A stretch of DNA of 63,623 nucleotides, the filler included, from Hausera hauseri (lineage: Eukaryota), in assembly GCA_046269625.1 (NCBI GenBank). It is 11 parts of 11 records of this genome, joined end to end, with 100 filler letters (N's around TTAATTAATTAA, not from the genome) between each part and the next. Parts side by side here need not be neighbours in the genome. Positions count along the whole stretch, not along the records: positions 42,883 to 46,949 come from JBJURY010783090.1; 10 more parts are not named here. One strand, 5' to 3'. The notes below the pieces were generated by a model. It saw nothing but the letters and a program-made list of their open reading frames with translations, was not told where the DNA came from and made no database searches. Positions within the stretch are counted from its first letter, which is position 1; each line of letters begins with the position of its first letter. Made by a program: the position numbers and the translations under genes. Shown here one piece after another: positions 1-63,623 of the stretch.

Positions 1-92
1 ATTTTTTATCTTTCTTTTATATTTATATGCCGCCGCCAAGAAACTCGTAATCATAAATGGGGTCGTGAATGAAAAAAGTTTAAGAAGCCCTG
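1..92. mobile_element. 3' end/TIR of a hAT (Charlie-like) DNA transposon or MITE
   Basis: Ends ...ggggtcgtgaatgaaaaaagtttaagaagccctg (reverse complement CAGGGCTTCTTAAACT, a Charlie-type TIR), followed by gtttaggg, resembling the nTnTAGAn target. Confidence 0.5.
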
Positions 93-290
93 GTTTAGGG
101 TAACAATATATAACGTCTTTGCGGGATTTTTCTACTTAATTTATGACTTACAAACATCTCTGTCGAATTAACTTAAACATCCACACTGCATAATAGTGGA
201 CTAGTTTTGAGACTTGTAAAATTTATACGCGTATATTAAAAAGGTCATTAAAATTAATATCACTAACTAATGTCACTAAACTATCAAAAT

Positions 291-3000
291 GGGTGGTCCT
301 TATTTTCGAAAATTTGAAATGTATACCTCCGACGCTTTAAATTTGTTTATTTATATGACACGATGATCAAGTATAAATATAATGAGAGTAGGACAATATT
401 TGAGGTGGACCAAGCTTCTTTTTATCATAGTTCTATATCGAAAACGTAAATTTTCAACATCAACGTATGCTTATTTTTATTTTATTTTACTTTTTGATGC
501 TATTTTTATTTGGGTCAACATTCTTTGAGATATTGTTTATGTCTACAAACAACATGTGAAACATACGAAAAAGTTATTTATTCTTAAATATCTTGAAATG
601 TAATTAGAGTTTTCGTTTAAGATAATCTGTACTCGACAGTGTGCACTCTGCCTGTCTACAATTCTACATACAAAATAAATAACAGTATAATTTACAATTC
701 CATTACTGCCAAATATTATTCTTCATTCCGAATAATTTCTTTTACTTTGCAGTCTACACTTTACAGTCTACTAGCCAGCAATGATAGCAGACTCCCCAGA
801 AACACGCAGCAAGTCAACCGTGTAACTTCTAGGTATCTCAAACACCCAGCTGTCTACCATCCGTCTGGCATTAAATGATGAATTACTTTGTCTGTTTTGC
901 CACCAACACCTCAATTATTGTTTGGCAATACACCAGGCATCAGCAAATGTGATAGAATAGGTTATCAAAGTTTGGAAAATAGCTCGTATTCCTACAAACA
1001 CATGCAATCATCAAGTTGGAACAGATGCATAAAAAATGGAGAAATCTGAAAAAGCACAAATCACGCAAGTCAGAGCAACATAGATCTAATGAAGTCAAAT
1101 TTTGTATCAAGATGAATGACCTCTTTGATATTGCTCATGCTGGTTCGAAAACAATGATTAAAATTCCAGAAGACCTAGAGTTTCTAACAGCAGAACTTGA
1201 GCCCGGTGGACGAGGTTACATCGGAGCCATTCATTCAGGACTGGCAGCAAAGGGAAGAACACACAACCGAGCATAAAGAGCTAGAAATGTCGAGGTGAGA
1301 GCGTACACAGACAAAGAACCAGGCAGCAAAGGAATCATGCATCAGTTTGTTACTGTTACAGGAAGATCTGGAAGAGGGTACCAGCCGTAGTAGCAATGAG
1401 TCTAATTATAATACATTTAAGTACAGGTCTTCTAACTGTACCCTTCCACCAAAAAGAATTAGAGTAAGAAGAAAGGTGATAACACCAAAGCTAGCTGCTG
1501 CATTAGATCGCATCAAGTTGAGTGACAGAAAAGCCACTTTCATAATTCCTGAAACTGCTAAGAGTCTTGGACATAACATAGGTGATTTTTGCATCAACCG
1601 CGGTTCAATCAAGCGTCAGCGAGAAATACATAGAATGGAAATAACAGCTGCTTTGAAAAACGAGTTCTCAGGTGATTTACCTTTGGTGATTCATTGGGAT
1701 AGTAAACTGATGGCAGATCTCTGTGGGAAAGACCATGTCGACCGTCTTCCAATTATAGTTACAGGCCTTGGTGTCTGTCAGCTGCTGAAGGGAAGCAAGA
1801 TTGCAGATGGAACAGGCAAAAATCAAGCAGCAACAGTAGTGCAAGCATGGAAGAGTATAATCTCAAGGATCGTGTGGTTGGAATGTGTTTCGACACAACA
1901 AATTCGAACATAGGTATCATCACTGGTGCTTGTATTGAAATTAAGAGAACACTTGGGATTTGTTGCATTTACCATGTCGCCACCATATAATGGAGATCCT
2001 GCTGGCAGCTGCGCTTTTAGCAAGCCTAGATCCCTCACCTGCTCCAGAGGTCCTGCTTTTTAAGAGATTTCGGCAGAAGTGGTCCTGCATTTTTGATACA
2101 TGTGAAGGAAATTTCTGACACTCTTAAGTAGGAAATAACGGACTTTGCTCACATACAGTTGATGTGCCAGTCAGCACGATATGACTACCGTGTATTCATT
2201 GAGCTCGCAATCATCTTTTTAGGAGGCTCACCAGCTCGTGAAATTCGCTTCATAGCTCTAGGTGCAATGTGCTATGCCAGATGATTATTAAAATTCATTT
2301 ACTCACTGAAAGTGTGGATGTTAAGGTCACAATTCAAGATCACGGCATTTGAAGAGAAAGGTTTCCACAAATTTTGCATTTTTGCTGTTGTAGTTTACCT
2401 GAAGGCCTGGTTCACTGCACTCCTAGCTACCTGTGAACCTCGCAATAATTTTTGCTTGCTTCAGACCCTGTATAACTACAAACAACATTATGAAGCAATA
2501 TCAAATGCCGCTTGTAAGAAGCTTGTACACCATCTGTAGTACTTGTCTGAATATTCTGTGGGTCTGGCTTTCTTTGATCCTGAAGTACAATTCGAGACCA
2601 AACAAAAAATGGTGGGCGTACTGCTGTCAACGCAACCTGACAGTTAATCAATTGGCCCAAAGAGAATCACTTTACCAGCCAGCGAAGCATCAGAGCACAA
2701 CTTGGAGATTTTGTTACTTCAAATACTCGCAATTTTCTTAGTTATCTGCACATTGGATCCTATTTCTTATTGGTAAACCCGAAAACATGGGAAGAAAGAA
2801 ATGACTATACGGCAGGCAGAGAAGTCATCAGCAAGCTTTTGGTCACGAATGTCAATGCTAAAAAGATGTAGTCCTTGTGCAGGATTTAAACCACCTCATC
2901 ACCTATGATGAGGAGCAATTCCAGTTCTTGCTACAAATTGTAGCTGATGATCGGCATCGCCACCCGGACTGCCGAGAATCGTTGCTACAGGAACTGTAAC
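291..3000 (+). mobile_element. Decayed DNA transposon, Sola2-like ('Cc8K15.2-like') transposase pseudogene
   Basis: Frameshifted pieces: TPKLAAALDRIKLSDRKA, VIHWDSKLM..DRLPIIV, GTG..QA, CFDTTNSN, CRHHIME, YLKAWF. Candidate left end AAAT|GGGTGGTCCTTATTTT at 291. Superfamily name is from memory of motifs. Confidence 0.6.
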
Positions 3001-3994
3001 ACGCTGTCACTTAAAATGACACGTACGTCAGTTAGACAATAGATATTAGACAAACACATAACTTGTTGTAAGCAGTATTTCAATGTTTATTGTTGAACTG
3101 ATTGCTGATTGTTGATACTGTTCACTGCTCAGATTAATAAAACTGCCAAAGTATCAGTTTGGCAGTATTATACAGATTTCGTAGAATAATATTGTTCAAT
3201 CATCACTAATTACTTTGGGAGAGACTTTTACGTAAGTGATTAATTAATGGGGAGAACAAATATCTTTAACTTAATCAGCCGCTGTGTGTTTACAAATATG
3301 TGAGACGATAGCCTACCTAACTATTAGTAAGTAGTATGTACGGATCGGTCTCTTTTCTTTTCTTTGCTTATTTACTAATGTTTAATATCCTATACTTTAT
3401 TTAGAATTATACGGGCGGTCGTCAGGTAGGTTAGACCTGGTCGACCAAGTGCACCAAGTTAATTAGGGATTACTTAATTACTTTCTTTAATTAATGAAAA
3501 GAAATTGAATGATTTCACAAAAAATGCAAATGATATAATTGTCGAAAGAATACTGGCATACAACTTTATCAAACGAAACAAATAATCAAAGAATAGACTT
3601 ACACGTAGACATCAAAATAAGTAACGCGACAAATCTTAACAGACAAATATTTTCTCATTTTTTCAATGAAAGGATACAGTATATATAGTAGCTACGTATG
3701 TGTCACTACATAATAAAAATATCATTATCACACTATAAAAATGTCCAAATTAGGAAGTATTGCATCGATCATGTCCAATTTAGGACAAATACAATAAAAA
3801 TTGTTATTTTTAAATTGTCAGTTCATATCCGAAATTATATTTTAAATTGCCAGTTCATATATGATGAAATCAGGCTATTTAAATTGTCGATAAATTTAAA
3901 ATCGTCGGCTTGTCGGCAGTCATCAGAAGGATCGGGAGTTTAGGAAAATCGTCCCGAATGTTATGATGTGTGGAGATGCGGAGTAGAGAGACTG

Positions 3995-4960
3995 TTATTG
4001 ATCTAGCGATAACTGAACATGGATGAACTTATCCGAAGTTCGGCTTTTATATCTGATTGCTTCTGGCTCGTAGACTTCATCGTCGATAATTACCGTTTCG
4101 TCTGCTTGAAATTTTCTTTTTCTACCGCAAGAAGATTTTGGTGTTATTCGCACCGAATCGGATGCCGAGGTCTGACTGATGAATTTATTCCATTTAAGTT
4201 GTTTGTATACCGCTTGGTAACATTGTACTAGAGCGGTGCTTTGGAGTGGCATTCCACGAGTATCGTAGAATTTCCTTGACAACTCCTTGTATGTATCTGA
4301 TGTCAACTGATATTTGCGGATAGCCTCTTTGTGATAAAGAATGTCGCGAACTCCGGCTATCCGCCTGATTGGAAATTTACAGTGGTTAACCACCATTTCA
4401 AGGACATCAGCTCCGATAATTATCTTATCTGTGAAAATTTCCGTGATTTTCCGGTAGAATTCATTCGTGTCCATTTGATTGTTTATACGGGACTCAGCTA
4501 AACCCGTCAGATGGGTGTCGAAATTGTTTATTCTTTGTCTGGGAGAGATGACACTGTAAAATATGATTTGGCCATCCAGCGTTATGACCGAACTTTCAAT
4601 CGGTTGTAATTGATTCCATTGGTCATACGCTAAATTAACTGCATCTATGACCATATCTTCATTAGTAGCCTTGTGTATCCGTCTGTAGGGAATTGTTTTG
4701 TAACGTAGGTAATAGAGTTCTGGGAGATTGAAACATTTACCTTCTTGGAGACTTGGATGGGATGTTTCATGCTTTATGATTTCGAATGCAAGCATGATTC
4801 GATTTGAGAGGGAACGAATTTTCAGCGTATTTTCTTTTATAAATTTAAACTCCAAGGCGGGGGCGTGATCCGGATCCATATTTATAACCTCTCCTTTCAT
4901 TGAGGTTTTGCGATTCGTTGTTTTGATGTGAAAATTGCCAGAAATATTGTAAACATTCAT
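3995..4960 (-). CDS. 321-aa ORF with a degenerate REX4/ISG20-like DEDDh 3'-5' exonuclease domain, at the 3' end of a Gypsy element
   Basis: MVIDAVN..SSVITLDGQIIFYSVISPRQRINNFDTHLTGL..KITEIFTDKIIIGADV..VRDI..YKELSRKF aligns with REX4/ISG20 (ARVSIVN.DG..LYD..I.P...I.DY.T..SG..EI..LLKGK..VGH). Catalytic residues mostly lost. Basic NLS-like GRKRK near the C-terminus. Confidence 0.6.
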   Translation of the reverse strand: MNVYNISGNFHIKTTNRKTSMKGEVINMDPDHAPALEFKFIKENTLKIRSLSNRIMLAFEIIKHETSHPSLQEGKCFNLPELYYLRYKTIPYRRIHKATNEDMVIDAVNLAYDQWNQLQPIESSVITLDGQIIFYSVISPRQRINNFDTHLTGLAESRINNQMDTNEFYRKITEIFTDKIIIGADVLEMVVNHCKFPIRRIAGVRDILYHKEAIRKYQLTSDTYKELSRKFYDTRGMPLQSTALVQCYQAVYKQLKWNKFISQTSASDSVRITPKSSCGRKRKFQADETVIIDDEVYEPEAIRYKSRTSDKFIHVQLSLDQ

Positions 4961-5095
4961 TGAATGGTATCTTTCTGGGAGTATTATTAAGTCCAGGAGG
5001 TAAAACGATGCGGCTTTTGTTAATTGGATTAAGGTTAATGATCTATTACTTATACTATAGCCCTTAAGATTATTTGGGATTTGAGGTGTCTGGGG

Positions 5096-7068
5096 CTAAT
5101 TTAGACTGTATGTGTAGTCGTTATGAACTACGTGATATTGATTGGCTGGGGTAGCGTTGATGAAATGAGTTGTGGCATTATTGAACCAGTGTTTCAATCT
5201 GGTGATTGATTGGATCTGATGAGCGGTTGACGTTGATACTGTAAAAAGAAATATCAATAGGAGGTCATTATAGATATCTAAGTACAACACAACGGTTATC
5301 AAACACACAGTGGTAATCGTTGTAGTTTTATGTTTAGTTGATTTTGGTAGGTAACCTGGTGATATATGGTTATCTGTATTAAAGAGGTTGCATAGACAGC
5401 AATCCCTATACTTAACCGTCAGCTGGGATTGTCGGTTGCTAACGGATTCGTTAGCTCACGCAGGTTACTTCGAACCCAGCTTCGTTTCGCTACCATTATC
5501 ATAACTGCTATCGGAACTATCGAACCAATTAATATTATTTCCAGGCGAGAATATTTATATACCGCTCATGATGGCTTTTTAGTTGCTTTATTTTTAACTG
5601 TATTTACCCCATATGATTGTTCTACTTTGTTACTTTTTTGTGATCGCCGTCATTACTTTTGTGGAAGTTACTTTGTCATTGTCATCTAATATTTGNNNNN
5701 NNNNNNNNNNNNNNNNNNNNNNNNNNNNNNNNNNNNNNNNNNNNNNNNNNNNNNNNNNNNNNNNNNNNNNNNNNNNNNNNNNNNNNNNNNNNNNNGTTCT
5801 ACTTTGTTACTTTTTTGTGATCGCCGTCATTACTTTTGTGGAAGTTACTTTGTCATTGTCATCTAATATTTGTAGAATGACTTTGTATCTTGTGTCAGGA
5901 TCCAAGGCTGCACATGGTACTGCCAGGTCGTCAGGTGTTGATTCCCTTTGCTACTATTGTATCTTGCTTCTTGCAGCTGAATTTGACTTTTGCAAAATCA
6001 AGATCTGGTTTAACGTAAATAATTAATGCGGTAGGGGCTGTTACGATGGTTACGTTATTCCATATAGAACGTTTTTGACGATAATATGAAGCGTAGAGTT
6101 TAATTAGTATAGTCATCTCTTTTCTATCAGCCGAGGACCTCACAAACGGCGTCGTGATCTTTTCTTGTATATCATCGTACTCTTTGACTCTTATATCGTA
6201 TGAACATTGTTGGTCCTTTTCGTTCTAATGGATACCTGAATTTGCCGTTCCTTTTTCGAAACAGAATATAATAAACATTGTATATTTTTCTTCTTGTAAC
6301 CATACAACAAACTCTGCTGATTACCTTTAATCCTGCAGACTCTAACTTCCGGAATTATTGTCTCTATTAGCTTTATTGTTATTCGTCGAGTGTCTTCTAA
6401 TTGTCTCATTGTTATAATTTCGATGCAACTTCTTCCGCTTTTAAATTCAATTGGTCTTGCTATTACCTGGTCAAGTATTATTTCGTCTAATAGGATTTCA
6501 TTCATTTGTTGTCTAGTAGTGATTACTATTGATCTAAAAAATTTTGTTTTCTGGCTTCTATAATAGTCTCCTTGTTTCTTTATGAGTGTAAGATATATAT
6601 AATGGATACCTGAGTCGTGTACCATACATTCTGTATGAGTGGTCCCTGTGTGGAGTAGGCAATTATACTGTCGCTCATTAGGATCTCTAGTCATCATGCC
6701 AAGGTATCATTTGTATCCCCATTGTATATGTTGGGGGGCATTTGTTCTAACATACTCCAAATCATTACTTTCTGACCTTTCTCTGAATATGTTATTTTAT
6801 ACCGTAGAGCTTTCATTAACAGATGTTCTTGTATAGCTATGGCATGTCTTTATTTTGCTCGTTCGATTTCTGAATTAGTCATCTGTCCTATTACTCCAGG
6901 CAATAACAAGATGATAATTAATAATAAACCCTTTAGCAAATGATGAGGTTCATTAGTTAAGTCTACTTTGCTTGCTTTTTCATTAATACTTAGTACTACC
7001 TCTTTCTCGCCTTTCCTTAACTCACTTTCTTTGGAGGCGGGTTTACATCTATTAACGTAGACCTTCAC
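5096..7068 (-). pseudogene. Decayed post-integrase membrane/secreted protein of a Gypsy element (signal peptide, FN3-like segment, hydrophobic segment)
   Basis: Integrase tail VKVYVNRCKP runs in frame into LLKGLLLIIILLLPGVIG (signal-like). CAALDPDTRYKVIL at ~5914-5870 is an FN3-like L-P-x3-Y motif. Hydrophobic TVCLITVVLYL..LLLIFLFTV at ~5310-5235. Several stops and frameshifts. Confidence 0.5.
5696..5795. other. 100-N scaffold gap flanked by a duplicated 77-bp overlap
   Basis: 5619-5695 is repeated identically at 5796-5872. Confidence 0.9.
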
Positions 7069-7908
7069 AGAGGTGTTATTCTTTTTAGTAATAGTTCATA
7101 TAGGTTTTGCAATTTTGCTAAAATCCTTTGTAAATCTTCCATAATAGTTTGCTAAACCTAAAAATTGACGTAATTCTTTGACTGTACCTGGCTTTGGAAA
7201 ATCTCTTATTTTTCCTAACAGCTTGTGTTGCGGTTTTACACCATGTCTATTTATTCTATGCTCGAGGAAATCTACTTCCGTTTGAGCAAATGAACACTTC
7301 TTTTTGTTTATTTTTAGACCCAATATTTCGCATCTATCGAAGAGATCTTGTAGATCCCTTAGATATTGTTGAAAATTTGGTGATGATATTATTACATCAT
7401 CTATATATACCATGGTATGTGGGGCATCTAACAACAGGAGTTCTGTCCCGCTCTGAAATGTTGGCGGTCCATTCTTTAATCCAAATGGCATCCTATTAAA
7501 CTCCCATAGCCCTTCTTCAATTGAGAAGGCTATCTTTGGTTTGTCTTCTTCTTTCACCTCCACTTGCCAGTAAACCTTTTGTAAATCGATGGTTGAGAAT
7601 ATTGTTGATCCTTGTAGTTTATCTAGTATTTTGTCAATTTTTGGTAATGGATGTGTATCCGTTTCCGTTATTTCGTTTAATGCCCTAGAGTCTATACAAA
7701 ATCTCAGTTCCGTTTTTTTTGACCATTACCACTGGCGCTGTCCATGGGGAACAACTTGGTCGAATTATCTTGTTTTCTCTCATTTCTTTTATTATTTTAC
7801 ACGCTTCCTCTTTTTTATCATATGCTAATCGATACGGTCTTTTCTTAATTGGTTTATCTTGTCCATCCTTTAACTTAATGGTATGCTGTATTATTTTCAT
7901 TGTGCCTA
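7069..7908 (-). mobile_element. Ty3/Gypsy reverse transcriptase (family B); RNase H and integrase internally deleted
   Basis: KKRPYRL, SPWTAPVVMV, FNRMPFGLKNGPPTFQ, VYIDDV, LRQFLGLANYY. The RT thumb (AKP.YELL) joins the integrase tail directly near 7090. Confidence 0.9.
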
Positions 7909-8008
7909 NNNNNNNNNNNNNNNNNNNNNNNNNNNNNNNNNNNNNNNNNNNNTTAATTAATTAANNNNNNNNNNNNNNNNNNNNNNNNNNNNNNNNNNNN
8001 NNNNNNNN
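7909..8008. other. Artificial contig linker
   Basis: N44-TTAATTAATTAA-N44 (stops in all six frames). Identical linkers at 14849-14948, 19467-19566, 23840-23939, 31285-31384, 38227-38326, 42783-42882, 46950-47049, 52982-53081 and 59510-59609. Confidence 0.97.
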
Positions 8009-8930
8009 AACGAGTATGGTTTTTTTCCTCAAAAACAAATTGTGCACACTGTGTTGCAGGTCTATTGTTGCACGTACATCAAGTGTTCAACGACATTTCA
8101 CCAAACACAAATCATTCCTATCAAATTTGGATGACACAGATGAAGCAGAGTTTGTGTAAAAAATGTTTAGTCATAAGGGAAACAAACTGGCATTTTTGTT
8201 ACATTTGCCACGAGACATGAAACAGCAACCAAAGTTAGTTACACTACTGTGTGCGTATAGCTCGAAGGGTAAACCTTTCATTAATGGGAAATTTCTTAAG
8301 AAAACTTTCCTGAAATGTGCAGCAGAATTGTATGACGGTTTTACCAACAAAAACCATATTCTGATAAATATTTAAGACATGCCATTGTGAGCTAGAAGCA
8401 TTCAACACCGTGCATGTGATCTCGCTGGTGACTTCAATAAGCAATTAAAAACTGATCTGGCAAATAGTAATGTTGTTAGTTTGACTTTAGATGAAAGCAT
8501 TGATATTAATGATGTTGCACGTTTAATGATTATTGCACGATTTTTTTTCGGCAACACGTAAAACAGTGATCAAAGAAGTATGTTCTGTACAACAACGGAT
8601 CAGGACATCTTCAATATTGTCAGTGACGTTGTTGAACTACATAATACTATCGGAATCCGGAACAAAATATTTTCTGTTACTACTGATGGAGCAAAATCAA
8701 TGATTGGTACTAACAATGGTTTAGTAAGTCTGTTACAAAAAGAAATTGGACGATCTGTGATAGTTTTCCATTGTGTTAATCACCAAGAAAATTTGTGCGC
8801 AAAAATTTTGTCTAATGAACTTAAAGTGATGACTGATGTGACAAAAATTATGAATGTTACCGTAGTACCTTCATCATTAACACAGGCGATTCGGGTCTTT
8901 GTTGGATGAAATGGAAGGTAATTATGGCTC
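8009..8930 (+). mobile_element. hAT (Charlie/GTF2IRD2-like) transposase pseudogene
   Basis: KPFINGKFLK, SLTLDESIDINDVARLMIIARF, TTDQDIF, SVTTDGAKSMIG.NNG, FHCVNHQENLCAK. Confidence 0.85.
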
Positions 8931-10209
8931 ACGGTTCACCGAGATTCTGATTCTCCATATATGATTTCTTATCTTTTTACGCTTAAATATTTCTGATTTT
9001 GATTCTTTAGGGCGACAAAAATTATGGGGCTTCTACACCACCAACTTTCGAATCCATATTATTCGAAAAATAATTGACCGATTTAAGAACGGTTTGTACA
9101 GTTATATAGATAACCGTTTTCTTGATCGATTTGAGCTGTTTTCACGTTCGAATTATCCATATTGGAGCTATCGGAAAATCAATATTATTGATTTTCACCA
9201 TTTTCGAATAGTGCACCAAATGTTTCATGTACATACGTCGATGCGGATACACTAGCACTATCGATTAGCACTTTCACCTTATTGATTTATTAATTGATGC
9301 ACTATAGATTTATCGATTTTCACACGCAATCGATTATCGGTTACCATGGAAACAGTAATCATGCCAACGGTCTTCATGCGCAGTATCTAATGAATGCTGT
9401 CAATGGTAAAGTTTCATAGTTACGGACCCCAAAGGTTGGTGTAGAAAACCAATTTTTCTCCTACAAATGTTCCAGCTTAGATGCATTTGACATGTTCCGT
9501 CAGTTGTCTACAATTCAAACTTCTTCAGAGATTTCACTTACACCTCGGAGATGAATTCTGTTAGAAATGTCAGTTATCATACAGTTGACGAATTACTGCT
9601 ACTGTGGTCAAAGGCAGCCATACCGATGATACGAAAGGACCATGCGATAGAAAAACTGGAAACCTTTCAAAAGTAATAGCGTCTACTAAAAAAGTACAAA
9701 TGACGTTCATCAGAGTCGCACAATGCTGCAGAAGAGATAGCTTTGTTGTTTGACATTGCATACAGATGCGTTGCTGTCGATAAAAATGCAAGAATACAAA
9801 GATCTCCTTATTGACCAGCGTAGTGAAAGGAAGATGTACATGTCAACAGCAGACTAAGATATACAGAAAAAGAAACAGAGGTCACATGAAAAAATCAAGA
9901 GAAAGAATGTACTGGGATTTATCAGTAACACGCTCGGTGGGCCAACAAAAACCAGTGGTAATGTTGGAACATCATTTCAAAAAATATTTGTTAAACATTT
10001 AATTGCCACTTAGGAGAGTCGCTCTCCATCTTCAAGATCTAAATCAAAATATAAACTGCTTATGTGAAGAAACAACAAACCTCAAATGTATACAGAATGG
10101 CGACAAACTAAATTATTGCAAAAATCAGAATTTATGAAATAAATTATATTTTCACAGAATTTTTTAATTTTTATTAATAAATTTACCATAATTACATTTA
10201 CTATATTTA

Positions 10210-12300
10210 TTAAAATAATTTGAGCAATTGGACAGATTTGCTCTGAATATTTAAATCAGGTTTCCCTGATTTTATCAGAATCGCCTCAGCCATTGCTCGT
10301 TCTTTATAATTACTAAAACCCTTACTTATGATTTTAAATTCGGATATATTAATTCTGTTGTTACGATTTCTACAATTTGAACCATGATCAAAGAGTGTTT
10401 TACTACCAACACCCCTACAATGATCAGCTACTCTTGTGCGAAGATGACGTGAAGTCTCTCCAATGTATGAGCTGTTGCACCCATGACAATCAAATTTATA
10501 TACAAGGTTAGACTGAACATCGAGTGGTGTGGCAGATTTATTACTAAATAGATCAATGATTCGCTTAGTAGTAAACATAACATTTAAATTGGCTTCTTTA
10601 GGCAATAATTTTAAAATTTTTGACTTTAATTCCTTAGAACCCTCTGAGAACGGCAATTTTAAAATTGATCGATATTTTAAATTTATATGTTTATTGTCTT
10701 TATCGTTTTCTATGCCGAAGGTTTCTGGAATGTTTTCTATTAAACCACCTGGATCGAAGTTATGCAAATCATTTGTGGTTTGATTAGAGTTCGTCAAATT
10801 ATTGTTTTCTGTATTTGTTTTCGGTGAATAGAATTTGTCCAACACTTTTCTAATGGCGTTGTATATTAAATAATCCGGATAACCATTATTGTTTAAAATG
10901 TTTTTTAAATTTTCAAATGCCTTGTTCATACTTTGAAAATCCGAACACAGTCTGTATGTTCTGTACGATAGACAAGACAGAAGATTTCTATTATACTTTC
11001 TGTCAGAGAAACTTGATAAAGTTGTATATAATCCTGTGTCGGTTGGTTTTCGATATATTTGTGTGTTGAATTTATTTGACAACCGCTCAATAAGTATGTC
11101 CAAAAAAGCAATTTTATTCTCCTTTTCCAATTCGCAAGTAAATTTAATATTTTGATGCATATTGTTCAAGAAGTTCAAAAATAATGGTACGTCGTTCGGA
11201 GAATTAAAAATCATGAATATGTCATCCACGTAGCGTTTGTATATCCGTGGTTTGTATTCCAGATCGCGGGGAATTTGCTTTTCGAAGTGGTCTAAAAATA
11301 TAGATGCCAAAGTTGGGGCTAATGGTGAGCCCATCGCAACTCCATCTATTTGCTCGAACCATTTGTCATCAAACAGAAATTTTACGTTCTTAGTGCAAAA
11401 GATTAAGAGTTCCTTTAGTGCATTCGACGATATGTCTTTGGTAAAATTCGAAGCATTCCAAAGCTCCACACACAAATCAATAGTGGAATCTAGTGGAACG
11501 TTTGTAAAAAGACTCTCAATGTCAAATGACACCATAATCTCATTAGGGCCTTGGCATGTTTGGTTGATTATAAAATCCGCAAACTCAAACGAATCTTTAC
11601 ATTTATTTTCATTATTAATCAACCTTTTTAGAAAATGGTCTAACAATTTTGCTATCTTGTATTGGGCAGTATTCATTAAAGACAAGACCAGTCTCATAGA
11701 CATTCCACTTTTATGAACTTTTGGGAGTCCATAAAGTTTAGGTGGTTGACTGCCACTGAACTATAAATCCTTTACTATATCAGATGTTATTTGACCAGAC
11801 TGAAATAAGGATTTTAGTAAGGAATGTAATCTTTTATCCTCTTTCACTGGTATAGGTTCAGCATTTCGACGCAATTTTAATTCTCGAAATTTGTCATCAC
11901 TAATGATCTTAGTTAATTTATTTATGTAATTAGACTTATTCATGACGACGAGACTATTACCCTTGTCGAAGTTTCATATACAAATTTCACGGTTGCTCTT
12001 AAGTTTATTTAGTACGTTAAATTCGTCTAATTTTAGCATCTTGCTTTTCTTTATATAACTATTTATAATGTTAAGCCATTTGCCCTTGTCCTCATAAAAA
12101 TTAATATTCCTTTAGCATAGTTTTTCATAAAAAGTTTCAAAAATACTTTTAATTAAAATGTCATTAAATCTCTATTGAATACCATGTCTTGGACCAAATT
12201 TTAGTAAATCGGTTTCAGAATGGGTTAATGCGCAATTTGAAATATTTATTATAGTATTTCGTACTTTAAATTCTAATACACTGTAACAATTTTATAGCTT
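10210..12300 (-). mobile_element. Penelope-like retroelement: RT + GIY-YIG endonuclease (10210-11703 open; 5' part decayed)
   Basis: DKGN.LVVM, PKLYGLPKVHK, VSFDIESLFTNVP, DGVAMGSPLAP, YKRYVDDIF, YRKPTDTGLY; C-terminal NLVYKFDCHGCNSSYIGETSRHLRTRVADH and EAILIK..KPDLN. Confidence 0.95.
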
Positions 12301-12354
12301 AATTAATTTACTTAGTGGTCCAGTAATTTTTTCATTTACTTTTGCAGTTATTAG

Positions 12355-13980
12355 CCATTTTCTGAATGTTCATATTTAAAGGTTAATAGCTTTGGAAACA
12401 TTGTAAATATTGCGATGCAAATAGGGTCATTCGATTCGCATGAAAGAGTGTACTACAGGGTTACAATTCCGTTTAAATAGAATTTATGCAAGCAAAGTTA
12501 CAGAGTGCCGAAGTTGAGTATGACAAAACGTGTTTATTTCATTTTCTGAATGTTCATGTTTAAAGGTTAATAACCTTGGAAACTTTGTGAACATTTCGGG
12601 GCAAATGGCGTCATTTGATTCGCAGGAATGTGCTTATCACAGTCGCGCAATTCAGTTGAAACAGAATTTATACGTGCAAAGTTACAGAGTGGCGCATTTG
12701 AGTATGACAAATGTGTTTATTTCACTTTCTGAATGTTCATGTTTAAAGGTTAATAAACTTGAATACTTTGCGAATATGGCGATGCAAATGGCGTCATTTG
12801 ACTCGAATAAAATGTTCATCACAGTCGCACAATTCAGTTTAAATACAATTTGTATATGCAAAGTGACATATTTCCGCATTTGAGTATGACAAATGTGTTT
12901 ATTTCATTTTCTGTATATTCTTGTTCAAAGGTTAATAACCTTGGATAATTTCCGAAGATAGCGATGTAAATGGCGTCATTCGATTCATATGAATGTGCTT
13001 ATCGCACCCGCACAATTCAGTTTAAATAGAATTTATACAAGCAAAGTTACAGAGTGCCGCATTTGAGTATGACAAAAAGGGTATATTTCATTTTCTGAAT
13101 GTTCAAGTTTAAAGGTTAATAACCTTGGATAATTTGCGATCATTTCGATTCAAAAGGCCTCATTCGATTTTAATGAAAGTGCTTATCACACGCGCGCAAT
13201 TCAGTTTAAATAGAATTTACATATGCAAAGTTCCAGAGTGCCGCATTTGAGTATGCCAAAACGTGTTTATTTCATTTTCTGAATTTTCATGTTTAAAGGT
13301 TAATAAACTTGAATACTTTGAGAATATGGCGATGGAAATGGTGTCCTTCGATTCGTATAGAAAGGTTTATCACACTGGCACAATTCAGTTTAAATAGAAT
13401 TTATACAAGCAAAGTTACAGTGTGCCGCATTTGGGTATGGCAAAATGTGTTTTTTACGTCTTCTGAATTTTTAGATTTAAAGTTTAATAGCTTTGGAAAC
13501 TTTGTGAGTATTTCGATGGTTATGGCGCCATTCCATTCGCACGAAAGTTTTTATCAAACTCGCACAATTCAGCTTAATTAGAATTTATACAAGAAAGTTA
13601 CAGAGTACCGCATTTGAGTGCGGCACAACGTGTTTATTTCATTTTTTGAATGTACATGCTTTAAGCTCCATAACTTTGGATCCATTGTAAATATTTCGAT
13701 GCGAATAGAGCTGTTCGATTCGGAGTAAGGGGCTTATTTGAGGCTTAGAATTCCGATTAAATTAGATTTGTACCAGCAAAGTTCCAGAGTGCCGCATTTG
13801 ACTATGAGAAAAAGTGTTTATTTCGTTTTCTGAATGTACATGTTTTAAGCTCCATAACTTTGGATCCATTGTGAATATTTCGATATCCATAGTATGCTTC
13901 GATTCGGATGAAAGAGCTTATTTGAGTCTTTAAATTTTTTTTAAATTGGATTTGTACCAGCACAATTTCAGGTTGCCTCA
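12355..13980. repeat. Tandem satellite, ~184-bp unit, 9 copies
   Basis: Anchor (c/t)tg of ttttctgaatgttca recurs at 12362, 12546, 12729, 12911, 13095, 13279, 13463, 13646 and 13830. Confidence 0.95.
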
Positions 13981-14019
13981 TGCATTTTCTGACTTCGACC
14001 CACAAATCGATTAATTATG

Positions 14020-14848
14020 CTGCAATTGACTTCATACTTAAATTTGCCCAGCACTTTTTATTGGTAATTGAATAGTTTGGATGAATGGTAGGATAACCGC
14101 TAGTATCCACAGCATTTGCCATTGCTTTAAATTCTTCAAAAATATCCTATGTTTGAATTCTATACATTAACGAATCAGTGTCCATGTAGAGTAATTGCAA
14201 TCGGTCCAGACCAAATTTCGGTAACATAACGTCATAGTCAAATTCATACACGAGGATTTTATTTAAATCCAGAATGCACATCCCCACATAGATCGGTCTG
14301 TTGAATTCCAATCGGGTTTTCGCCAAATGAATGCCCACGAACCGTGGGTGAAAATTTTAAGGTTTAGAAAATTGCTTCGGGCAATAGGTTTTGGCTCATT
14401 TTCACTCAATCACCAATTCGATATTCTGCCCATTTCGAAAGTTTTCCATAGTTTTTCCAAATACCGCGTTATTGTACAGCTTAAATTAATCCTCTTCAAA
14501 CGCCTTTGTAGCTCTTGTTCTTAGATCCGTATTGAATTGTATATGAGACTGTAACCAAGGATACTGGCTGAATTGAATTGTCCGATGGATTTTCCGAATT
14601 TTAAGTCCGTGTCTGATATAGCCTGCTGCAGGTACTGATAATACACTACGTACCTTCTTCTATTACCCAAGTGTGGTGTTAATTTCTTCACTTTTCCATT
14701 TATACAATTTGGTGGTTTAATCGTTTCCGGTAGAAATGGTAGCTGATCATGCTCCGCATGTAGAGTCTCGGGGTAGTCAACATCTACTTCGAATATGTAC
14801 CCTGTGGATGCTGTGGGACTTATACTGAGAATATCACTATCCATGTTA
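14020..14848 (-). mobile_element. Polinton/Maverick-type protein-primed DNA polymerase B fragment (pseudogene)
   Basis: GYIFEVDVDYPETLH..HDQLPFLPE, KLYNNAVFGKTMEN, NRPIYVGMCILDL, LLYMDTDSL. Confidence 0.9.
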
Positions 14849-14948
14849 NNNNNNNNNNNNNNNNNNNNNNNNNNNNNNNNNNNNNNNNNNNNTTAATTAA
14901 TTAANNNNNNNNNNNNNNNNNNNNNNNNNNNNNNNNNNNNNNNNNNNN

Positions 14949-16253
14949 TCCGTTCTACGATTTTAGTACGCTTAGTATGACAATTTACGGCAACTAATCG
15001 AAATATCGCGATACATATTATAAGCACAAGAGTTGACAGACTTACGATCATTACTATGGATAATGTAGTCAACTTTTTGGATTTGGTAATCATTGTCTCA
15101 GTAGTGATTTCTTGTCTCGTATTTTTGTTTGCATGTGGTGCTATTTGTATTTCTCCTATTGTTTGTATTGTGAACGTCTGACTCTGAGCATCTTTTGCAT
15201 GCATTTGGATTATGTATTCTGCCTTGGGTACTAATGAGTTACATTCAGTTTGATATGAACCCCTCCATAAAGTTGTTTTCACACTTTTGTACATCGTACA
15301 ACAATGTATTTCGACATTATAGTTGAGCTTCTCTTCTACCGAAAATATAATTTTGCGCTGTTGCGCCCGAAATTTTACAGGAATTTTAGGTAATTTCTTT
15401 TCGTTCGTCTTGGTCGTAGTAAGCATAGTAGTAATGCTTACAGGAATGGTCCGTCTTGTCGTCGTTGTTTCAACCGAAATTATCCAGATTTTACTGTCTG
15501 GATAATATCTTCCTAAATAAATGCTCGATTTATTTATTTGAGTTCCATAGAGGTCGAAATGAATCCTATATTCATGACCTGCTGCAATTTTACAACAGAT
15601 TCTATGATCTGTGATTTTTAGACTACAATATTTAGGAATTAGACTTGACTCTTTTAATTTAGTAAATTGGACTAAGATCTCTTGTTTACTGGGCAATCTC
15701 CATTTCATGTCTCTTTGGATACATTTGTCGTTCTTATTAGCTGAAATATGGACTATATTTTCATTTAATACCCATTTGATGGGGTCCATCGATTGTACTA
15801 TATCATCGAGTTTCGTTATGTTAGCCCGTTCTTTAGATTGTATGACTAATTTTACTTGTGGTTTTATCACTCCTTGTGTGCGTTCGTAGTTTTTGTAGTA
15901 CATTCGTATAGTAAAGTTTTAAGTGTCTCCATAATTTATGACACAACATTTTTCTTGAGCTCATATGGAAAATCTCAATGGGTCATTACTCGTTTATTCG
16001 TGTTCCATAGAACTACTTGATATTTCACTGGTTCTCTGACGGGTCCGTCCGTCCTAAATAATACACAGTTTCGTCTTAAATCTATGCCTTGGACTTTCAA
16101 ACGATCTAAAGTGTTTAAATCGTTATTTTTTATTCTTATTAATTCATTTTTCATCCATTTATTTAGTTGTTGAATTAATCCTCCTTGAGCATTGGCTTTG
16201 TGAATATACGAAACTATGAAGGATAGTGCTAAGATTATCTGTAAGTAAGACAT
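14949..16253 (-). CDS. Post-integrase type-I membrane protein (signal peptide, Thr-rich linker, FN3-like domain, TM); decayed near 15900-15980
   Basis: MSYLQIILALSFIVSYIHKANA is in frame with the integrase. TTTTRRTIPVSITTMLTTTKT; CNSLVPKAEYIIQMHA; TM LSIVMIVSLSTLVLIICIAIF followed by a basic tail. Confidence 0.7.
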
Positions 16254-19200
16254 GGGTCTAGTAACTATAGACCAGTTTTTAACTTTTCTACTTTTCGGCT
16301 TCTGGTTTATTTCTGTATCCTTGTTACGTAGTTGGTATCGTTTCTCTGGTCTTATTTCTGTCTTTACCACTCGCTGTATTGACACGACTTCCTCTTTTCC
16401 ATTTTTATTAATATATACTGTGGTGGACGTTATCCTGACAAACTCGTAAGGTCCTCTTCCCGTACGTGTGAGCTTTAACGATGCGCCTTTCTTAGCTAAG
16501 GGGTAATGCAGATAAACCCAATCTCCGTTTCTTAAATCGTGTGGTTTCGTATTTTTGTCGTATTGCTTCTTAAATCCTTCTTGATATTCTAAGGATAGCG
16601 TCTTGTCTACTTCCCAACACTTTTGTAATCTGACTTGTAGAACTTCTACAAAATTTAGTTCTAGCTCTTTAATGTTTGCTCCATACGGAATCATTCCTAA
16701 GTCCGTGGATAACGCTGCTTCTCGTCCGTACATAATGAAGAACGGTGTAAAACCTGTCGCGGGGTGTGGTGTTGTATTGATGGCAAATTGTGCGCCTTCT
16801 ATAAATTCATCCGAATTTTTTTTATCTTTCGCGACTACATTTGACAATATTCGTATTACAGTAGCATTCATGCGCTCAACCATTCTATTACATTGGGAAT
16901 GGTAAGCTATTGTAGTTAACCTCTCGATTTCGAATATTTTTGTAATTTTGTCAAACAATTCACTGGTGAAATTTCTTCCTCGATCAGTTAATATTTGATT
17001 GGGCGGACCGTATATACAAATAATTTTTCTTACTACGGCTTCAGCTAATGTTTCTGCTTTCTGATCGTATAACTCTATTAACTCTACGAAGTGAGTTAAA
17101 TGATCGACGTATGTTAATATATATTTGTTATTTTTATGCGTCGTGGGCAGTGGTCCTACGATATCCATTGACATGGCCTGCATTGGCCTGTCCGGTACAG
17201 CTATCGGTTTCAATTCTGCTATATGATTTCGCATTTTCCTTTGCTTAGTTGCGCATACTTCGCAAGCGCTTACCTAATTTTTAACATCAATATATATACT
17301 AGGTCAATAGTATTTGTTTAACGCTCTATCTAACGTCTTCTTCCAAGACCAGTGCCCTGCTAAATACGAATCGTGTTCGGCCACTAAAACTTCGGTTCGC
17401 AGAATTTTGGGTATAACTACTAATTTTCTTCCTTTTCGTTCATAATACAAAACTTTTTCACTGTCCTTGTTCTCGGAGACACAATATTTATGTCCATGTC
17501 GTTGCAAATGTTTCCTCAACTGGTGTCATTTTGGCATTACGTCCGCTTCGGCATACTCAATGATTTGTTGGATGACTCGATCCTTCTTCTGTTCATATGA
17601 AATCTTAATTGCTCCGTCTGACGCTAAAGTTCGTTGTCTGTCAATTAATTCTTCAAGCGGATTTTTCCTCATTGTCATGATTGCACTTGTCTTTGTCTTC
17701 AACCTGGACAATGCATCTGCATCCACATGTTTTGCACCAGGTTTATATTGGAACTCGAAATTGCATCTTGATATTTCTTCAATCCATCTATTCAATCTAC
17801 ACGTATGGTTGTTTACTCGTCCTTTTAAAGTTGTAACTGCCTTATGATCGGTAACTATTATTATCTTTTGTCCACATACGTAAACGTTAAAATGCCTTAA
17901 GGCTTCTTTTACTGCTAACGTTTCTAACTCTGTCACCGAGTAATTTTTCTATGCTTTTTTCAGGGAGCCTCCTCCGTAAGCGATTGAATGTTTTAATTCT
18001 TCGTCTTCACGTTTCTGTGCCAACTCGTATCCGATACCTTCTTTACTTGCGTCTGTTTTAATAATAAACGGTAGGTTCAAATCAGGATATCTCAGTACTG
18101 GTCCGCTAGTTAATATCTTCATTTCATCGAATGCCTTTTGCTCAACGTCGGTCCATTTCCATTTTATTCCCTTTTTTAATAATCTGTATAATGGTGCGTT
18201 GATTTTTGAGTTATCTGGTACATAGGTAGCATAATATCCGCATAGACCTAACCAATGTCTCAGTTCTTTTTGGTTTTGTGGTTCCATACAGTCCGAAATT
18301 TTGTTCAATAATGACTTATCTAGTTTCGATCCTCCTTTGCCAACTATATGACCAAGGTAGGATACGGCATTTTAAGCCCATCCGCATTTCTTTGGGTTTA
18401 GTTTCAAACCGGCATGTTCTAATCTCATTAGTGTCCTCAATATCCTTCAGATGCTCTTTTTCGTCTTTTCATGCAATCAATACGTCATCTAAGTACGCAA
18501 ATGCATGTTCAAGTCCCATTAGCATCTTATTCGTCATTCTGGTGAATATGGCTGGTCCAGTGGTAATTCCAAACGGCATAACGTTAAATTCGTATACGCT
18601 ATCATAAGTTTTAAACGCAGTTTTATAACGATCCTCATCTTCAATCTCTACTTGCCAATATCCGTATTGTAAATCCACAGTATTAAACCATTTTACTCCT
18701 GAGAGTCTATCTAAAGCTTCTTTTACAGATGGTAGAGGAAAACAATCCTTCATCATAAGAGTATTCAACGCTCTATAATCGATACAAAATCAATGTTTTG
18801 TGGTTCCTTTCTTTTTGACCATTAGAATAGGTGAGTACCGTGATCTAAAACTTGGTCGAATTATATCGGCCTTTAACAAACGTTCTACCTCCTTGGTTAT
18901 CTGTGGTCGTAAATAATGCGGTGGCGGATATTATTTTGGCATTTTTTTCCTCCAGATCAATTTCATCATTAGAACTAAGCGTTACTTAAGAGGTATAGTT
19001 AATTTTAATGTCTTTGCTCGGCCAATGTCTTCTTCGTCTTTCGCAATAATTGATTTATATCGACATAATAATTCGTAAAACTGGTAATAAGCTTTTGGTG
19101 GAAATTTGGTGTCACCGTGCAGTGGAAATTCTGCGTACTTATATGGTTTATCTTCAACCGTTATTGCTGATACTTTGTAGGTATTCCCTATAGTAGTGTT

Positions 19201-19466
19201 AGCATATAACTTTACTGGAGTTTGAGCATTGTTCACTATTCTTACAGGTATTCGACTTAATGCTACTCGGGTCAATATATTGCACAGTATTATATTAGGG
19301 TTTAGCGTTTCTCTTGGCTCGAAATATACTGGTAAATCGTTGTCTTGACAGATTTGTGCAAATATCAACAATTCCGTTCTAAACGGAATGTTTTCATCTA
19401 CTGGAATCCAGACTTCTCCGGATTCTCTTTCTTTATTAACTTTAGTTCCTTTTATCGGTCCGAGCT
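16254..19466 (-). mobile_element. Ty3/Gypsy pol (family A): post-protease spacer, RT, RNase H, integrase
   Basis: RT DLQYGYWQ, MPFG, AYLDDV; RNase H IKTDAS..GIG, ELETLAV, VTDHKA, HVDADALSR; integrase H.DS..GH..CEVC, MDIVGP, LTDRGRNF, VERMN, GPY. Multiple stops. Confidence 0.95.
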
Positions 19467-20389
19467 NNNNNNNNNNNNNNNNNNNNNNNNNNNNNNNNNN
19501 NNNNNNNNNNTTAATTAATTAANNNNNNNNNNNNNNNNNNNNNNNNNNNNNNNNNNNNNNNNNNNNGTAATTTTATGTTAAATTTATGTAGGTACCCGGG
19601 TAGTAAGTGAAGACAATTTTTGTTAAATATATGTAGGTAAGTGGGTGTTTTTATGTGACGTCAGCACATTATTGATAAGGGTAGATGAAGGTATCATCAG
19701 CACGTGGGTAACCACCCAGGTATATCGCATTATTATATGATTGTTTATACGTAATAGTATAAGGATTTTGTGAATTTGTAAGGGGTGGGTGCTTACATTG
19801 TGGTGTAGGGGAAGATCGTCCTACAGAAGATATCCAGGTGTTGGGTCTTCTGTGTGACAAAGGTCAAACGAAAAGGGAAGTAGCAACGAAATAGTTTCGT
19901 TACATCTCACTTTTGCCACGTGACTATTATCACGTGTTCGCTTTCATGTGATCTTCCTCTGGCTTTACCCACGTAACCGTGCATTCTCAACAACGTTACA
20001 CTGAGCAGCGCCGTTGAAGCTGCGAGAACTTCTCGCAAATATATAAGCCAATGGTAAAAATCTTCGAGTCACAAAATTACCAAGCTTTTTCACTAGATAA
20101 TTTCACCTTCAACCCTATGGTCAGTATTATAATTTTACAATAACAGTGCTACCCTTATCTCTTGATCGTAATTGCAATGTTATTACTTGAAAGCATTTAG
20201 TAGTAATTCCAGCCCATCAGGCATGTTCAGAATCAATGATTGAAGAGAAATATTACAATAATACAGATATATGCAAAAACGTCGGCAGCATATGATAAGG
20301 ACATCGAGGAATTTTACAGCAAACTGCAACAAAATTCCATAAATTAGGCATAGAAAACAGAAATCACAATTATGACTGATTTCAATTGC

Positions 20390-21065
20390 CGTCATTAAAA
20401 ACTTGCTGACATAAAAAGTTGCGACACAAAATATTGCTCACGTATAAGTTGCCAACACGAAAAAGTTACCAACATTGAAAAGGAAAAGGTTGCCGTCATC
20501 AAAAATTACCGACATGAAAAATTTGCCAATGTAAATGCTGCTAACACAAAAAAGTTGCAACCATTAAAAATTGCCAATACAATAAGGGTTGCCAACATGA
20601 AAATGTTGACAACATTTAAAAGTTGCCAAACTGAAAAAGTTGCCAATGTAAAAGTTGCAGACATAAAAAGTTGCCGCCATTAAAAATTGCCAACATGACA
20701 AAAAATTTACAACATGAAAATGTTGATGACATGAAAAATTTGCTGAACTGAACAAGTTGCCAACTTAAAAGTTGCAGACATGAAAAGTTGCCGCCATCAA
20801 AAATTGCCGACGTGAAAAAAGTTGAAAACGTAACAGTTGGAGATATGAAAAAAGTTGCCGACATGAAAAAAATTTGCCGACATGAAAAATTGTCGAAATA
20901 AAAAACGTTGCCAACCTAAAAGTTTCCATCACGAAAAGCACCAACATGATAATTTCCAGAGTAAACGTTGCTGTCATTAAAAATTGACAAGATGATCAGT
21001 TGATAACATGAAAATGTATCCACATGAACAGTTGCCAACAAGAACAAATTGGCCAACATGAAAAT
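20390..21065. repeat. ~20-21-bp minisatellite (aaaagttgccaacatg-type)
   Basis: About 30 degenerate copies of aaa(a/g)ttgcc(a/g)acatga. Confidence 0.9.
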
Positions 21066-21770
21066 GATAATGATGTAATACCAGATAACTTACCTATCAG
21101 CGATGATAACTACCCCTTCTTTTAACAATAGGATACATGATGATGATGACTAACCTAACAACTCTGATAACTTCCCCTTCCTTATACGACAGGTCACCTA
21201 ATGCTGATGACTAATAACCCAACAAAGTTGCTATCTTCTCCTTCCTCATACTACCGGGTACATAATGAAGACTAATATCCCAACAACAGGTCACCTGATG
21301 CTGATGACTAACACCCCTAACAGCAGGACACATGATGACGATGACTACCCTAACAACGCTGTTGTTTTACCCATTCTTAATATGCCAGGTCACCTGATGA
21401 TGACTAATACCCCTAGCAACGCTGCTATCTTCCTCTTCCTTGTACTGCCGGGCACATGATGATAATTAACATCCCTAACAACACTGTTAACCTCACTTTC
21501 CTTATACGATAGGTTATCTGATGCTGATGACTAATACCGCTAACAAAAGGACACATGATGATGATGACGACGGATAAACTAACAACTTTGTTATCTTCCC
21601 CTTCCTTATACGGCCTGGCACATGTTGAAGATTAATAACCCTAACAACAGGACACATTCTGATGACTAACATAAAAACATAAAATCTCCCCTCTTGCTTA
21701 AACGACATGGGACATGATGATGATGATTATCCCAAACAAGCTGCTATCTTCCCCTTCCTTATACACAGGT
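21066..21770. repeat. Degenerate ~30/60-bp tandem repeat (cacatgatgatgactaa..ctatcttccccttcctta)
   Basis: Recurring gatgatgac / ccctaacaac / cttccttata modules. Confidence 0.8.
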
Positions 21771-22119
21771 ACCAGCATAAAATTCATGTAAAAATCCATG
21801 TGACCCCTTCAATGTTAGCCTGCCTAAATGGTAATCTGATACCGCTCTATCAAGTTCTGGTGGGCGGCACTAACGTGGACTGCTCGTCTCTCTTTCTCCT
21901 ATCCGTATCTTTAAATTAATTAATTGATTATGATTCCATAAGAAAGAAAAACAACAATAATATGCTTCACATTATATTCAACCACCCCTACAAGACGCCT
22001 GATGATGATGGTGACTACAACGAAAGAAAAAGCACCAGTCTTCTATTTGTGAAACAACACACTTTGTTATGGAGGTGTCGGAAGGTCTTGGTCATTAATA
22101 GACCATCCCTTCCATTTCC

Positions 22120-22720
22120 AACCGGGCACATGATGACGATGATACCACTCAAAGAAACACGCCACAACCCCCGACAGGAAACAATCAAATGAGCTAACCC
22201 AGACCTCAACAAGCATGGGCTAGATGAGACCCATTCCCGAACCCTTCGGAATCAAAATCACCTGAGGGTCTAAGCCACTCAGCAACAACAAGATGCAATA
22301 CCTATGCGATCCAACCCCAGCACCCATGAACAAGACGTGACCTACTCCTAACTCTTGTGAAACAGTCACATGCGTATCTAACCCACACCTCAACTAGCAT
22401 GGGTAACGCCTATGCGGACAACAGAATACCCACTTCAAATACCCTTGGGCGAGACCCACCCCAGCACTATTGGGCAAGACGAAATCCACTCCCAACCCTT
22501 GGGAAACAAAGTTACGTGATGATCTAACCAACACCTCAGCAAGCATGGGCAATACCTATGCGGACAACAGAAGACACACCCCCAACACCCATGGACAAGA
22601 CAAACAACAGAAGACCAACCAGAACCCCTTGGGCAAAACAAGAATAGAAGCCACAACCATCATATTACATAATCAACAACCCACCCATCGATAACATAGA
22701 CAAGACCTACTCTTCCATTC
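22120..22720. repeat. Degenerate C/A-rich tandem repeat
   Basis: Recurring agcatggg..cctatgcggacaacagaa, acccttggg and caagac modules. Confidence 0.6.
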
Positions 22721-23939
22721 GAAGAAGAACCAGCCCCCGGATGTCTACTGTAGGACGAGCTACCCTTACACAACAATGCGAGCACCCACTCCTTACAAAT
22801 TCACAAAATACCTATACCATTACATAAAAATAATCATATGTTGTTGTTGTTTGATCTCCTCATTGCCGAGCGTCAGCTCTTCTGGGTGAGCCCTAAGTAA
22901 TAAGGGCTGTAGTCCTAAGAAAGACTCAGGAGTAGTTGTGTTGAGCATTTCTACTGTCCCAGTGGAGCCTAGTACGGTGGACTGGAGCCCTTCAGGTTTC
23001 AGTGCAATGCTTGGCCTCCGAGTGATCCACCTCTGAACTGGAGACAATGATGATCCTTCCAATGTAAGCCAGAATTGTTTTTGTTTCCAGGACGCACTAC
23101 TAAAAGTGTAGAAAGGTCTTGGCCAGTATGTTAGTTCCCGGCCCTGACAAGAGATCGCGAAGGGATCTTAGTTTCAGCGTCCCAAACAATAATATAACAT
23201 GTCGATATGCCTGGGAATCCACCAACCTGCTAATGACACCTACGCCTATCCTTATCAAGGCTTCACCCACTCGACTTATTGGAACAAAAATATGCTGACG
23301 TTACATAAAAAAAACCATTTGTCTACATAAATTGTCTCCCCTAGTTGTCTCCCCTTACTATTCGGGTACCCTCCTACGTCACAATATATAAAAATACCTT
23401 TACTATTACATAAATTTAACACAAAAACAAAAACAAAATAAAATTATACAAAAGTTGTTTCCCCTTAGCTACCCGGGTGCCCTGCTTACGTTACAATAAA
23501 CACAAAACATCTTTACTATTACATAAATTTAACCAAGAAAAAAAAATTATACAAATGTTGTCTAACCATTACCTACCCGGGTACCCAACATGAGGACTGA
23601 CGTCATCCCTCCAGTCTCCCTCCAGGTTTTATGCTATATAATCCTTATAACTGCAGGCAAATCTGTTGGATTAATCACATACCCAACTACTATGATATAC
23701 ACCTTTTGTTTGTTTTAGACAGTCCACACGTTCATACAGCAACTGGCAGTGTTTATAATTTAAATGTGTGTAGGGGCAGGAGTGCATCACAATTCGTTGA
23801 GGCGTTGTGGTGGGGTATGATCCAAAAATGCGTGGAACANNNNNNNNNNNNNNNNNNNNNNNNNNNNNNNNNNNNNNNNNNNNTTAATTAATTAANNNNN
23901 NNNNNNNNNNNNNNNNNNNNNNNNNNNNNNNNNNNNNNN

Positions 23940-24960
23940 GAGACTTCTTCGAGAAGAAATTGATGCCAAAAGAATTCCAGAAAGGTGACAACGTGGAAAC
24001 CTTTATTGGAAAATGTAAGAGGTACTTCGTCTTCATAAAGATGTCCGAGTCGGATCGGGAAACTGCGGTCCAGTGCCTGTTGGCGGACAAAGAACAGGAA
24101 AAATACCAGCTGGTAAGTCAGAAGATGAAAGGTTACCAAAATCGGTTGAGAAGGGCCTTTGGAAAACCCATAACGCTGTGCGGAAATCTGCGGAAAGCAT
24201 TGGACTACAGACTAAATGGGATCGAACCGGCCGCCTACTTCAACAAAATCGAACATCTGGTGAAGGTCATCCTCAGCCACAAAATAACAGCGGAAACTCT
24301 AACTGAAGAACTGATGATCCACTGTTGTAACGATCCAGAGATGAGAAAAGAAATCTACCTCAGTGACGAAAAAAAAAGATAGAACAAATCAAAGCGAAAA
24401 TACAAAAAGTCCACGAAGTGGCAACAAGGACGAAAGAGATAAATACTGTCAGCGAATACAATAAAGATGGTCGACGGAGTTATCGGTATGTGGTAGGGCA
24501 CAAATTTGCCAAACCAAGACAGGAAAGAAGGGATTTCAAATTGCACAATACGCAGGCAAAGAGGATGATGAAATACTGGTCATGCCAGAAATACGGGCTT
24601 ACAAGCCGGACATGCAATCTTTAACAAGTACCAAGATGTTTTGGTTGCGGGAAAGAAGGATATATTAACAGAAATTGCCCGGGAAGAAAACCTATAATGT
24701 GCTATGGGTACGGTCAACAAGGGCACATAAGACAAAATTGCAGAAACATAAAATGCTATAGATGTCACAATAGAGAGCACAAGGAAGAAGAGTGCTACAC
24801 AAATTTAAACAAGAGCAGAGGAGGACAAAATACGTATACAGACAATTTCAAACGTGCGGGTTATGGTCAGAAAAGATATGGAGAGAGGGTGAACAGCAGG
24901 CACGCATACGTTGCAAATATTGCCGAGGACTATGAAGAATCCATCACAGAATCGACAAAC
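23940..24960 (+). mobile_element. Ty3/Gypsy gag pseudogene with ~4 CCHC zinc knuckles
   Basis: PKEFQKGDNVETFI; knuckles WSCQKYGLTSRTC, CFGCGKEGYINRNC, CYGYGQQGHIRQNC and CYRCHNREHKEEEC. Confidence 0.8.
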
Positions 24961-25620
24961 CCAATTAGTAAAATCCATAAACAGAATCCCTTTGTGGTTT
25001 CAAAAATGTTGTCAACATTAAGACCTTTTTGTGGCTTGTGGAAGACTCAAAATTTGGATGGCAGTCTCACCTGCACATTTCCATTTACTTGACTTTCTCT
25101 TACTTTCTGGTATATAAAGCGACAATGGTGTTTCATCCTCTGTAACTGCTTGTCAGAAATTGATCACCTTCATGTTCAAATTTGGTCAGATTGGCTTGAC
25201 AGCATTGTAGACGATTTTGGTACATCTCGTTAGTTAAAAAGTGGGGAACGAATCTAGATGATAGTTTTCGTATGCCTAAACACTTCATCGTGTTATAGAG
25301 AGAATCTTTGCTAACATTCAGCCTTGTTGTAAGCTCCCTTGTCGTAATCCGTCTCTCTGATTTGATAATTTTTTCCATTAACTCTTTTAAGCACTAATTT
25401 CGTGAGGATGACCTGGACTCTGATCAGCAAACACTGATTGGCCACCATGTTTGAAGTTGGAAATCCACCTGTAGATATTTCTAATAGCTGGACATTCATC
25501 TTTATACACTTCCTGTAATTCTTTGATTATTTCTTGATTGTTCAAATCGTTCAACACGCGAAATTTGATGACACTTCTCTATTCCACCTCTTCAATCATT
25601 TTTAATTTTACTGAATAATC
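24960..25620 (-). mobile_element. mariner transposase 5' fragment abutting/inserted at the gag end
   Basis: RSVIKF..EII.ELQEVY, RRITTREL, KLSSRFVPHFLT (WVPH motif), VTEDET. Confidence 0.85.
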
Positions 25621-26389
25621 TAAGCAACAATTAAATAATGACCATTATCATTTTATGATAATATCATTTATAATATCATTTATGATAATATCATTTATAT
25701 CATTTGTAATGACCATTATCATTATCAACAAATTTATCAACTGTATATAAAACATAAAGTAATTAGTAGACAGGGTTTGTGCACGCATTTAATGGGCACA
25801 TCACATATATGTCTAATTATCAGTCGCATCATTAATTTTTTTCCTTCTGTATAAATATTAGCTTTACAGATGAACGATGACATTATGAGCCAAATATTAG
25901 ACGGATGTTTATTAAGCCGACATATCACCAAGAAAACATAATTAGTAAAATAATATTGGTCAAAAAATGGTAAAACCTTTGTCAATTCAAAAAATTCTAG
26001 GAGGAAATTGAAGAATGCAAATAGGCGTAATAATTAAACACCAATACTGCATAAACACATAGAAAGTTGCCCACCTTTGTCGACATAAATTTATAGTACA
26101 GTGTGGTGAAATTCTATTATTAAAATACTGTTTATGTAATGGAAATGTCTGCCTTGGCCTGCAAAATATTTATGGCAGATTGTTTAAAAAATATTTTTGA
26201 AGATTATAAATTTTATTCCGTAATTTAGTCTTTTTGAATGGTTTCTAAATTTAATGCGAATCCAAAGCGAAATGCGGAATTGAAGACTATATGGCTACAT
26301 AAATCATCTGTGTCGACCACCGTTTATCTCGACTTAAATTTTTCGGTCCGTTCGTTGACGACATAAGTGGGTAGCACTGTCTAAGTATA

Positions 26390-28237
26390 ATGTGTAACAT
26401 TATTTGCATCCGTTGTAACTGGATATTTATAAATATGTCGTACGCTTCGACGTTAATTATTTGTTTTGCAGGAATTGTGCTTTCAACAACAGCTTCATTA
26501 TCGGAAACGTCTATTAAATCTAATTCTTTATACGAAACTCTTTGTGTCATCTTCGAATGTATTCATTCTCTTGGTCAATGTGGTGCTTTGAAAATTCTTC
26601 CTGTTGGTAACTTAACAAATGACGAATGGCCAACAAAAACTACTATTGCTAAACGGTGTTTTGCGTAAGTCAGAATATTGTTTGGTCCCTAATATTATAT
26701 TTCTTTCAGCTACGTTCGTGGTACTTACAACGCAAAAGTTAAGGAAGGAGCTTTAAAAGCACTCGCTGGATTAGCGATGGGTGAAACTGATAGTGATTTT
26801 TCACCAATTATTATTGAACTTCTTATGCAAACATTTTCTGTAAGGGTTAATTTTATTTTCACAATTTCCGTCCGTTATTAGATGAAAGATCCACTTTTAC
26901 ATCGGAGTATAGCTCAGACAATCGTTTGTACTGTCATGAGAACCCATTCACCTACCAAAGGTCGTTGGTATTCACGCCGTTTTGGTAGTCCAACGGAGCA
27001 GTTGAAACATTCCGATAGTGGAATATCAACTAACCTGCAATTAGTTCTAAACAAAATTCATGACATTTTAATGCAAAGCAACAACATTAGTAGACATAAT
27101 GTTACCATTTGGTGTTTGTCTATTGTTCAGAATTTGGGATGGGTTCCGAATTTTAATTTGTCAATGTTGCATTCACGGATATTGAATATGTTGGGTGATA
27201 AAGATGAAACTACACAGGATACAGCTTCCCGAGTGCTAGTTTCGATTTATCAACATAGCCAACCTGAAGAGAGACGATTAATGTCGGAAGAATTTACCCA
27301 AGTTATTTTATACGGCCAAAGAGGTCGTATTAATGTTGATAATAATTTTACAGATACTAAATTACAATCACTGACATATTTCGTTAATGGTGACAAACGT
27401 GAGTTTACTGTTCTCAGTGAATCCGATCTGAGTGCAACAATTAATAATATAAAACAAATAGCCACTAGTGGACAAATGAAATTGCATCAGGAACTCATCA
27501 AATTACTCCAAATGAATTTAGCAAAAATTAGCCAATTCATGGATCTCAGCAATTTCGTATTCCATTACATCAATTCACATAAACCAAAATCGGCTATTAA
27601 ATCACACATACATGGACTCGATCAAACTATACATAACAATATTTTGACTAAGTTGTGTGATTTAATACTGAGTGAACCGACTTTCAGTAAATTACGTACA
27701 GAAGAACAAATGGAATACGCTGTCGATTGTATTCTCAAATTATCTAACTCGATGCAGGGTCATCGAAGTTATCTCCAGTCGATGAAAAGACCCGGTGAAC
27801 TCGATGAACGAGTGGTATATTTTCCGGAGACGTTTTATGACGAATTTATACAAATGACCGACGATGAATTCCAGAGTTACCAAAATGCACCGACAGCGTC
27901 TCGTACCAAAATAAAAATATCGTGCCAACCCTTAATTTTATTGCTACCCGTGGGTGCCTTGAGCGACAACGTTAGGACAACCTGCACTGAATCAACAAAA
28001 AGGTCGGTGAATTTGCTATATTTCTATTTCGTTATAATTCATAAAATTATGCCAACCAAGGCCATACCAACCGAAACCATATTCCACGTCATAACACTAG
28101 GTGCTAATCTGAAACATCTTATAATCAATGCTATTAAAAATACTCATCCACAAATTTCAGATTCAACTTCTCTTCGATGCATAATGCAATTCATATGCAA
28201 TTCAGTATTTGAGTTCAGCCCGTCTTCAACATTGTGA
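26390..28237 (+). CDS. ECM29: ECM29-like (proteasome adapter) gene segment with short introns; 3' part of the ORF not recognisable
   Basis: KVKEGALKALAGLAMGE, RHNVTIWCLSIV and LGDKDETTQDTASRVLVSIYQ..LYGQR match ECM29 HEAT repeats. GT-AG introns at 26665-26709 (45 bp) and 26840-26881 (42 bp) restore the frame. Confidence 0.7.
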
Positions 28238-28528
28238 GAATCTACGAGATTTTTCAATAATCATTAGGTCACAGACTCGCAAATTATTGAGAATCATCGA
28301 TTTAACTGGCGGTGCCAAAATAATCGTGTCAGGAACAAAGATGACAGACACTGGAATGGCATTTATTCTGAATTATAAATGCGTGAGGAACGTTAAAAAA
28401 CTCGACGACGTCAAACATCAACCGAGCTGGAGGTGCAGGACGTCTTTTCTAGTGTTTACCACCCCGGTCAGGCAGATCAGCCGTCACCACACAGGAAATT
28501 TGTGTGCGTCCGTACCGTATGCGCCACT

Positions 28529-29440
28529 TTACACACCTGACCTATCTGACAACTTTATCTTACTTATCCTTTTGCTCGAAAATAAATGTACAAACATATT
28601 TTTAGTGAGTTTGTGTTTCCAAAAGTTATTGAACAAAAACACGTAATGTAAAACAAGCAAAGTAAAGAATAAATAAAATTCCGAACATTTATTCTGTTTC
28701 ATGTCAAACTCGTCCATCGAAGCGTACGATTCGTCCGTACTGGATAGGGAAGGTTCCGTTCTGATGAGTTGACGAGATGGAACCGGCTGATCGTCAGAGC
28801 CGGAATCGGTTGGTACTGCTCTTGTCATCTGTCGTCGGCGACGACGACATGGTATTGGCGAGTCCTGCGAGCTTGCGGTCCCCCGACGTTTCGGGATTAG
28901 CCGACTCTCGGAGGGAGCCATCGAGTCAAAAAGCCGGTCGGCCGCCGTCATCAATCTCATAAAAACTGGAAGAAAGATTGATGAGTCAAAAAGGCGGCGG
29001 TTATCACCGTCGGAGTAGAATCTCCGGAGGTGTCCTCGGGGAAGATGGTATGGGTCCTCCTCCGGTAACTCGGTGAGATGCCGTATGAATCTGCTGTGTT
29101 GCAGGAGCTCGCGCACCGTCACATAGTCAGAATATGAGCGGCACGGAGCGTGGCGGCCTACTCGTTTACTGGCTCGCCGATCGGCACGGCTCCGGCGTTC
29201 GGACCGGGTTTGTCTTGTCAAAGCGGAAGGGTCATCAGCTGGATTCGCCTCGCTGGTTTGTATCGGCCGTGGTATCTTCGGGATTCGATACCCCGGAGTA
29301 GACATGGTCTTCTTTTCGCCAAGGGTGGCGTTTGGTCGCACTGCTGCATCGACTGGAATGGCCTTGGTATCTTTCCGGACGAGTGGTTCGCCGGGTTTGG
29401 ATGTTACGGCCGAGAGATTCCCTTTGTGGATTTCGGACAT
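28529..29440 (-). CDS. Unknown R/S/P-rich 303-aa ORF in a GC-richer island
   Basis: Open frame, GC content above the flanks, basic clusters (RRRRR). No recognised domain. Confidence 0.35.
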   Translation of the reverse strand: MSEIHKGNLSAVTSKPGEPLVRKDTKAIPVDAAVRPNATLGEKKTMSTPGYRIPKIPRPIQTSEANPADDPSALTRQTRSERRSRADRRASKRVGRHAPCRSYSDYVTVRELLQHSRFIRHLTELPEEDPYHLPRGHLRRFYSDGDNRRLFDSSIFLPVFMRLMTAADRLFDSMAPSESRLIPKRRGTASSQDSPIPCRRRRRQMTRAVPTDSGSDDQPVPSRQLIRTEPSLSSTDESYASMDEFDMKQNKCSEFYLFFTLLVLHYVFLFNNFWKHKLTKNMFVHLFSSKRISKIKLSDRSGV

Positions 29441-30449
29441 GTTTGCGTTGTATAGTTTTTTAAATGAAACTGTTCAATCTCTGAACTGTGGATTTAAACA
29501 AAAAGAATAAATCCACAGATCTTGATTGTTTTATATTAGTAAGTGCTGCTTATTTCGGCACTTATGATTTCGTGGTTTAATTTTGGTATATTATATGTTG
29601 ATATATTTGGTTTTATTTTTTTGGGCGAACCCGTGATTTTGTGTTATGATTTTAAATTTTAAATTGTTATTTGATAAGATTTTACGGAGAATAAAAATTT
29701 TTTAAATTTATGATTTTATTTAGTATTTTGTAAGGTGGAACCTTACAGGCCATTTGTGGAGATATGTGAATTTTTGTTAACGGAAAAAACCCAAATTCTG
29801 TGGACTGAATGTAAATAAAAAGGGGAACCAACCGTCTTACGAAGAGGCTATACTATGGTTTAAAACTGTGTTTATGAGCATGGTGAACTCTTTCGATGGG
29901 GTAGTCGAATTGTCCCATATGTGTCAAAAAGAAGGAAAAAAGTTTTTGACATTTGAGATCAGGGTGCCCCAAGCAACGGTTAAAATTTTTGAGTTAAACA
30001 AAGATGAATTTGTTCAAGAAGTTCTGAAAAAACGAAACAGCTCAAAAAATGCTAAGAGAGCGGTTTGTTTTCAAACCAAAAATGAAGGTAGAAGAGGTGT
30101 GGGATGGGTTAAAATTTTGGAGAACAGCCAAACTACAAAAGAATACAGAGAAGTGAAGAAATCTTTCCGGAATATGATAAAGTCTTCCAACAGAAATTTC
30201 GGAGAGACAACGTACGCGAAACCCACGGAATATGACAGAATACCGGTTATACACAACTGTGGAACAGAATATCATAAAAAAGAAAGGTTAGAAAAGTGTC
30301 AATGGATAGTAATATTGCTCAGGACATGTAACCACCTATCAGTTTGATTACAGATAGGAGAATACAGGCTCAAACGCATTCTGCGTATCATAAGGCCAGA
30401 AAGCTCTACTGCCTCACAAAACAGTGACCAGCGCCAAAAGTGGAATAAG

Positions 30450-31000
30450 CCGCTATCTAAAACCGCCATTTAAACAACTTATGTTCGAATAAGGATTATT
30501 ATCACTCATATACCTCATGTTGTGTCTATTGACATGACCGTACAATTAGAATGCAGCTTCGTCACAAAAAACAATACGTCTTGAAAAACTATCGTCAGCA
30601 ATTATTAAATCAATTATCTTATCACAGAACTCAACTCATCTATTTGGATCATTTTCGTTCAGTTTATGCACGAGCGTTACTCTGAACGGATGGAACTTGA
30701 GTTTCTTTTTCAAAATATTGTAAATCGAACTAAAGCTGAGATCGTGTTGTTGATGTAACTTTCTTGCTAATGAATGACAATCTTCCACGACGAACTGTGA
30801 AACATTCAACTGGTTCTCTTCATTCGCAGCGGTTGTGGCACAGCCTGATCCAGGGCGATTTTTACACAATCTATTTCATTAAAGCGGTCGAGCGTTTCCT
30901 TAGCGGCCATCTTAGAAACTGGTTAATTTCTTTCTGGAAACTCCATATTAAATAAATCCTGAAAAGATCTCATTTTGTCACAATAACCTCTTATCATGAG
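30450..31000 (-). mobile_element. Tc1/mariner (Tc3-like) transposase fragment
   Basis: SIYNILKKKLKFHPFRVTLVHKLNEND, IVFCDEAAF.LYGHVNRHNMRY. Confidence 0.8.
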
Positions 31001-31384
31001 AATGGTTATTCGATCACGCTCAGCAAGAACCGTTTTTAAGATAATATTCAACTAGTTATTGAATATAAGTCAAATTAAGAAAAATAACTAAAATGAAATA
31101 ACTACTTGAAAATTGTTGAAGATAGAGGAGAGATCAAAAACAAAACTAACTCAAAATAATGTAAAAGGAAAATTTTCTCCGAAAAAATTTTCTGACAATT
31201 ATGAAATTTATACCTCTAAAAATATTTAAGAAATTTCGCAAAAATTAAAATATTTGCTCACGTATTCACCAGAATTTAAAGGTANNNNNNNNNNNNNNNN
31301 NNNNNNNNNNNNNNNNNNNNNNNNNNNNTTAATTAATTAANNNNNNNNNNNNNNNNNNNNNNNNNNNNNNNNNNNNNNNNNNNN

Positions 31385-33480
31385 GTATCGTGAAATTTCT
31401 TCGATCCACCGGTTTAACCTACATGTCGGGTTATTTGCCCGTCCTTTTAACGTTGTAACAGTTTGTGATCGGTAACTATAATAATTTTCTGTCCGTAAAC
31501 GTAGACATTAAAATGTCTTAAAGCTTCTTTTATGGCTAGTGTCTCTAGTTCAGTAACTGATTAGTTTTTCTCCGCTTTCTTAAGCGATCGCCGTCCATGC
31601 GTAATTGGGTGTTCCAACTATTTATCTTCCTGTTTCTGAGCCAATTCGTAACCAATTCCCTCTTTACTGGCATCTGTTTTAATTATAAATGGTAAATTAA
31701 AATCGAGATATATTAGCACTGGTTCACTTGTTAGAATTTTATTTATTTAATCGAACGCTTCCTGTTCAATATCAGTCCATTTTCATTTGATACCTTTTTT
31801 AACAGACGATATAATGGTGCATTTATTTTCCAATTATCCGGCACATAAGTGACATAATATCCACATAAGCCTAACCAATGTCTTAATTCTTTGTGAATCT
31901 CGGGTTCCATACAATCCGATATTTTGTTTAATAAAGATTTATCTGATTCTGACCCTCCTTCTCCAACTATATGTCCGAGATATGATACAGAATTTTGTGC
32001 CAATTTACATTTCTTTGGGTTCTGATTTTAATCCTGCCTGTTCCAACCGCATAAGAGTGTCTTCGATGTCCTTTAGGTGTTCCTCTCCTATCCTTGATGC
32101 TATCATTACATTGCCTAAGTATGCGAATGCATGATCGAGTCCCATTAGCATTTTATTCATCATTCTGGTGAAGATAGCTGGGCCGGTAGTTATACAGAAC
32201 GGCATAACGTAAAATTCGTAAACTCCATTGTGTGTTTTAAATGCTGTTTTATAACGATCATCTTCTTCAATTTCTACTTGCCAATATCCTGATTGTAGTT
32301 CCAGTGCGGTAAACCACTTTGCTCCTGATAATCGGTCTAGAGATTCTTTTACTGATGGTAGTGGAAATGAGTCTTTTATTATCAGCGTGTTCAGGGATCT
32401 GTAATCTATACATAAGCGATGTTTTGTGGTATCCTTTTCTTGAACATGAGTATTGGCATGTAGCAAGACCGATAGCTTGGTCGTATTATATCAGCCTTTA
32501 ACATACGTTCTACCTCTTTGGTTATTTCGGGCCTTAATGAAAGGGGCGTTGGGTACCATTTAGGCATCTTTTGCTCTTCCAAGTCAATTTTGTCATTGGA
32601 GCCAGGTTTCTTTTTTAGTGGAATCGTTAGTCTTAACGTTTTTGCTCTGCCTATATCTTCCTCATTTTGGGCAATAATCCACTTATATTTACATAATAAT
32701 TCGTAAAATTGACAATATGCTTCGGGTGAAAACTTTGTTTCTACATGAGGTGGAAACTCGGCATATTTTAAGATTTTTCTTTGATCGTTATTGCCGATAC
32801 CTTATAAGTATGACCCAAGATAGTATTAGCATACAATTTTACAGAAGTGGGCGTATTATTTACTAATCTGACTGGTACTCTTCCTGTCACTACTCTTGTC
32901 AAAATGTTACTAAGCATGGTATTTAGATTAATTTCGTCTTGGGGTTCAAAATATACTAGTTGGTCGTCGTCTTCGCGGATTTGAGCATAAATTAATATTT
33001 CGGTTCTAGGCGGAATATTTTCGTCGACGGGGATCTATACTTCTCCTAGCTGTCTTTCTTTCATTGTTTTAATTCCTTTCGCTGGTCCCAATTCAAGTAG
33101 CTTTTCAGTCTTCAAGTTTATTGCGATATTGTGTAATTGTTTCAGTATATCGCAACCTAACACTACATCATCAGTTAATTGATCCATTACGGCAAACTCG
33201 TGTCCAAGTATTTGGCCCATTAACTGAGCTAAGGGACTCCATTTAAATTTCAGTTTAGATTCTTGCCCGAAAGCTCCTATGCTGCCTGGGTCTGACGATG
33301 ATACTGGCTGTAGTTGTTTTCGTAATGTCGGCGGTATTAATTCTAACTTGATGAATGATTTCTCTGATCCGGTGTCGATTAAGGCATAGACTTCCCAATC
33401 TTCAATAGTAACTTTTGTGAAGGGTCTCCCTTCCATAACTGTTCTATAACAATTTGACACGTCTGCTGTTCGTTTAATTG
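31385..33480 (-). mobile_element. Ty3/Gypsy pol (family A): protease, spacer, RT, RNase H (pseudogene)
   Basis: GRPFTKV..YALIDTGSEKSFI..VVLGCDIL; RLCIDYRSLN, ELQSGYWQ, AYLGNV (mutated YxDD); IKTDAS, ELETLA. Very similar to 17526-19466. Confidence 0.95.
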
Positions 33481-34081
33481 TAGAAATCTTATGTCCGTTT
33501 ATCGTTATTTCTGGTAATGAAATCATGTTCTCGGTCGGCTGTTTCAGTTCTTCGTTAGGGTATAAGTCGTTCATTGCTACGCTACCTGCATTGCTTCTAA
33601 TTAATGGTTGTTGAATTATTTGGTTTTGAAGCAATTTCATTCCTTGTGTTCCCCAAACTGTTGATTTTGTCTCTATATTACGATCTATTCTCGGCCAGTA
33701 CAATATCCTGTGGTCACCTTCCGCTCGTCGTTGATTAGTGATCTGCATTTTCTTTAATACTCCGTATTGTTTTGTTCCTTCATAAGGGTCCTCATAGCTA
33801 AAAGGTCTTCGACAGAAATCCGATTTGTATGACACCATAGATGTTCTATCGCAATCGTCGTATAATGGAGCCGTTGGCGGCATGATGGGCAAAAGTGCCT
33901 TAATTACTGAATACATTTTATGTCTATTTTGTTTGAGGATTGCTTCTCCTCCCTTAGGCTCGTCATCATCGGAGTCATTTCTTCGTGTTGTTAATTTCTT
34001 AGCTTTGTGTTTCAATAGAAACGTGGGTCTTGCTCATTGTTTATAATTATGATAGCCGACGTGGCGTTCAACGTCATTTTT
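33481..34081 (-). CDS. Linker between glycoprotein and protease, in frame with both; contains PTAP and LYPNEEL
   Basis: Part of ORF 33035-34015. Only two in-frame stops (TAG at ~34083, TGA at ~34035) separate it from the glycoprotein tail. Confidence 0.6.
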
Positions 34082-35930
34082 CTATCGGTTTTCGTCGTAT
34101 GCTTTAAGCATTTTGCCGAACGATGTGATGATTGCGGTTAAGATCTTGCAGGAAAATCCTGTTAGCGTAAAGATTTCGTACCCGTTTATAACCGCTTGGA
34201 TTACCGCTTTTACTAGTTGTACCAAGAAACAGATTGCTAAAAATCCAGATGCGGCTTGTCCAAAAATGAAAAATCGTCCCCATATTTTGTAGAATATTTC
34301 TGTGGTTACCCGTTGGTAATGGTTTGCACCAAGTAATGATTCGAATTTAGCCTAATATCGAGTATCGTCAACTACTGATGCCATAGCTCGATTTAATTCG
34401 TGTGTTCTCTGTCGTGGGAAAGCAAGGAATTGTCGAAAAGCTTCGATTTCTTTAGGCCTGTAAATACCTTTTTGAGATGTATCCTGAAACTTATCATCAA
34501 TAATTCCTTTTGCTAAATTAGTTCAAGTTAGTTTTTAGGAATGATAGTAACGCCTTTATTAGGTAGGCTAACCCAATCTGTTTCGCTACGCCTAAACATT
34601 GGTTCACCCAGACTTGCTTTGCAATCCTTTACGATGGTTGGTTGCGTTGCATTATCAAGCAACACTCTAGTGAGAGGCATGGATAGATGTGGAGTGTTTT
34701 GGTAGATTACAGGGAGCTCTTGTGTGCATTGTTTTTCTTCGACATTAATTGGTACGTCTCTTTTCTCTCACTCGTAGGTCAGTAGGACCTCGCGAGTAAC
34801 TCGCCGAAGATTCCTTCTCTCATGGGAATGATCGGTGAAGCTAACTCAGGGTTCGCATAAATAAGATCTAATTATGTCCTCATAATTTCCGTATTTAATT
34901 TGCAGTCGTTGGTTATCATTTTGTAATATAGTTCGGCTATTACGACTTGTCCTTTTTAATAAAAATAATCGTCTCGGTTTTTTAGATAATCTTCGATTCT
35001 AATGTCTTGCGTTTTTAAGTTGTAGGTTTTCGAGCTTATCTCCGCTTCTGCGACGAAGAACTGTTGGTAGTTAGTGGTGAACATTATTACTTCGCAACGT
35101 GAAGTCATTTCCCTTTTTATGAATTTCAATCCATACTGATCAGAGATTAATATCGTAAGTGTATAATGTTTTGATACGTCTTCATGTGCTCTTAAATTGA
35201 TGTCGGATTTGTCTACGTATCGTTTTCCGGTAGTTTCAGGTCCTTAGTCTTAATGAAATTACTGCCTTTTGCAGCGAGCGGTTCCCATATGACGACAGAA
35301 CTTCTGAAAGCACACGTTTCGTCTTGTATGTGACATTTTGGTTCTTGGTATAGAGCTTAGTAACGCAATGGAACATTACCTTCTGTACTCGCATTTCTGA
35401 TTCGTAAAAGTCTACTACTACTACAGTTGCTTCCAGACCTTTCCAGTGTCGTATTCTGCTCCGCTACAATGTCCGTTGTGCATTTCCAGCCTTCCAACTA
35501 CTATTTTATATGCTATGATTACCTTTCCGGGCTGCATTTCTAATTCGATGCTATCACATTTTAGTCTTCCCGTCTCTCTGGCCTGTTTACAATGTTGCAT
35601 TTTTAAATTCATGGGAATTGGGGGGGGGGAAGGTCGTTGGTTTGATTATAGAGGAATTTCCGTGCATTAGTCCACAGTGAAAGATACTATGAGATCGTCT
35701 CAGCATACATTCCATGCCATCCAAAGATATCAACTCTTGTTGTTGGTATAGGAAGTAGCTCTCTTTCTTTGTTTCCAATTTATGTTGTCTGGCATCCTCA
35801 CATGATTCTAAGTCCATTAGGGAATATTTCTGTCCAAGTTTAAATCTATCGCAATCGTAAACGGTAACGACGCCCATGTGTTTTATCAACATCATTATGG
35901 TGAGTAAACTGATTAACCAATTAAATTCAT
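34082..35930 (-). pseudogene. Chuvirus(Jingchuvirales)-like fusion glycoprotein (env), copy A
   Basis: Signal WLISLLTIMMLIKHMGV; VYDC..KYSLMDLESC..YFLYQ..ECMLRRSHSIFHCG; GHCSGAEY...VW; GIYRPKEIEAFRQFLAFP; TM region KIWGRFFIFGQAASGFLAI..KAVIQAVINGYEIF..GFSCKILTAI. Confidence 0.8.
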
Positions 35931-36249
35931 TCTTTCGGTTGTTATTATCCATTGTCGTCAAGTTCCGTATGACATCTCCTAGTCCTTTATTAGTATTCCT
36001 CTTGTCTTCTTCCTTGTCAAACAATTTTGGCCAATTTACTTCACATGGTAGCTTCCTAGATGCTTTTCGCGCCAAACTTGTAGTTCGATTTAGTTCATTT
36101 TCTTGATTTGGAATTGTCTTAATTGCCAAGAACAATAATACTTTTCTTAACTCTTCGGTGGTATTTTCCACCATAATTTTCTCTTCTATTGCGTCGTCCG
36201 TTAGGCTGTTTTTAGACAGCTTGATACGCGAATTTCTCACTGTCCTAGC

Positions 36250-38226
36250 TGCGTTAAATATCGCCTTTTTTATCGTCTAATGTATCCCCTCGAAGGCTTG
36301 AATAATTTACGATACGTATTAAATTCTTCATTAACTCGTTTAACTCTTCATTGTTGGTGCTAAAGGTAGGAATCTACATTTGCCTTAGTTCTCTAAATAA
36401 TTCTCTGTTTTATTTGATTTCTTCTCGGGCTTTCCTAGGTCTTCCGACCGGGCGTTTAGGCTTTGGAAAATTGGTTATCATCCCGCTTAGTGGTACTAGA
36501 TTTTTGTCATATTGTTTCTTGTTTTCATCTGTCTGTAAATACTCGAAATACATTGCAGCGTCTTGTACTCTCATGATTTGCCCTACTCATTGTTCCGTTT
36601 TGGCCTTCCGCGTGGCCTCTTCTTTTGTCTGTTCGTTGGCTATTATTACTACTATCCGATTTGTTTCATCGGGAATAATTCCGACGTCTATTAACTGTTC
36701 TAAATCATCGAGTATTCTTCCTCTAAAGTAAAATCTGTAATTTAGCTCATTTGTGCCGCCATTGTTTAGTAACCATTCTCTTACGTTTTTTACATAGGAA
36801 TATGTAGTTAACTCACATTCTTTTTTTCCCATCCACTCAGATGATATTATTATTTTCATTGTTACCTCCGGTTTATCCTTCAAGATTTGCGCATACTTCT
36901 TTATTAAAAGTTTCGGCACCGTGTTGTAAATTATGTTTTCACTGGATAATTTAGTCAAAGTCGGAATGAGTTTTCTGAGCTTATTTTCAGTCATATTCAC
37001 ATTAATTGATTCCATCAAGTCCTTTTGGGTTAACGCTGAGTCTAGGAGCATCTCCACATTGAATTTCCTGTTCTGCGGATACATTTCTATTTCATCTAGG
37101 TGTACTGGCGTTACCGGGTTTTCAGCCGTTATTTCTTCTAAGTAAGCATCCCATTCTAGTTCATTCCCAATATCTAGGAGTCCATAGTCTACTAGAGCTG
37201 TGTTTGTTTTTTGCACAATTCCTCGAATTTTTTTTAGTCTTGGTTGCATTTCTTTCATCTGCGTAGTTCGGAAACCTATTCCGTTTCCACAAGCATATTG
37301 AATCTTTTTCAGTAGTTGGCCTAATTCATTAGAATTGATGAATCCTTTATGGTGATAATCAGTTAGTTCAATAATTACGTCGCTTTGCCGTCTGTATACG
37401 AATTCTTGCTTATTTTTGATTTCTGATTCGGTAAAAGCGTATTTATTTCGGTAACCTTTAAACTCTTGCTATTTCATCTAGCCTTATTTCTCTTTATTTC
37501 ATTCGGATGCACGTTTCTTCTACTTGGTGTAATTTAGGCATTAACTGCCTCATCTTTTCATCATTAATCTCCGCCATTTCTACCAATACGTATGCTAGCC
37601 CATACAGTTCATTTATAATTTTTGAGTGGGAATCCATTGCGTCTAGCAATTTCTTTATAAACTTAGATTTTTCGACACTAAGACTTTGGTTGTTTCTTAT
37701 TTTTGTCAATTCGGTATGGTAATTCTGATCCGTACCGGCCATCCATTCTCGTGGTTTATGCAAGAATCTTACTGCTTCTATTAGGGCTGCTCTATATTCT
37801 TGGCAAATATCTAAGGTTTCGATATCCTGGATTAAAATCACGTCGATAGGTTTCTCTGTTAAATGTTGGATTTCTTCTAGTCGGATGCTTCTTAACCTTG
37901 AGTAAAAATTGCAAGTCATATTTTGCTTTTCTGTAAAGTTCGTTTCTTCGATTATTTTATAGATCTCTTCCAATGTTGTCATTTCTTGTTTCTTCGTCAT
38001 AAAATTTAATTGTCGTAATGATTCGAATCGTGTCCGGATGTCTATTTTTGCCCGTATGGTGTTTAAGTTATGTGCAACTTTTTCTAGTTGCTTTTTTACA
38101 GATGGTTCGCTTTCCGAAAATTCTTCCTTACTGTCTTCTATTAACTTACTTAATCTCGTTATTAATTCGGACCATTCCGACTGTTGGTTGGCAATTATCG
38201 GTTTTGCTAATATTGCCTTGTCTAAC
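36250..38226 (-). pseudogene. Decayed 5' coding region of the family A element: helical ORF, ubiquitin-like domain (36859-36640), AT-hook-like motif (36431-36463)
   Basis: NVREWLLNNGGTNELNYRFYFRGRILDDLEQLIDVGI aligns without gaps to ubiquitin [48 protein letters not shown] lies in the same frame after one TGA. Confidence 0.6.
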
Positions 38227-38326
38227 NNNNNNNNNNNNNNNNNNNNNNNNNNNNNNNNNNNNNNNNNNNNTTAATTAATTAANNNNNNNNNNNNNNNNNN
38301 NNNNNNNNNNNNNNNNNNNNNNNNNN

Positions 38327-38615
38327 CTTATTATACATAGAGGAAGAACCTTATAAAAGTGATGTTTGTGGTAACAGATTTAATTACAAACATAGTCTAA
38401 CGACACGCAGATTGTTACACATAGGGAAAAAACCATATAAATGTGATGTTTATGGTGAAATGTTTAATCGGAAAAGTCACCTAAGGAGTCACAAATTATT
38501 ATACACAGGGAAAGCCCTTATAAATGTGATGTTTGTGGTAAAGGTTTAATCAGAAAGGTAGCCTAAGGAGCCACAAATTATTACACACAGGGGAAAATCC
38601 TAATTAATGTGATGT
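38327..38615 (+). pseudogene. Degenerate C2H2 zinc-finger array (~4 fingers)
   Basis: 84-bp periodic HTGEKPYKCDVCGKGF..H-type units with frameshifts and substitutions. Confidence 0.85.
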
Positions 38616-38619
38616 TTAC

Positions 38620-41600
38620 AGTCAACACCTGGAGTTTTTTTCATAATTTGATGGCATTTAAGAATTGTAATATTCTCGCTATAATTCATGAAGAAAGTGA
38701 CTTTCCCAAAGCTACTGATGATTCGTTACTTCAGAAGCTTATCAGTTCTTGTTCCAAACATCCCCGATTCATAAAAGCAAAAGCTGATATTTCCAAAGTA
38801 TTACTTTCGTTTGGTTTCTCGTAGAATACTGTTCATGTTTAGATGTTTGGTATTCAACATTTTGCTGGAACTGTCCATTACAAAATTCAAGGTTTCCTGG
38901 AGAAAAATCGTGATGCATTCAATGCTGATCTTATTGATCTCATTCAAACTTCGAAAAACGAATTTTTGCAAACTCTTTTTGATAAAGACTTTTCTGTAGT
39001 ACGTTTTTTTAATGTATAAATTGTTCATGGTTATAACTCTCATTCGAATGGTGGGACGTTCTACGTGGTAATCTAAAACAACATTTCGATTTAGGGATTT
39101 GAAACGCGTAAACGATCTCCAACTCTTGCCATTCAGTTCAAAAGATCTCTCGATTCTCTTCTAACTATTTTAAAGACACGGCAGCCTTTCTTCATCAGAT
39201 GTATAAAACCGAATGAATTCAAACGTAAACAAGATTTTGATCGTTCTTTATGTCTTCGACAACTTCGATATTCTGGTATGATGGAAACCATTCGAATTCG
39301 TAAAGCCGGATATCCGATTCGGCACCAATTTTGCGACTTTATCGACCGTTATCGAATACTTATTCCTGGTGTTCCAATTAGCATTCAATGCAAAGACAGC
39401 CGAGAAACTACGAAACAGATTTGTATGAAAATTCTAGATCCGAAAGGTTATCAGGTGGGAAAAACGAAATTATTCCTCAAAGATTCTACGGATATTTATC
39501 TGGAAGAATGTCGTGACAAAATGTTAACAAATTCTGTCATAACTATTCAGAAAACGTGGAGAAGATTTTTCCATAGACGTAGGTTTCTTCGGCTTCGACG
39601 AGCAGCAACAGTAATTCAAAAGAACATTCGGATGTATTTGGCAAGAAGAAAATACCGCAAGGTAATCAAATTACTATGAAATATGGCTAATAAAAATCAT
39701 AGCTAAAAAAAGGAATATCTTTGTTCCAAGCAACTTACCGAGCTCGAATTGCAAGCCGAAAGTTGAAAGATTTGAAGGGTTTCATTAAAGGAGTTCAAAG
39801 ATATTGCAGAGGATTTCTTTCTCGACTGAGATTAAAGAAAAAGCGTAAAGGCATTGTCATAATTCAAACTGCTGTTCGAAAGTATTTGGCTATGAAGAGA
39901 TATTCAAAGTTGAAGGATGAGGTAATTTTTGAAAATATACGTGCTTTTTTCGTTTATTTTTATATTTGAAATGTGACTCACAAGGGAACTACCACTGTTT
40001 TAACAAACGCCACCAATTTGCACAACTTCTCTTCGCTGTTACTCATGCTATTAAAATACAAAAGATATTTTAAAACACCTACGTATAGTTGTTCAGAGCA
40101 CTCACGTATTTCTTCACACCAGCCAATCATTATCCAGCAAATGACTTTTCACACAAGAAATGTACTTTATGCAGCGTTAGTACTATTCGATACAAGCCTT
40201 AACTAGTCGAATAATTAGACGGATACTAATTTGTTCGCCAGAACATCGGACAAACATATTTGTTAAGTCCTTCTCTGTGTTAGGGAGGAAATTGAACAAG
40301 TGCACAATGACGTAAAATAGGAAAACTTTTCTTACAAAATTTATTTTCATATCATTAAACATCATAAACTTTAGTACTCGTATAAGTCATTTTCATGGAA
40401 TAATTTGACAATATATGAGACCTATTTTGTCTAAAATTTCATTTTTTTTCTGGTTAAAATTTGTATAACTAATAAAACATAATTTCTCGCATTTCTCAAA
40501 ATTATTGCAATATAGAAACAGAAGCTAATTGAAGCCTCTGAACTTCGTAAAGAAGAAGAACTGTTGTTAAAGAAACAAATGGATGAAGAAAAAGCAAAAC
40601 GAGAAGCAGAAATTCGTCATCAAGTAAAATCTTATTTTCAAGAAATATTCCTTCATAATTCCCTATTTCTTTATAGAAAAGACTCGACGAATTAAAAGAC
40701 ATTTCTACTGCTGAATCATTGCAGAAACAGCAAGAGAGCAGTGATAAAAAAAGACAAATAGCAGAAGCCGAAAAACGACGCTTTCGACCCGTGGATGAAT
40801 CAGAAATGGTGAGAACAATTGTGCAATTAATAATGCATAGGATTTATATTAAAAATTTACGTCGTGCTCCATTATGTTTCTCAATACGCCCAAATAATAT
40901 CTTACTCATTGTGTTGTATTTAGTTGGATGAAATATTTGGAGATTTTGAAGACCACGGTGGAAATAAAAACACATCACTTTCCAATGGGCCGATAGCGTT
41001 CGAAGATTTAGAACAATCGCGAACGAATGCCCTGAACAGTGTTGATAAACTGTTCGTCTCCAATATTCCTGACTATTTGAACTCTGTTCTGGACGAAGAT
41101 GTATCGGAATTCAAATTTTCAAAATTCGCTGCAATGTACTTTCAAAACGACCAGGACGCGGAATTCTCTAGAAGACCGCTAAAAAGATCGTTGTTGTATT
41201 ATCCAAATCCGAATGACCAAATGGCAGCACTTGCAGTGTGGATCGTTATATTACGGTTTATGAAAGACCTACCGGAACCGATGATAAGTAAAACGTATTC
41301 GTCGAAAAAAGACAACGTTCCAATGATGACAAAAATCTATCAATCCTTGGGTAGAAAATTCAATCCACAAGATATCCAATTGGCCGCAGAAGAAGCTGAA
41401 CGAATGGTGCCATTTTATAACTCAGTTCAATATTTAACCGAATATTTCAGGGTCAAACTCCGTACGAAAATAACACACTGCGGTGCAACAAAAAGAACAT
41501 TGTTTCACTAACTTTGAAAAAGAAATCGAAGTTTACCGAAGAGGTCGTTAGTCAGTTGAGAAGTCCTGACAATGCAGATATGCATGGTGATGGAAAAACT

Positions 41601-42379
41601 ATCCTCGACGAAAGTCCAATCACAAATCTGGAAAAACTACACTTTATTATTGGAAACGGAATTTTGAGACCGCAGTTGAGAGATGAAATCTATTGCCAGA
41701 TCTGCAAACAGATGACCAATAACCCCCGTGCCGAAAGCGTTAGTCGAGGTCTGATTCTACTAAATTTATGTATCGGATGCTTTGCACCGACGGAAAAGTT
41801 TGTCCGGACGTTGCGAAATTTTATTCAAAGCAACTTTGCGAATTATTCGACATTTGTCGTAAAAAGACTTCAGAGAACGTTTTCTAATGGAACGAGAAAC
41901 CAGCCGCCAAGTTGGCTTGAATTGAAGGCGATTAAGAACAAAGAACCAATCATTTTGGCTGTAACATGTATGAATGGAAATACGGAAACAATATTTGCCG
42001 ATTCAGCATCAACGGCAAATGAGTTGTGTTCGGTGTTATCGCAAAAGATTAATTTGAAGGATAATTTTGGCTTTTCGCTTTTTGTTGCAATTTTGGATAA
42101 GGTTCGAGTTAAATGATATTATGAAAAATCATCTTTTGATTTTTTTACTAGGTTTCTTCACTCGGCAGTGGGAATGATCATGTAATGGATGCTATAAGCC
42201 AGTGCGAACAGTTCGCAAAAGAGAAGGGTATTCCTGAATCGAAAGCTCAATGGCGGCTTTTCTTTCGGAAAGAAATCTTTACTCCATGGCATAATCCAAA
42301 TGATGATTCATTGGCTACAGATTTAATTTACCATCAGGTTGTGAGAGGGATAAAGTTTGGGGAATACAGATGTGATACG
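38620..42379 (+). CDS. MYO7A: Myosin VIIa (partial, multi-exon): motor C-half, IQ motifs, coiled coil, MyTH4, FERM start
   Basis: [110 protein letters not shown]. Introns include 38798-38842, 39662-39702, 40624-40676, 41407-41450 and 42102-42151. Confidence 0.93.
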
Positions 42380-42882
42380 GTAATTAATGATATGTGTGGT
42401 ATGCAAGATGTACATGTATATGTAAAATATGTGTTGAACAAGATTTTACTTTGATACATCGGGAAAAATTTTAATTCTCCATAAGCTCTTAACACAATAT
42501 TTTTTCCTGTGAGCAGTTGTAAATAATTCACAACCTTTCATTCTCTAAAATGGCTTCCTATCTGTGTTGACTTATCTTGACTGTCATAACCACTGATTAT
42601 TGGAGAAAATCGAAGAATTTCTACCGAGGGAAGGAACTTTACTGACAGTCAGGGTTTTATGAGAGTAAATAACATACGTAATTTTAATTAACTCTTATTT
42701 TACACCCTAACATTCAGAAGAATTTAGAGTTTTTATGACATTTTTGACCTTCTTCGACCATTTCACATTATATTTAGTGTTTNNNNNNNNNNNNNNNNNN
42801 NNNNNNNNNNNNNNNNNNNNNNNNNNTTAATTAATTAANNNNNNNNNNNNNNNNNNNNNNNNNNNNNNNNNNNNNNNNNNNN

Positions 42883-44560
42883 TCATTAACTACCATATCG
42901 GAAAAAGAGTACTACGTTTATCAAGAGTCAGAGTTTGTGAAAACTAAGGTGAAAGAATGTTTCGTTCGAAAAAATCATTTTCATTTTATTTGTGGATATT
43001 GATATCGAAATTCAGAAATACTCGAACCAACTACCCCATTCGAGCCACTTCCTATAAGCAAACGAATATGCATAGAGGCTTTTGTGACAAAACAGAATAA
43101 TATTGGCAATATTAGACTGAAAGCTTAGAAAGGAAAAATTATTGATAAAAGAATTTTCGTGGCTAGAACAATTGATAAGACGGGATATTGTAAGGTTGAG
43201 TCTTATAATATCAGTGGTCAAATTTTAGATAATATAGTGGCTATTGAAGATTATCAAGTCGAGCTGAGAGAATACGATGCCCTCTTCGAGCTATCTTCAG
43301 AAAAGATGATGACATTTCCTGAATGTGACTATTATAATAAAGAATGTGACAATGTGGAATCAATTATGTCATGTGAAGTCGCTAGAGATCAGTATCAATT
43401 AGCTTTATTAAAAATAGGAAAGTTTAACGAAACAAAAGGACAAATGTCCAAAGAAGAAATATCTAGCAGCAGACTAGACCGAGTATCGGATATGATTGAG
43501 ACTCCAACCATAGTATATTTAGCAAATCCTCAAGACGGAATAAGATTAGAAAGTGATACTAGGAGATGTGACCACACAGTATTTTGAACAAATTATAAAG
43601 GGATATTCTTATATACAGCAGAAATAACAAAAGCTAAGAGGAAAATTGACAAATCGGAAGTGAAGCCTCATCTTTATTTCGATAATAGGATTGATTTATT
43701 TATCACTTCCAGCAAGAAAATATCTATGCTATGTATCGAGAGATAATATTAAACGATTATAAATTGAACAGAGAGAAAACTAGAAACCGAATATAGCTGT
43801 CAGCGATAACGGACGGAATAATAAAAGATCCAGCCGAATCCCCCGATACAGATGGGAAGTTTGCCCGAACAATAGGTGATACGCTTGTAACTTTTGAGTG
43901 TACAAAAGTAACTGTCAAATTAAGACCAACAACCGACTGTACCATAGAGTTATGTATTTGGTACAAAGAAAAACCACGTTTCTTGCAACCAATCACCCGG
44001 ATATTATTAGATCCGGCAGAAAAACCATATGTACATCAAAATTGTACATATACTATGTCGCCAGCATATCGATTAAGCGACAATTTATGGATAAGGATGC
44101 CCAAAAAGGAGCAGATTACTCCACCTCGAAGGATTAGTTTAATCAATTTGAAGACCGAACAAACATACATGCCATTGACAGATTTGGTAAAGATGGGTGT
44201 GTATTCCGAACAAGATATGGAAAATCATAGAAGAATGATGATGTTCCTTTAGCAGAGACAGAAAATTCTAACAGAGATGGCAATGAGAGTGTTAGCTGAT
44301 CACACCGGGAAAGCTAACTGGAAAAATTTGATGGGACCAGAATATGCCAAGAAAATAGCTAAAGATATATTTGCGACCGAATGGGGATGGTATATTTGGT
44401 TTGGTCAGTTTAATTCTGGATGGCTAGGATTTTATTATATCTTTGCCTTTATGAAAGCAATTCTCACAATGATAACAAAGGCTATGGCATAAAACAAGCT
44501 GCTGGATGTACTTGGAATATCATATATGCATTAATTCCATCAGTTGCTAGTTGTTGCTAG
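42883..44560 (+). pseudogene. Chuvirus-like fusion glycoprotein (env), copy B
   Basis: YYVYQESEFVKTKVKECFVRKNHFHFICG; IDKTGYC; GKFARTIGDTLVTFECTKVTVKLRPTTDCTIELCIWYKEKPRFLQPITRIL; GVYSEQDMENHRRMMMF; WGWYIWFGQFNSGWLGF..KGYGIKQAAGCTW. Confidence 0.82.
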
Positions 44561-46949
44561 AAAGACGCAGAATGGAAACAAAAAAATAAGAAAAGGGATC
44601 ATTCAAATGACAATAAGGAGTCACCTACTATAGAAAGAATATGGAAAACGAAACCTAAGTCACTTGAAAATACTAAGAAAATGTGGAGCCTAATTACAAC
44701 ACAAAGTAAAATGAAAAGAACGTTATTCTCAGACATTCCACAAGTAAAAGGGTGGAATGAATACCTTCTGGAACATCAGCAATATATAGATATACACTGT
44801 TCTAGTGATATCGATAACTCTGATCCCAAGTGCATGGAGCTAACATTTTACCCATCAGCCTCAAAGAAAGATTTGATAACCAGTATAGTCGGTGGTAAAG
44901 TAATACCAAGAACAGTGACTTGGATCGATGGACACCCTATTACAGCGATAATTGATACGGGAGCATCAGCTTCAATGATTTCTCGGAAACGATTACCAGA
45001 ATCACTAAAGGAGAAACTACAAAAACCAACAGAAGCCATTACAAATGTTGGAACCTTTGGAACTAAGGTACAAGTAAAGGATTTAATTAAATGTGAAACT
45101 AAATTTCTTAATCAAAAATTTGAACAAGAATTTAGAATAGCAGATGAATTGGTAGCAGAAGCCATACTTGGTTGTGATGTACTAGCGAAATTAAAAGATA
45201 TGTGTATAAATTTGGAAACCCAACAAATTCAGCGGTTAAGAAAAATGAAAAATGAAAAAAAAAGATACGGTATCTATCAAAGAAGATATAATGATACCAG
45301 CTAGAACAGAAGTCGTACTCAAAGCTATAGTACAGAGAAAAGATGAAGGAGAAGTTTATATTGAACCGAATTTAGGCTTTATGGATGAAAATGAATTATG
45401 GATGGCTCACATAATTGATAATATCCGAGAACAAGTGATTGTTCGAATAGCCAATGTCTCAAGTAAACCTAAACTTCTTAGGAAAGGAACCCGGATCGCC
45501 TATGTGTACATTATGAAAGATATAGGCTATAACGCAATAGAAGCAAAGTTTTCAACTGCACAAGAAATATCCGAATTTGTGGAAAAACAACGCCAAAAAT
45601 CACCAGAAAAATGTGGAATACGATTCGAGGATGAATCAATGAATAAATTAAAAGATCACCTTAATAAAAGTAAGAAAGTAGTAAAACTCGCAAAAACTCC
45701 TATCAATTGGAATGACTATGATTTGTTTGGAGAAAACAGTACATTAGCAGATAAAGAAAAAGAAGATATAGTCAGAATATTACAACAGTAACGAGATACC
45801 TTCGCAATAGATGAATATGATATGGGTATAATACCCGTTATCAAACATGAGATCAAATTAAAACCTGGAATGGAGACTCCTATTAAAAAAGGCCATATAG
45901 ACTCAATTATGATAAAAGAGAAAAAGCTAAATAAATAATAGCTGAAATGAGACAATATGATATAATTAGAACACGTAATTCGTCATGGGCAGCTCCCATT
46001 GTAATGGTACAAAAGAAAGATAGATCGATCAGAATGTATGTGGACTATCGTGCTTTAAATGAAGTAACAATAGATAATACTTATCCCTTACCCAGAATCG
46101 ATGAGTTATTAGACAAGTTAAAAGATAAAATGTTATTCACTACGCTAGTTCTACAGAAAGGATTCTAGTAAATAGAAGTTCAGGAAAAAGATAAACAGAA
46201 GATAGCTTTCGTAACTGCGGACTGACATTATGAGTTTAATCAAATTGCTTTTGGGATGAAAAATTACCCAGCAACGTTCCAAACAGCCATGTACATAACT
46301 ACATTGGATGCTCCACACATAACGTGTTATGTGGACGATGTTATAATCGCTTCTACGATTCTAAGCAATATAAAAAGCATCTCAAGGATATACACGAAAG
46401 ATGTGCATTGCTTGGAATAAAAGTGAGTCTTAAGAAATGCTGTTTCGCGCGGACCCAAGTAGATTTTTTAGGTATACAGTGAGCAGAGAAGGCATTAATC
46501 CTCGAATTGAATAAATAAAAATTCAGGTTCCTAAAACAGTTAGAGTCCGAAAATTTCTTGGTCTTACAAGTTATTATCGAAAATTTGTTAAGGACTACCA
46601 ACAAATAGCCTCTCCGCTGCATTCGTTATTACAAGAAAACTCTAAGCTCGTCTGGACTCAAGAATGTCAAAAAGCGTACCAACAGTTAAAGGATAACTTA
46701 TTAGCTCCGCCAATATTGGCTTATCCAAACATGTCGAAGCCATATTTCTTAGCTACAGATGCGAGTAAAGTCGGAATCGAAGTTGTTCTATTACAAAGAG
46801 ACGATCAATGACACGAACACTTAATATCGTTTGGAGGTAGAAAGCTAAGAAAACCTGAGAAAAACTACTCCACAATCAAAAGAGAATTACTTGCAATTGT
46901 ATATGCGTTGGAACAGTATGGACAGTATTTGTCGGAGACTAAACCAATC
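44561..46949 (+). mobile_element. Ty3/Gypsy pol (family B): linker, protease, spacer, RT, RNase H (pseudogene)
   Basis: TAIIDTGASASMI..ILGCDVL; SSWAAPIVMV, YVDYRALN, YPLPRIDELLD, CYVDDV; LATDAS, RELLAIV. Close relative of 7069-7908 (shared LDAPH before YxDD). Confidence 0.95.
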
Positions 46950-48470
46950 NNNNNNNNNNNNNNNNNNNNNNNNNNNNNNNNNNNNNNNNNNNNTTAATTA
47001 ATTAANNNNNNNNNNNNNNNNNNNNNNNNNNNNNNNNNNNNNNNNNNNNGGAGGAATTACTTGTTGAGTTAGTCTTCATCTTAGCAGGCCTCTTTCTTGG
47101 TAATGCGAATCATTTAGTAACATTCCACGTCTCTTCATCCGTTATAGGAAGTCTATCATTTGATAATTTCTATAAGTTATTTCCGCTCCTTGTTCATGCG
47201 GTCTGTTCGAGGTTTATATTCGATTTATACTGGGGTTCCAGTCCGAATCATCCACGTTAACAAGATAATCAGTCAACCACTATCCGACCACATTAGATAA
47301 CAAATTAAAATCAAATGTTAAAGTAGATTTACTGTGTCAAATATATATTCTATCACAAACAGGTACAATAATACAATAGGTTAACGACCATCAATTTTAT
47401 TTAGGCTCTTTTTATAATCAAAAGAAATTCAAAATTAATTACCGGAATATTCGTTCACATTATTATTCGATTCATTTGCTTGATTGGACATGTTTATCTA
47501 TATTCTGTCACAATTAGGATAATCCTTATGCAATTTTGTGAGTGGACCTTTCTTTGGCAGATACGATCTAGTTTGGTAGTTCTTTTGAGATTGTTTTTAT
47601 GAATTCCGTTAATATCAAATAAAGGACAATAATACTAACTGTTTATTTCCACCGACACTGGAAATCTGATTAACCGATTTATCTTATGAGTATCCGAGTG
47701 AATATCTAATCTAGTATTCAATACTATTACTTCGAATTTTGACTGTAAAATTTGGTTGGTTTCTGTTTGGACGTCACTGGTTTATATACCAGTTTTTTAC
47801 GTCAGTCATTTTTTAAATGGATTTTAAAATTTGTCAATCCATTATGTTTTCTTACGTCAATTATTTTTAAAATGGATTATAAAATTTGCCTATCCATTAT
47901 GTATTCCTGAATTTAAATTTCTGTATTTAAAATTTTGCTTGTCTATTAAATTTTCTTAATGTATTTTCTTAATGTTTTCCCAGTGCCAATCATTTCATTC
48001 ACAGCACTTTTCTAGATTTTGGGTGATTGACACTCTCGGGTTTCACACAGAATACTTCTCTAAATTTTTGGGTGTGTCAATCATTTTATTCATAGCATTT
48101 TTCAACATTTTTGGGTGATTGACACTGGCGCATTTTATTATTCAAATTTCTTAATTAGTTAAATTTCTAAAACTGCAACAATAATATCTAATTAAATTTC
48201 TAGAACTGCAACAATTATGGCCGTTACATTGGCTAACAATACAATACACTGTATCAGTGATAATAATCGGATACCCTTCAACGGGTTTTACAACGCAATA
48301 AAGAAAAGAAATTTTTATTTACAATAGTAATACCAAAATGTTTAAAATCAAATCAAGTCGAAATGTTATGTCAAACTGTTTGTTGTAAAAGATCACAATG
48401 TTCATAATGTTAAATTGTTGATGCGTAATGAAGAGAGCGTAAAGTTGATAGAAGAAGTATGAATATTCAG

Positions 48471-49164
48471 CATGGATTATGACCGATTGTTCCAACAAGC
48501 CAGTAGAGGAGGGAATATAGGAGGAGGATATTCTGTCGAAAGGGGATATAGAGGGTATCCTGCTGCACTAGATGGAGGCTATACTCCATCTACACCGAAT
48601 AGAACCGAGGGACTTTTGTATGCAAACAGTATTCAAGGAAGCGACCGCATTCGACCTTCACTGGATCTCATATCTGGAGCCAAAAACGTCAGTGGTGACA
48701 GTCCTCAACAGCCACCTACAATACTACAGCGTCCCTCTTCGTATACCAAAATTCAGTTGCCCTCCGTGCCATTGGGTCCTGTACCTATAGTTCAACTGAC
48801 ATCATCACCAGACACACCAGGTCTTAATCTGGCGCACATCGACGCAGAATGGGAGAGGAGAGGCAGCAGATGTTCTGACCGAAGTCATAACTCCAAAAGC
48901 TCAGGTAGGGCCAGCAATCGCTTTCTAGGGGTTAACACGGGTTCCGCGTGGACTAGGTGGTCCAGGGATCGGCGAGCTAGCTACAGAAGACGATTAGAAA
49001 AACTAGCTCAAGAAGAACCAGTTCTTACTACGGACATAACAAGGATATCAACACCAGTCAAAAAAGCGCGACAGGAATGTCTGAAATTTGTTCACCCGGA
49101 CTTGGAAGCAACTTACCTATCCGAGGATGATCTAAAGGAACTTCGAAGACACAAACAGCAGCAA
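48471..49164 (+). CDS. Probable host exon, unknown protein
   Basis: 238-codon open frame bounded by a ttcag acceptor (48470) and a probable gttag donor (49165). Contains basic phospho-motifs (RRAS, RRGS). Confidence 0.5.
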
Positions 49165-49249
49165 GTTAGAAAAAATGATGGCGAGTAGCCAAAGAAAGAG
49201 AAAAACAGCTCAGGAAAGCGAGACGGAAAGAAAAAAATGTTTGATGTCT

Positions 49250-50010
49250 ACCCTGAATATTGAAAAGGGTTTTGTTCTCAAAATTCTTCGCTATATTTTT
49301 AACGTGAATAAAATTAGTGCTCAATGGATTTCTCGACTTTTAACAGCGGACCATCGTTAAAGAAGACTTATGCAATTTTTCATTACCAAAACCCTAAAAA
49401 AATCCCACGACGTTTTTTTCAAAAATTGTCACTGGTGATGAAACGTGGCTGCAGGCATATGATTCAGAAACCAAACAGGAGTCGATAAAATACAGAATAA
49501 AGGGATAATCACCACCGATCAAATCCCAGATGCAAAAGTAAATTTCAACAAACGTCATGGTAACTGTTTTCTTTGATTTAGATGGTGCTATTCATTTGGA
49601 ATATGTGCAACCTAATGAAACTGTTAATTCCATCCGATACATTCAGGCCCTTACAAATCTGAGAGAGTCACTTAAGAAAAATGTCATGGGAAACTTACTC
49701 GAGTAATCTTACTTTATCATGATATAGCCCCATAACACGGCAGCCAGATGTGTGTGCAAGCAATTCGCAATTTCAAATTTGACATTCTTCCCCATTCGTC
49801 ATACAGTTTCGATCTCGCACCTGCAGATGTTCGTTTATTCCTACAAATTAAATGAATGCTAAAAGGAAAACGATTTAAAACAACTGACGATTTAAAATTG
49901 GCCTTTGAAAAAGCCTTTGCCCAAAAGAAAAAGATTCTTTTGTAAGTTCATTCAAATCCTAGCGCAATCGAGCTCAAAAATGTCTAGATAACAATGGAAT
50001 TTATGTTTAA
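49250..50010 (+). mobile_element. mariner DD34D transposase pseudogene
   Basis: KISAQWISRLLT, IVTGDETW, VMVTVFFD, LYHDIAP, PHSSYSFDLAPAD. Confidence 0.9.
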
Positions 50011-50084
50011 AAGGAGATCTGGCTTATCAACAATTGGATTAACAAGTTCTATCTGTAAGGTACCTGTCAAGAAACAATCTCATC

Positions 50085-51860
50085 TAAACATCGTCACACC
50101 GAAGCTGTCTTCAGCCCTTGATCGAATCAAAGTCAGAGATTGAAACGCCACATGTATTTGGCTGCTGCAGCGAAGTCATTAGGCCACGATCCACAGGAAA
50201 TAGTACTGAACAAAGAGTCAACCAGAAATGTTCACACCGTGAAAACATTTCCAGGAACATTAAGAGCAGTTTCGCACCATCTATTACCAACTATTACCAT
50301 TTCTCGGTGGATATGACATTGTTGGAAGACTAGCCGTGATCCGGTCTGGAATGGGCGTCATGAAGTTGTTGACTGTTTCACAGCTGGTAGGTGGTTCTGG
50401 TGGAGCGCAGGCAGAAGTAGTTTATAATGTGCTGATGGACTGGAATGTATCTAACAGAGTACAGTGTATATCATTTAACACTACATCAAGCAACACTAGG
50501 AACAGATCAGGTGCATTTGTTTTCCTAGAGCAGAAGCTGAATAGAAAACTTTAAGTTTGACATGTTGGCTGATAATTGCCAAGGTGTTTCAAGTATTTTC
50601 TCTTGAACCGTCATCCAGTAGGCCATATATTAAGTTATTTCAGCGATTTTCAAACCCATGGCAAACTATTAATGCCACAGTGCATGAGAGTGGTACAACT
50701 GATCAGCAGCTCGCATCATATTTCAACTATGTTAAAAATGATGCACTTTCATATGTTACTGACATATCTACCAAGAGGTGATTACAAAGAGCTGCTTCAT
50801 CTGGCACTCATTTCTTTGAGATACATCAGTGTCATTCAACGTTCCCAGACCAAGTTCTTATCACAGAGCCAGATGGATGGTCAATTTAATTTACTGTCTA
50901 AAGATTTACCTTTTTCGTTCTCCATTCAATCTAGCAGGCACAGAACTATCCGGTCTTCAGTAATTTAATGTGATAGTTGTCACTGTATATCTGAAAACCT
51001 GTTTTACTTGTCCATATTTTGTTTCTGCTCTATGCGAAGACCTCCAGTTGTTAAAGAAGCCAGTAGACTATAAAAAAGTTAACCAATTTGTTGCCAGTGT
51101 AGCAATAAAAGTCTTCATGCGACATCTCTGATATCTTCGTGGAACCCTCGTTGGTTTGGCGTTTCTTAATGATGAAGTTGATGATGAAATAAAAGTTTCC
51201 ATGGTTGCTGCTCTTGAATATGTTGGAGTAGACGAACCATCCAAGAGTGTTTCAATGGAGGAAGATGGTGGTATTATTTCCACTAAGAACCTTAATGACT
51301 TTGTCACATCAAACGCCAGACAGCTGTTTAATGTTCTTGATGTTCCACACCAATTTCTCCAGCAGCATCCATACACATAAAAATATCTTAATAAGTACAA
51401 GCGTGTTCAGAATCAGCTGATATCTTTGAAAATTGTTAACGATGCAGCTTAGCGTGTTATATCATTGTTTTAGTCATTCCATGCAGTCACTTCTAATGAA
51501 GAAGACCAAGAACAGTACTTAATGCAGGCTGTAGAGAAGCATCACGCGACTTCCCAGGACCAAATAAATCGACACTAACATACAATACATTCAACAGTTC
51601 ACAGTGAATACAGCGTCCTGATTACAAGAACTGAAAATAATAATGTTTCTGTTATAAAGGCATATAGAGCTGCTTTCAATACTTTTTATAATGATTAACA
51701 GTAGACTTTATGTTACCAAATTAAGAAATTCATGCTATCGAATTAAATATAATTTATGTGGTAAATTTATAAAACTTCGTCAACGTTGAGCAAGTGGTAA
51801 ATGTTGCTTAATTTAAAAAAATTATTTTTTGTTAAATACTTAATTTTTAAGTGGCACACT
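50085..51860 (+). mobile_element. Second Sola2-like transposase pseudogene
   Basis: IVTPKLSSALDRIKV, ISFNTTSSNT..GA..FLEQKL, PRGDYKELL, VNDAA; homologous to 1347-3000. Confidence 0.65.
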
Positions 51861-51868
51861 AATATATA

Positions 51869-52577
51869 TAGGATGACAGAAAAACGGGAACTTTTGAAAT
51901 GCGTAGTGGCAGCCATGTACAGTTGGCAGTGCCGTAAAACAGGGATGTTGAGCTGTAAACAATCGCGTCATTTACGAATTAAAGCAATTTTTGCTACAAA
52001 CTTAAATTTATCTGATTTGCCCAATGGTGTTGCACAAAAAGATCACAAAAATTAAATAAATTTAATTTAAATAAAATTTGTTTAAATGGTAAGAAAAATA
52101 AACTAATCGGATTTCGTTTGTTTTTTCAGTAATCTTTTGTTGCACGTGCATTGAATAATTTTCCACAACTTCACGAAACCTGGTTTCAACAGGATGGTGC
52201 TACATTGCACTCTGCAACGCAATCAATGGCGGCTTTGCGAGAATTATTTGATAATTGTGTTATCTCAAGATTCGGTTACATTCCATGACCCTCAAGATCA
52301 CCGTAATTTTTCTTGTGGGGCAACCTTAAGAGTCGGGTCTACACGACTTGGCCAAGGATGCAGGATAAATTTAAACAAAGAATTCAAGACAAAATTTGTG
52401 GTATCTTAGCTTAGATGTTGCAGCGATCAATGGAGAACCTCATTAGCAGATTGGAAAAATGCATACTTACAGGAGGACGTCATCTACTGGACGTAATTTT
52501 CAAACGTTGACAATTTGGATTACTGTCTTCTATTTTTATTGGGTTTTCAAAGTTCCCGTTTTTCTATGTCACTCTTT
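51869..52577 (+). mobile_element. Internally deleted Tc1/mariner element with TIRs (~700 bp)
   Basis: TIRs ggatgacagaaaaacgggaacttttgaaa and ttttcaaagttcccgtttttctatgtcac; internal WFQQDGATLH, VISRFG, FFLWG.LKSRVY. Confidence 0.85.
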
Positions 52578-53660
52578 TATTTATTATCGGCTTTCCTCGA
52601 TTGTAGTTACTTCCGGTATTGCTTTCTTCACTGTTTATTTCTCCGAACGTAGCGTGACTTCGCTTAGTAAATTTTTCTTTGTTTTGTTTCCGTCTATCCT
52701 TTTGATCCAGTCTATCCGTTTCATGAACTGTTTCAGCAGCAACTCGTTTAGTTTCTGCTACATTTTCAACCCACAATTTCAACTACAAAATATCCGGTTC
52801 TATTCTCTTCCTTTTTCTGTAATTTTCTCACCGTTCGATCAGAACTTCTACCTATGGTGTCCACCATGCTTTGGGCCTCTTGGTCCATTTCAGCTGGGTA
52901 CGGGCGGGTATGTTGGCTTTGCACCGTTTGCCGGAACAGCTTATCCTCCTTCAGAGATTTTTGCCGTGGTCGTGTCCATCCNNNNNNNNNNNNNNNNNNN
53001 NNNNNNNNNNNNNNNNNNNNNNNNNTTAATTAATTAANNNNNNNNNNNNNNNNNNNNNNNNNNNNNNNNNNNNNNNNNNNNTTTTGAGAATAGAAAAACG
53101 TACATAATTGGACGAATTTTAACTCCAATTAAAAATAGTACTGTACTGGTAGAGTGGATAAAAGATAATGGTAAATTTCATAATCGACATAAAATTGGAT
53201 TACACGGTAAATACGAATTAATCATGGTATCAAAAAGGGATATGGATAATCTAAAAACAAAGGAATAGGTACTGAAGCGATTCACAGATTCTTTTATTGA
53301 AAGCAGGTCATCGGCTGAAGTACAACTACAATCAAGAGATGAAGCACAGAAACTTTCTTGTCAAGATTCATATTCCTGGATTACAGACCCAAACGCTTCT
53401 ATTCCTGTCTGGACCTCCAGTATTTCCAGCCAAAAGAATTCTAAATTTCTTACATTATCTGACAAAGACAATTGGGGAGAAACTCAACAGAATAAGACTG
53501 ATGACAAAGAAGTACGAAAACTTCAGGAGTTCGTTGAGGACTTTGAAGATTACAATAAATTGGTAAAGTCCCAAACAGAAGAATTTGAAATTCATGATGG
53601 AAATAATGATGATGAAAACATACTTGCTGATTTGTCTCCGCAAAAAAAAATCTGGATTAA

Positions 53661-56600
53661 ATGGCCGTCATTAATTCATGTGCGTACAGTGAATGGATAG
53701 AAGTTTCAATCAATAAAACAGCTGGAGTTTCCATAAAGAATAGTAACCAGTTATTATATAAAAGTGGTTCTCTGAATAAACAGGCAGGTTTAAGAAAGTT
53801 GGAACTTCTACGATCTGTTGCAGAAGCTTATGAGTTTCAAAATAAAATAATTGAACATTATATAAAAGAACAACGTGATAACTTGCCAGTTCAAAGCTCT
53901 TTTAATGCAATGAAATTTAGTGGAGAAGATAAGAAATGTAATATTGATTTTAATGATTGCCAGAGTTTTAATGTTAATTTGGTAGCAGATCATAAAAATT
54001 ACATTATTAATTCTGAGCCATCAGTAACAAACGAATGGAAAATTTTAATTGTTCAACGCAAATCAGACAGACAAAAAAAGCGGTTGGTAACGCTAATGGA
54101 TGACTTCGAAAGAGATATACACATTAGAAGAGTGAGGAGTTCTAAAGAATCTAGCCTAATAATTAAAATATCTCGCAGTACTTGCTCATCAGATTCCAGA
54201 AGTGCTCCAATTGATCCTCAAAATGGTGACGAAGGTGGAAACTTGTCTATGTGTAGTTACACTGATGTCAGAAAGTATAAATGTCCGATCAACTTTTATC
54301 TAAGTTCTGACATCAACGATTCTGGTAAATATTCATCGGAATCAGAACATGTTAAAGTAGGTTCTATTGCCAAAAAACAATCGATTAATATACGAAACAG
54401 TGATATTAACAACTTAAGAAATTCCGAAGAGAAGTCGATTCAGATAAAATGGCACGATAATCGAGACAATGAGGTAATTTTAAATTTTTATTTTCGTCCA
54501 AAAATGTATTCCAATATATTAGCTGAATTAAATTGTCTAAAATTTGAAGGACAAGTAGAAAGAAAATTAAATCGAATAAAAGGAAAAAATTATAGAATAA
54601 AAAAGGTTTTGAGATTTAAGAGAAGTAGTGAATTATCTGTTGAAGTTTCTTATATTGATACATGGGTTGTTTTATGTCCATTGAGCAATTATAAGCATTT
54701 GAAAGTTTATACGTTTTCTAGCAATATATCATCGCAGTTTATTCAAAAATCATGTCTAAATATCATAGTAAACGACATTCAAGTATTTCAAGTTTTAATA
54801 TTAACTTATTATTATACTTTTGATATACAGCTAGTCATTTCTACTATTCCTATTAAAGCATTGATAGATGTCTATAAACAGTTGGATAGCGAAAAAACGT
54901 TTGCTAATATAAATGATGATGATATTCGATCTATTTATAAGATGTTGGTTAAAAGATTGATTTGGGCCGAATGTCGTCAATTCTATATATGGGTACTTTG
55001 TCCAACCAAAGTCGTTTTAGCGGAACTCAAACATGGCAGAAATGAAATACAAAAGTCTGTTGACTATGAGAAAATTGTAAAATACTCCAATCATTTTGAG
55101 ATGTTATTTAATGGGTCGAAATATTTGGTTATTGTTTTAGAATTTTATCGATTTAAGATCCCTTGTGAAATAATCGAGGTACGAATTAAAATGACTGAAC
55201 CAGGAACGATGTATTTTGCTAAATCTGTTTCATATGCATTGAAATATGTATATTCGAATGAAATCATTCATTACAATATCATATTAGAAAATGCCTTTCT
55301 TAATGAGTCCATAATAGGGAAAGTTGGTGATTTCGGGTTGGCAATAATACTGAAACCAAGCATTGAAAAAACTCTTATTATATGTGGTACGTCGAACTAT
55401 ATTGTTTTGGGAACGCTGAGAAATTTACCTTATTCCTATAAAATTGATACGTGGGCATTAGAATGTATAAAATATATGTTTCAGGTTGGCAAACTTCCAT
55501 TTGAAAACTATACCCAACACGCGACTTTTGAAAAAATCAGAAATAAAAATATTAATGTCCAATATATCGATATTGATAGTCAGGAAACCCTACTCACACT
55601 GTCGGACGCGTCGAAAGACTTACGGAATAAATTAAAGACCGTTTTAACATTTCTGAGAAATTTTAAATTATTGATAAAGATGGGTGGAGAGAAAGGAAAG
55701 GTGTCAGAAATAAAATTGATGATAAGGTTACCGTCTTTGCAAGCGTGGTATGTTTCAAGGTTAGGGAAATTTTTTCCTGTTATCAACAATACCTCTCAAA
55801 TAAATTTTATCGACGAGTATAAACCTATCTTTCTGAAATTCGTTGAACGAAAAGGAGCAAGGCTGTTACCGATCGGTTCTGAAGAGATTGTTGATGGTGA
55901 TGTTAAGATGACACTTGTTATGATATGGATAATAAGAACTGAGAAAAATTCAAATAGCATCAAAATTGAATACGATGATGTGGTCACATTGGAACTTGGA
56001 TCAGTGCAACATAAGATCCTGGATAAGGATGTCGAGAGAAATGAAGAATTATATATTTCATTCAACCAAGAAATCGACAAAGTTCAGGCAAAATTGATAA
56101 TGGCCAACGTCAACATCCAACGAGCGTCATTTAGTAAGATTGAGAAAAAATCCGAGCAAAATTTAAAAGATGTTGGTAATCTGAGCCGCAAAGCTATCCA
56201 ACGAATGGAAAAATTAAACAAAGCTTGGAGTGTATTGAAACAGTGTCTCCATAATAAACATTTTGAACTTGAAGATGCATTAAAAGAAGCATTGACGTAT
56301 TATGGAGATTACCAAGAAATCTTAAAAAACATCGAAGAATTAACCAAAAAATTGGATAAACTTAAATTTTCTGGTGGATTTTTTCTCAATCTTGTGATTC
56401 GTCATAATGTTGATGCTGAAAACAATGATAGCGAATTGAAAAAGAAAATAGAAGAAATAGAGACTATTGAAAGCATTTGTTCAGAAAAACAACAAACAAT
56501 TCTAAATCTTGAACAAGATAAAGTTACGTTAAAAAACAAACTGCAAGAAATGGAATGTCGAGTTCAAGTTTTGAGTAATGAGAGAATTGATTCAGTATCG

Positions 56601-58894
56601 AAATCTGAAAAAACATTTGAAGAGTTTCAGATTTCTAATCGTTACAAAGATGATGTCATTGTTGGTTTACAATCAGAAATGGAAATTATTAAAAAGAAAT
56701 TAGACGAACTAGAGTTATTATATTGTGACTCTGAAACAAAAAACAAAAGGATAATTGATGAACTATCCAACAAAGAATCCATTGTGTTAGATTTATCGAA
56801 GAAAGTAGACGACAAGAAAAAGATAATTGAAAATATGTACAGCATCATTCATAAAAATAAAGTTCAAACCGAAGGAATCCTTCAGAAAATTATAGATGCT
56901 CTTGAAAATCGATGCACAACGTTCAATTGTGTGATTCCAGATGAGCAACTTGGAGAAATATCCTATGGCCTTAATTTTGAAGAAGAATTTTATCATGAAA
57001 AATCTGTTGTTTTAGTTTTTCGGACTCTTTATAAATTGTTGTCAGTCGCTGATAAATTGAATGATGAGTTACTTAAGAAAAATGAAGATACAAAGACGTC
57101 CGAAAGTCTGAATAATGAACTTTTGCAAGCTTCAAACAAGATAGACATACTCTTGCAAAAGTTAGTAACCATTATATCGGAAAATAAGAATTTGATACCG
57201 GAATCTTTGTATGAAGAAAATGAAGGATTCTTCGAAAAATTTGATAATTTAGAATTGTTGGTTCAAGGTATATTAAACGAGTTACGCTCCAAAAATATTG
57301 AATTAACAGAAATCCAAAATTATTGTAAAATTGTCATGGATGCGTTAGACTCAAAAAGTTCTGTTCCCGATTTTGATACCAATTTAAATTCATCTGTGAA
57401 GCAACTTTTTGAAAAACTTAAAATTGGTTTGGCAACAGCAACATCGGAAACTTCATTGAGAGATAAAGAAATTCAGAATCTCCAAAGTATAAATCAGTCT
57501 CTCGAGGAAAAAGTCGAAAAATCTCAATCCTTTTTAATATCTTTCTACAAACAGTTGATTAGTATATTTCATTTAACAAATACAGACTTAGACTCGAAAA
57601 CAAGTCGAAAGTTAATTATAAAGTCATTAAAAGAATACGTCAAACTTATGTGTAGTTTGGATAATGAGGTTTGTGAATTGAGATATAAATTACAAGCTAC
57701 TAAATTAGAATTAGAAAGGTCGCTGAGTGGAACTCGTGATTCCCAGAGTTAGATAACTTAAGAGAATCTTCAGGTAATAATCGTAATCGACTTATTTCTA
57801 CTCGACAAGATCTTGAAAATTCTTTACGTCGTCTGAATGAAGTTGCTGATGAAAAGGGTCATATCGATGAAGAAAAACAAACATTGAGGAAAGAATTGAA
57901 AGAATTAAATGAAAAGATTAGTTTACTGAAGATTGAATTCGAAAGGCAAAGTAAAGAGAAAGAAAGATTAGAAATACAATTCGATGAATCTTTAGAAAAA
58001 GTCCGACGTAATCATACCGCATTGGAAGAAACTTACAAAAAAGAACTGGAAAAGCAACACGGTTACCAAAAGCAATTGGAAGAACAAATTGTTTCTCAGC
58101 GCGAGTCTAATTCACGTCAGATTACTGAGCGAGAACATAAAGCAAATGAAAAATTAGAACAAGTTTTGAACCAAAGTGAGGAACTGTTGACCTTGAATCA
58201 CCAGTATAAAACATTGCTTGATCAAGCAAAGCATGAGGCTCAAAACGTTACAGAGTCGCTGAGAAAACTGGAAAACGATTATGATATTATAGTTAAGAAA
58301 GTAACAGATATTAAATGTGATAATAAAAACTTATCAGAAAGCTTATTAAGTGTGAAGATGTTAGAAACTACATCTATGGAGCGTGATGATTTACAAAGAA
58401 AAATATCCCAGATGCGATTCGAAAATAACAATTCAGTAGAATCATTGGAACAAATTTCATCTAATGAAGACACATTAGAAATCTTTACAAAAAATGACCA
58501 AAATACTATATCAGACGATTTTATGGGTGATTCCAACATAATCCCTGTAAATGATGGTCTTTATAACGCAGAGAACTTAAAAATTGACTCTGATAACAAT
58601 GCCGTTTCTGACGATATTGATGAAACCTATTATCATTTGGTGCCGAAATGCATATACACTGAACCAATTGATTATCCTGTGAATGAACAAATCGATACAG
58701 ATATTATCAGTTTACCCAATCTGCCCGATTTCATGCCATCTATTGTAGCTAAAACGAAAGTATTGCAGTTACTTGAGGTTCCCATTAATCTCGTTAATAA
58801 AATGTTAATGAAAAGAATAATGCTATCTTCGGTATATGTTGGACAATTGATTGAAATGACTTCGGGTGATCTCATAACTATTCAAGGTGACTAA
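53661..58894 (+). CDS. Intronless mosaic ORF (1363 aa plus a frameshifted continuation at ~57745): EGF-like bits, PLK-derived pseudokinase, polo-box remnant, CH fragment, spectrin repeat, long coiled coil
   Basis: FSG..KCNIDFNDCQS; IIHYNIILENAFLNE..KVGDFGLA..ICGTSNYI..IDTWAL..GKLPFE; LPSLQAWY..NNTSQINF; LKFVERKGARLLPIGSEEIVDGDVKMTLVMIWII; LNKAWSVL...LEDAL. Confidence 0.7.
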
Positions 58895-59674
58895 TTTCTT
58901 GTTTCTGAATTCCTTGAAATTCATTTGTCCTTGCTAATTAAACCAAAAGATTCGTTATAGTCGGCACAACTAAATAATTACAAACGTTCCAGATTTTTTG
59001 TTGCAAAACCAGCCGAAATATTCATTGATTCGATAAAAATCTCAAGCAATCCAGGACATGAGTTATGGGTTGTATCACCTTCTCAACAAGTGAAAGTCAA
59101 TGGTAAATTATACGTATTAGAGGACTGTTACGAAAATAAAGACAGTTGGAATGAATATTACACCACATTTTTACAAAGAAGTACACGAATATCTAATGAA
59201 TCCAGTTCAACTTTTTTTCAATCAGGTCCTTGAGTCTCAAATGGCAAAAATACATAGAGAAGTCTAAGACACTTAAAACCTTTTCTTCAAGTGCGGTAGA
59301 GATTTTGTAAAAGTCCAGACTTATTCGAATTTCAAAACAAAATATAAATTCAAATTATCGCAGTATTTTGAGTGCGATGAAAATATAATGTCCAAGGCAG
59401 TTAATTCTCCAACCATCCTTCATGCAATTTTTACCAAATACACGATTCCTCGTAATCATTTAATGTGTTATTTACTATTTAGCAACAATGATCTTACTGA
59501 ATTGTCTTTNNNNNNNNNNNNNNNNNNNNNNNNNNNNNNNNNNNNNNNNNNNNTTAATTAATTAANNNNNNNNNNNNNNNNNNNNNNNNNNNNNNNNNNN
59601 NNNNNNNNNACACAAAGCTATTCTACATCCTCAACATTGTCCTCAAATTTGTGATTTAATTTTTAAGCCATATA

Positions 59675-59727
59675 ATATTTTATAATAATAATTATGATGA
59701 TGATGATTATTATTATTATTTTTATTA

Positions 59728-59762
<35 letters not shown>

Positions 59763-59770
59763 GTTGTGTA
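59675..59770. repeat. Compound trinucleotide microsatellite (AAT/GAT/TAT/TGT/GGT)
   Basis: Directly visible. Confidence 0.9.
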
Positions 59771-60399
59771 CTAGCTGTAAGCAACATGACATATGATAAA
59801 TATTCTGGTATAACTCAAATAATTTCTCTACTCAAATAATATTTGCTTTTCAGTATATTAAGACTAAACTAAGAAAATGATCAGTTTAAAAAACTATTCC
59901 TGTTGCGCATTGTTCTCTTTTCATTGCTACTTCCTCTGCACACCAAGGCACCTTCGCCTTACTTATACTTGAGCTCTACATCCTTCTGTAATTTGCACTG
60001 TTGCCCACATTATTATTGCACGGTATCTGTGTGTTGAATTTTTAGAATGGAGATTAATTTAGTATAACTTGGGATAAAGCCATAGTATGAAATGTGGAAA
60101 AAGTTAAGGGGTGTGAAGACTTTATCTTGTTACAAATTGCAAACATTTAGAAATCCAGACATAGATGATGTACAAACTGACCTCCAGGCCTCTCATGTTG
60201 GCCGTCGGTGTGCAGCAACATGGCAATGGGCATGCCCACATTCTTGGAGCGTCCGGCAACTACAACATTCTTCCCAAAGGTAGTAATACCTGGAAGATGC
60301 AAACGTAGATAGTTACATTTTATTTAATTTCTTTAGTTCAACTGTGAGTTTTCTTTTATCCACAATATCTCGTTCGCTCTTTTGAATCGTTCTTCATTC

Positions 60400-60790
60400 G
60401 TCACTTTCGACAAAATTTTGCTTCTAAGTTGCATACATCATACCATTGGTCTTCTCCATTTTTCTGTCTCCAACCTAATTCAATTCCAAAAGTCTTTTGT
60501 AGTTCCATTTCACCTATTATTTCTGGTAATATGTCTGTCACTACTATGAAAGTTACACGCTTTTCTACTCCCTTTAGTTCCACATTTACGGATAGTTCAG
60601 CCACACAGTCTAGGGGGCTGCCATTTGCATAACGGAGTATAATATCTGATTTCTCCACCTGGACATCTGTCAGTCTTTCAAAAATCGTCCTAGTCATCAC
60701 GTTCACCCGTACTCCTATGTCCAGTAGGCAGTCTTCCCATCTACCTTGTATCTTTATTTTTACACCTGGCCGTCCTTGTAGTTTTAAGAT
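60400..60790 (-). mobile_element. Gypsy aspartic protease fragment
   Basis: GRPGVKIKIQG..CLLDIG.RVNVM..YANGSPL..IIG.EL...FGI. Confidence 0.7.
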
Positions 60791-62119
60791 CAGCGGGCAA
60801 ATGCAACCCGACAGGTAAATGTTACCATCACGATCGGCTTTGATTTGTAATGGGTAAATTGGGAAGTCCTTTAAAATCGTTAACAGACGTTATCCAATAC
60901 CAATTTTTGCGTATTTTCGTCAAACTGTAAAATGTTTATGTCGGATGAATTCACCATGGCAACATAGATCATTTCGTTAATAACCAAACTGCATTGGATC
61001 TCTCCTAATTGTTACAGCGCAATTAGAACACTGTTCGTAGACTTGGGTTTCCACGCTACGTCTGTTCTTTGGAATAATGAAATTATGATGTCAGGCGGAA
61101 ACAAGAACCACTTATTATTTTATTTACATTTCTATGAATATCGATTATATTTTCATGGCAACTAATCATTTATTTTTATTACACCACAATAATAGAAATG
61201 AACATAAAACTAATTTTCCAAATATTGAAGAAATTAATTTTCACATTACTGACGGTCATTTCAAATGTCCAAAAAAATCAATACATGAAATGTCAATTTC
61301 TATTAGTCATAATTTTGTTTGATTGTGGAGTCAAATTTTGAATTTCATATGTGAATTTGTTGTGAGTTTCCGAGTTTCACATAATCCAGTGAAATTAACT
61401 GGATTTAAATACTTTGCTTTTGGTACATTAGTACATTAAGTAACATCATCATCTGAGCATAAAATTCTCTCAAATTATTTCAAATTTAGTCCAAACGTCT
61501 GATATCTGGATAATCATTTAGAGATGTAACTAGACTTTCAAAGGTTTCGTTTGGCCACTCATTTAGAAGAAGTGTATCAAATGATGAAGAGAAAACAAAC
61601 CGAATGTTATTCATTAATTCAAATGAAAACCACTCGTTGAATAATATTTTCTGACTGTTACGCATTTTTAATGATTGCATCTTGGTCGAATATTGACATT
61701 TCAGTGATGGCATAGAAATCTGGATGAAGAATACCTGCGGACCAAAGTTGATCTACGAAATCCGCCGTGGAATCTTGTATTCGAAAGGGTTTTATCTTTT
61801 TGATTTTGAGATTTGTCTTTGTCTCATTCAGTAATGTTGACAGATTCGTTTTTTCACATTTGGAGGTAAATAATCAATATATAGATTCAAGATGGCTGGA
61901 AAGATCGACTGATGAAGAGTACCGGCTGAGAATTGATAATGGGATGTTGAGGAGCCACCGATGAACGAACCCGAATGGGGATCCGAACCGAGGATGGAGA
62001 AGGAATGGAGAATCCGTTAGTAACGACATTTGGTGCTTCTTACTGTGAAACATTTGAGCTAAGATTGACTGACGGTGATGAATGAGATAGAAGAATTAGC
62101 AACTTTAAGTGGCTTGATA

Positions 62120-62320
62120 TGTACACGTTCTGTAATTCGGATGGAACGATAGCGTATTAAGGCATATTTGAATTTGTCAGAGTGCTGTAGTGGTTTCTTT
62201 TGGGGTGAAGATCGGGGCCGCCTATGGGCCCGACGCGGCGGCAGCGGACGCCCGGCCGTGTCCAACCAAACAGGCTAGAGGGCGCAGGCCGCTGTGGGCA
62301 CCACATCACTTCCCACCCCC
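62120..62320 (-). repeat. Polypurine tract and putative 3' LTR of a Gypsy element
   Basis: The minus strand reads GGGGGTGGGAAGTGA (62320-62306), then TGTGG. Candidate ACA end at 62120; exact end uncertain. Confidence 0.45.
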
Positions 62321-62423
62321 GTGGCAAAGTAAAAACTATAAAGGGTAAAAGAGACAGAGTGAAAAAATCGCAAAACGAACACGTGTCAGCTGGTCTTAGT
62401 GTGAACAAGACATTGGGTGCCTT

Positions 62424-63623
62424 CTATCGATTTTTCCCTGCTATACTTGCTAAATGTGACTCTACGTGTTTTGTGTTTATGCCATGTGTTTGTTTGCAGA
62501 GGTTGAAGTTGGGGAAAAAATTGTCGGATTTTGTTGTGAGTGTTGTATCGTGCGAAGACGGATCAGAATGAAGAGAAGAAGAAGGTGAAGGTGGAAGAGA
62601 GATTGTTGAAGACGGATTGTTAAAGGTATTCACGAAATTGTTAGAAGATGGATAAATGATAAAAGGTGTAGTGGCGGATAAAGGAAGGAAAAGGGAAGTT
62701 GGAGTAGAAGTTGGAATTGAATTGTGTGAGAGAGTGGAAGTGAAAGATAAAACAGAAGTAGTAGTAGAGACAGGAAGAAAGATAGGGATAGAAGTAAGGA
62801 AAGGAGGGAGTTGCGAAACGGAAATGAAAGGAGTAAAAGGTGATGTGTCAAGAGAGAGGGAGAAAGAAGGCGCCGAAGATGAGGAAGGTGTGAAAGAAGA
62901 AAAGGAGTGAAAGGGAGATGATGGCGAAAAGGTATAAAACGGAACAGAGCAAGAAGTTGGAGAAGGCGAAGGAATGTAGTTGGAAGGTGGTGTGTAAGAG
63001 TCTGGAATGATGAAAGGGGCAGATGGAGATATTGGTGAAGTCGAAGAGTTGTTTGATGGAGGAAGTACAGTAAAAGGAGAAAGCAGGTTGTTATGATGGG
63101 ATGAAAGAGGAGTAAAAAGGCTTGAAGACGCAAAATAGGATGGGGGAAAAAGGGATGAATTGTCAGAAGAAATTGAAGTAGAAGTCTTGGGAGAAAGCGT
63201 ATGCAAAAGTGGATTAGGAAATTGATCAGAGATGGGAGGTGAATTGTTGGATTACTGCGTGTCGTGTAAAAATGCTTGTGGAGAGGTGGTTTCGATGGCA
63301 GACGTATGTCAATGAAGAAAGCCGGTTTAACGTTGTTGATGTGGACTGTTACTTTTTTGTCGTCTTTGAGGATGATGATGTTATGGGAGTGTAAGCGAAT
63401 TACTTTGTAAGAGCCAACATACTGAGGTTGAAAACCACAAGGCGTCTGATTCTTTAGCCAAAGGGACTTGGCAGTATATAAATCGTCGGGTATGTAGGGT
63501 TTATTTGCGTGTAACAGTCTGCAAAATCAGTCTTTGATGATCTCAGCGAAGTGCCTCTGTGCCGCTTGTATGGTTTCGTCTGTAGGAGTATTGTCCAGCT
63601 CAGTCAGCTCGAATAATGATCTG
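62424..63623 (-). mobile_element. Gypsy integrase C-terminus followed by an S/P/F-rich low-complexity ORF
   Basis: LWLKNQTPCGFQPQYVGSYKVIRL..VTVHINNVKP (GPY/F-like) at ~63470-63320; 260-aa S/P-rich ORF at 62424-63206. Confidence 0.7.

Follow-up and report, generated by a model that had tools for sequence, protein, structure and literature searches.

The window analysed here, a 63,623-nt stretch of DNA from Hausera hauseri (GCA_046269625.1), consists by our count of 12 short contigs with spacers of 100 N between them, and neighbouring contigs are taken as unlinked unless they overlap. Four places in the window carry parts of Ty3/gypsy retroelements, A1, A2 and B2, which are listed in Table 1, and B1 (5796–7908). 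The contig considered in most detail, A1, is 4.5 kb long and both of its ends fall inside coding region. Its Pol domains follow the order reverse transcriptase (RT), RNase H, integrase, with the protease preceding the RT in the sister copy A2, and the best PDB match of the integrase frame is Ty3 Gag-Pol (residues 9–313). The A1 element has the Pol order of Ty3/gypsy elements (Metaviridae) and a gypsy-type integrase with a GPY/F tail.

Table 1. Features of A1 and of the related contigs, with positions counted from the first base of the window
Feature	Position	Strand	Remarks
A1 contig, decayed Ty3/gypsy element	14949–19466	-	Internal part, from protease–RT linker to membrane protein
RT piece	18472–18789	-	PF00078, E 3e-19
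RNase H	17769–18155	-	Pfam match (PF17917/PF17919); interrupted by one stop
Integrase core (rve)	16899–17192	-	PF00665, E 9e-14
GPY motif, integrase tail	16446–16454	-
Basic linker	16254–16330	-	No stop in integrase frame; K/R at 6 of the 20 positions ahead of the hydrophobic core
Predicted signal segment	16188–16253	-	A-x-A at end; conserved in P0016
Ectodomain repeat 1	15889–16100	-	Broken in the A1 copy
Ectodomain repeat 2	15472–15768	-	Four cysteines, all retained in P0016
Thr/Ser-rich linker	15406–15471	-	12 of 22 residues (55%)
Predicted fibronectin type III (FN3) domain	15133–15405	-
Transmembrane helix	14986–15063	-	26 residues
Start of cytosolic tail	14950–14985	-	Conserved Cys, basic cluster; cut by contig end
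A2, sister copy	31385–38226	-	Gag-like region, fusion glycoprotein G (PF24664, E 3e-7), protease, RT, RNase H
Second lineage, tail	5494–7095	-	Integrase-tail-like end, hydrophobic segment (6930), FN3-like motif by eye (5810–5950), helix (5538)
B2, G-bearing copy of second lineage	42883–46949	+	PF24664, protease, RT

An open frame from the integrase into a membrane protein

The integrase frame of A1 is free of stops over 432 codons (17273–15978, minus strand). From the GPY motif (16454) onwards 159 codons remain open, for which the probability by chance is approximately 4e-6 given the base composition. The frame enters a hydrophobic segment, the Met of which lies at 16253 in A1, that has a Kyte-Doolittle value of 2.0 over 15 residues, while the final membrane helix reaches 3.1. 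No other stretch of this kind occurs in any of the three frames on the coding strand of A1, and shuffling the strand gave 0.017 per 100 codons. The original prediction that the integrase frame continues without a stop into a signal peptide is borne out as to the open frame and a signal-like segment, the term "signal peptide" being based on the hydropathy profile, on the terminal A-x-A and on P0016, a relative described below.

Between 15977 and 15919 the A1 copy is broken by stop codons and one frame change, after which a second frame of 323 codons (15918–14950) reaches the end of the contig, where the C-terminal end of the membrane protein is lost. Beyond this junction a Thr-rich stalk, an FN3-like segment and a transmembrane helix had been predicted, and all three are found; however the predicted succession omits approximately 150 residues between the break and the Thr-rich part. 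Two cysteine-bearing repeats, which had been overlooked, lie between the signal segment and the Thr-rich linker.

Elsewhere in the window there are tandemly repeated units of about 184 bases (12356–13939), a Penelope-like frame that encodes RT and GIY-YIG domains (10210–11760, minus strand) and, on a different contig from A1, a decayed coding sequence (14000–14848, minus strand) that by eye resembles a Polinton-type DNA polymerase B; a Pfam search with one frame of the latter gave no match. Pieces of a MyTH4-type myosin, either a retrocopy or an ordinary gene, lie beside decayed zinc-finger-like repeats (39095–42116, plus strand), and a single contig (26882–30347) carries an insulinase-like frame (PF22456) together with a frame containing an MSV199 domain. 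An AT-rich kinase frame of 1,363 codons (53661–58894, plus strand), which overlaps a frame of 384 codons, may stem from another organism.

Relatives and ectodomain of the membrane protein

Searching 1.84 billion proteins in full gave three matches, P0016 (E 3e-48), P0017 (E 4e-28) and P0018. The last of these was set aside as a bacterial Ig-repeat protein of 23% identity, a compositional or generic Ig-like match. P0016 and P0017 each correspond to one ENA entry. The former is an unbroken type I membrane protein of 479 residues that spans both pieces of A1, matching the piece before the break (signal segment and first domain) with an E-value of 1e-9 and the frame after it at 32% over 322 columns, while the 189 residues of P0017 match the last half of the A1 frame at 43%. 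Seven of nine cysteines and one N-glycosylation site are common to the A1 protein and P0016, and the cysteine directly after the helix is retained in A1, P0016 and P0017. The only hydrophobic peaks of P0016 are at residues 14 and 429. Judged from sequence, the layout of the A1 protein is that of a type I membrane protein, in which a putative N-terminal signal is followed by a single membrane helix with a basic flank on the cytosolic side. The tails of P0016 and P0017 end in YxRI-T, of which the YxRI agrees with the YxxPhi sorting signal, and one of the two also fits TxYxxI.

No relative of either the 323-residue frame or the region of the integrase tail came up in word-based protein searches, and PDB sequence searches with the 323-residue frame and with a 4-row profile gave nothing significant. 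Neither the integrase frame nor P0016 had a match in scans of viral contigs, and the four loci returned by a metagenome scan were discarded since all consist of one 18-residue match that we attribute to chance. Sequencing run X1 gave 7,819 contig pieces on A1, mostly of 80–95% identity, and because these cover 30 of 30 bins of A1 the gene is one of a family with many copies. The break can be ascribed to decay of the A1 copy, since X1 contigs differ there and P0016 is unbroken. We therefore regard it as almost certain that a membrane protein following the integrase is real.

Folding the whole 323-residue frame gave a pLDDT of 38. The third domain of the ectodomain folded alone gives seven strands with a pLDDT of 57, and FN3 domains rank at the top of a Foldseek search with this model, at a best E-value of 1.2e-3 (none reaching 0.001) and TM-scores of 0.5–0.6. 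VIA-align places the model on fibronectin with a Z of 7.1 and an rmsd of 2.9 over 78 aligned residues, with no match at a Z of 8. The neighbours of the domain in a language-model search are also FN3 (0.88), which we treat as a lead only. The Pfam fn3 profile does not match the A1 domain, and P0017, at 13 bits, stays below its cut-off of 25. The third domain is thus likely to be FN3 on the strength of a low-confidence model, and the predicted FN3-like segment is upheld with moderate confidence, FN3 structures leading both structure searches. The top Z values among the fold matches are tied and favour no particular host receptor, and the best viral fold match has an E-value of 0.016. A Thr-rich neck separates this domain from the helix.

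Repeat 1 is homologous to repeat 2, with an hhalign probability of 87% (E 4e-6) and a p of 0.001 by shuffling, and both close on a similar C-x-L-x-x-G-x-x-Y pattern. Homology of these repeats to the FN3 domain was not detected, with an hhalign probability below 1% and one of five shuffle tests at p 0.03. A C-type-lectin-like reading of repeat 2 had been prompted by a WRLP motif and was dropped as the motif is not retained in P0016.

Relationship to Pol and to the fusion glycoprotein

The open frame could mean that the membrane protein is made as part of Pol, or it could be incidental to a separate third gene that has its own start or is expressed from a spliced RNA. In the region 15860–16480 there are 217 differences between X1 contigs and the window, 40 of which were listed, and 38 of these fall within the open frame. 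In the integrase frame, 18 of the 38 listed differences are silent, 20 change the residue and none creates a stop, against an expected silent share of 0.28 (p 0.007). Neither of the remaining frames shows a silent excess; they have 11 and 8 silent differences, with 2 stops. In the integrase frame the excess is weak when only the part beyond the Met is counted (10 of 22 listed differences, p 0.08). One X1 contig bridges 16202–16391 without a gap.

For a separate gene it can be said that the A1 copy has an ATG at the start of the signal segment and, further upstream, two AG sites weakly resembling splice acceptors, and that P0016 has been called as a stand-alone protein beginning at its own Met, with an unrelated lead of 10 residues and more Mets just ahead of the hydrophobic core. 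Against this, the ATG is not conserved, and A1 has no further Met from residue 200 up to this ATG. P0016 has Ile at the same position, and the third base differs in 22 X1 contigs (851 of 1,493 in depth), although the depth is locally high and some of these may be other repeats. Since the ATG is lost in P0016 and in many copies, an internal signal of a Pol polyprotein is favoured. None of the 38 listed variants closes the linker, and in the second lineage B1 also continues in frame from an integrase-tail-like end into a hydrophobic segment. None of the 15 long Pols retrieved with the integrase has such a tail, all of them being distant (28–45%). On balance synthesis as part of Pol is the probable arrangement, and a separate gene is rather unlikely.

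The relation of this protein to the fusion glycoprotein G has to be assembled from different contigs. A1 begins after the protease and A2 ends in RNase H, and the two overlap by 1.7 kb of RT–RNase H. Because this overlap is only 74% identical in DNA, A1 and A2 represent sister subfamilies rather than one copy. The Pol nearest to that of A1 in the window is that of the G-bearing contig, in agreement with the original prediction, and the Pol motif on which the kinship had been proposed occurs in both translations (76% over 55 residues). Joining A2 and A1 gives 9,656 nt without LTRs, which makes the predicted size of over 10 kb plausible provided that the two layouts are linked. In A2 the anchor of G shares its frame with pol, from which two stops separate it (34033–34243, minus strand); this reflects a genuine stop or else a single polyprotein that has decayed.

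A second lineage is represented by B1 and B2. B1 overlaps the contig at 1–5695 by 77 identical bases, and its Pol is 45% identical to that of B2 at the protein level. In an RT tree of 189 columns that includes 15 database Pols, all distant, and an A2 row with an out-of-frame stretch, A1 pairs with A2 (support 100) and B1 with B2 (99). The two lineages are approximately 40% identical in RT, and each pairs a G-bearing with a tail-bearing contig. The tail proteins of A1 and B1 are laid out alike but have no detectable homology (best profile E 0.22), and one of 18 comparisons between their tail frames fell below p 0.05, in an unrelated region. At about 7080 (minus strand) RNase H and the greater part of the integrase have been deleted from B1, so that the end of its RT is followed directly by integrase-tail-like sequence. 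Downstream of the second-lineage membrane protein there is a 366-codon frame (3998–5095, minus strand), possibly an accessory gene, which by eye resembles a DEDDh/REX4-type exonuclease and for which Pfam and PDB sequence searches were empty. Between the two lies a 119-codon frame with a hydrophobic stretch (5099–5455, minus strand) that has no family match.

That two surface proteins flank pol had been predicted for the element; a type I protein does follow the integrase in frame, but no contig of the window carries both G and the gene after the integrase, and no X1 piece spans A1, hence X1 gives no linkage of G to the tail. This, together with the 26% DNA divergence between the Pols of A1 and A2, would suit elements of different subfamilies in which the tail protein replaces G. 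The recurrence of the pairing in two lineages so far apart in RT argues against replacement. In addition, no LTR was called within 3 kb of the ORFs in any of the six Schmidtea GAG-ENV-POL elements in the first supplement of PMC13524379, which fits extra sequence after pol, although other explanations exist. We consider replacement unlikely. The recurrent pairing is suggestive, not proof, that G and the tail are in the same element, and overall it seems quite likely that they are.

Comparison with known elements and possible function

Errantiviruses with the order GAG-ENV-POL and an ENV of HSV/gB type have been described in Platyhelminthes, Nematoda and Bryozoa by Chary and Hayashi (PMC13524379), who call entry by gB-type proteins unexplained given that herpes gB needs partner glycoproteins. 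The elements described here are alike in having a Ty3/gypsy Pol and, in sister copy A2, a class III glycoprotein between gag and pol; A1 stops short of the interval in which the published elements carry theirs. By eye, the G pieces of B2 (most clearly) and A2 (loosely) resemble Schmidtea rows of the second supplement of that paper, which makes a triclad flatworm the likely host. The available text of the paper describes three ORFs with only a chromodomain after the integrase, its main text does not contain the words "fibronectin" or "fused", and other ORF arrangements were outside the search of its authors. The Burro / GYPSM1 elements of planarians, according to the available text of PMC6431247, exceed 30 kb and encode one polyprotein with env in frame between gag and pol and many extra domains (BIR, MATH, BCL2, ankyrin), and that text mentions no membrane protein after the integrase. 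By comparison, no BIR, MATH, BCL2 or ankyrin domain was detected in the main frames of A2, the start of gag is off the contig, and A2 and A1 joined come to approximately 9.7 kb.

Membrane proteins after pol are known in other elements, namely ORF3 of LTR elements in bdelloid rotifers (PMC5408684) and sORF2 of the Drosophila MDG1 group (PMC11952523). Like the A1 protein these are non-canonical, and the portions of the two papers available to us present them as proposed or shown to aid spread from cell to cell. They are, however, separate short ORFs, no longer than about 220 residues, and take the place of env, whereas the A1-type protein has 480 residues, is receptor-like, lies in the integrase frame and is probably additional to a fusogen. 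A GAG-ENV-POL order was thus already published for flatworms, while an FN3 membrane protein following the integrase appears to be new, none of the titles and abstract openings listed in searches of the openly accessible literature, Repbase notes and bioRxiv supplements aside, describing one.

If the protein is made with Pol, the hydrophobic segment after the integrase would act as an internal signal that sends the rest of the chain into the ER, signal peptidase would cut after A-x-A, and the element's own protease would release the integrase from the membrane stub. The topology is read by the positive-inside and A-x-A rules. The two cysteine-bearing repeats, the Thr-rich linker, the third domain, the anchor and the short tail would then form one protein, as they do in P0016. 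With G encoded between gag and pol of the same element, the product may be a membrane-spanning polyprotein in which an internal signal brings G into the ER, where it becomes anchored, Pol stays cytosolic and a second internal signal follows the integrase. Many viral envelope proteins are palmitoylated and sorted through adaptors, which a tail cysteine and a YxRI would fit, and the conserved cysteine and terminal YxRI may direct the protein to the budding membrane. There the ectodomain, probably glycosylated, might bind the surface of a neighbour or of a target cell and thereby help G to bring about fusion with the right cell.

Entry by two proteins is familiar from herpesviruses, in which gD acts with gB, and from paramyxoviruses, in which an attachment protein acts with F. 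The likeness to these systems is functional only, a binder beside a fusogen; homology was not detected, the best viral match being that given above. Granted a real protein, fusion to Pol and residence in the same element as G, we would give an attachment or adhesion role about an even chance. The reading as a whole, of a single-pass FN3 membrane protein fused to Pol that serves as the cell-adhesion or attachment partner of the upstream G, falls somewhat short of that.

Only slightly less likely than attachment is a function within the producing cell rather than on the particle. As a receptor mimic or decoy the protein could block reinfection or dampen signalling, or it could steer budding through its tail. 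Its layout is like that of cytokine and adhesion receptors, and both relatives end in the motif that fits YxxPhi, one of them fitting TxYxxI; on the other hand no specific host receptor leads the fold matches, and synthesis with Pol would tie the protein to particle production. We rate such a role as possible. That the sequence is a passively carried fragment of a captured host gene is highly improbable, for while FN3 membrane proteins are common among host genes, there is no host-like relative among the three matches in 1.84 billion proteins, related copies fill every bin of A1 in run X1, and the cysteines and layout are retained at 32% identity.

Returning to attachment, a more general and more tentative proposal is that the flatworm gag-env-pol elements are virus-like agents with two glycoproteins, in which one membrane-spanning polyprotein supplies a gB-like fusogen before Pol and an FN3-type receptor-binding protein after the integrase, in at least two deep lineages. 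Such an arrangement might, with similar reserve, be compared to the division of labour between herpes gB and gD as its retroelement counterpart. If this is true, annotation pipelines that halt at the integrase overlook a gene. If the protein is fused to Pol, the integrase would be made tethered to a membrane signal, which poses an unusual problem of processing. A conserved second surface protein would be a concrete candidate for the partner of gB-type envelopes, whose means of entry is described as unexplained in the available text of PMC13524379.

Follow-up and report, generated by a model that had tools for sequence, protein, structure and literature searches.

Ty3/gypsy errantiviruses with the order GAG-ENV-POL and an ENV of HSV/gB type have been described from Nematoda, Bryozoa and Platyhelminthes (Chary and Hayashi, eLife 2026, PMC13524379). 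The parts of that paper on these elements count nine from Platyhelminthes, six of them from Schmidtea mediterranea, and state that elements with this GAG-ENV-POL order do not constitute one clade; neither of the two flatworm names that were searched appears in its supplementary file 2. In the giant planarian gypsy elements Burro/GYPSM1 env follows gag and precedes pol, in frame (Arkhipova and Yushenova 2019, PMC6431247), and the Burro env matches mononegavirus fusion glycoproteins, an HHpred likeness to the F-type gypsy Env also being cited (PMC6431247). The nematode elements NERV are mentioned as metaviruses with a flipped env/pol order and an env resembling RNA-virus glycoproteins (Sacco et al. 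2022, as cited in PMC13524379), and the mosquito elements Anakin are presented as BEL/Pao elements with a chuvirus glycoprotein (Dezordi et al. 2020, PMC7642597).

The window studied here, 63,623 nucleotides from Hausera hauseri, consists of 11 contigs joined via N44-TTAATTAATTAA-N44 spacers. Copy B occupies one complete contig (42883-46949), and a second family is represented by copy A (31385-38226, minus strand). A preliminary description had noted that B lies on the opposite strand to A, which is true of the window but merely mirrors how the contigs were placed in it. Our analysis makes it very probable that B represents the central part of a Ty3/gypsy retrotransposon, now decayed, in which a gB/chuvirus-type env stands directly before PR-RT-RNase H; in the active form, gag-env-pol was likely read as a single polyprotein whose gag end lay upstream, beyond the contig. 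The upstream position of gag is suggested by the nearest relatives, which have unbroken env-PR-RT-RH-IN ORFs with zinc knuckles upstream. The features of copy B are as follows.

42883..43791, plus strand: N-terminal half of a gB/chuvirus-type Env, 6 stops (PF24664, E 1e-7)
43797..44474, plus strand: C-terminal half of Env as far as the membrane anchor, 1 stop (PF24664, 135 bits; 372 HMMER matches)
44477..44557, plus strand: Env tail in the protease frame, 27 codons (alignment to the copy A tail and to fused relatives)
44558..44560, plus strand: TAG, most probably a product of decay like the other stops, 15 in all (stop count)
44561..44908, plus strand: linker of 116 codons, fast-evolving, without gag features (no Pfam or blastp match)
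44909..45259, plus strand: aspartyl protease, DTG at 44954 (PF00077, E 7e-12)
45261..45884, plus strand: protease-RT spacer (32% to A; 36% to relative P0173)
45887..46467, plus strand: reverse transcriptase, YVDD present, 4 stops and frame changes (PF00078)
46470..46949, plus strand: RT thumb/connection and RNase H, truncated by the contig end (PF17919, PF17917)

The order glycoprotein-protease-RT-RNase H, first proposed from the sequence alone, was borne out by Pfam domain matches: PF24664 (Monjiviricetes_fusion) at 43797-44489 (E 3e-39) and again within 42883-43791, then in pol RVP protease, RVT_1 (E 5e-17) and RT_RNaseH_2 (E 4e-32). The N-terminal half of Env lacks about the first 50 profile positions, its signal peptide lying off the contig, and shares 30-37% identity with fused relatives over about 280 aa. 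The C-terminal half is in a different frame; its membrane anchor was not called by the hydropathy cut-off and was positioned by alignment to relatives. The glycoprotein tail in the protease frame and the single TAG between the two are both present, as had been claimed. This tail is glycoprotein: it aligns to the tail of copy A, with 1 of 300 shuffles equally good, and aligns, weakly, just behind the TM of 10/10 fused relatives tried, while in P0027, a sibling fragment (89% to B), Env body and tail share one frame. About 350 nt separate the tail from the protease, and env thus lies less than 2 kb upstream of pol. B is heavily decayed, with 15 stops in 1,351 codons and 6 frame changes, of which one separates glycoprotein body and tail, and its ORFs are not intact. 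The contig includes neither end of the element, starting inside the glycoprotein and ending inside RNase H; no LTR, PBS or integrase was found on it, and gag is not visible there because it begins within env. In run X1 many diverged unitigs match the env and pol parts of B (at least 12,036 placed, 30/30 bins covered), as expected for a repeat family, a result that is suggestive only, since unitig depth is not copy number and the run is only possibly from the source sample.

A HMMER search with the C-terminal half of the B Env returned 372 matches. Ten of those ranked 1-19 extend more than 150 aa beyond the Env match, and in every one of the ten the ORF continues without a stop to an aspartyl protease. 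Env-PR-RT-RH-IN occupies a single ORF in P0024, P0032, P0115, P0150, P0173, P0175 and P0178, and P0038 has a single ORF from Env as far as RNase H. CCHC knuckles lie upstream of Env in P0024, P0031, P0034, P0040 and P0150, with a Retrotrans_gag match before Env in P0040 as well (E 2e-4); within 400 aa past Env they were found in 0 of the 21 matches that run on. The linker, reported as about 110 codons and too short for a normal gag, measures 116 codons from the TAG to the first protease strand, and gag is not to be expected there, as it sits upstream of env in the relatives. The distance from TM to protease motif is 124-194 aa in 9 of 10 fused relatives measured and about 178 in B; with this spacing normal and knuckles before Env in five relatives, the puzzle of the missing gag dissolves. 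Other domains in these proteins are a weak Bcl-2 match before env in P0026 (E 1e-3), ankyrin in the 4,844-aa ORF of P0175 and DUF5641 before the glycoprotein in P0121. Word-based protein searches with the B Env piece and the B protease gave no match, which weighs little given the 372 from HMMER; viral contig scans found no relative of the element, and the B Env had no usable protein atlas match and no PDB sequence match.

The RT of B matches fused proteins first, at 46-54%; none of 21 gypsy proteins lacking env exceeds 44%, a small set from 128 candidates that may miss closer env-less gag-pol relatives. A search with the A RT returned 21 generic gypsy proteins, none of them with Env. In an RT tree restricted to gypsy-type polyproteins, with no named reference elements or outgroup, B is nested among env-fused proteins behind three starred branches; a clade of the env-fused rows without B was not rejected (p-AU 0.078). 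The fused relatives appear in similar order in the RT and Env trees, the latter placing B with pol-fused Envs and apart from 30 stand-alone glycoproteins, with unstarred support. The RNase H tree does not resolve the placement of B. Integrase follows RNase H in a sibling contig of family A and in 7 fused relatives, which is the Ty3/gypsy pol order. The related copies elsewhere in the window are the following.

31385..38226, minus strand: copy A, second family, with Env, protease (33038-33424), spacer, RT and RNase H; before Env, a likely coiled-coil ORF, a ubiquitin-like domain (36629-36877), an AT hook and a signal-like stretch (35916)
14949..19466, minus strand: sibling of family A, with RT-RNase H-integrase, then a signal-like stretch (16268), an FN3-like ectodomain, a stalk and a TM (15057)
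6853..7908, minus strand: RT of the sister family of B, apparently with an internal deletion; behind it, a piece that is likely the integrase tail and a signal-like stretch (6942)

The sibling at 14949..19466 has 74% nucleotide identity to family A over 1.7 kb. In copy A, too, Env tail and protease share a frame, and the two stops there lie at positions other than that of the B TAG. Its ubiquitin-like domain matches Pfam ubiquitin at E 0.017, below cut-off, and 19/20 PDB matches to the region are ubiquitins, but at just about 3.5 bits per repeat. The AlphaFold model of the ORF upstream of the A Env was unusable (pLDDT 35), with only sub-0.9 matches in the protein atlas. No Bcl-2 match was found by Pfam at E<=3 in the upstream pieces of A, nor any Bcl-2, MATH, BIR or ankyrin match in the scanned pieces of A and B. 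The protease-RT spacers of B and A are 32% identical, with 0/300 shuffles as good; the spacer is conserved in A and the fused relatives and occupies the position of the dUTPase-like domain of Burro, but Pfam and PDB sequence searches gave no dUTPase match for it.

A and B are clearly diverged, as stated at the outset, with 27-39% amino-acid identity in 9/10 pieces (Env 27-38%, Pol 31-39%) and no blastn match. With third positions near saturation (29-53% identical versus 28% for random sequence) and fourfold sites too few, dN/dS could not be measured for this pair. The recurrence of the layout had been taken as evidence for an ancestral, conserved architecture as opposed to nesting or misassembly. 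That the architecture is old and real holds, given intact single-ORF relatives and published elements, but recurrence in A and B is by itself no proof of one ancestor. Descent of the layout of both families from a common ancestor is plausible. Alternatively, a sideways move of env from one gypsy lineage of the host to another could account for the shared layout, which would then not be inherited from one env-bearing ancestor. Exchange of env within one host order is described in a passage of PMC13524379, and here the A and B glycoproteins fall in one subclade (SH-aLRT 83/90, unstarred) while a clade of the A and B RTs is rejected (p-AU 0.019), so that these RTs are not sisters; moreover, none of the RT, RNase H and integrase trees places the A pol. 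On the other hand, the rows of A in the Env tree have less than half of their columns filled, and the topology test did not reject A as a member of the env-fused RT clade (p-AU 0.23). The first matches of the A RT and of the sibling integrase are env-fused proteins, the ubiquitin-like region is common to A and P0173, and A and B differ to a similar extent in Env and in Pol. We consider sideways movement possible, if unlikely.

The TAG at 44558-44560 could also be read as a programmed leaky stop, yielding mostly Env alone and Env-Pol through read-through, as at the gag-pol stop of gammaretroviruses. It comes immediately after the Env tail, copy A has stops in the same zone, and P0026 and P0037 end 31-38 aa past the matched part, at natural stops or at cut contigs. 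Against this, the decay rate of B predicts 1.5 stops in this zone (probability of at least one, 0.78), which leaves a single TAG nothing special; the two stops of A are at different positions, the ten fused relatives read through the TAG point without a stop, and one X1 unitig disagrees with the window at the TAG itself. A leaky stop is very improbable, and the TAG most likely fits the decay of B. More improbable still is an ENV-GAG-POL order with a very short gag in the linker, or the entire loss of gag. ENV-GAG-POL elements with a short GAG are on record from two mites (PMC13524379), and the 2.3 kb before the A Env contain no CCHC and no gag Pfam match. However, the Burro gag is N-terminal in a 4,873-aa ORF, ahead of several accessory domains (PMC6431247), so far upstream that the 2.3 kb of A may fall short of gag; five relatives have knuckles before Env, and the B linker shows no CCHC knuckle, no Pfam match at E<=3, no blastp match among 176 proteins and no likeness to the A linker beyond chance (z 0.9). 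That a chuvirus glycoprotein fossil lies beside a gypsy pol by chance, or that a repeat contig was misassembled, we scarcely credit: the assembly is of short contigs, summed unitig depth in run X1 dips to 394-507 across the linker versus thousands on either side, and none of the unitigs listed spans the env-protease junction with 31 letters each side, yet order and frame are equal in families A and B, unbroken ORFs in other records have the same order, and the B Env groups with pol-fused Envs.

We retain the decayed element, likely once a gag-env-pol polyprotein, as the best reading. In an active element of this kind, Gag and the accessory domains would be synthesised first, an internal signal sequence would thread the Env ectodomain into the ER, with signal peptidase cutting ahead of Env, and the Env anchor would bring the chain back to the cytosol. 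Pol, made behind Env, would be membrane-tethered until released by the element's own protease. Fusogen and enzymes would share one budding particle, a gag-pol frameshift would not be needed, and the element could pass between cells.

A second membrane protein, FN3-like, comes after integrase in the sibling contig of family A and in P0024, P0032, P0173 and P0175, with a signal-like stretch, an ectodomain, a Thr-rich stalk, a TM and a tail. The B contig stops in RNase H; in the sister family of B, a signal-like stretch follows what is likely the tail of integrase. Pfam gave no fn3 match for 4 pieces of the ectodomain; the domain model has pLDDT 47, and in a fold search nothing matched at E<=0.001, the nearest results being weak Ig-like sandwiches. 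No such protein was found in the PMC6431247 section on Burro, by a term search of PMC13524379 or in a literature search, and the passages of PMC13524379 searched discuss neither it nor a single polyprotein. By analogy with herpes- or paramyxoviruses, the single polyprotein of this clade might enclose Pol between the halves of a two-part entry machine: a fusogen of gB type ahead of the protease and its attachment partner, receptor-like and FN3-type, fused behind integrase. We hold this to be quite unlikely; if true, an LTR retrotransposon would have an entry system of two proteins, of interest to specialists in envelope evolution. This layout raises the questions by what steps a gag-env-pol polyprotein that spans the membrane would be cut and packaged, and whether such elements pass from cell to cell. 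The broken copies A and B are poor material for these questions, to which published intact flatworm elements are better suited.

Among known systems, B is like the GAG-ENV-POL errantiviruses (PMC13524379) in having a gB/chuvirus-type env directly upstream of pol. Those elements are intact by the inclusion rule of that study, which is not a lineage trait, while A and B are decayed, and the comparison is by description. The comparison with Burro, which exceeds 30 kb versus the contigs of 4-7 kb here, is likewise by description. The Burro env is in frame with pol; in A and B the Env tail shares the protease frame but stops intervene, and in the ten long top-ranked relatives the ORF is continuous; the ubiquitin/SUMO-like domain upstream of the Burro env is weakly seen in A, the dUTPase-like domain of Burro has a conserved spacer as its positional counterpart, and Burro-like accessory domains, Bcl-2 and ankyrin, occur in P0026 and P0175. 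For the Burro env a likeness to F-type gypsy Env is cited as well, the Env of the present copies matching PF24664. NERV, said to have a continuous gag-env-pro-pol ORF, are nematode elements, and a nematode is improbable as host of A and B. Anakin shows the same glycoprotein family taken up by an LTR retrotransposon; its glycoprotein reportedly comes after pol, while that of B is upstream of the protease and the RT relatives of B are gypsy-type rather than BEL/Pao. The gag-env-pol order is already published, and B and A are further decayed families of this known, uncommon layout.

Copy B, a decayed gypsy element, makes up the whole of one (42883-46949) of the 11 short contigs that artificial spacers connect in the window, and encodes on its plus strand, by Pfam, a PF24664 glycoprotein, a retroviral aspartyl protease, RVT_1 and RT_RNaseH, in that order. 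The preliminary description had claimed a second family with the same layout, and the Pfam assignments agree: copy A (31385-38226, minus strand) has the identical order. In both copies the Env tail lies in the reading frame of the protease, and in the translated B contig this tail and the single TAG said to follow it are both seen. From that TAG to the first protease strand we count 116 codons, against the approximately 110 claimed for the linker; between the Env anchor and the first motif of the protease lie ~178 aa in B and 289 in A.

Features of copies B and A
upstream of 43797, plus strand: N-terminal half of B's Env, PF24664 (Pfam, E 1e-7)
43797-44489, plus strand: Monjiviricetes fusion glycoprotein, PF24664 (Pfam, 135 bits)
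44558-44560, plus strand: TAG stop between Env tail and protease of B
34084 and 34036, minus strand: stops in copy A's tail/protease zone

Both A and B are decayed copies. In B, 1,351 codons contain 15 stops and the frame changes six times; at this density ~1.5 stops would be expected to fall between the Env tail and the protease, and one is observed. In P0027, a fragment 89% identical to B, Env body and tail share one frame, and thus the frame change between them is particular to this B copy. Aligned piecewise, A and B share 27-38% identity in Env versus 31-39% in the pol parts (protease 31%, RT and RNase H 39%), with 32% in the spacer, and blastn finds no match between them. Eight of ten pieces aligned better than every one of 300 shuffles; the Env tail was equalled by 1/300 and the linker by 60/300.

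Parts of the B contig are present in two sequencing runs. In one of them, X1, 12,036 unitigs fall on the contig, mostly at 85-95% identity, and cover 30/30 bins, with a summed depth of 394-507 over the linker versus 1,187-37,506 elsewhere. This pattern agrees with a family of many copies whose linker changes rapidly. One unitig links 44517 to 44873 via other sequence, its short side being only 21 letters, and one piece aligns to 44559-44775 and shows 31 differences; none of the pieces listed bridges the Env-protease junction. Given that X1 is possibly the source sample itself, and that a spanning piece is absent from the listing, the reads give the junction of this copy no independent confirmation.

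A HMMER search with the C-terminal half of B's Env against 1.84 billion representatives gave 372 matches, of which the best 150 were listed and 25 of these, plus cluster members, were scanned with Pfam. Among ranks 1-19, ten extend >150 aa beyond the match, and in all of these the ORF also encodes an aspartyl protease (a weak match in P0034, E 0.002), and the remaining nine end <100 aa after it; lower ranks are mainly stand-alone glycoproteins of 600-720 aa. Seven proteins (P0024, P0032, P0115, P0150, P0173, P0175 and P0178) run stop-free through Env-PR-RT-RH-IN, and the fused ORF of P0038 extends as far as RNase H. CCHC knuckles lie upstream of Env in 5 of the 149 matches scored (P0024, P0031, P0034, P0040, which also has Retrotrans_gag, and P0150; P0123, lacking a blast match, was dropped) and within 400 aa downstream in 0/21 long-running matches. 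The anchor-protease distance, measurable in 10 rows and not in 4, is 124-194 aa in nine and 360 in P0173. Additional domains include a weak Bcl-2 match upstream of Env in P0026, ankyrin repeats in P0175 (4,844 aa), and A's ubiquitin-like region in P0173 (E 2.5e-5). Tandem aspartyl protease domains (at least two) appear to be present in P0025, P0028, P0030, P0031, P0032, P0040, P0173 and P0175, with up to seven Pfam stretches in P0175 and one each in A and B. P0024 (HBK71150.1), a complete env-pol retrotransposon polyprotein deposited as a Flavobacteriaceae MAG protein, most likely comes from a mis-binned animal contig.

B's RT is 46-54% identical to env-fused proteins, which score best, versus at most 44% to 21 env-less gypsy proteins. 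In a 33-row RT tree, the RTs of B and contig 1 (1-7908) are sisters, nested three starred branches deep among the env-fused proteins, and A is left unplaced on a long branch. In the Env tree (55 rows: 14 fused, 8 near and 30 stand-alone matches and 3 window pieces), A and B form a group among the Envs fused to pol, its support being unstarred. RNase H and integrase trees, from which four ids were excluded by design, gave B and family A no resolved place. AU tests rejected A and B as RT sisters (p 0.019) and did not reject A inside the env clade (p 0.23) or an env clade excluding B (p 0.078). Together, these trees and tests indicate that the env-before-pol layout is old in the env-fused group; A and B may have inherited it together, or env may have been exchanged.

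Other features of the window
3998-7908, minus strand: B's sister RT; beyond it a signal-like stretch, and several ORFs that give no Pfam match
10210-11760 (minus strand) and 12356-13981: Penelope-type RT, weak GIY-YIG match, adjoining a tandem array of period ~184 bases
14949-16300, minus strand: family-A sibling; integrase, in frame with a signal-like stretch, then an ORF encoding an FN3-like domain, a stalk rich in Thr and a TM at the C-terminus
23940-25092, plus strand: gag-like ORFs, knuckle-like Cys motifs by eye, no Pfam match; contig unlinked to any Env
26882-28237, plus strand: 451-aa ORF with a PqqF/insulin-degrading-enzyme-like piece (E 3e-11) amid unrelated sequence
39095-42340, plus strand: host myosin; motor, IQ, MyTH4 and RA/FERM parts, short introns
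53661-58894, plus strand: 1,363-aa unbroken ORF (kinase domain, coiled coil, weak calponin-homology match), followed by another coiled-coil ORF

The host is an animal, and its MyTH4 myosin contains introns. The ORFs at 53661-58894 look like a mosaic of host-gene pieces, and the 451-aa ORF is possibly another. RNase H and integrase have apparently been deleted from B's sister RT copy, in which a 366-aa ORF without database match resembles, by eye from its motif, a DEDD exonuclease remnant.

The membrane protein that follows integrase in the family-A sibling, not visible for the B contig, recurs as a pattern in four fused relatives. At least two further hydrophobic stretches follow integrase in P0024, P0032, P0173, P0175, P0115 and P0178, and a C-x-x-L-x-P motif of FN3 type occurs in 4/8 proteins checked and in the sibling. 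A profile of four post-integrase ectodomains has EphA2 chains as top matches (E 0.003 and 0.07), the part matched being, we assume, an FN3 repeat; neither Pfam nor folding confirmed an FN3 identity of the ectodomain.

Domain order, shared frame, decay and continuity in relatives are the observations on which a mechanism can be based. The element would make one single polyprotein, in which an internal signal before Env would send the ectodomain into the ER; a hydrophobic stretch stands at 35916 in A and likewise before Env in several relatives. The Env anchor would bring the chain back to the cytosol, and Pol would be made membrane-tied, then freed by the element's own protease, of which several relatives have more than one domain. 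Class III fusogens mediate entry.

The finding is real and well supported, and the kind of element is already described: B is a new, decayed member of the gag-env-pol gypsy elements. According to PMC13524379, which cites Sacco 2022 for the nematodes, gypsy elements of GAG-ENV-POL order whose env is of the HSV/gB type occur in Nematoda, Bryozoa and Platyhelminthes and do not form one clade; PMC12440569 names Anakin. Without claiming formal Burro membership for B, we consider it Burro-like in its probable way of working.

Follow-up and report, generated by a model that had tools for sequence, protein, structure and literature searches.

A long in-frame mosaic of host-gene pieces in Hausera hauseri and the possible uncoupling of open frame from protein

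The birth of genes by shuffling requires that the fragments hold their frame until they can be tried. What could hold such a frame open is the question raised by a locus of Hausera hauseri (GCA_046269625.1), in which frame maintenance appears to be uncoupled from protein constraint, the two being normally coupled. The locus is a 6.4-kb contig between linkers, at positions 53082-59509 (JBJURY010101654.1) of the window, i.e., the whole stretch of 63,623 nucleotides analysed, filler included. The comparison data are contigs assembled from the DNA run X1, which may stem from the sample used for the assembly or from a pool.

Make-up of the frame and its donors

The frame ORF1, which was chosen because it is long, has 1363 codons and no stop where its composition predicts about 116; shuffled 200 times, the sequence yields no frame longer than 163 codons. 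The earlier note had read 53661-58894 as one mosaic frame of 1363 codons; the open frame is borne out up to 57752, and beyond it a frameshift splits off ORF2 (Table 1). The ATG of ORF1 is probably incidental, as judged from the overlapping acidic frame of 143 codons.

Table 1. Features of the mosaic, with positions along the window
Feature	Position	Strand	Remark
Upstream frame, weak MIB/HERC2-like stretch ~53128-53229	53083-53265	+	Closes at a stop and resumes in the same frame; Pfam MIB_HERC2 E 0.098, below cut-off
Acidic frame, 143 codons	53269-53697	+	Overlaps ORF1 start in a different frame
ORF1, mosaic frame, 1363 codons	53661-57752	+	Frame analysis
5' piece, aa 1-87	53661-53921	+	Long X1 contig starts at 53922
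Segment B, aa 88-268	53922-54465	+	865-nt X1 contig, 2 differences, spans into segment C
AT-rich intron-like stretch of 48 nt (GT-AG); the frame runs through it	53938-53985	+	Not beyond chance
Segment C, aa 269-459	54466-55038	+	Frameshifted relative, 89% identical, aligns from 54466
49-nt GT-AG intron-like stretch	54474-54522	+	Not beyond chance
PLK1-type kinase piece, aa 460-631 (match aa ~457-632)	55039-55553	+	Relative 90% identical matches from 55039
PLK1 polo-box piece, aa 632-721 (match aa 633-724)	55554-55823	+	Fused in frame to kinase piece
Alpha-actinin CH1 C-terminal piece, aa 725-761 (37 aa)	55833-55943	+	E 7.8e-7
Linker and weak spectrin-repeat-like helical segment	55944-56375	+	Pfam Spectrin E 0.042
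18-nt perfect inverted copy of 56136-56153, six codons in frame	56376-56393	-	At joint before coiled coil
Coiled-coil segment, aa 912-1363	56394-57749	+	Joint 56394 from X1 contig alignment
ORF2, 384 codons: coiled coil resumed past frameshift, then acidic piece	57740-58894	+	Second frame
Decayed coding-like tail, stops present	58895-59509	+	Reaches contig end

The kinase piece has PLK2/PLK1 as its top PDB match (E 1e-26). It lacks the Gly loop, the catalytic Lys region and the end of the C-lobe, retains DFG, and has HRD changed to HYN (55269-55277) and APE to VLG (55404-55412), in agreement with the truncated Polo-like kinase first proposed. The polo-box remnant (E 4e-6) and the alpha-actinin-type CH fragment of about 35 aa were likewise recovered, the latter sharing 22 residues with alpha-actinin 1 over 34 aligned positions, as counted on the alignment. 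The kinase piece is joined to the polo-box piece across a deletion of about 215 aa of PLK1, and the two do not amount to a functional PLK1, which has a complete N-lobe, HRD, APE, a complete C-lobe and two polo boxes. The kinase, polo-box and CH pieces are cut mid-fold, and all identified pieces are in sense orientation and in frame. Pieces from unrelated genes (PLK1, alpha-actinin) lie at high density, as in a tinkering locus, and these donors support the idea of serial capture from distinct genes.

The remaining parts resemble known proteins less. The long coiled coil stands, while the spectrin repeat suggested beside it is weak, being below the Pfam cut-off with designed helical proteins as its only PDB matches. 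The upstream MIB/HERC2-like fragment is likewise weak, and an EGF-like bit placed at ~53915-53965 finds no Pfam or PDB match and falls on the 48-nt GT-AG stretch. For aa 1-446 there is no PDB match; aa 88-459 has zero matches among 2004 longer candidates, an unusable single-sequence structure model (pLDDT 31) and a blank Atlas result, and the codon-position score is too noisy for classing segments B and C. For the coiled coil and ORF2, PDB gave nothing useful and the Atlas gave generic coiled coils only, with low recognition.

The whole-protein search of ORF1 returned one unrelated kinase among 7988 candidates and the shorter-protein search 13 generic kinases only. Among 1.84 billion representatives, the best 150 HMMER matches are all kinase-led and 25-40% identical; those named come from nematodes, a cnidarian, a placozoan and a nemertean, with no taxon signal. 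No viral or metagenomic relative was found, the Rfam scan gave a single chance match, and the parent genes were not found in the protein searches run.

Joints, related versions and element ends

It is very improbable that the contig is an artefact stitched from collapsed repeats. Its length of 6.4 kb would allow this, the joints 53922 and 56376-56394 are not bridged among the matches listed (8 of 49 and 16 of 114 pieces), and more than one version may have gone into the full 1363 codons. However, the joints 54466, 55039, 55554 and 55823-55943, which the earlier note had left for a check in reads, lie inside single X1 contigs with 2, 0, 0 and 1 differences, respectively. Near-identical pieces are present in X2 as well, and a misassembled contig would not have six joints in frame.

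The related versions in X1 are 84-91% identical to the mosaic and often frameshifted. For example, an unfused, frameshifted polo-box relative (84%) covers exactly 55554-55823, so that its match ends at two joints, and itself runs on as polo-box sequence like that of PLK1 homologues. Long near-identical contigs extend over 53922-56360, and near 57400 there is an overlap of at least four versions. Over 56633-57418, a 2-nt deletion at 57028 in the deepest X1 contig leads to a stop at codon 1124. A loose end at 56625, which might mark an intron donor or the beginning of an LTR, lies on a frameshifted contig and matches nothing else in the window. Depth is 21-37 per long core contig versus about 3-6 upstream, which is only a hint of amplification; summed contig depth is not copy number. 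The loss of APE seems to be common to the relatives, with no variant there among 40 of 161 rows listed; hence part of the decay would predate the fusion.

The 18-nt inverted filler is matched in length by 1 of 500 shuffles, and nothing above background is seen at 13 other candidate places. The repair of DNA breaks, too, typically produces inverted fillers. The filler speaks for an assembly at the DNA level, with an in-frame filter afterwards, either through a Helitron/Pack-type element or, as in a tinkering locus, through ectopic recombination or break repair with templated insertion. This account is unlikely. Two intron-like stretches just inside segments B and C count in its favour, but they are not beyond chance: 2 are seen in 5.2 kb versus 0.55-0.59 expected, and at least 2 occur in 94 and 126 of 1000 shuffles. 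No intron-bearing relative is among the loose ends listed (12 of 63 and 6 of 29). The coiled-coil stretch of about 2 kb has no intron, which tells against it, as does the sense, in-frame orientation of all identified pieces. A second mosaic in the same window bears real mini-introns, which points to DNA-level copying there, and fragments proliferated before fusion in the Drosophila case of Weisman (bioRxiv 10.64898/2026.08.09.743762). Host exons run up to 650 nt, and every identified piece but the coiled coil could lie in a single one: the kinase piece has 515 nt, the polo-box piece 270 nt and the CH piece 111 nt. In the myosin gene of the window, six introns measure 45-115 nt and a seventh about 590 nt, but the exons span 108-650 nt (borders by eye); the dense tiny introns that the earlier note saw in other genes are overstated.

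Element ends, which a Helitron/Pack-type origin would lead one to expect, are not seen in the contig. Within 53082-59509 there is no LTR or transposon domain, no long terminal inverted repeat is among 25 of 38 pairs listed, and the contig breaks off on either side inside coding-like sequence of the mosaic. Gag, protease, RT and integrase have no Pfam match in ORF1, ORF2 or the six frames of 53082-55040 and 57700-59509, and a reading of the mosaic as a Burro-type polyprotein was dropped as these domains are absent. A search with 53082-59509 found no repeat common to the mosaic contig and the remaining window. Gypsy relics are abundant across the window, some with env preceding protease.

Open frame and eroded residues

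The kinase piece keeps 28 of 49 near-invariant residues, while 99 homologues keep 97% on average and 84% at minimum. From the most to the least conserved class its retention ratios are 0.59, 0.57, 0.50 and 0.47, whereas the six most divergent homologues have a top-class ratio of 0.90-1.01; the erosion is blind to conservation class. Neutral simulations that reach the same decay pick up 3.8-5.2 stops, with 4-18 in 1000 remaining open; the piece itself has zero stops and zero frameshifts. Its frame has been kept through about 0.25 substitutions per site, and at the rate of the relatives (3 frameshifts per 116 substitutions) 3-7 more breaks are predicted and zero are observed. From the sequence, then, the frame appears to have been maintained while the protein was not. 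The earlier proposal of selection for translation is supported as probable selection on an open frame, not on the protein.

The absence of selection altogether is quite improbable. In that case the donors would already have been degenerate-but-open paralogues or older mosaics, luck would have put the joints in frame, and the mosaic frame would be young and picked for its length. The relatives do have degenerate kinase features in common, many of them carry frameshifts, and in young LTR retrocopies the longest ORF is often in frame (PMC5131818). Against this, the PLK1 and alpha-actinin pieces are unrelated and both eroded (pieces 30-45%) yet open, about six joints are in frame, and frame-keeping would merely be shifted to the donors.

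It is rather unlikely that the locus belongs to a young host gene family whose mosaic protein is made and useful (as coiled-coil bulk, decoy, or surface or secreted protein) under relaxed or diversifying selection. The kept frame and the long near-identical contigs over 53922-56360 would suit such a family, and a duplicated chimera in Drosophila is reported to be under purifying selection (Weisman, bioRxiv 10.64898/2026.08.09.743762). However, among the listed differences between versions 17 of 57 are synonymous versus 14 expected (p 0.22). With no synonymous excess, a loss that is blind to conservation and a deepest form that ends at codon 1124, the young chimeric gene of the earlier note is not supported as a working protein. 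The mid-fold cuts, the probably incidental start codon with its broken flanks, and the finding of only generic kinases in the best 150 matches from 1.84 billion representatives also weigh against it.

Possible origin and known systems

The reading favoured tentatively, at somewhat less than an even chance, is a real in-frame mosaic of host genes that arose by retrotransposon template switching, was re-copied non-autonomously, and stayed open under selection for translatability while its residues decayed. The reverse transcriptase of a retrotransposon would have switched between mRNAs and joined pieces of host genes, with an RNA intermediate. The product would then have been re-copied as non-autonomous cargo, presumably by LTR-element machinery, and the core possibly amplified. 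Copies with premature stops may have been lost to nonsense-mediated decay and hence copied less. This rests on distinct donors, sense in-frame pieces, the in-frame PLK1 deletion, the inverted filler, unfused or differently fused relatives, and conservation-blind decay. In its favour are also the scarcity of intron-like stretches, at most two in 5.2 kb next to myosin exons of 108-650 nt, the Gypsy relics of the window and the multi-parent LTR retrocopies known from other animals. Facts that speak against retro-cargo are the intron-bearing second mosaic, several frameshifted versions and a contig without LTR.

A broader proposal is doubtful, namely that retroelements shuffle fragments in this genome under selection for translatability alone, multi-donor mosaics hold their frame over kilobases as only NMD-proof RNAs are re-copied, and long, translated, sequence-unconstrained proto-proteins are kept and amplified without function as a nursery for new genes. 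Should selection on a mobile RNA be what keeps the frame, an open frame could not be taken as evidence of protein function in such genomes, their gene counts would be too high, and long chimeric proto-genes would have a measurable route to persist. The multi-version family, with its dead and open members, makes the idea directly testable.

The planarian giant Gypsy elements Burro/GYPSM1 also have very long frames, host-like domains and a coiled coil, but their domains are described as recognisable and sit within a Gag-Pol polyprotein (review by Arkhipova and Yushenova, PMC6431247), whereas those of the mosaic are cut and decayed, with no Gag, protease, RT or integrase. Helitron/Pack-MULE capture likewise puts multiple host fragments into one amplified unit, and differs as capture of DNA with element ends (PMC6431247), which are not seen in the contig. 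The tinkering loci and Rcc1-Txl chimera of Drosophila share dense unrelated fragments, spread before fusion and a duplicated chimera, but are DNA-level, with two donors per single-protein chimera and dN/dS 0.43 in the example (Weisman, 10.64898/2026.08.09.743762), while in the mosaic the donors are more numerous and no constraint on amino acids is seen. LTR-mediated retrocopies with multiple parents and insertions are described in animals (Tan et al., 2016; PMC5131818). Such copies are made of incomplete pieces from two to four genes, in sense orientation and often in frame; at some joints a few letters have arisen de novo, and some copies are re-inserted and likely non-autonomous. The mosaic differs in having no LTR in the contig and in drawing on four to six donors or more over the 4 kb of one frame. 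As in such retrocopies, its host pieces are truncated, sense, in frame and from several genes. Several versions of the mosaic exist in X1. Loss-of-function changes are found in 14 of 21 older LTR retrocopies (PMC5131818), whereas the pieces of the mosaic, eroded by 30-45%, are unbroken.

The mosaic frame and its setting

Several claims of the earlier note on this DNA held up. About 116 stops would be expected in the long open frame ORF1, and the longest frame in 200 shuffles reached 163 codons; the Polo-like kinase fragment, the polo-box remnant and the alpha-actinin CH fragment were all recovered (see table). In one homologue the kinase piece corresponds to residues 7-173 and the polo-box piece to residues 389-480, which lie back to back in ORF1; hence ~215 aa were deleted in frame. 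The spectrin repeat and the upstream MIB/HERC2-like fragment survive as weak matches below the cut-off (E 0.042 and, for MIB_HERC2, E 0.098), and the proposed EGF-like bit gained no support from Pfam or PDB, its site coinciding with a 48-nt GT-AG stretch. Protein and PDB searches found no donors for aa 1-459 or the coiled coil.

The window is a series of 4-7 kb contigs separated by N linkers. The ORF1 contig is coding-like on the plus strand over nearly its whole length, with the few stops and frameshifts lying before 53700 and after 57740, from which we infer that ORF1 is the intact central part of a larger mosaic that has decayed, and that its ATG is probably incidental. The remaining contigs carry Gypsy relics, a Penelope-like ORF and an intron-bearing myosin with a MyTH4 domain, so that the host is an AT-rich animal; the named kinase matches gave no taxon signal. 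The frame at 3998-5095 is presumably akin to a retroelement accessory exonuclease-like protein. Burro elements place a fusion glycoprotein before the protease, in the same order as the Gypsy relics of the window (PMC6431247).

Features of the window and pieces of ORF1
Feature	Position	Strand	Description
ORF1 contig	53082-59509		
ORF1	53661-57752	+	1363 codons
Kinase piece	aa ~457-632 of ORF1	+	PLK1/PLK2 kinase domains, E 1e-26
Polo-box piece	aa 633-724 of ORF1	+	PLK1 polo box, E 4e-6
Alpha-actinin piece	aa 725-761 of ORF1	+	CH1, E 8e-7
Inverted repeat	58428-58447 / 59486-59505		20 nt, 90%; just 11 nt exact, within background; overlaps X1 loose end at 58439
Second mosaic	26540-28234	+	HEAT-repeat-like exons leading into 451-codon frame
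Gypsy relic, decayed	32008-38225	-	Monjiviricetes-type fusion glycoprotein upstream of protease
Gypsy relic, decayed	43129-45788	+	Monjiviricetes-type fusion glycoprotein upstream of protease
Penelope-like frame	10213-11760	-	open, 516 codons, RT and GIY-YIG domains
Open frame	3998-5095	-	366 codons; no Pfam match
Tandem array	12356-13981		184-nt unit, 8.3 copies, 80% matches
Tandem arrays	20396-21770		16-17-nt and longer units; contig without long ORF
Zinc-finger-like repeats	38328-38617		C2H2, 84 nt, decayed; myosin gene fragment directly downstream

Joints and versions in the DNA reads

Two DNA runs contain the stretch, X1, which may be the same sample as the assembly, and X2. Among the 8 of 49 X1 pieces listed, single contigs cover 53922-54786 (2 differences), 54757-55240 (0), 55288-55652 (0) and 55623-56360 (1); the joints at 54466, 55039, 55554 and 55823-55943 are each bridged by one contig, and those at 53922 and 56394 by none of the listed pieces. 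In X2, 17 of 30 bins yielded short pieces that are nearly identical, and none of those listed crosses a joint. The mosaic is real, and an assembly artefact is very improbable. One base before joint 56394 ends a perfect inverted copy (56376-56393) of 56136-56153. An 18-nt inverted repeat appeared anywhere in the contig in 1 of 500 codon shuffles, and the other 13 candidate places gave no signal above background. We take this copy to be the sign of a template-switching polymerase of whatever kind.

ORF1 belongs to a family of versions. The 88 X1 contigs are identical to it at 99+% (n=27), 95-99% (14), 90-95% (27) or <90% (20); near 57400 four or more versions overlap, and at least three internal deletion forms are listed. 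In divergent contigs the match has its limits at joints, at 54466 in one and at 55039 in another; a third can be aligned from 56394 on. A loose (unaligned) end 5' of 56394 is also open in frame. A further contig (84% identical, with a 2-nt deletion) matches exactly 55554-55823. Its loose ends of 155 and 59 letters, assigned by length and translated by hand, are in frame and resemble the flanks of this span in PLK1 homologues, more clearly on the 3' side. Hence there is a decayed PLK copy with neither the internal deletion of ORF1 nor its actinin fusion.

Long core X1 contigs have a depth of 21-37 versus ~3-6 upstream, which, as depth does not equal copy number, is a hint of amplification of the core. 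Over 56633-57418 the contig of greatest depth has a 2-nt deletion at 57028, so that its frame stops at codon 1124; the 1363-codon frame is therefore not the prevailing form in X1. At 56625, a frameshifted X1 contig (91% identical) departs from the coiled coil into 214 unrelated letters, which have no match within the window and could be an intron or the start of an LTR.

Frame maintenance and residue loss

The PLK-like alignment was drawn from 182 stored proteins, of which 115 passed a motif filter and 99 remained after short or redundant ones were dropped. At 49 near-invariant positions the kinase piece still has the usual residue in 28 cases (homologues: mean 97%, minimum 84%). For this piece the ratio of retained to expected residues is 0.59, 0.57, 0.50 and 0.47 in the four conservation classes; for the six most divergent homologues it is 0.90-1.01 in the top class. 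In an alignment with 45 homologues, the polo-box piece agrees with 4 of 8 top columns. Neutral mutation to the level of the kinase piece (~0.25 substitutions per site) gave 3.8-5.2 stops in ~173 codons, leaving 10, 18 and 4 runs per 1000 open under three models, and the rate in four divergent relatives (3 frameshifts per 116 substitutions) predicts 3-7 further breaks; the kinase piece contains neither stops nor frameshifts. ORF1 was chosen for its length and part of the decay is older than the fusion. That luck with already degenerate donors explains the open frame is improbable.

Counted once each, the listed substitutions in ORF1 number 57. Taken from the best-supported 40 of 339 and 40 of 161 variants, and partly from dead versions, they comprise 17 synonymous, 39 missense and 1 nonsense, with 14.0 synonymous and 3.3 nonsense expected (p 0.22). 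A useful new protein that keeps ORF1 open is rather unlikely. The fresh aspect is that frame maintenance was separated by measurement from protein constraint in a multi-version family.

Route of assembly and known systems

Our tentative preference is that the reverse transcriptase of an LTR element may have switched templates and so assembled the mosaic, which would then have been re-copied as non-autonomous cargo, copies being favoured when their RNA could be translated without a premature stop (an NMD filter). An RNA route is favoured by the internal PLK deletion, by a span of ~5.2 kb that contains no more than two intron-like stretches (myosin exons measure 108-650 nt) and by the identified pieces being all sense and in frame. 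Contig 53082-59509 contains no element ends. The sense, in-frame arrangement also weighs against assembly at the DNA level, which is unlikely, although the captured pieces are small enough for single exons and ORF1 has two intron-like stretches, themselves not beyond chance. The second mosaic also speaks for that alternative: two mini-introns with GT-AG borders, at about 26664-26708 and 26840-26881, lie beside an insulin-degrading-enzyme-like piece (aa 215-338 of the 451-codon frame, PDB E 1.7e-9) and suggest that this locus was copied at the DNA level. Its HEAT part presumably resembles ECM29.

Narrow literature searches gave no report of such mosaics in flatworms, or of NMD-driven frame keeping in captured cargo. 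ORF1 is neither a Burro polyprotein (PMC6431247) nor an active PLK1. A candidate member of either group, the ORF1 mosaic works in the same way as the multi-parent LTR retrocopies described by Tan et al. (PMC5131818) and resembles the tinkering loci of Drosophila (Weisman preprint).
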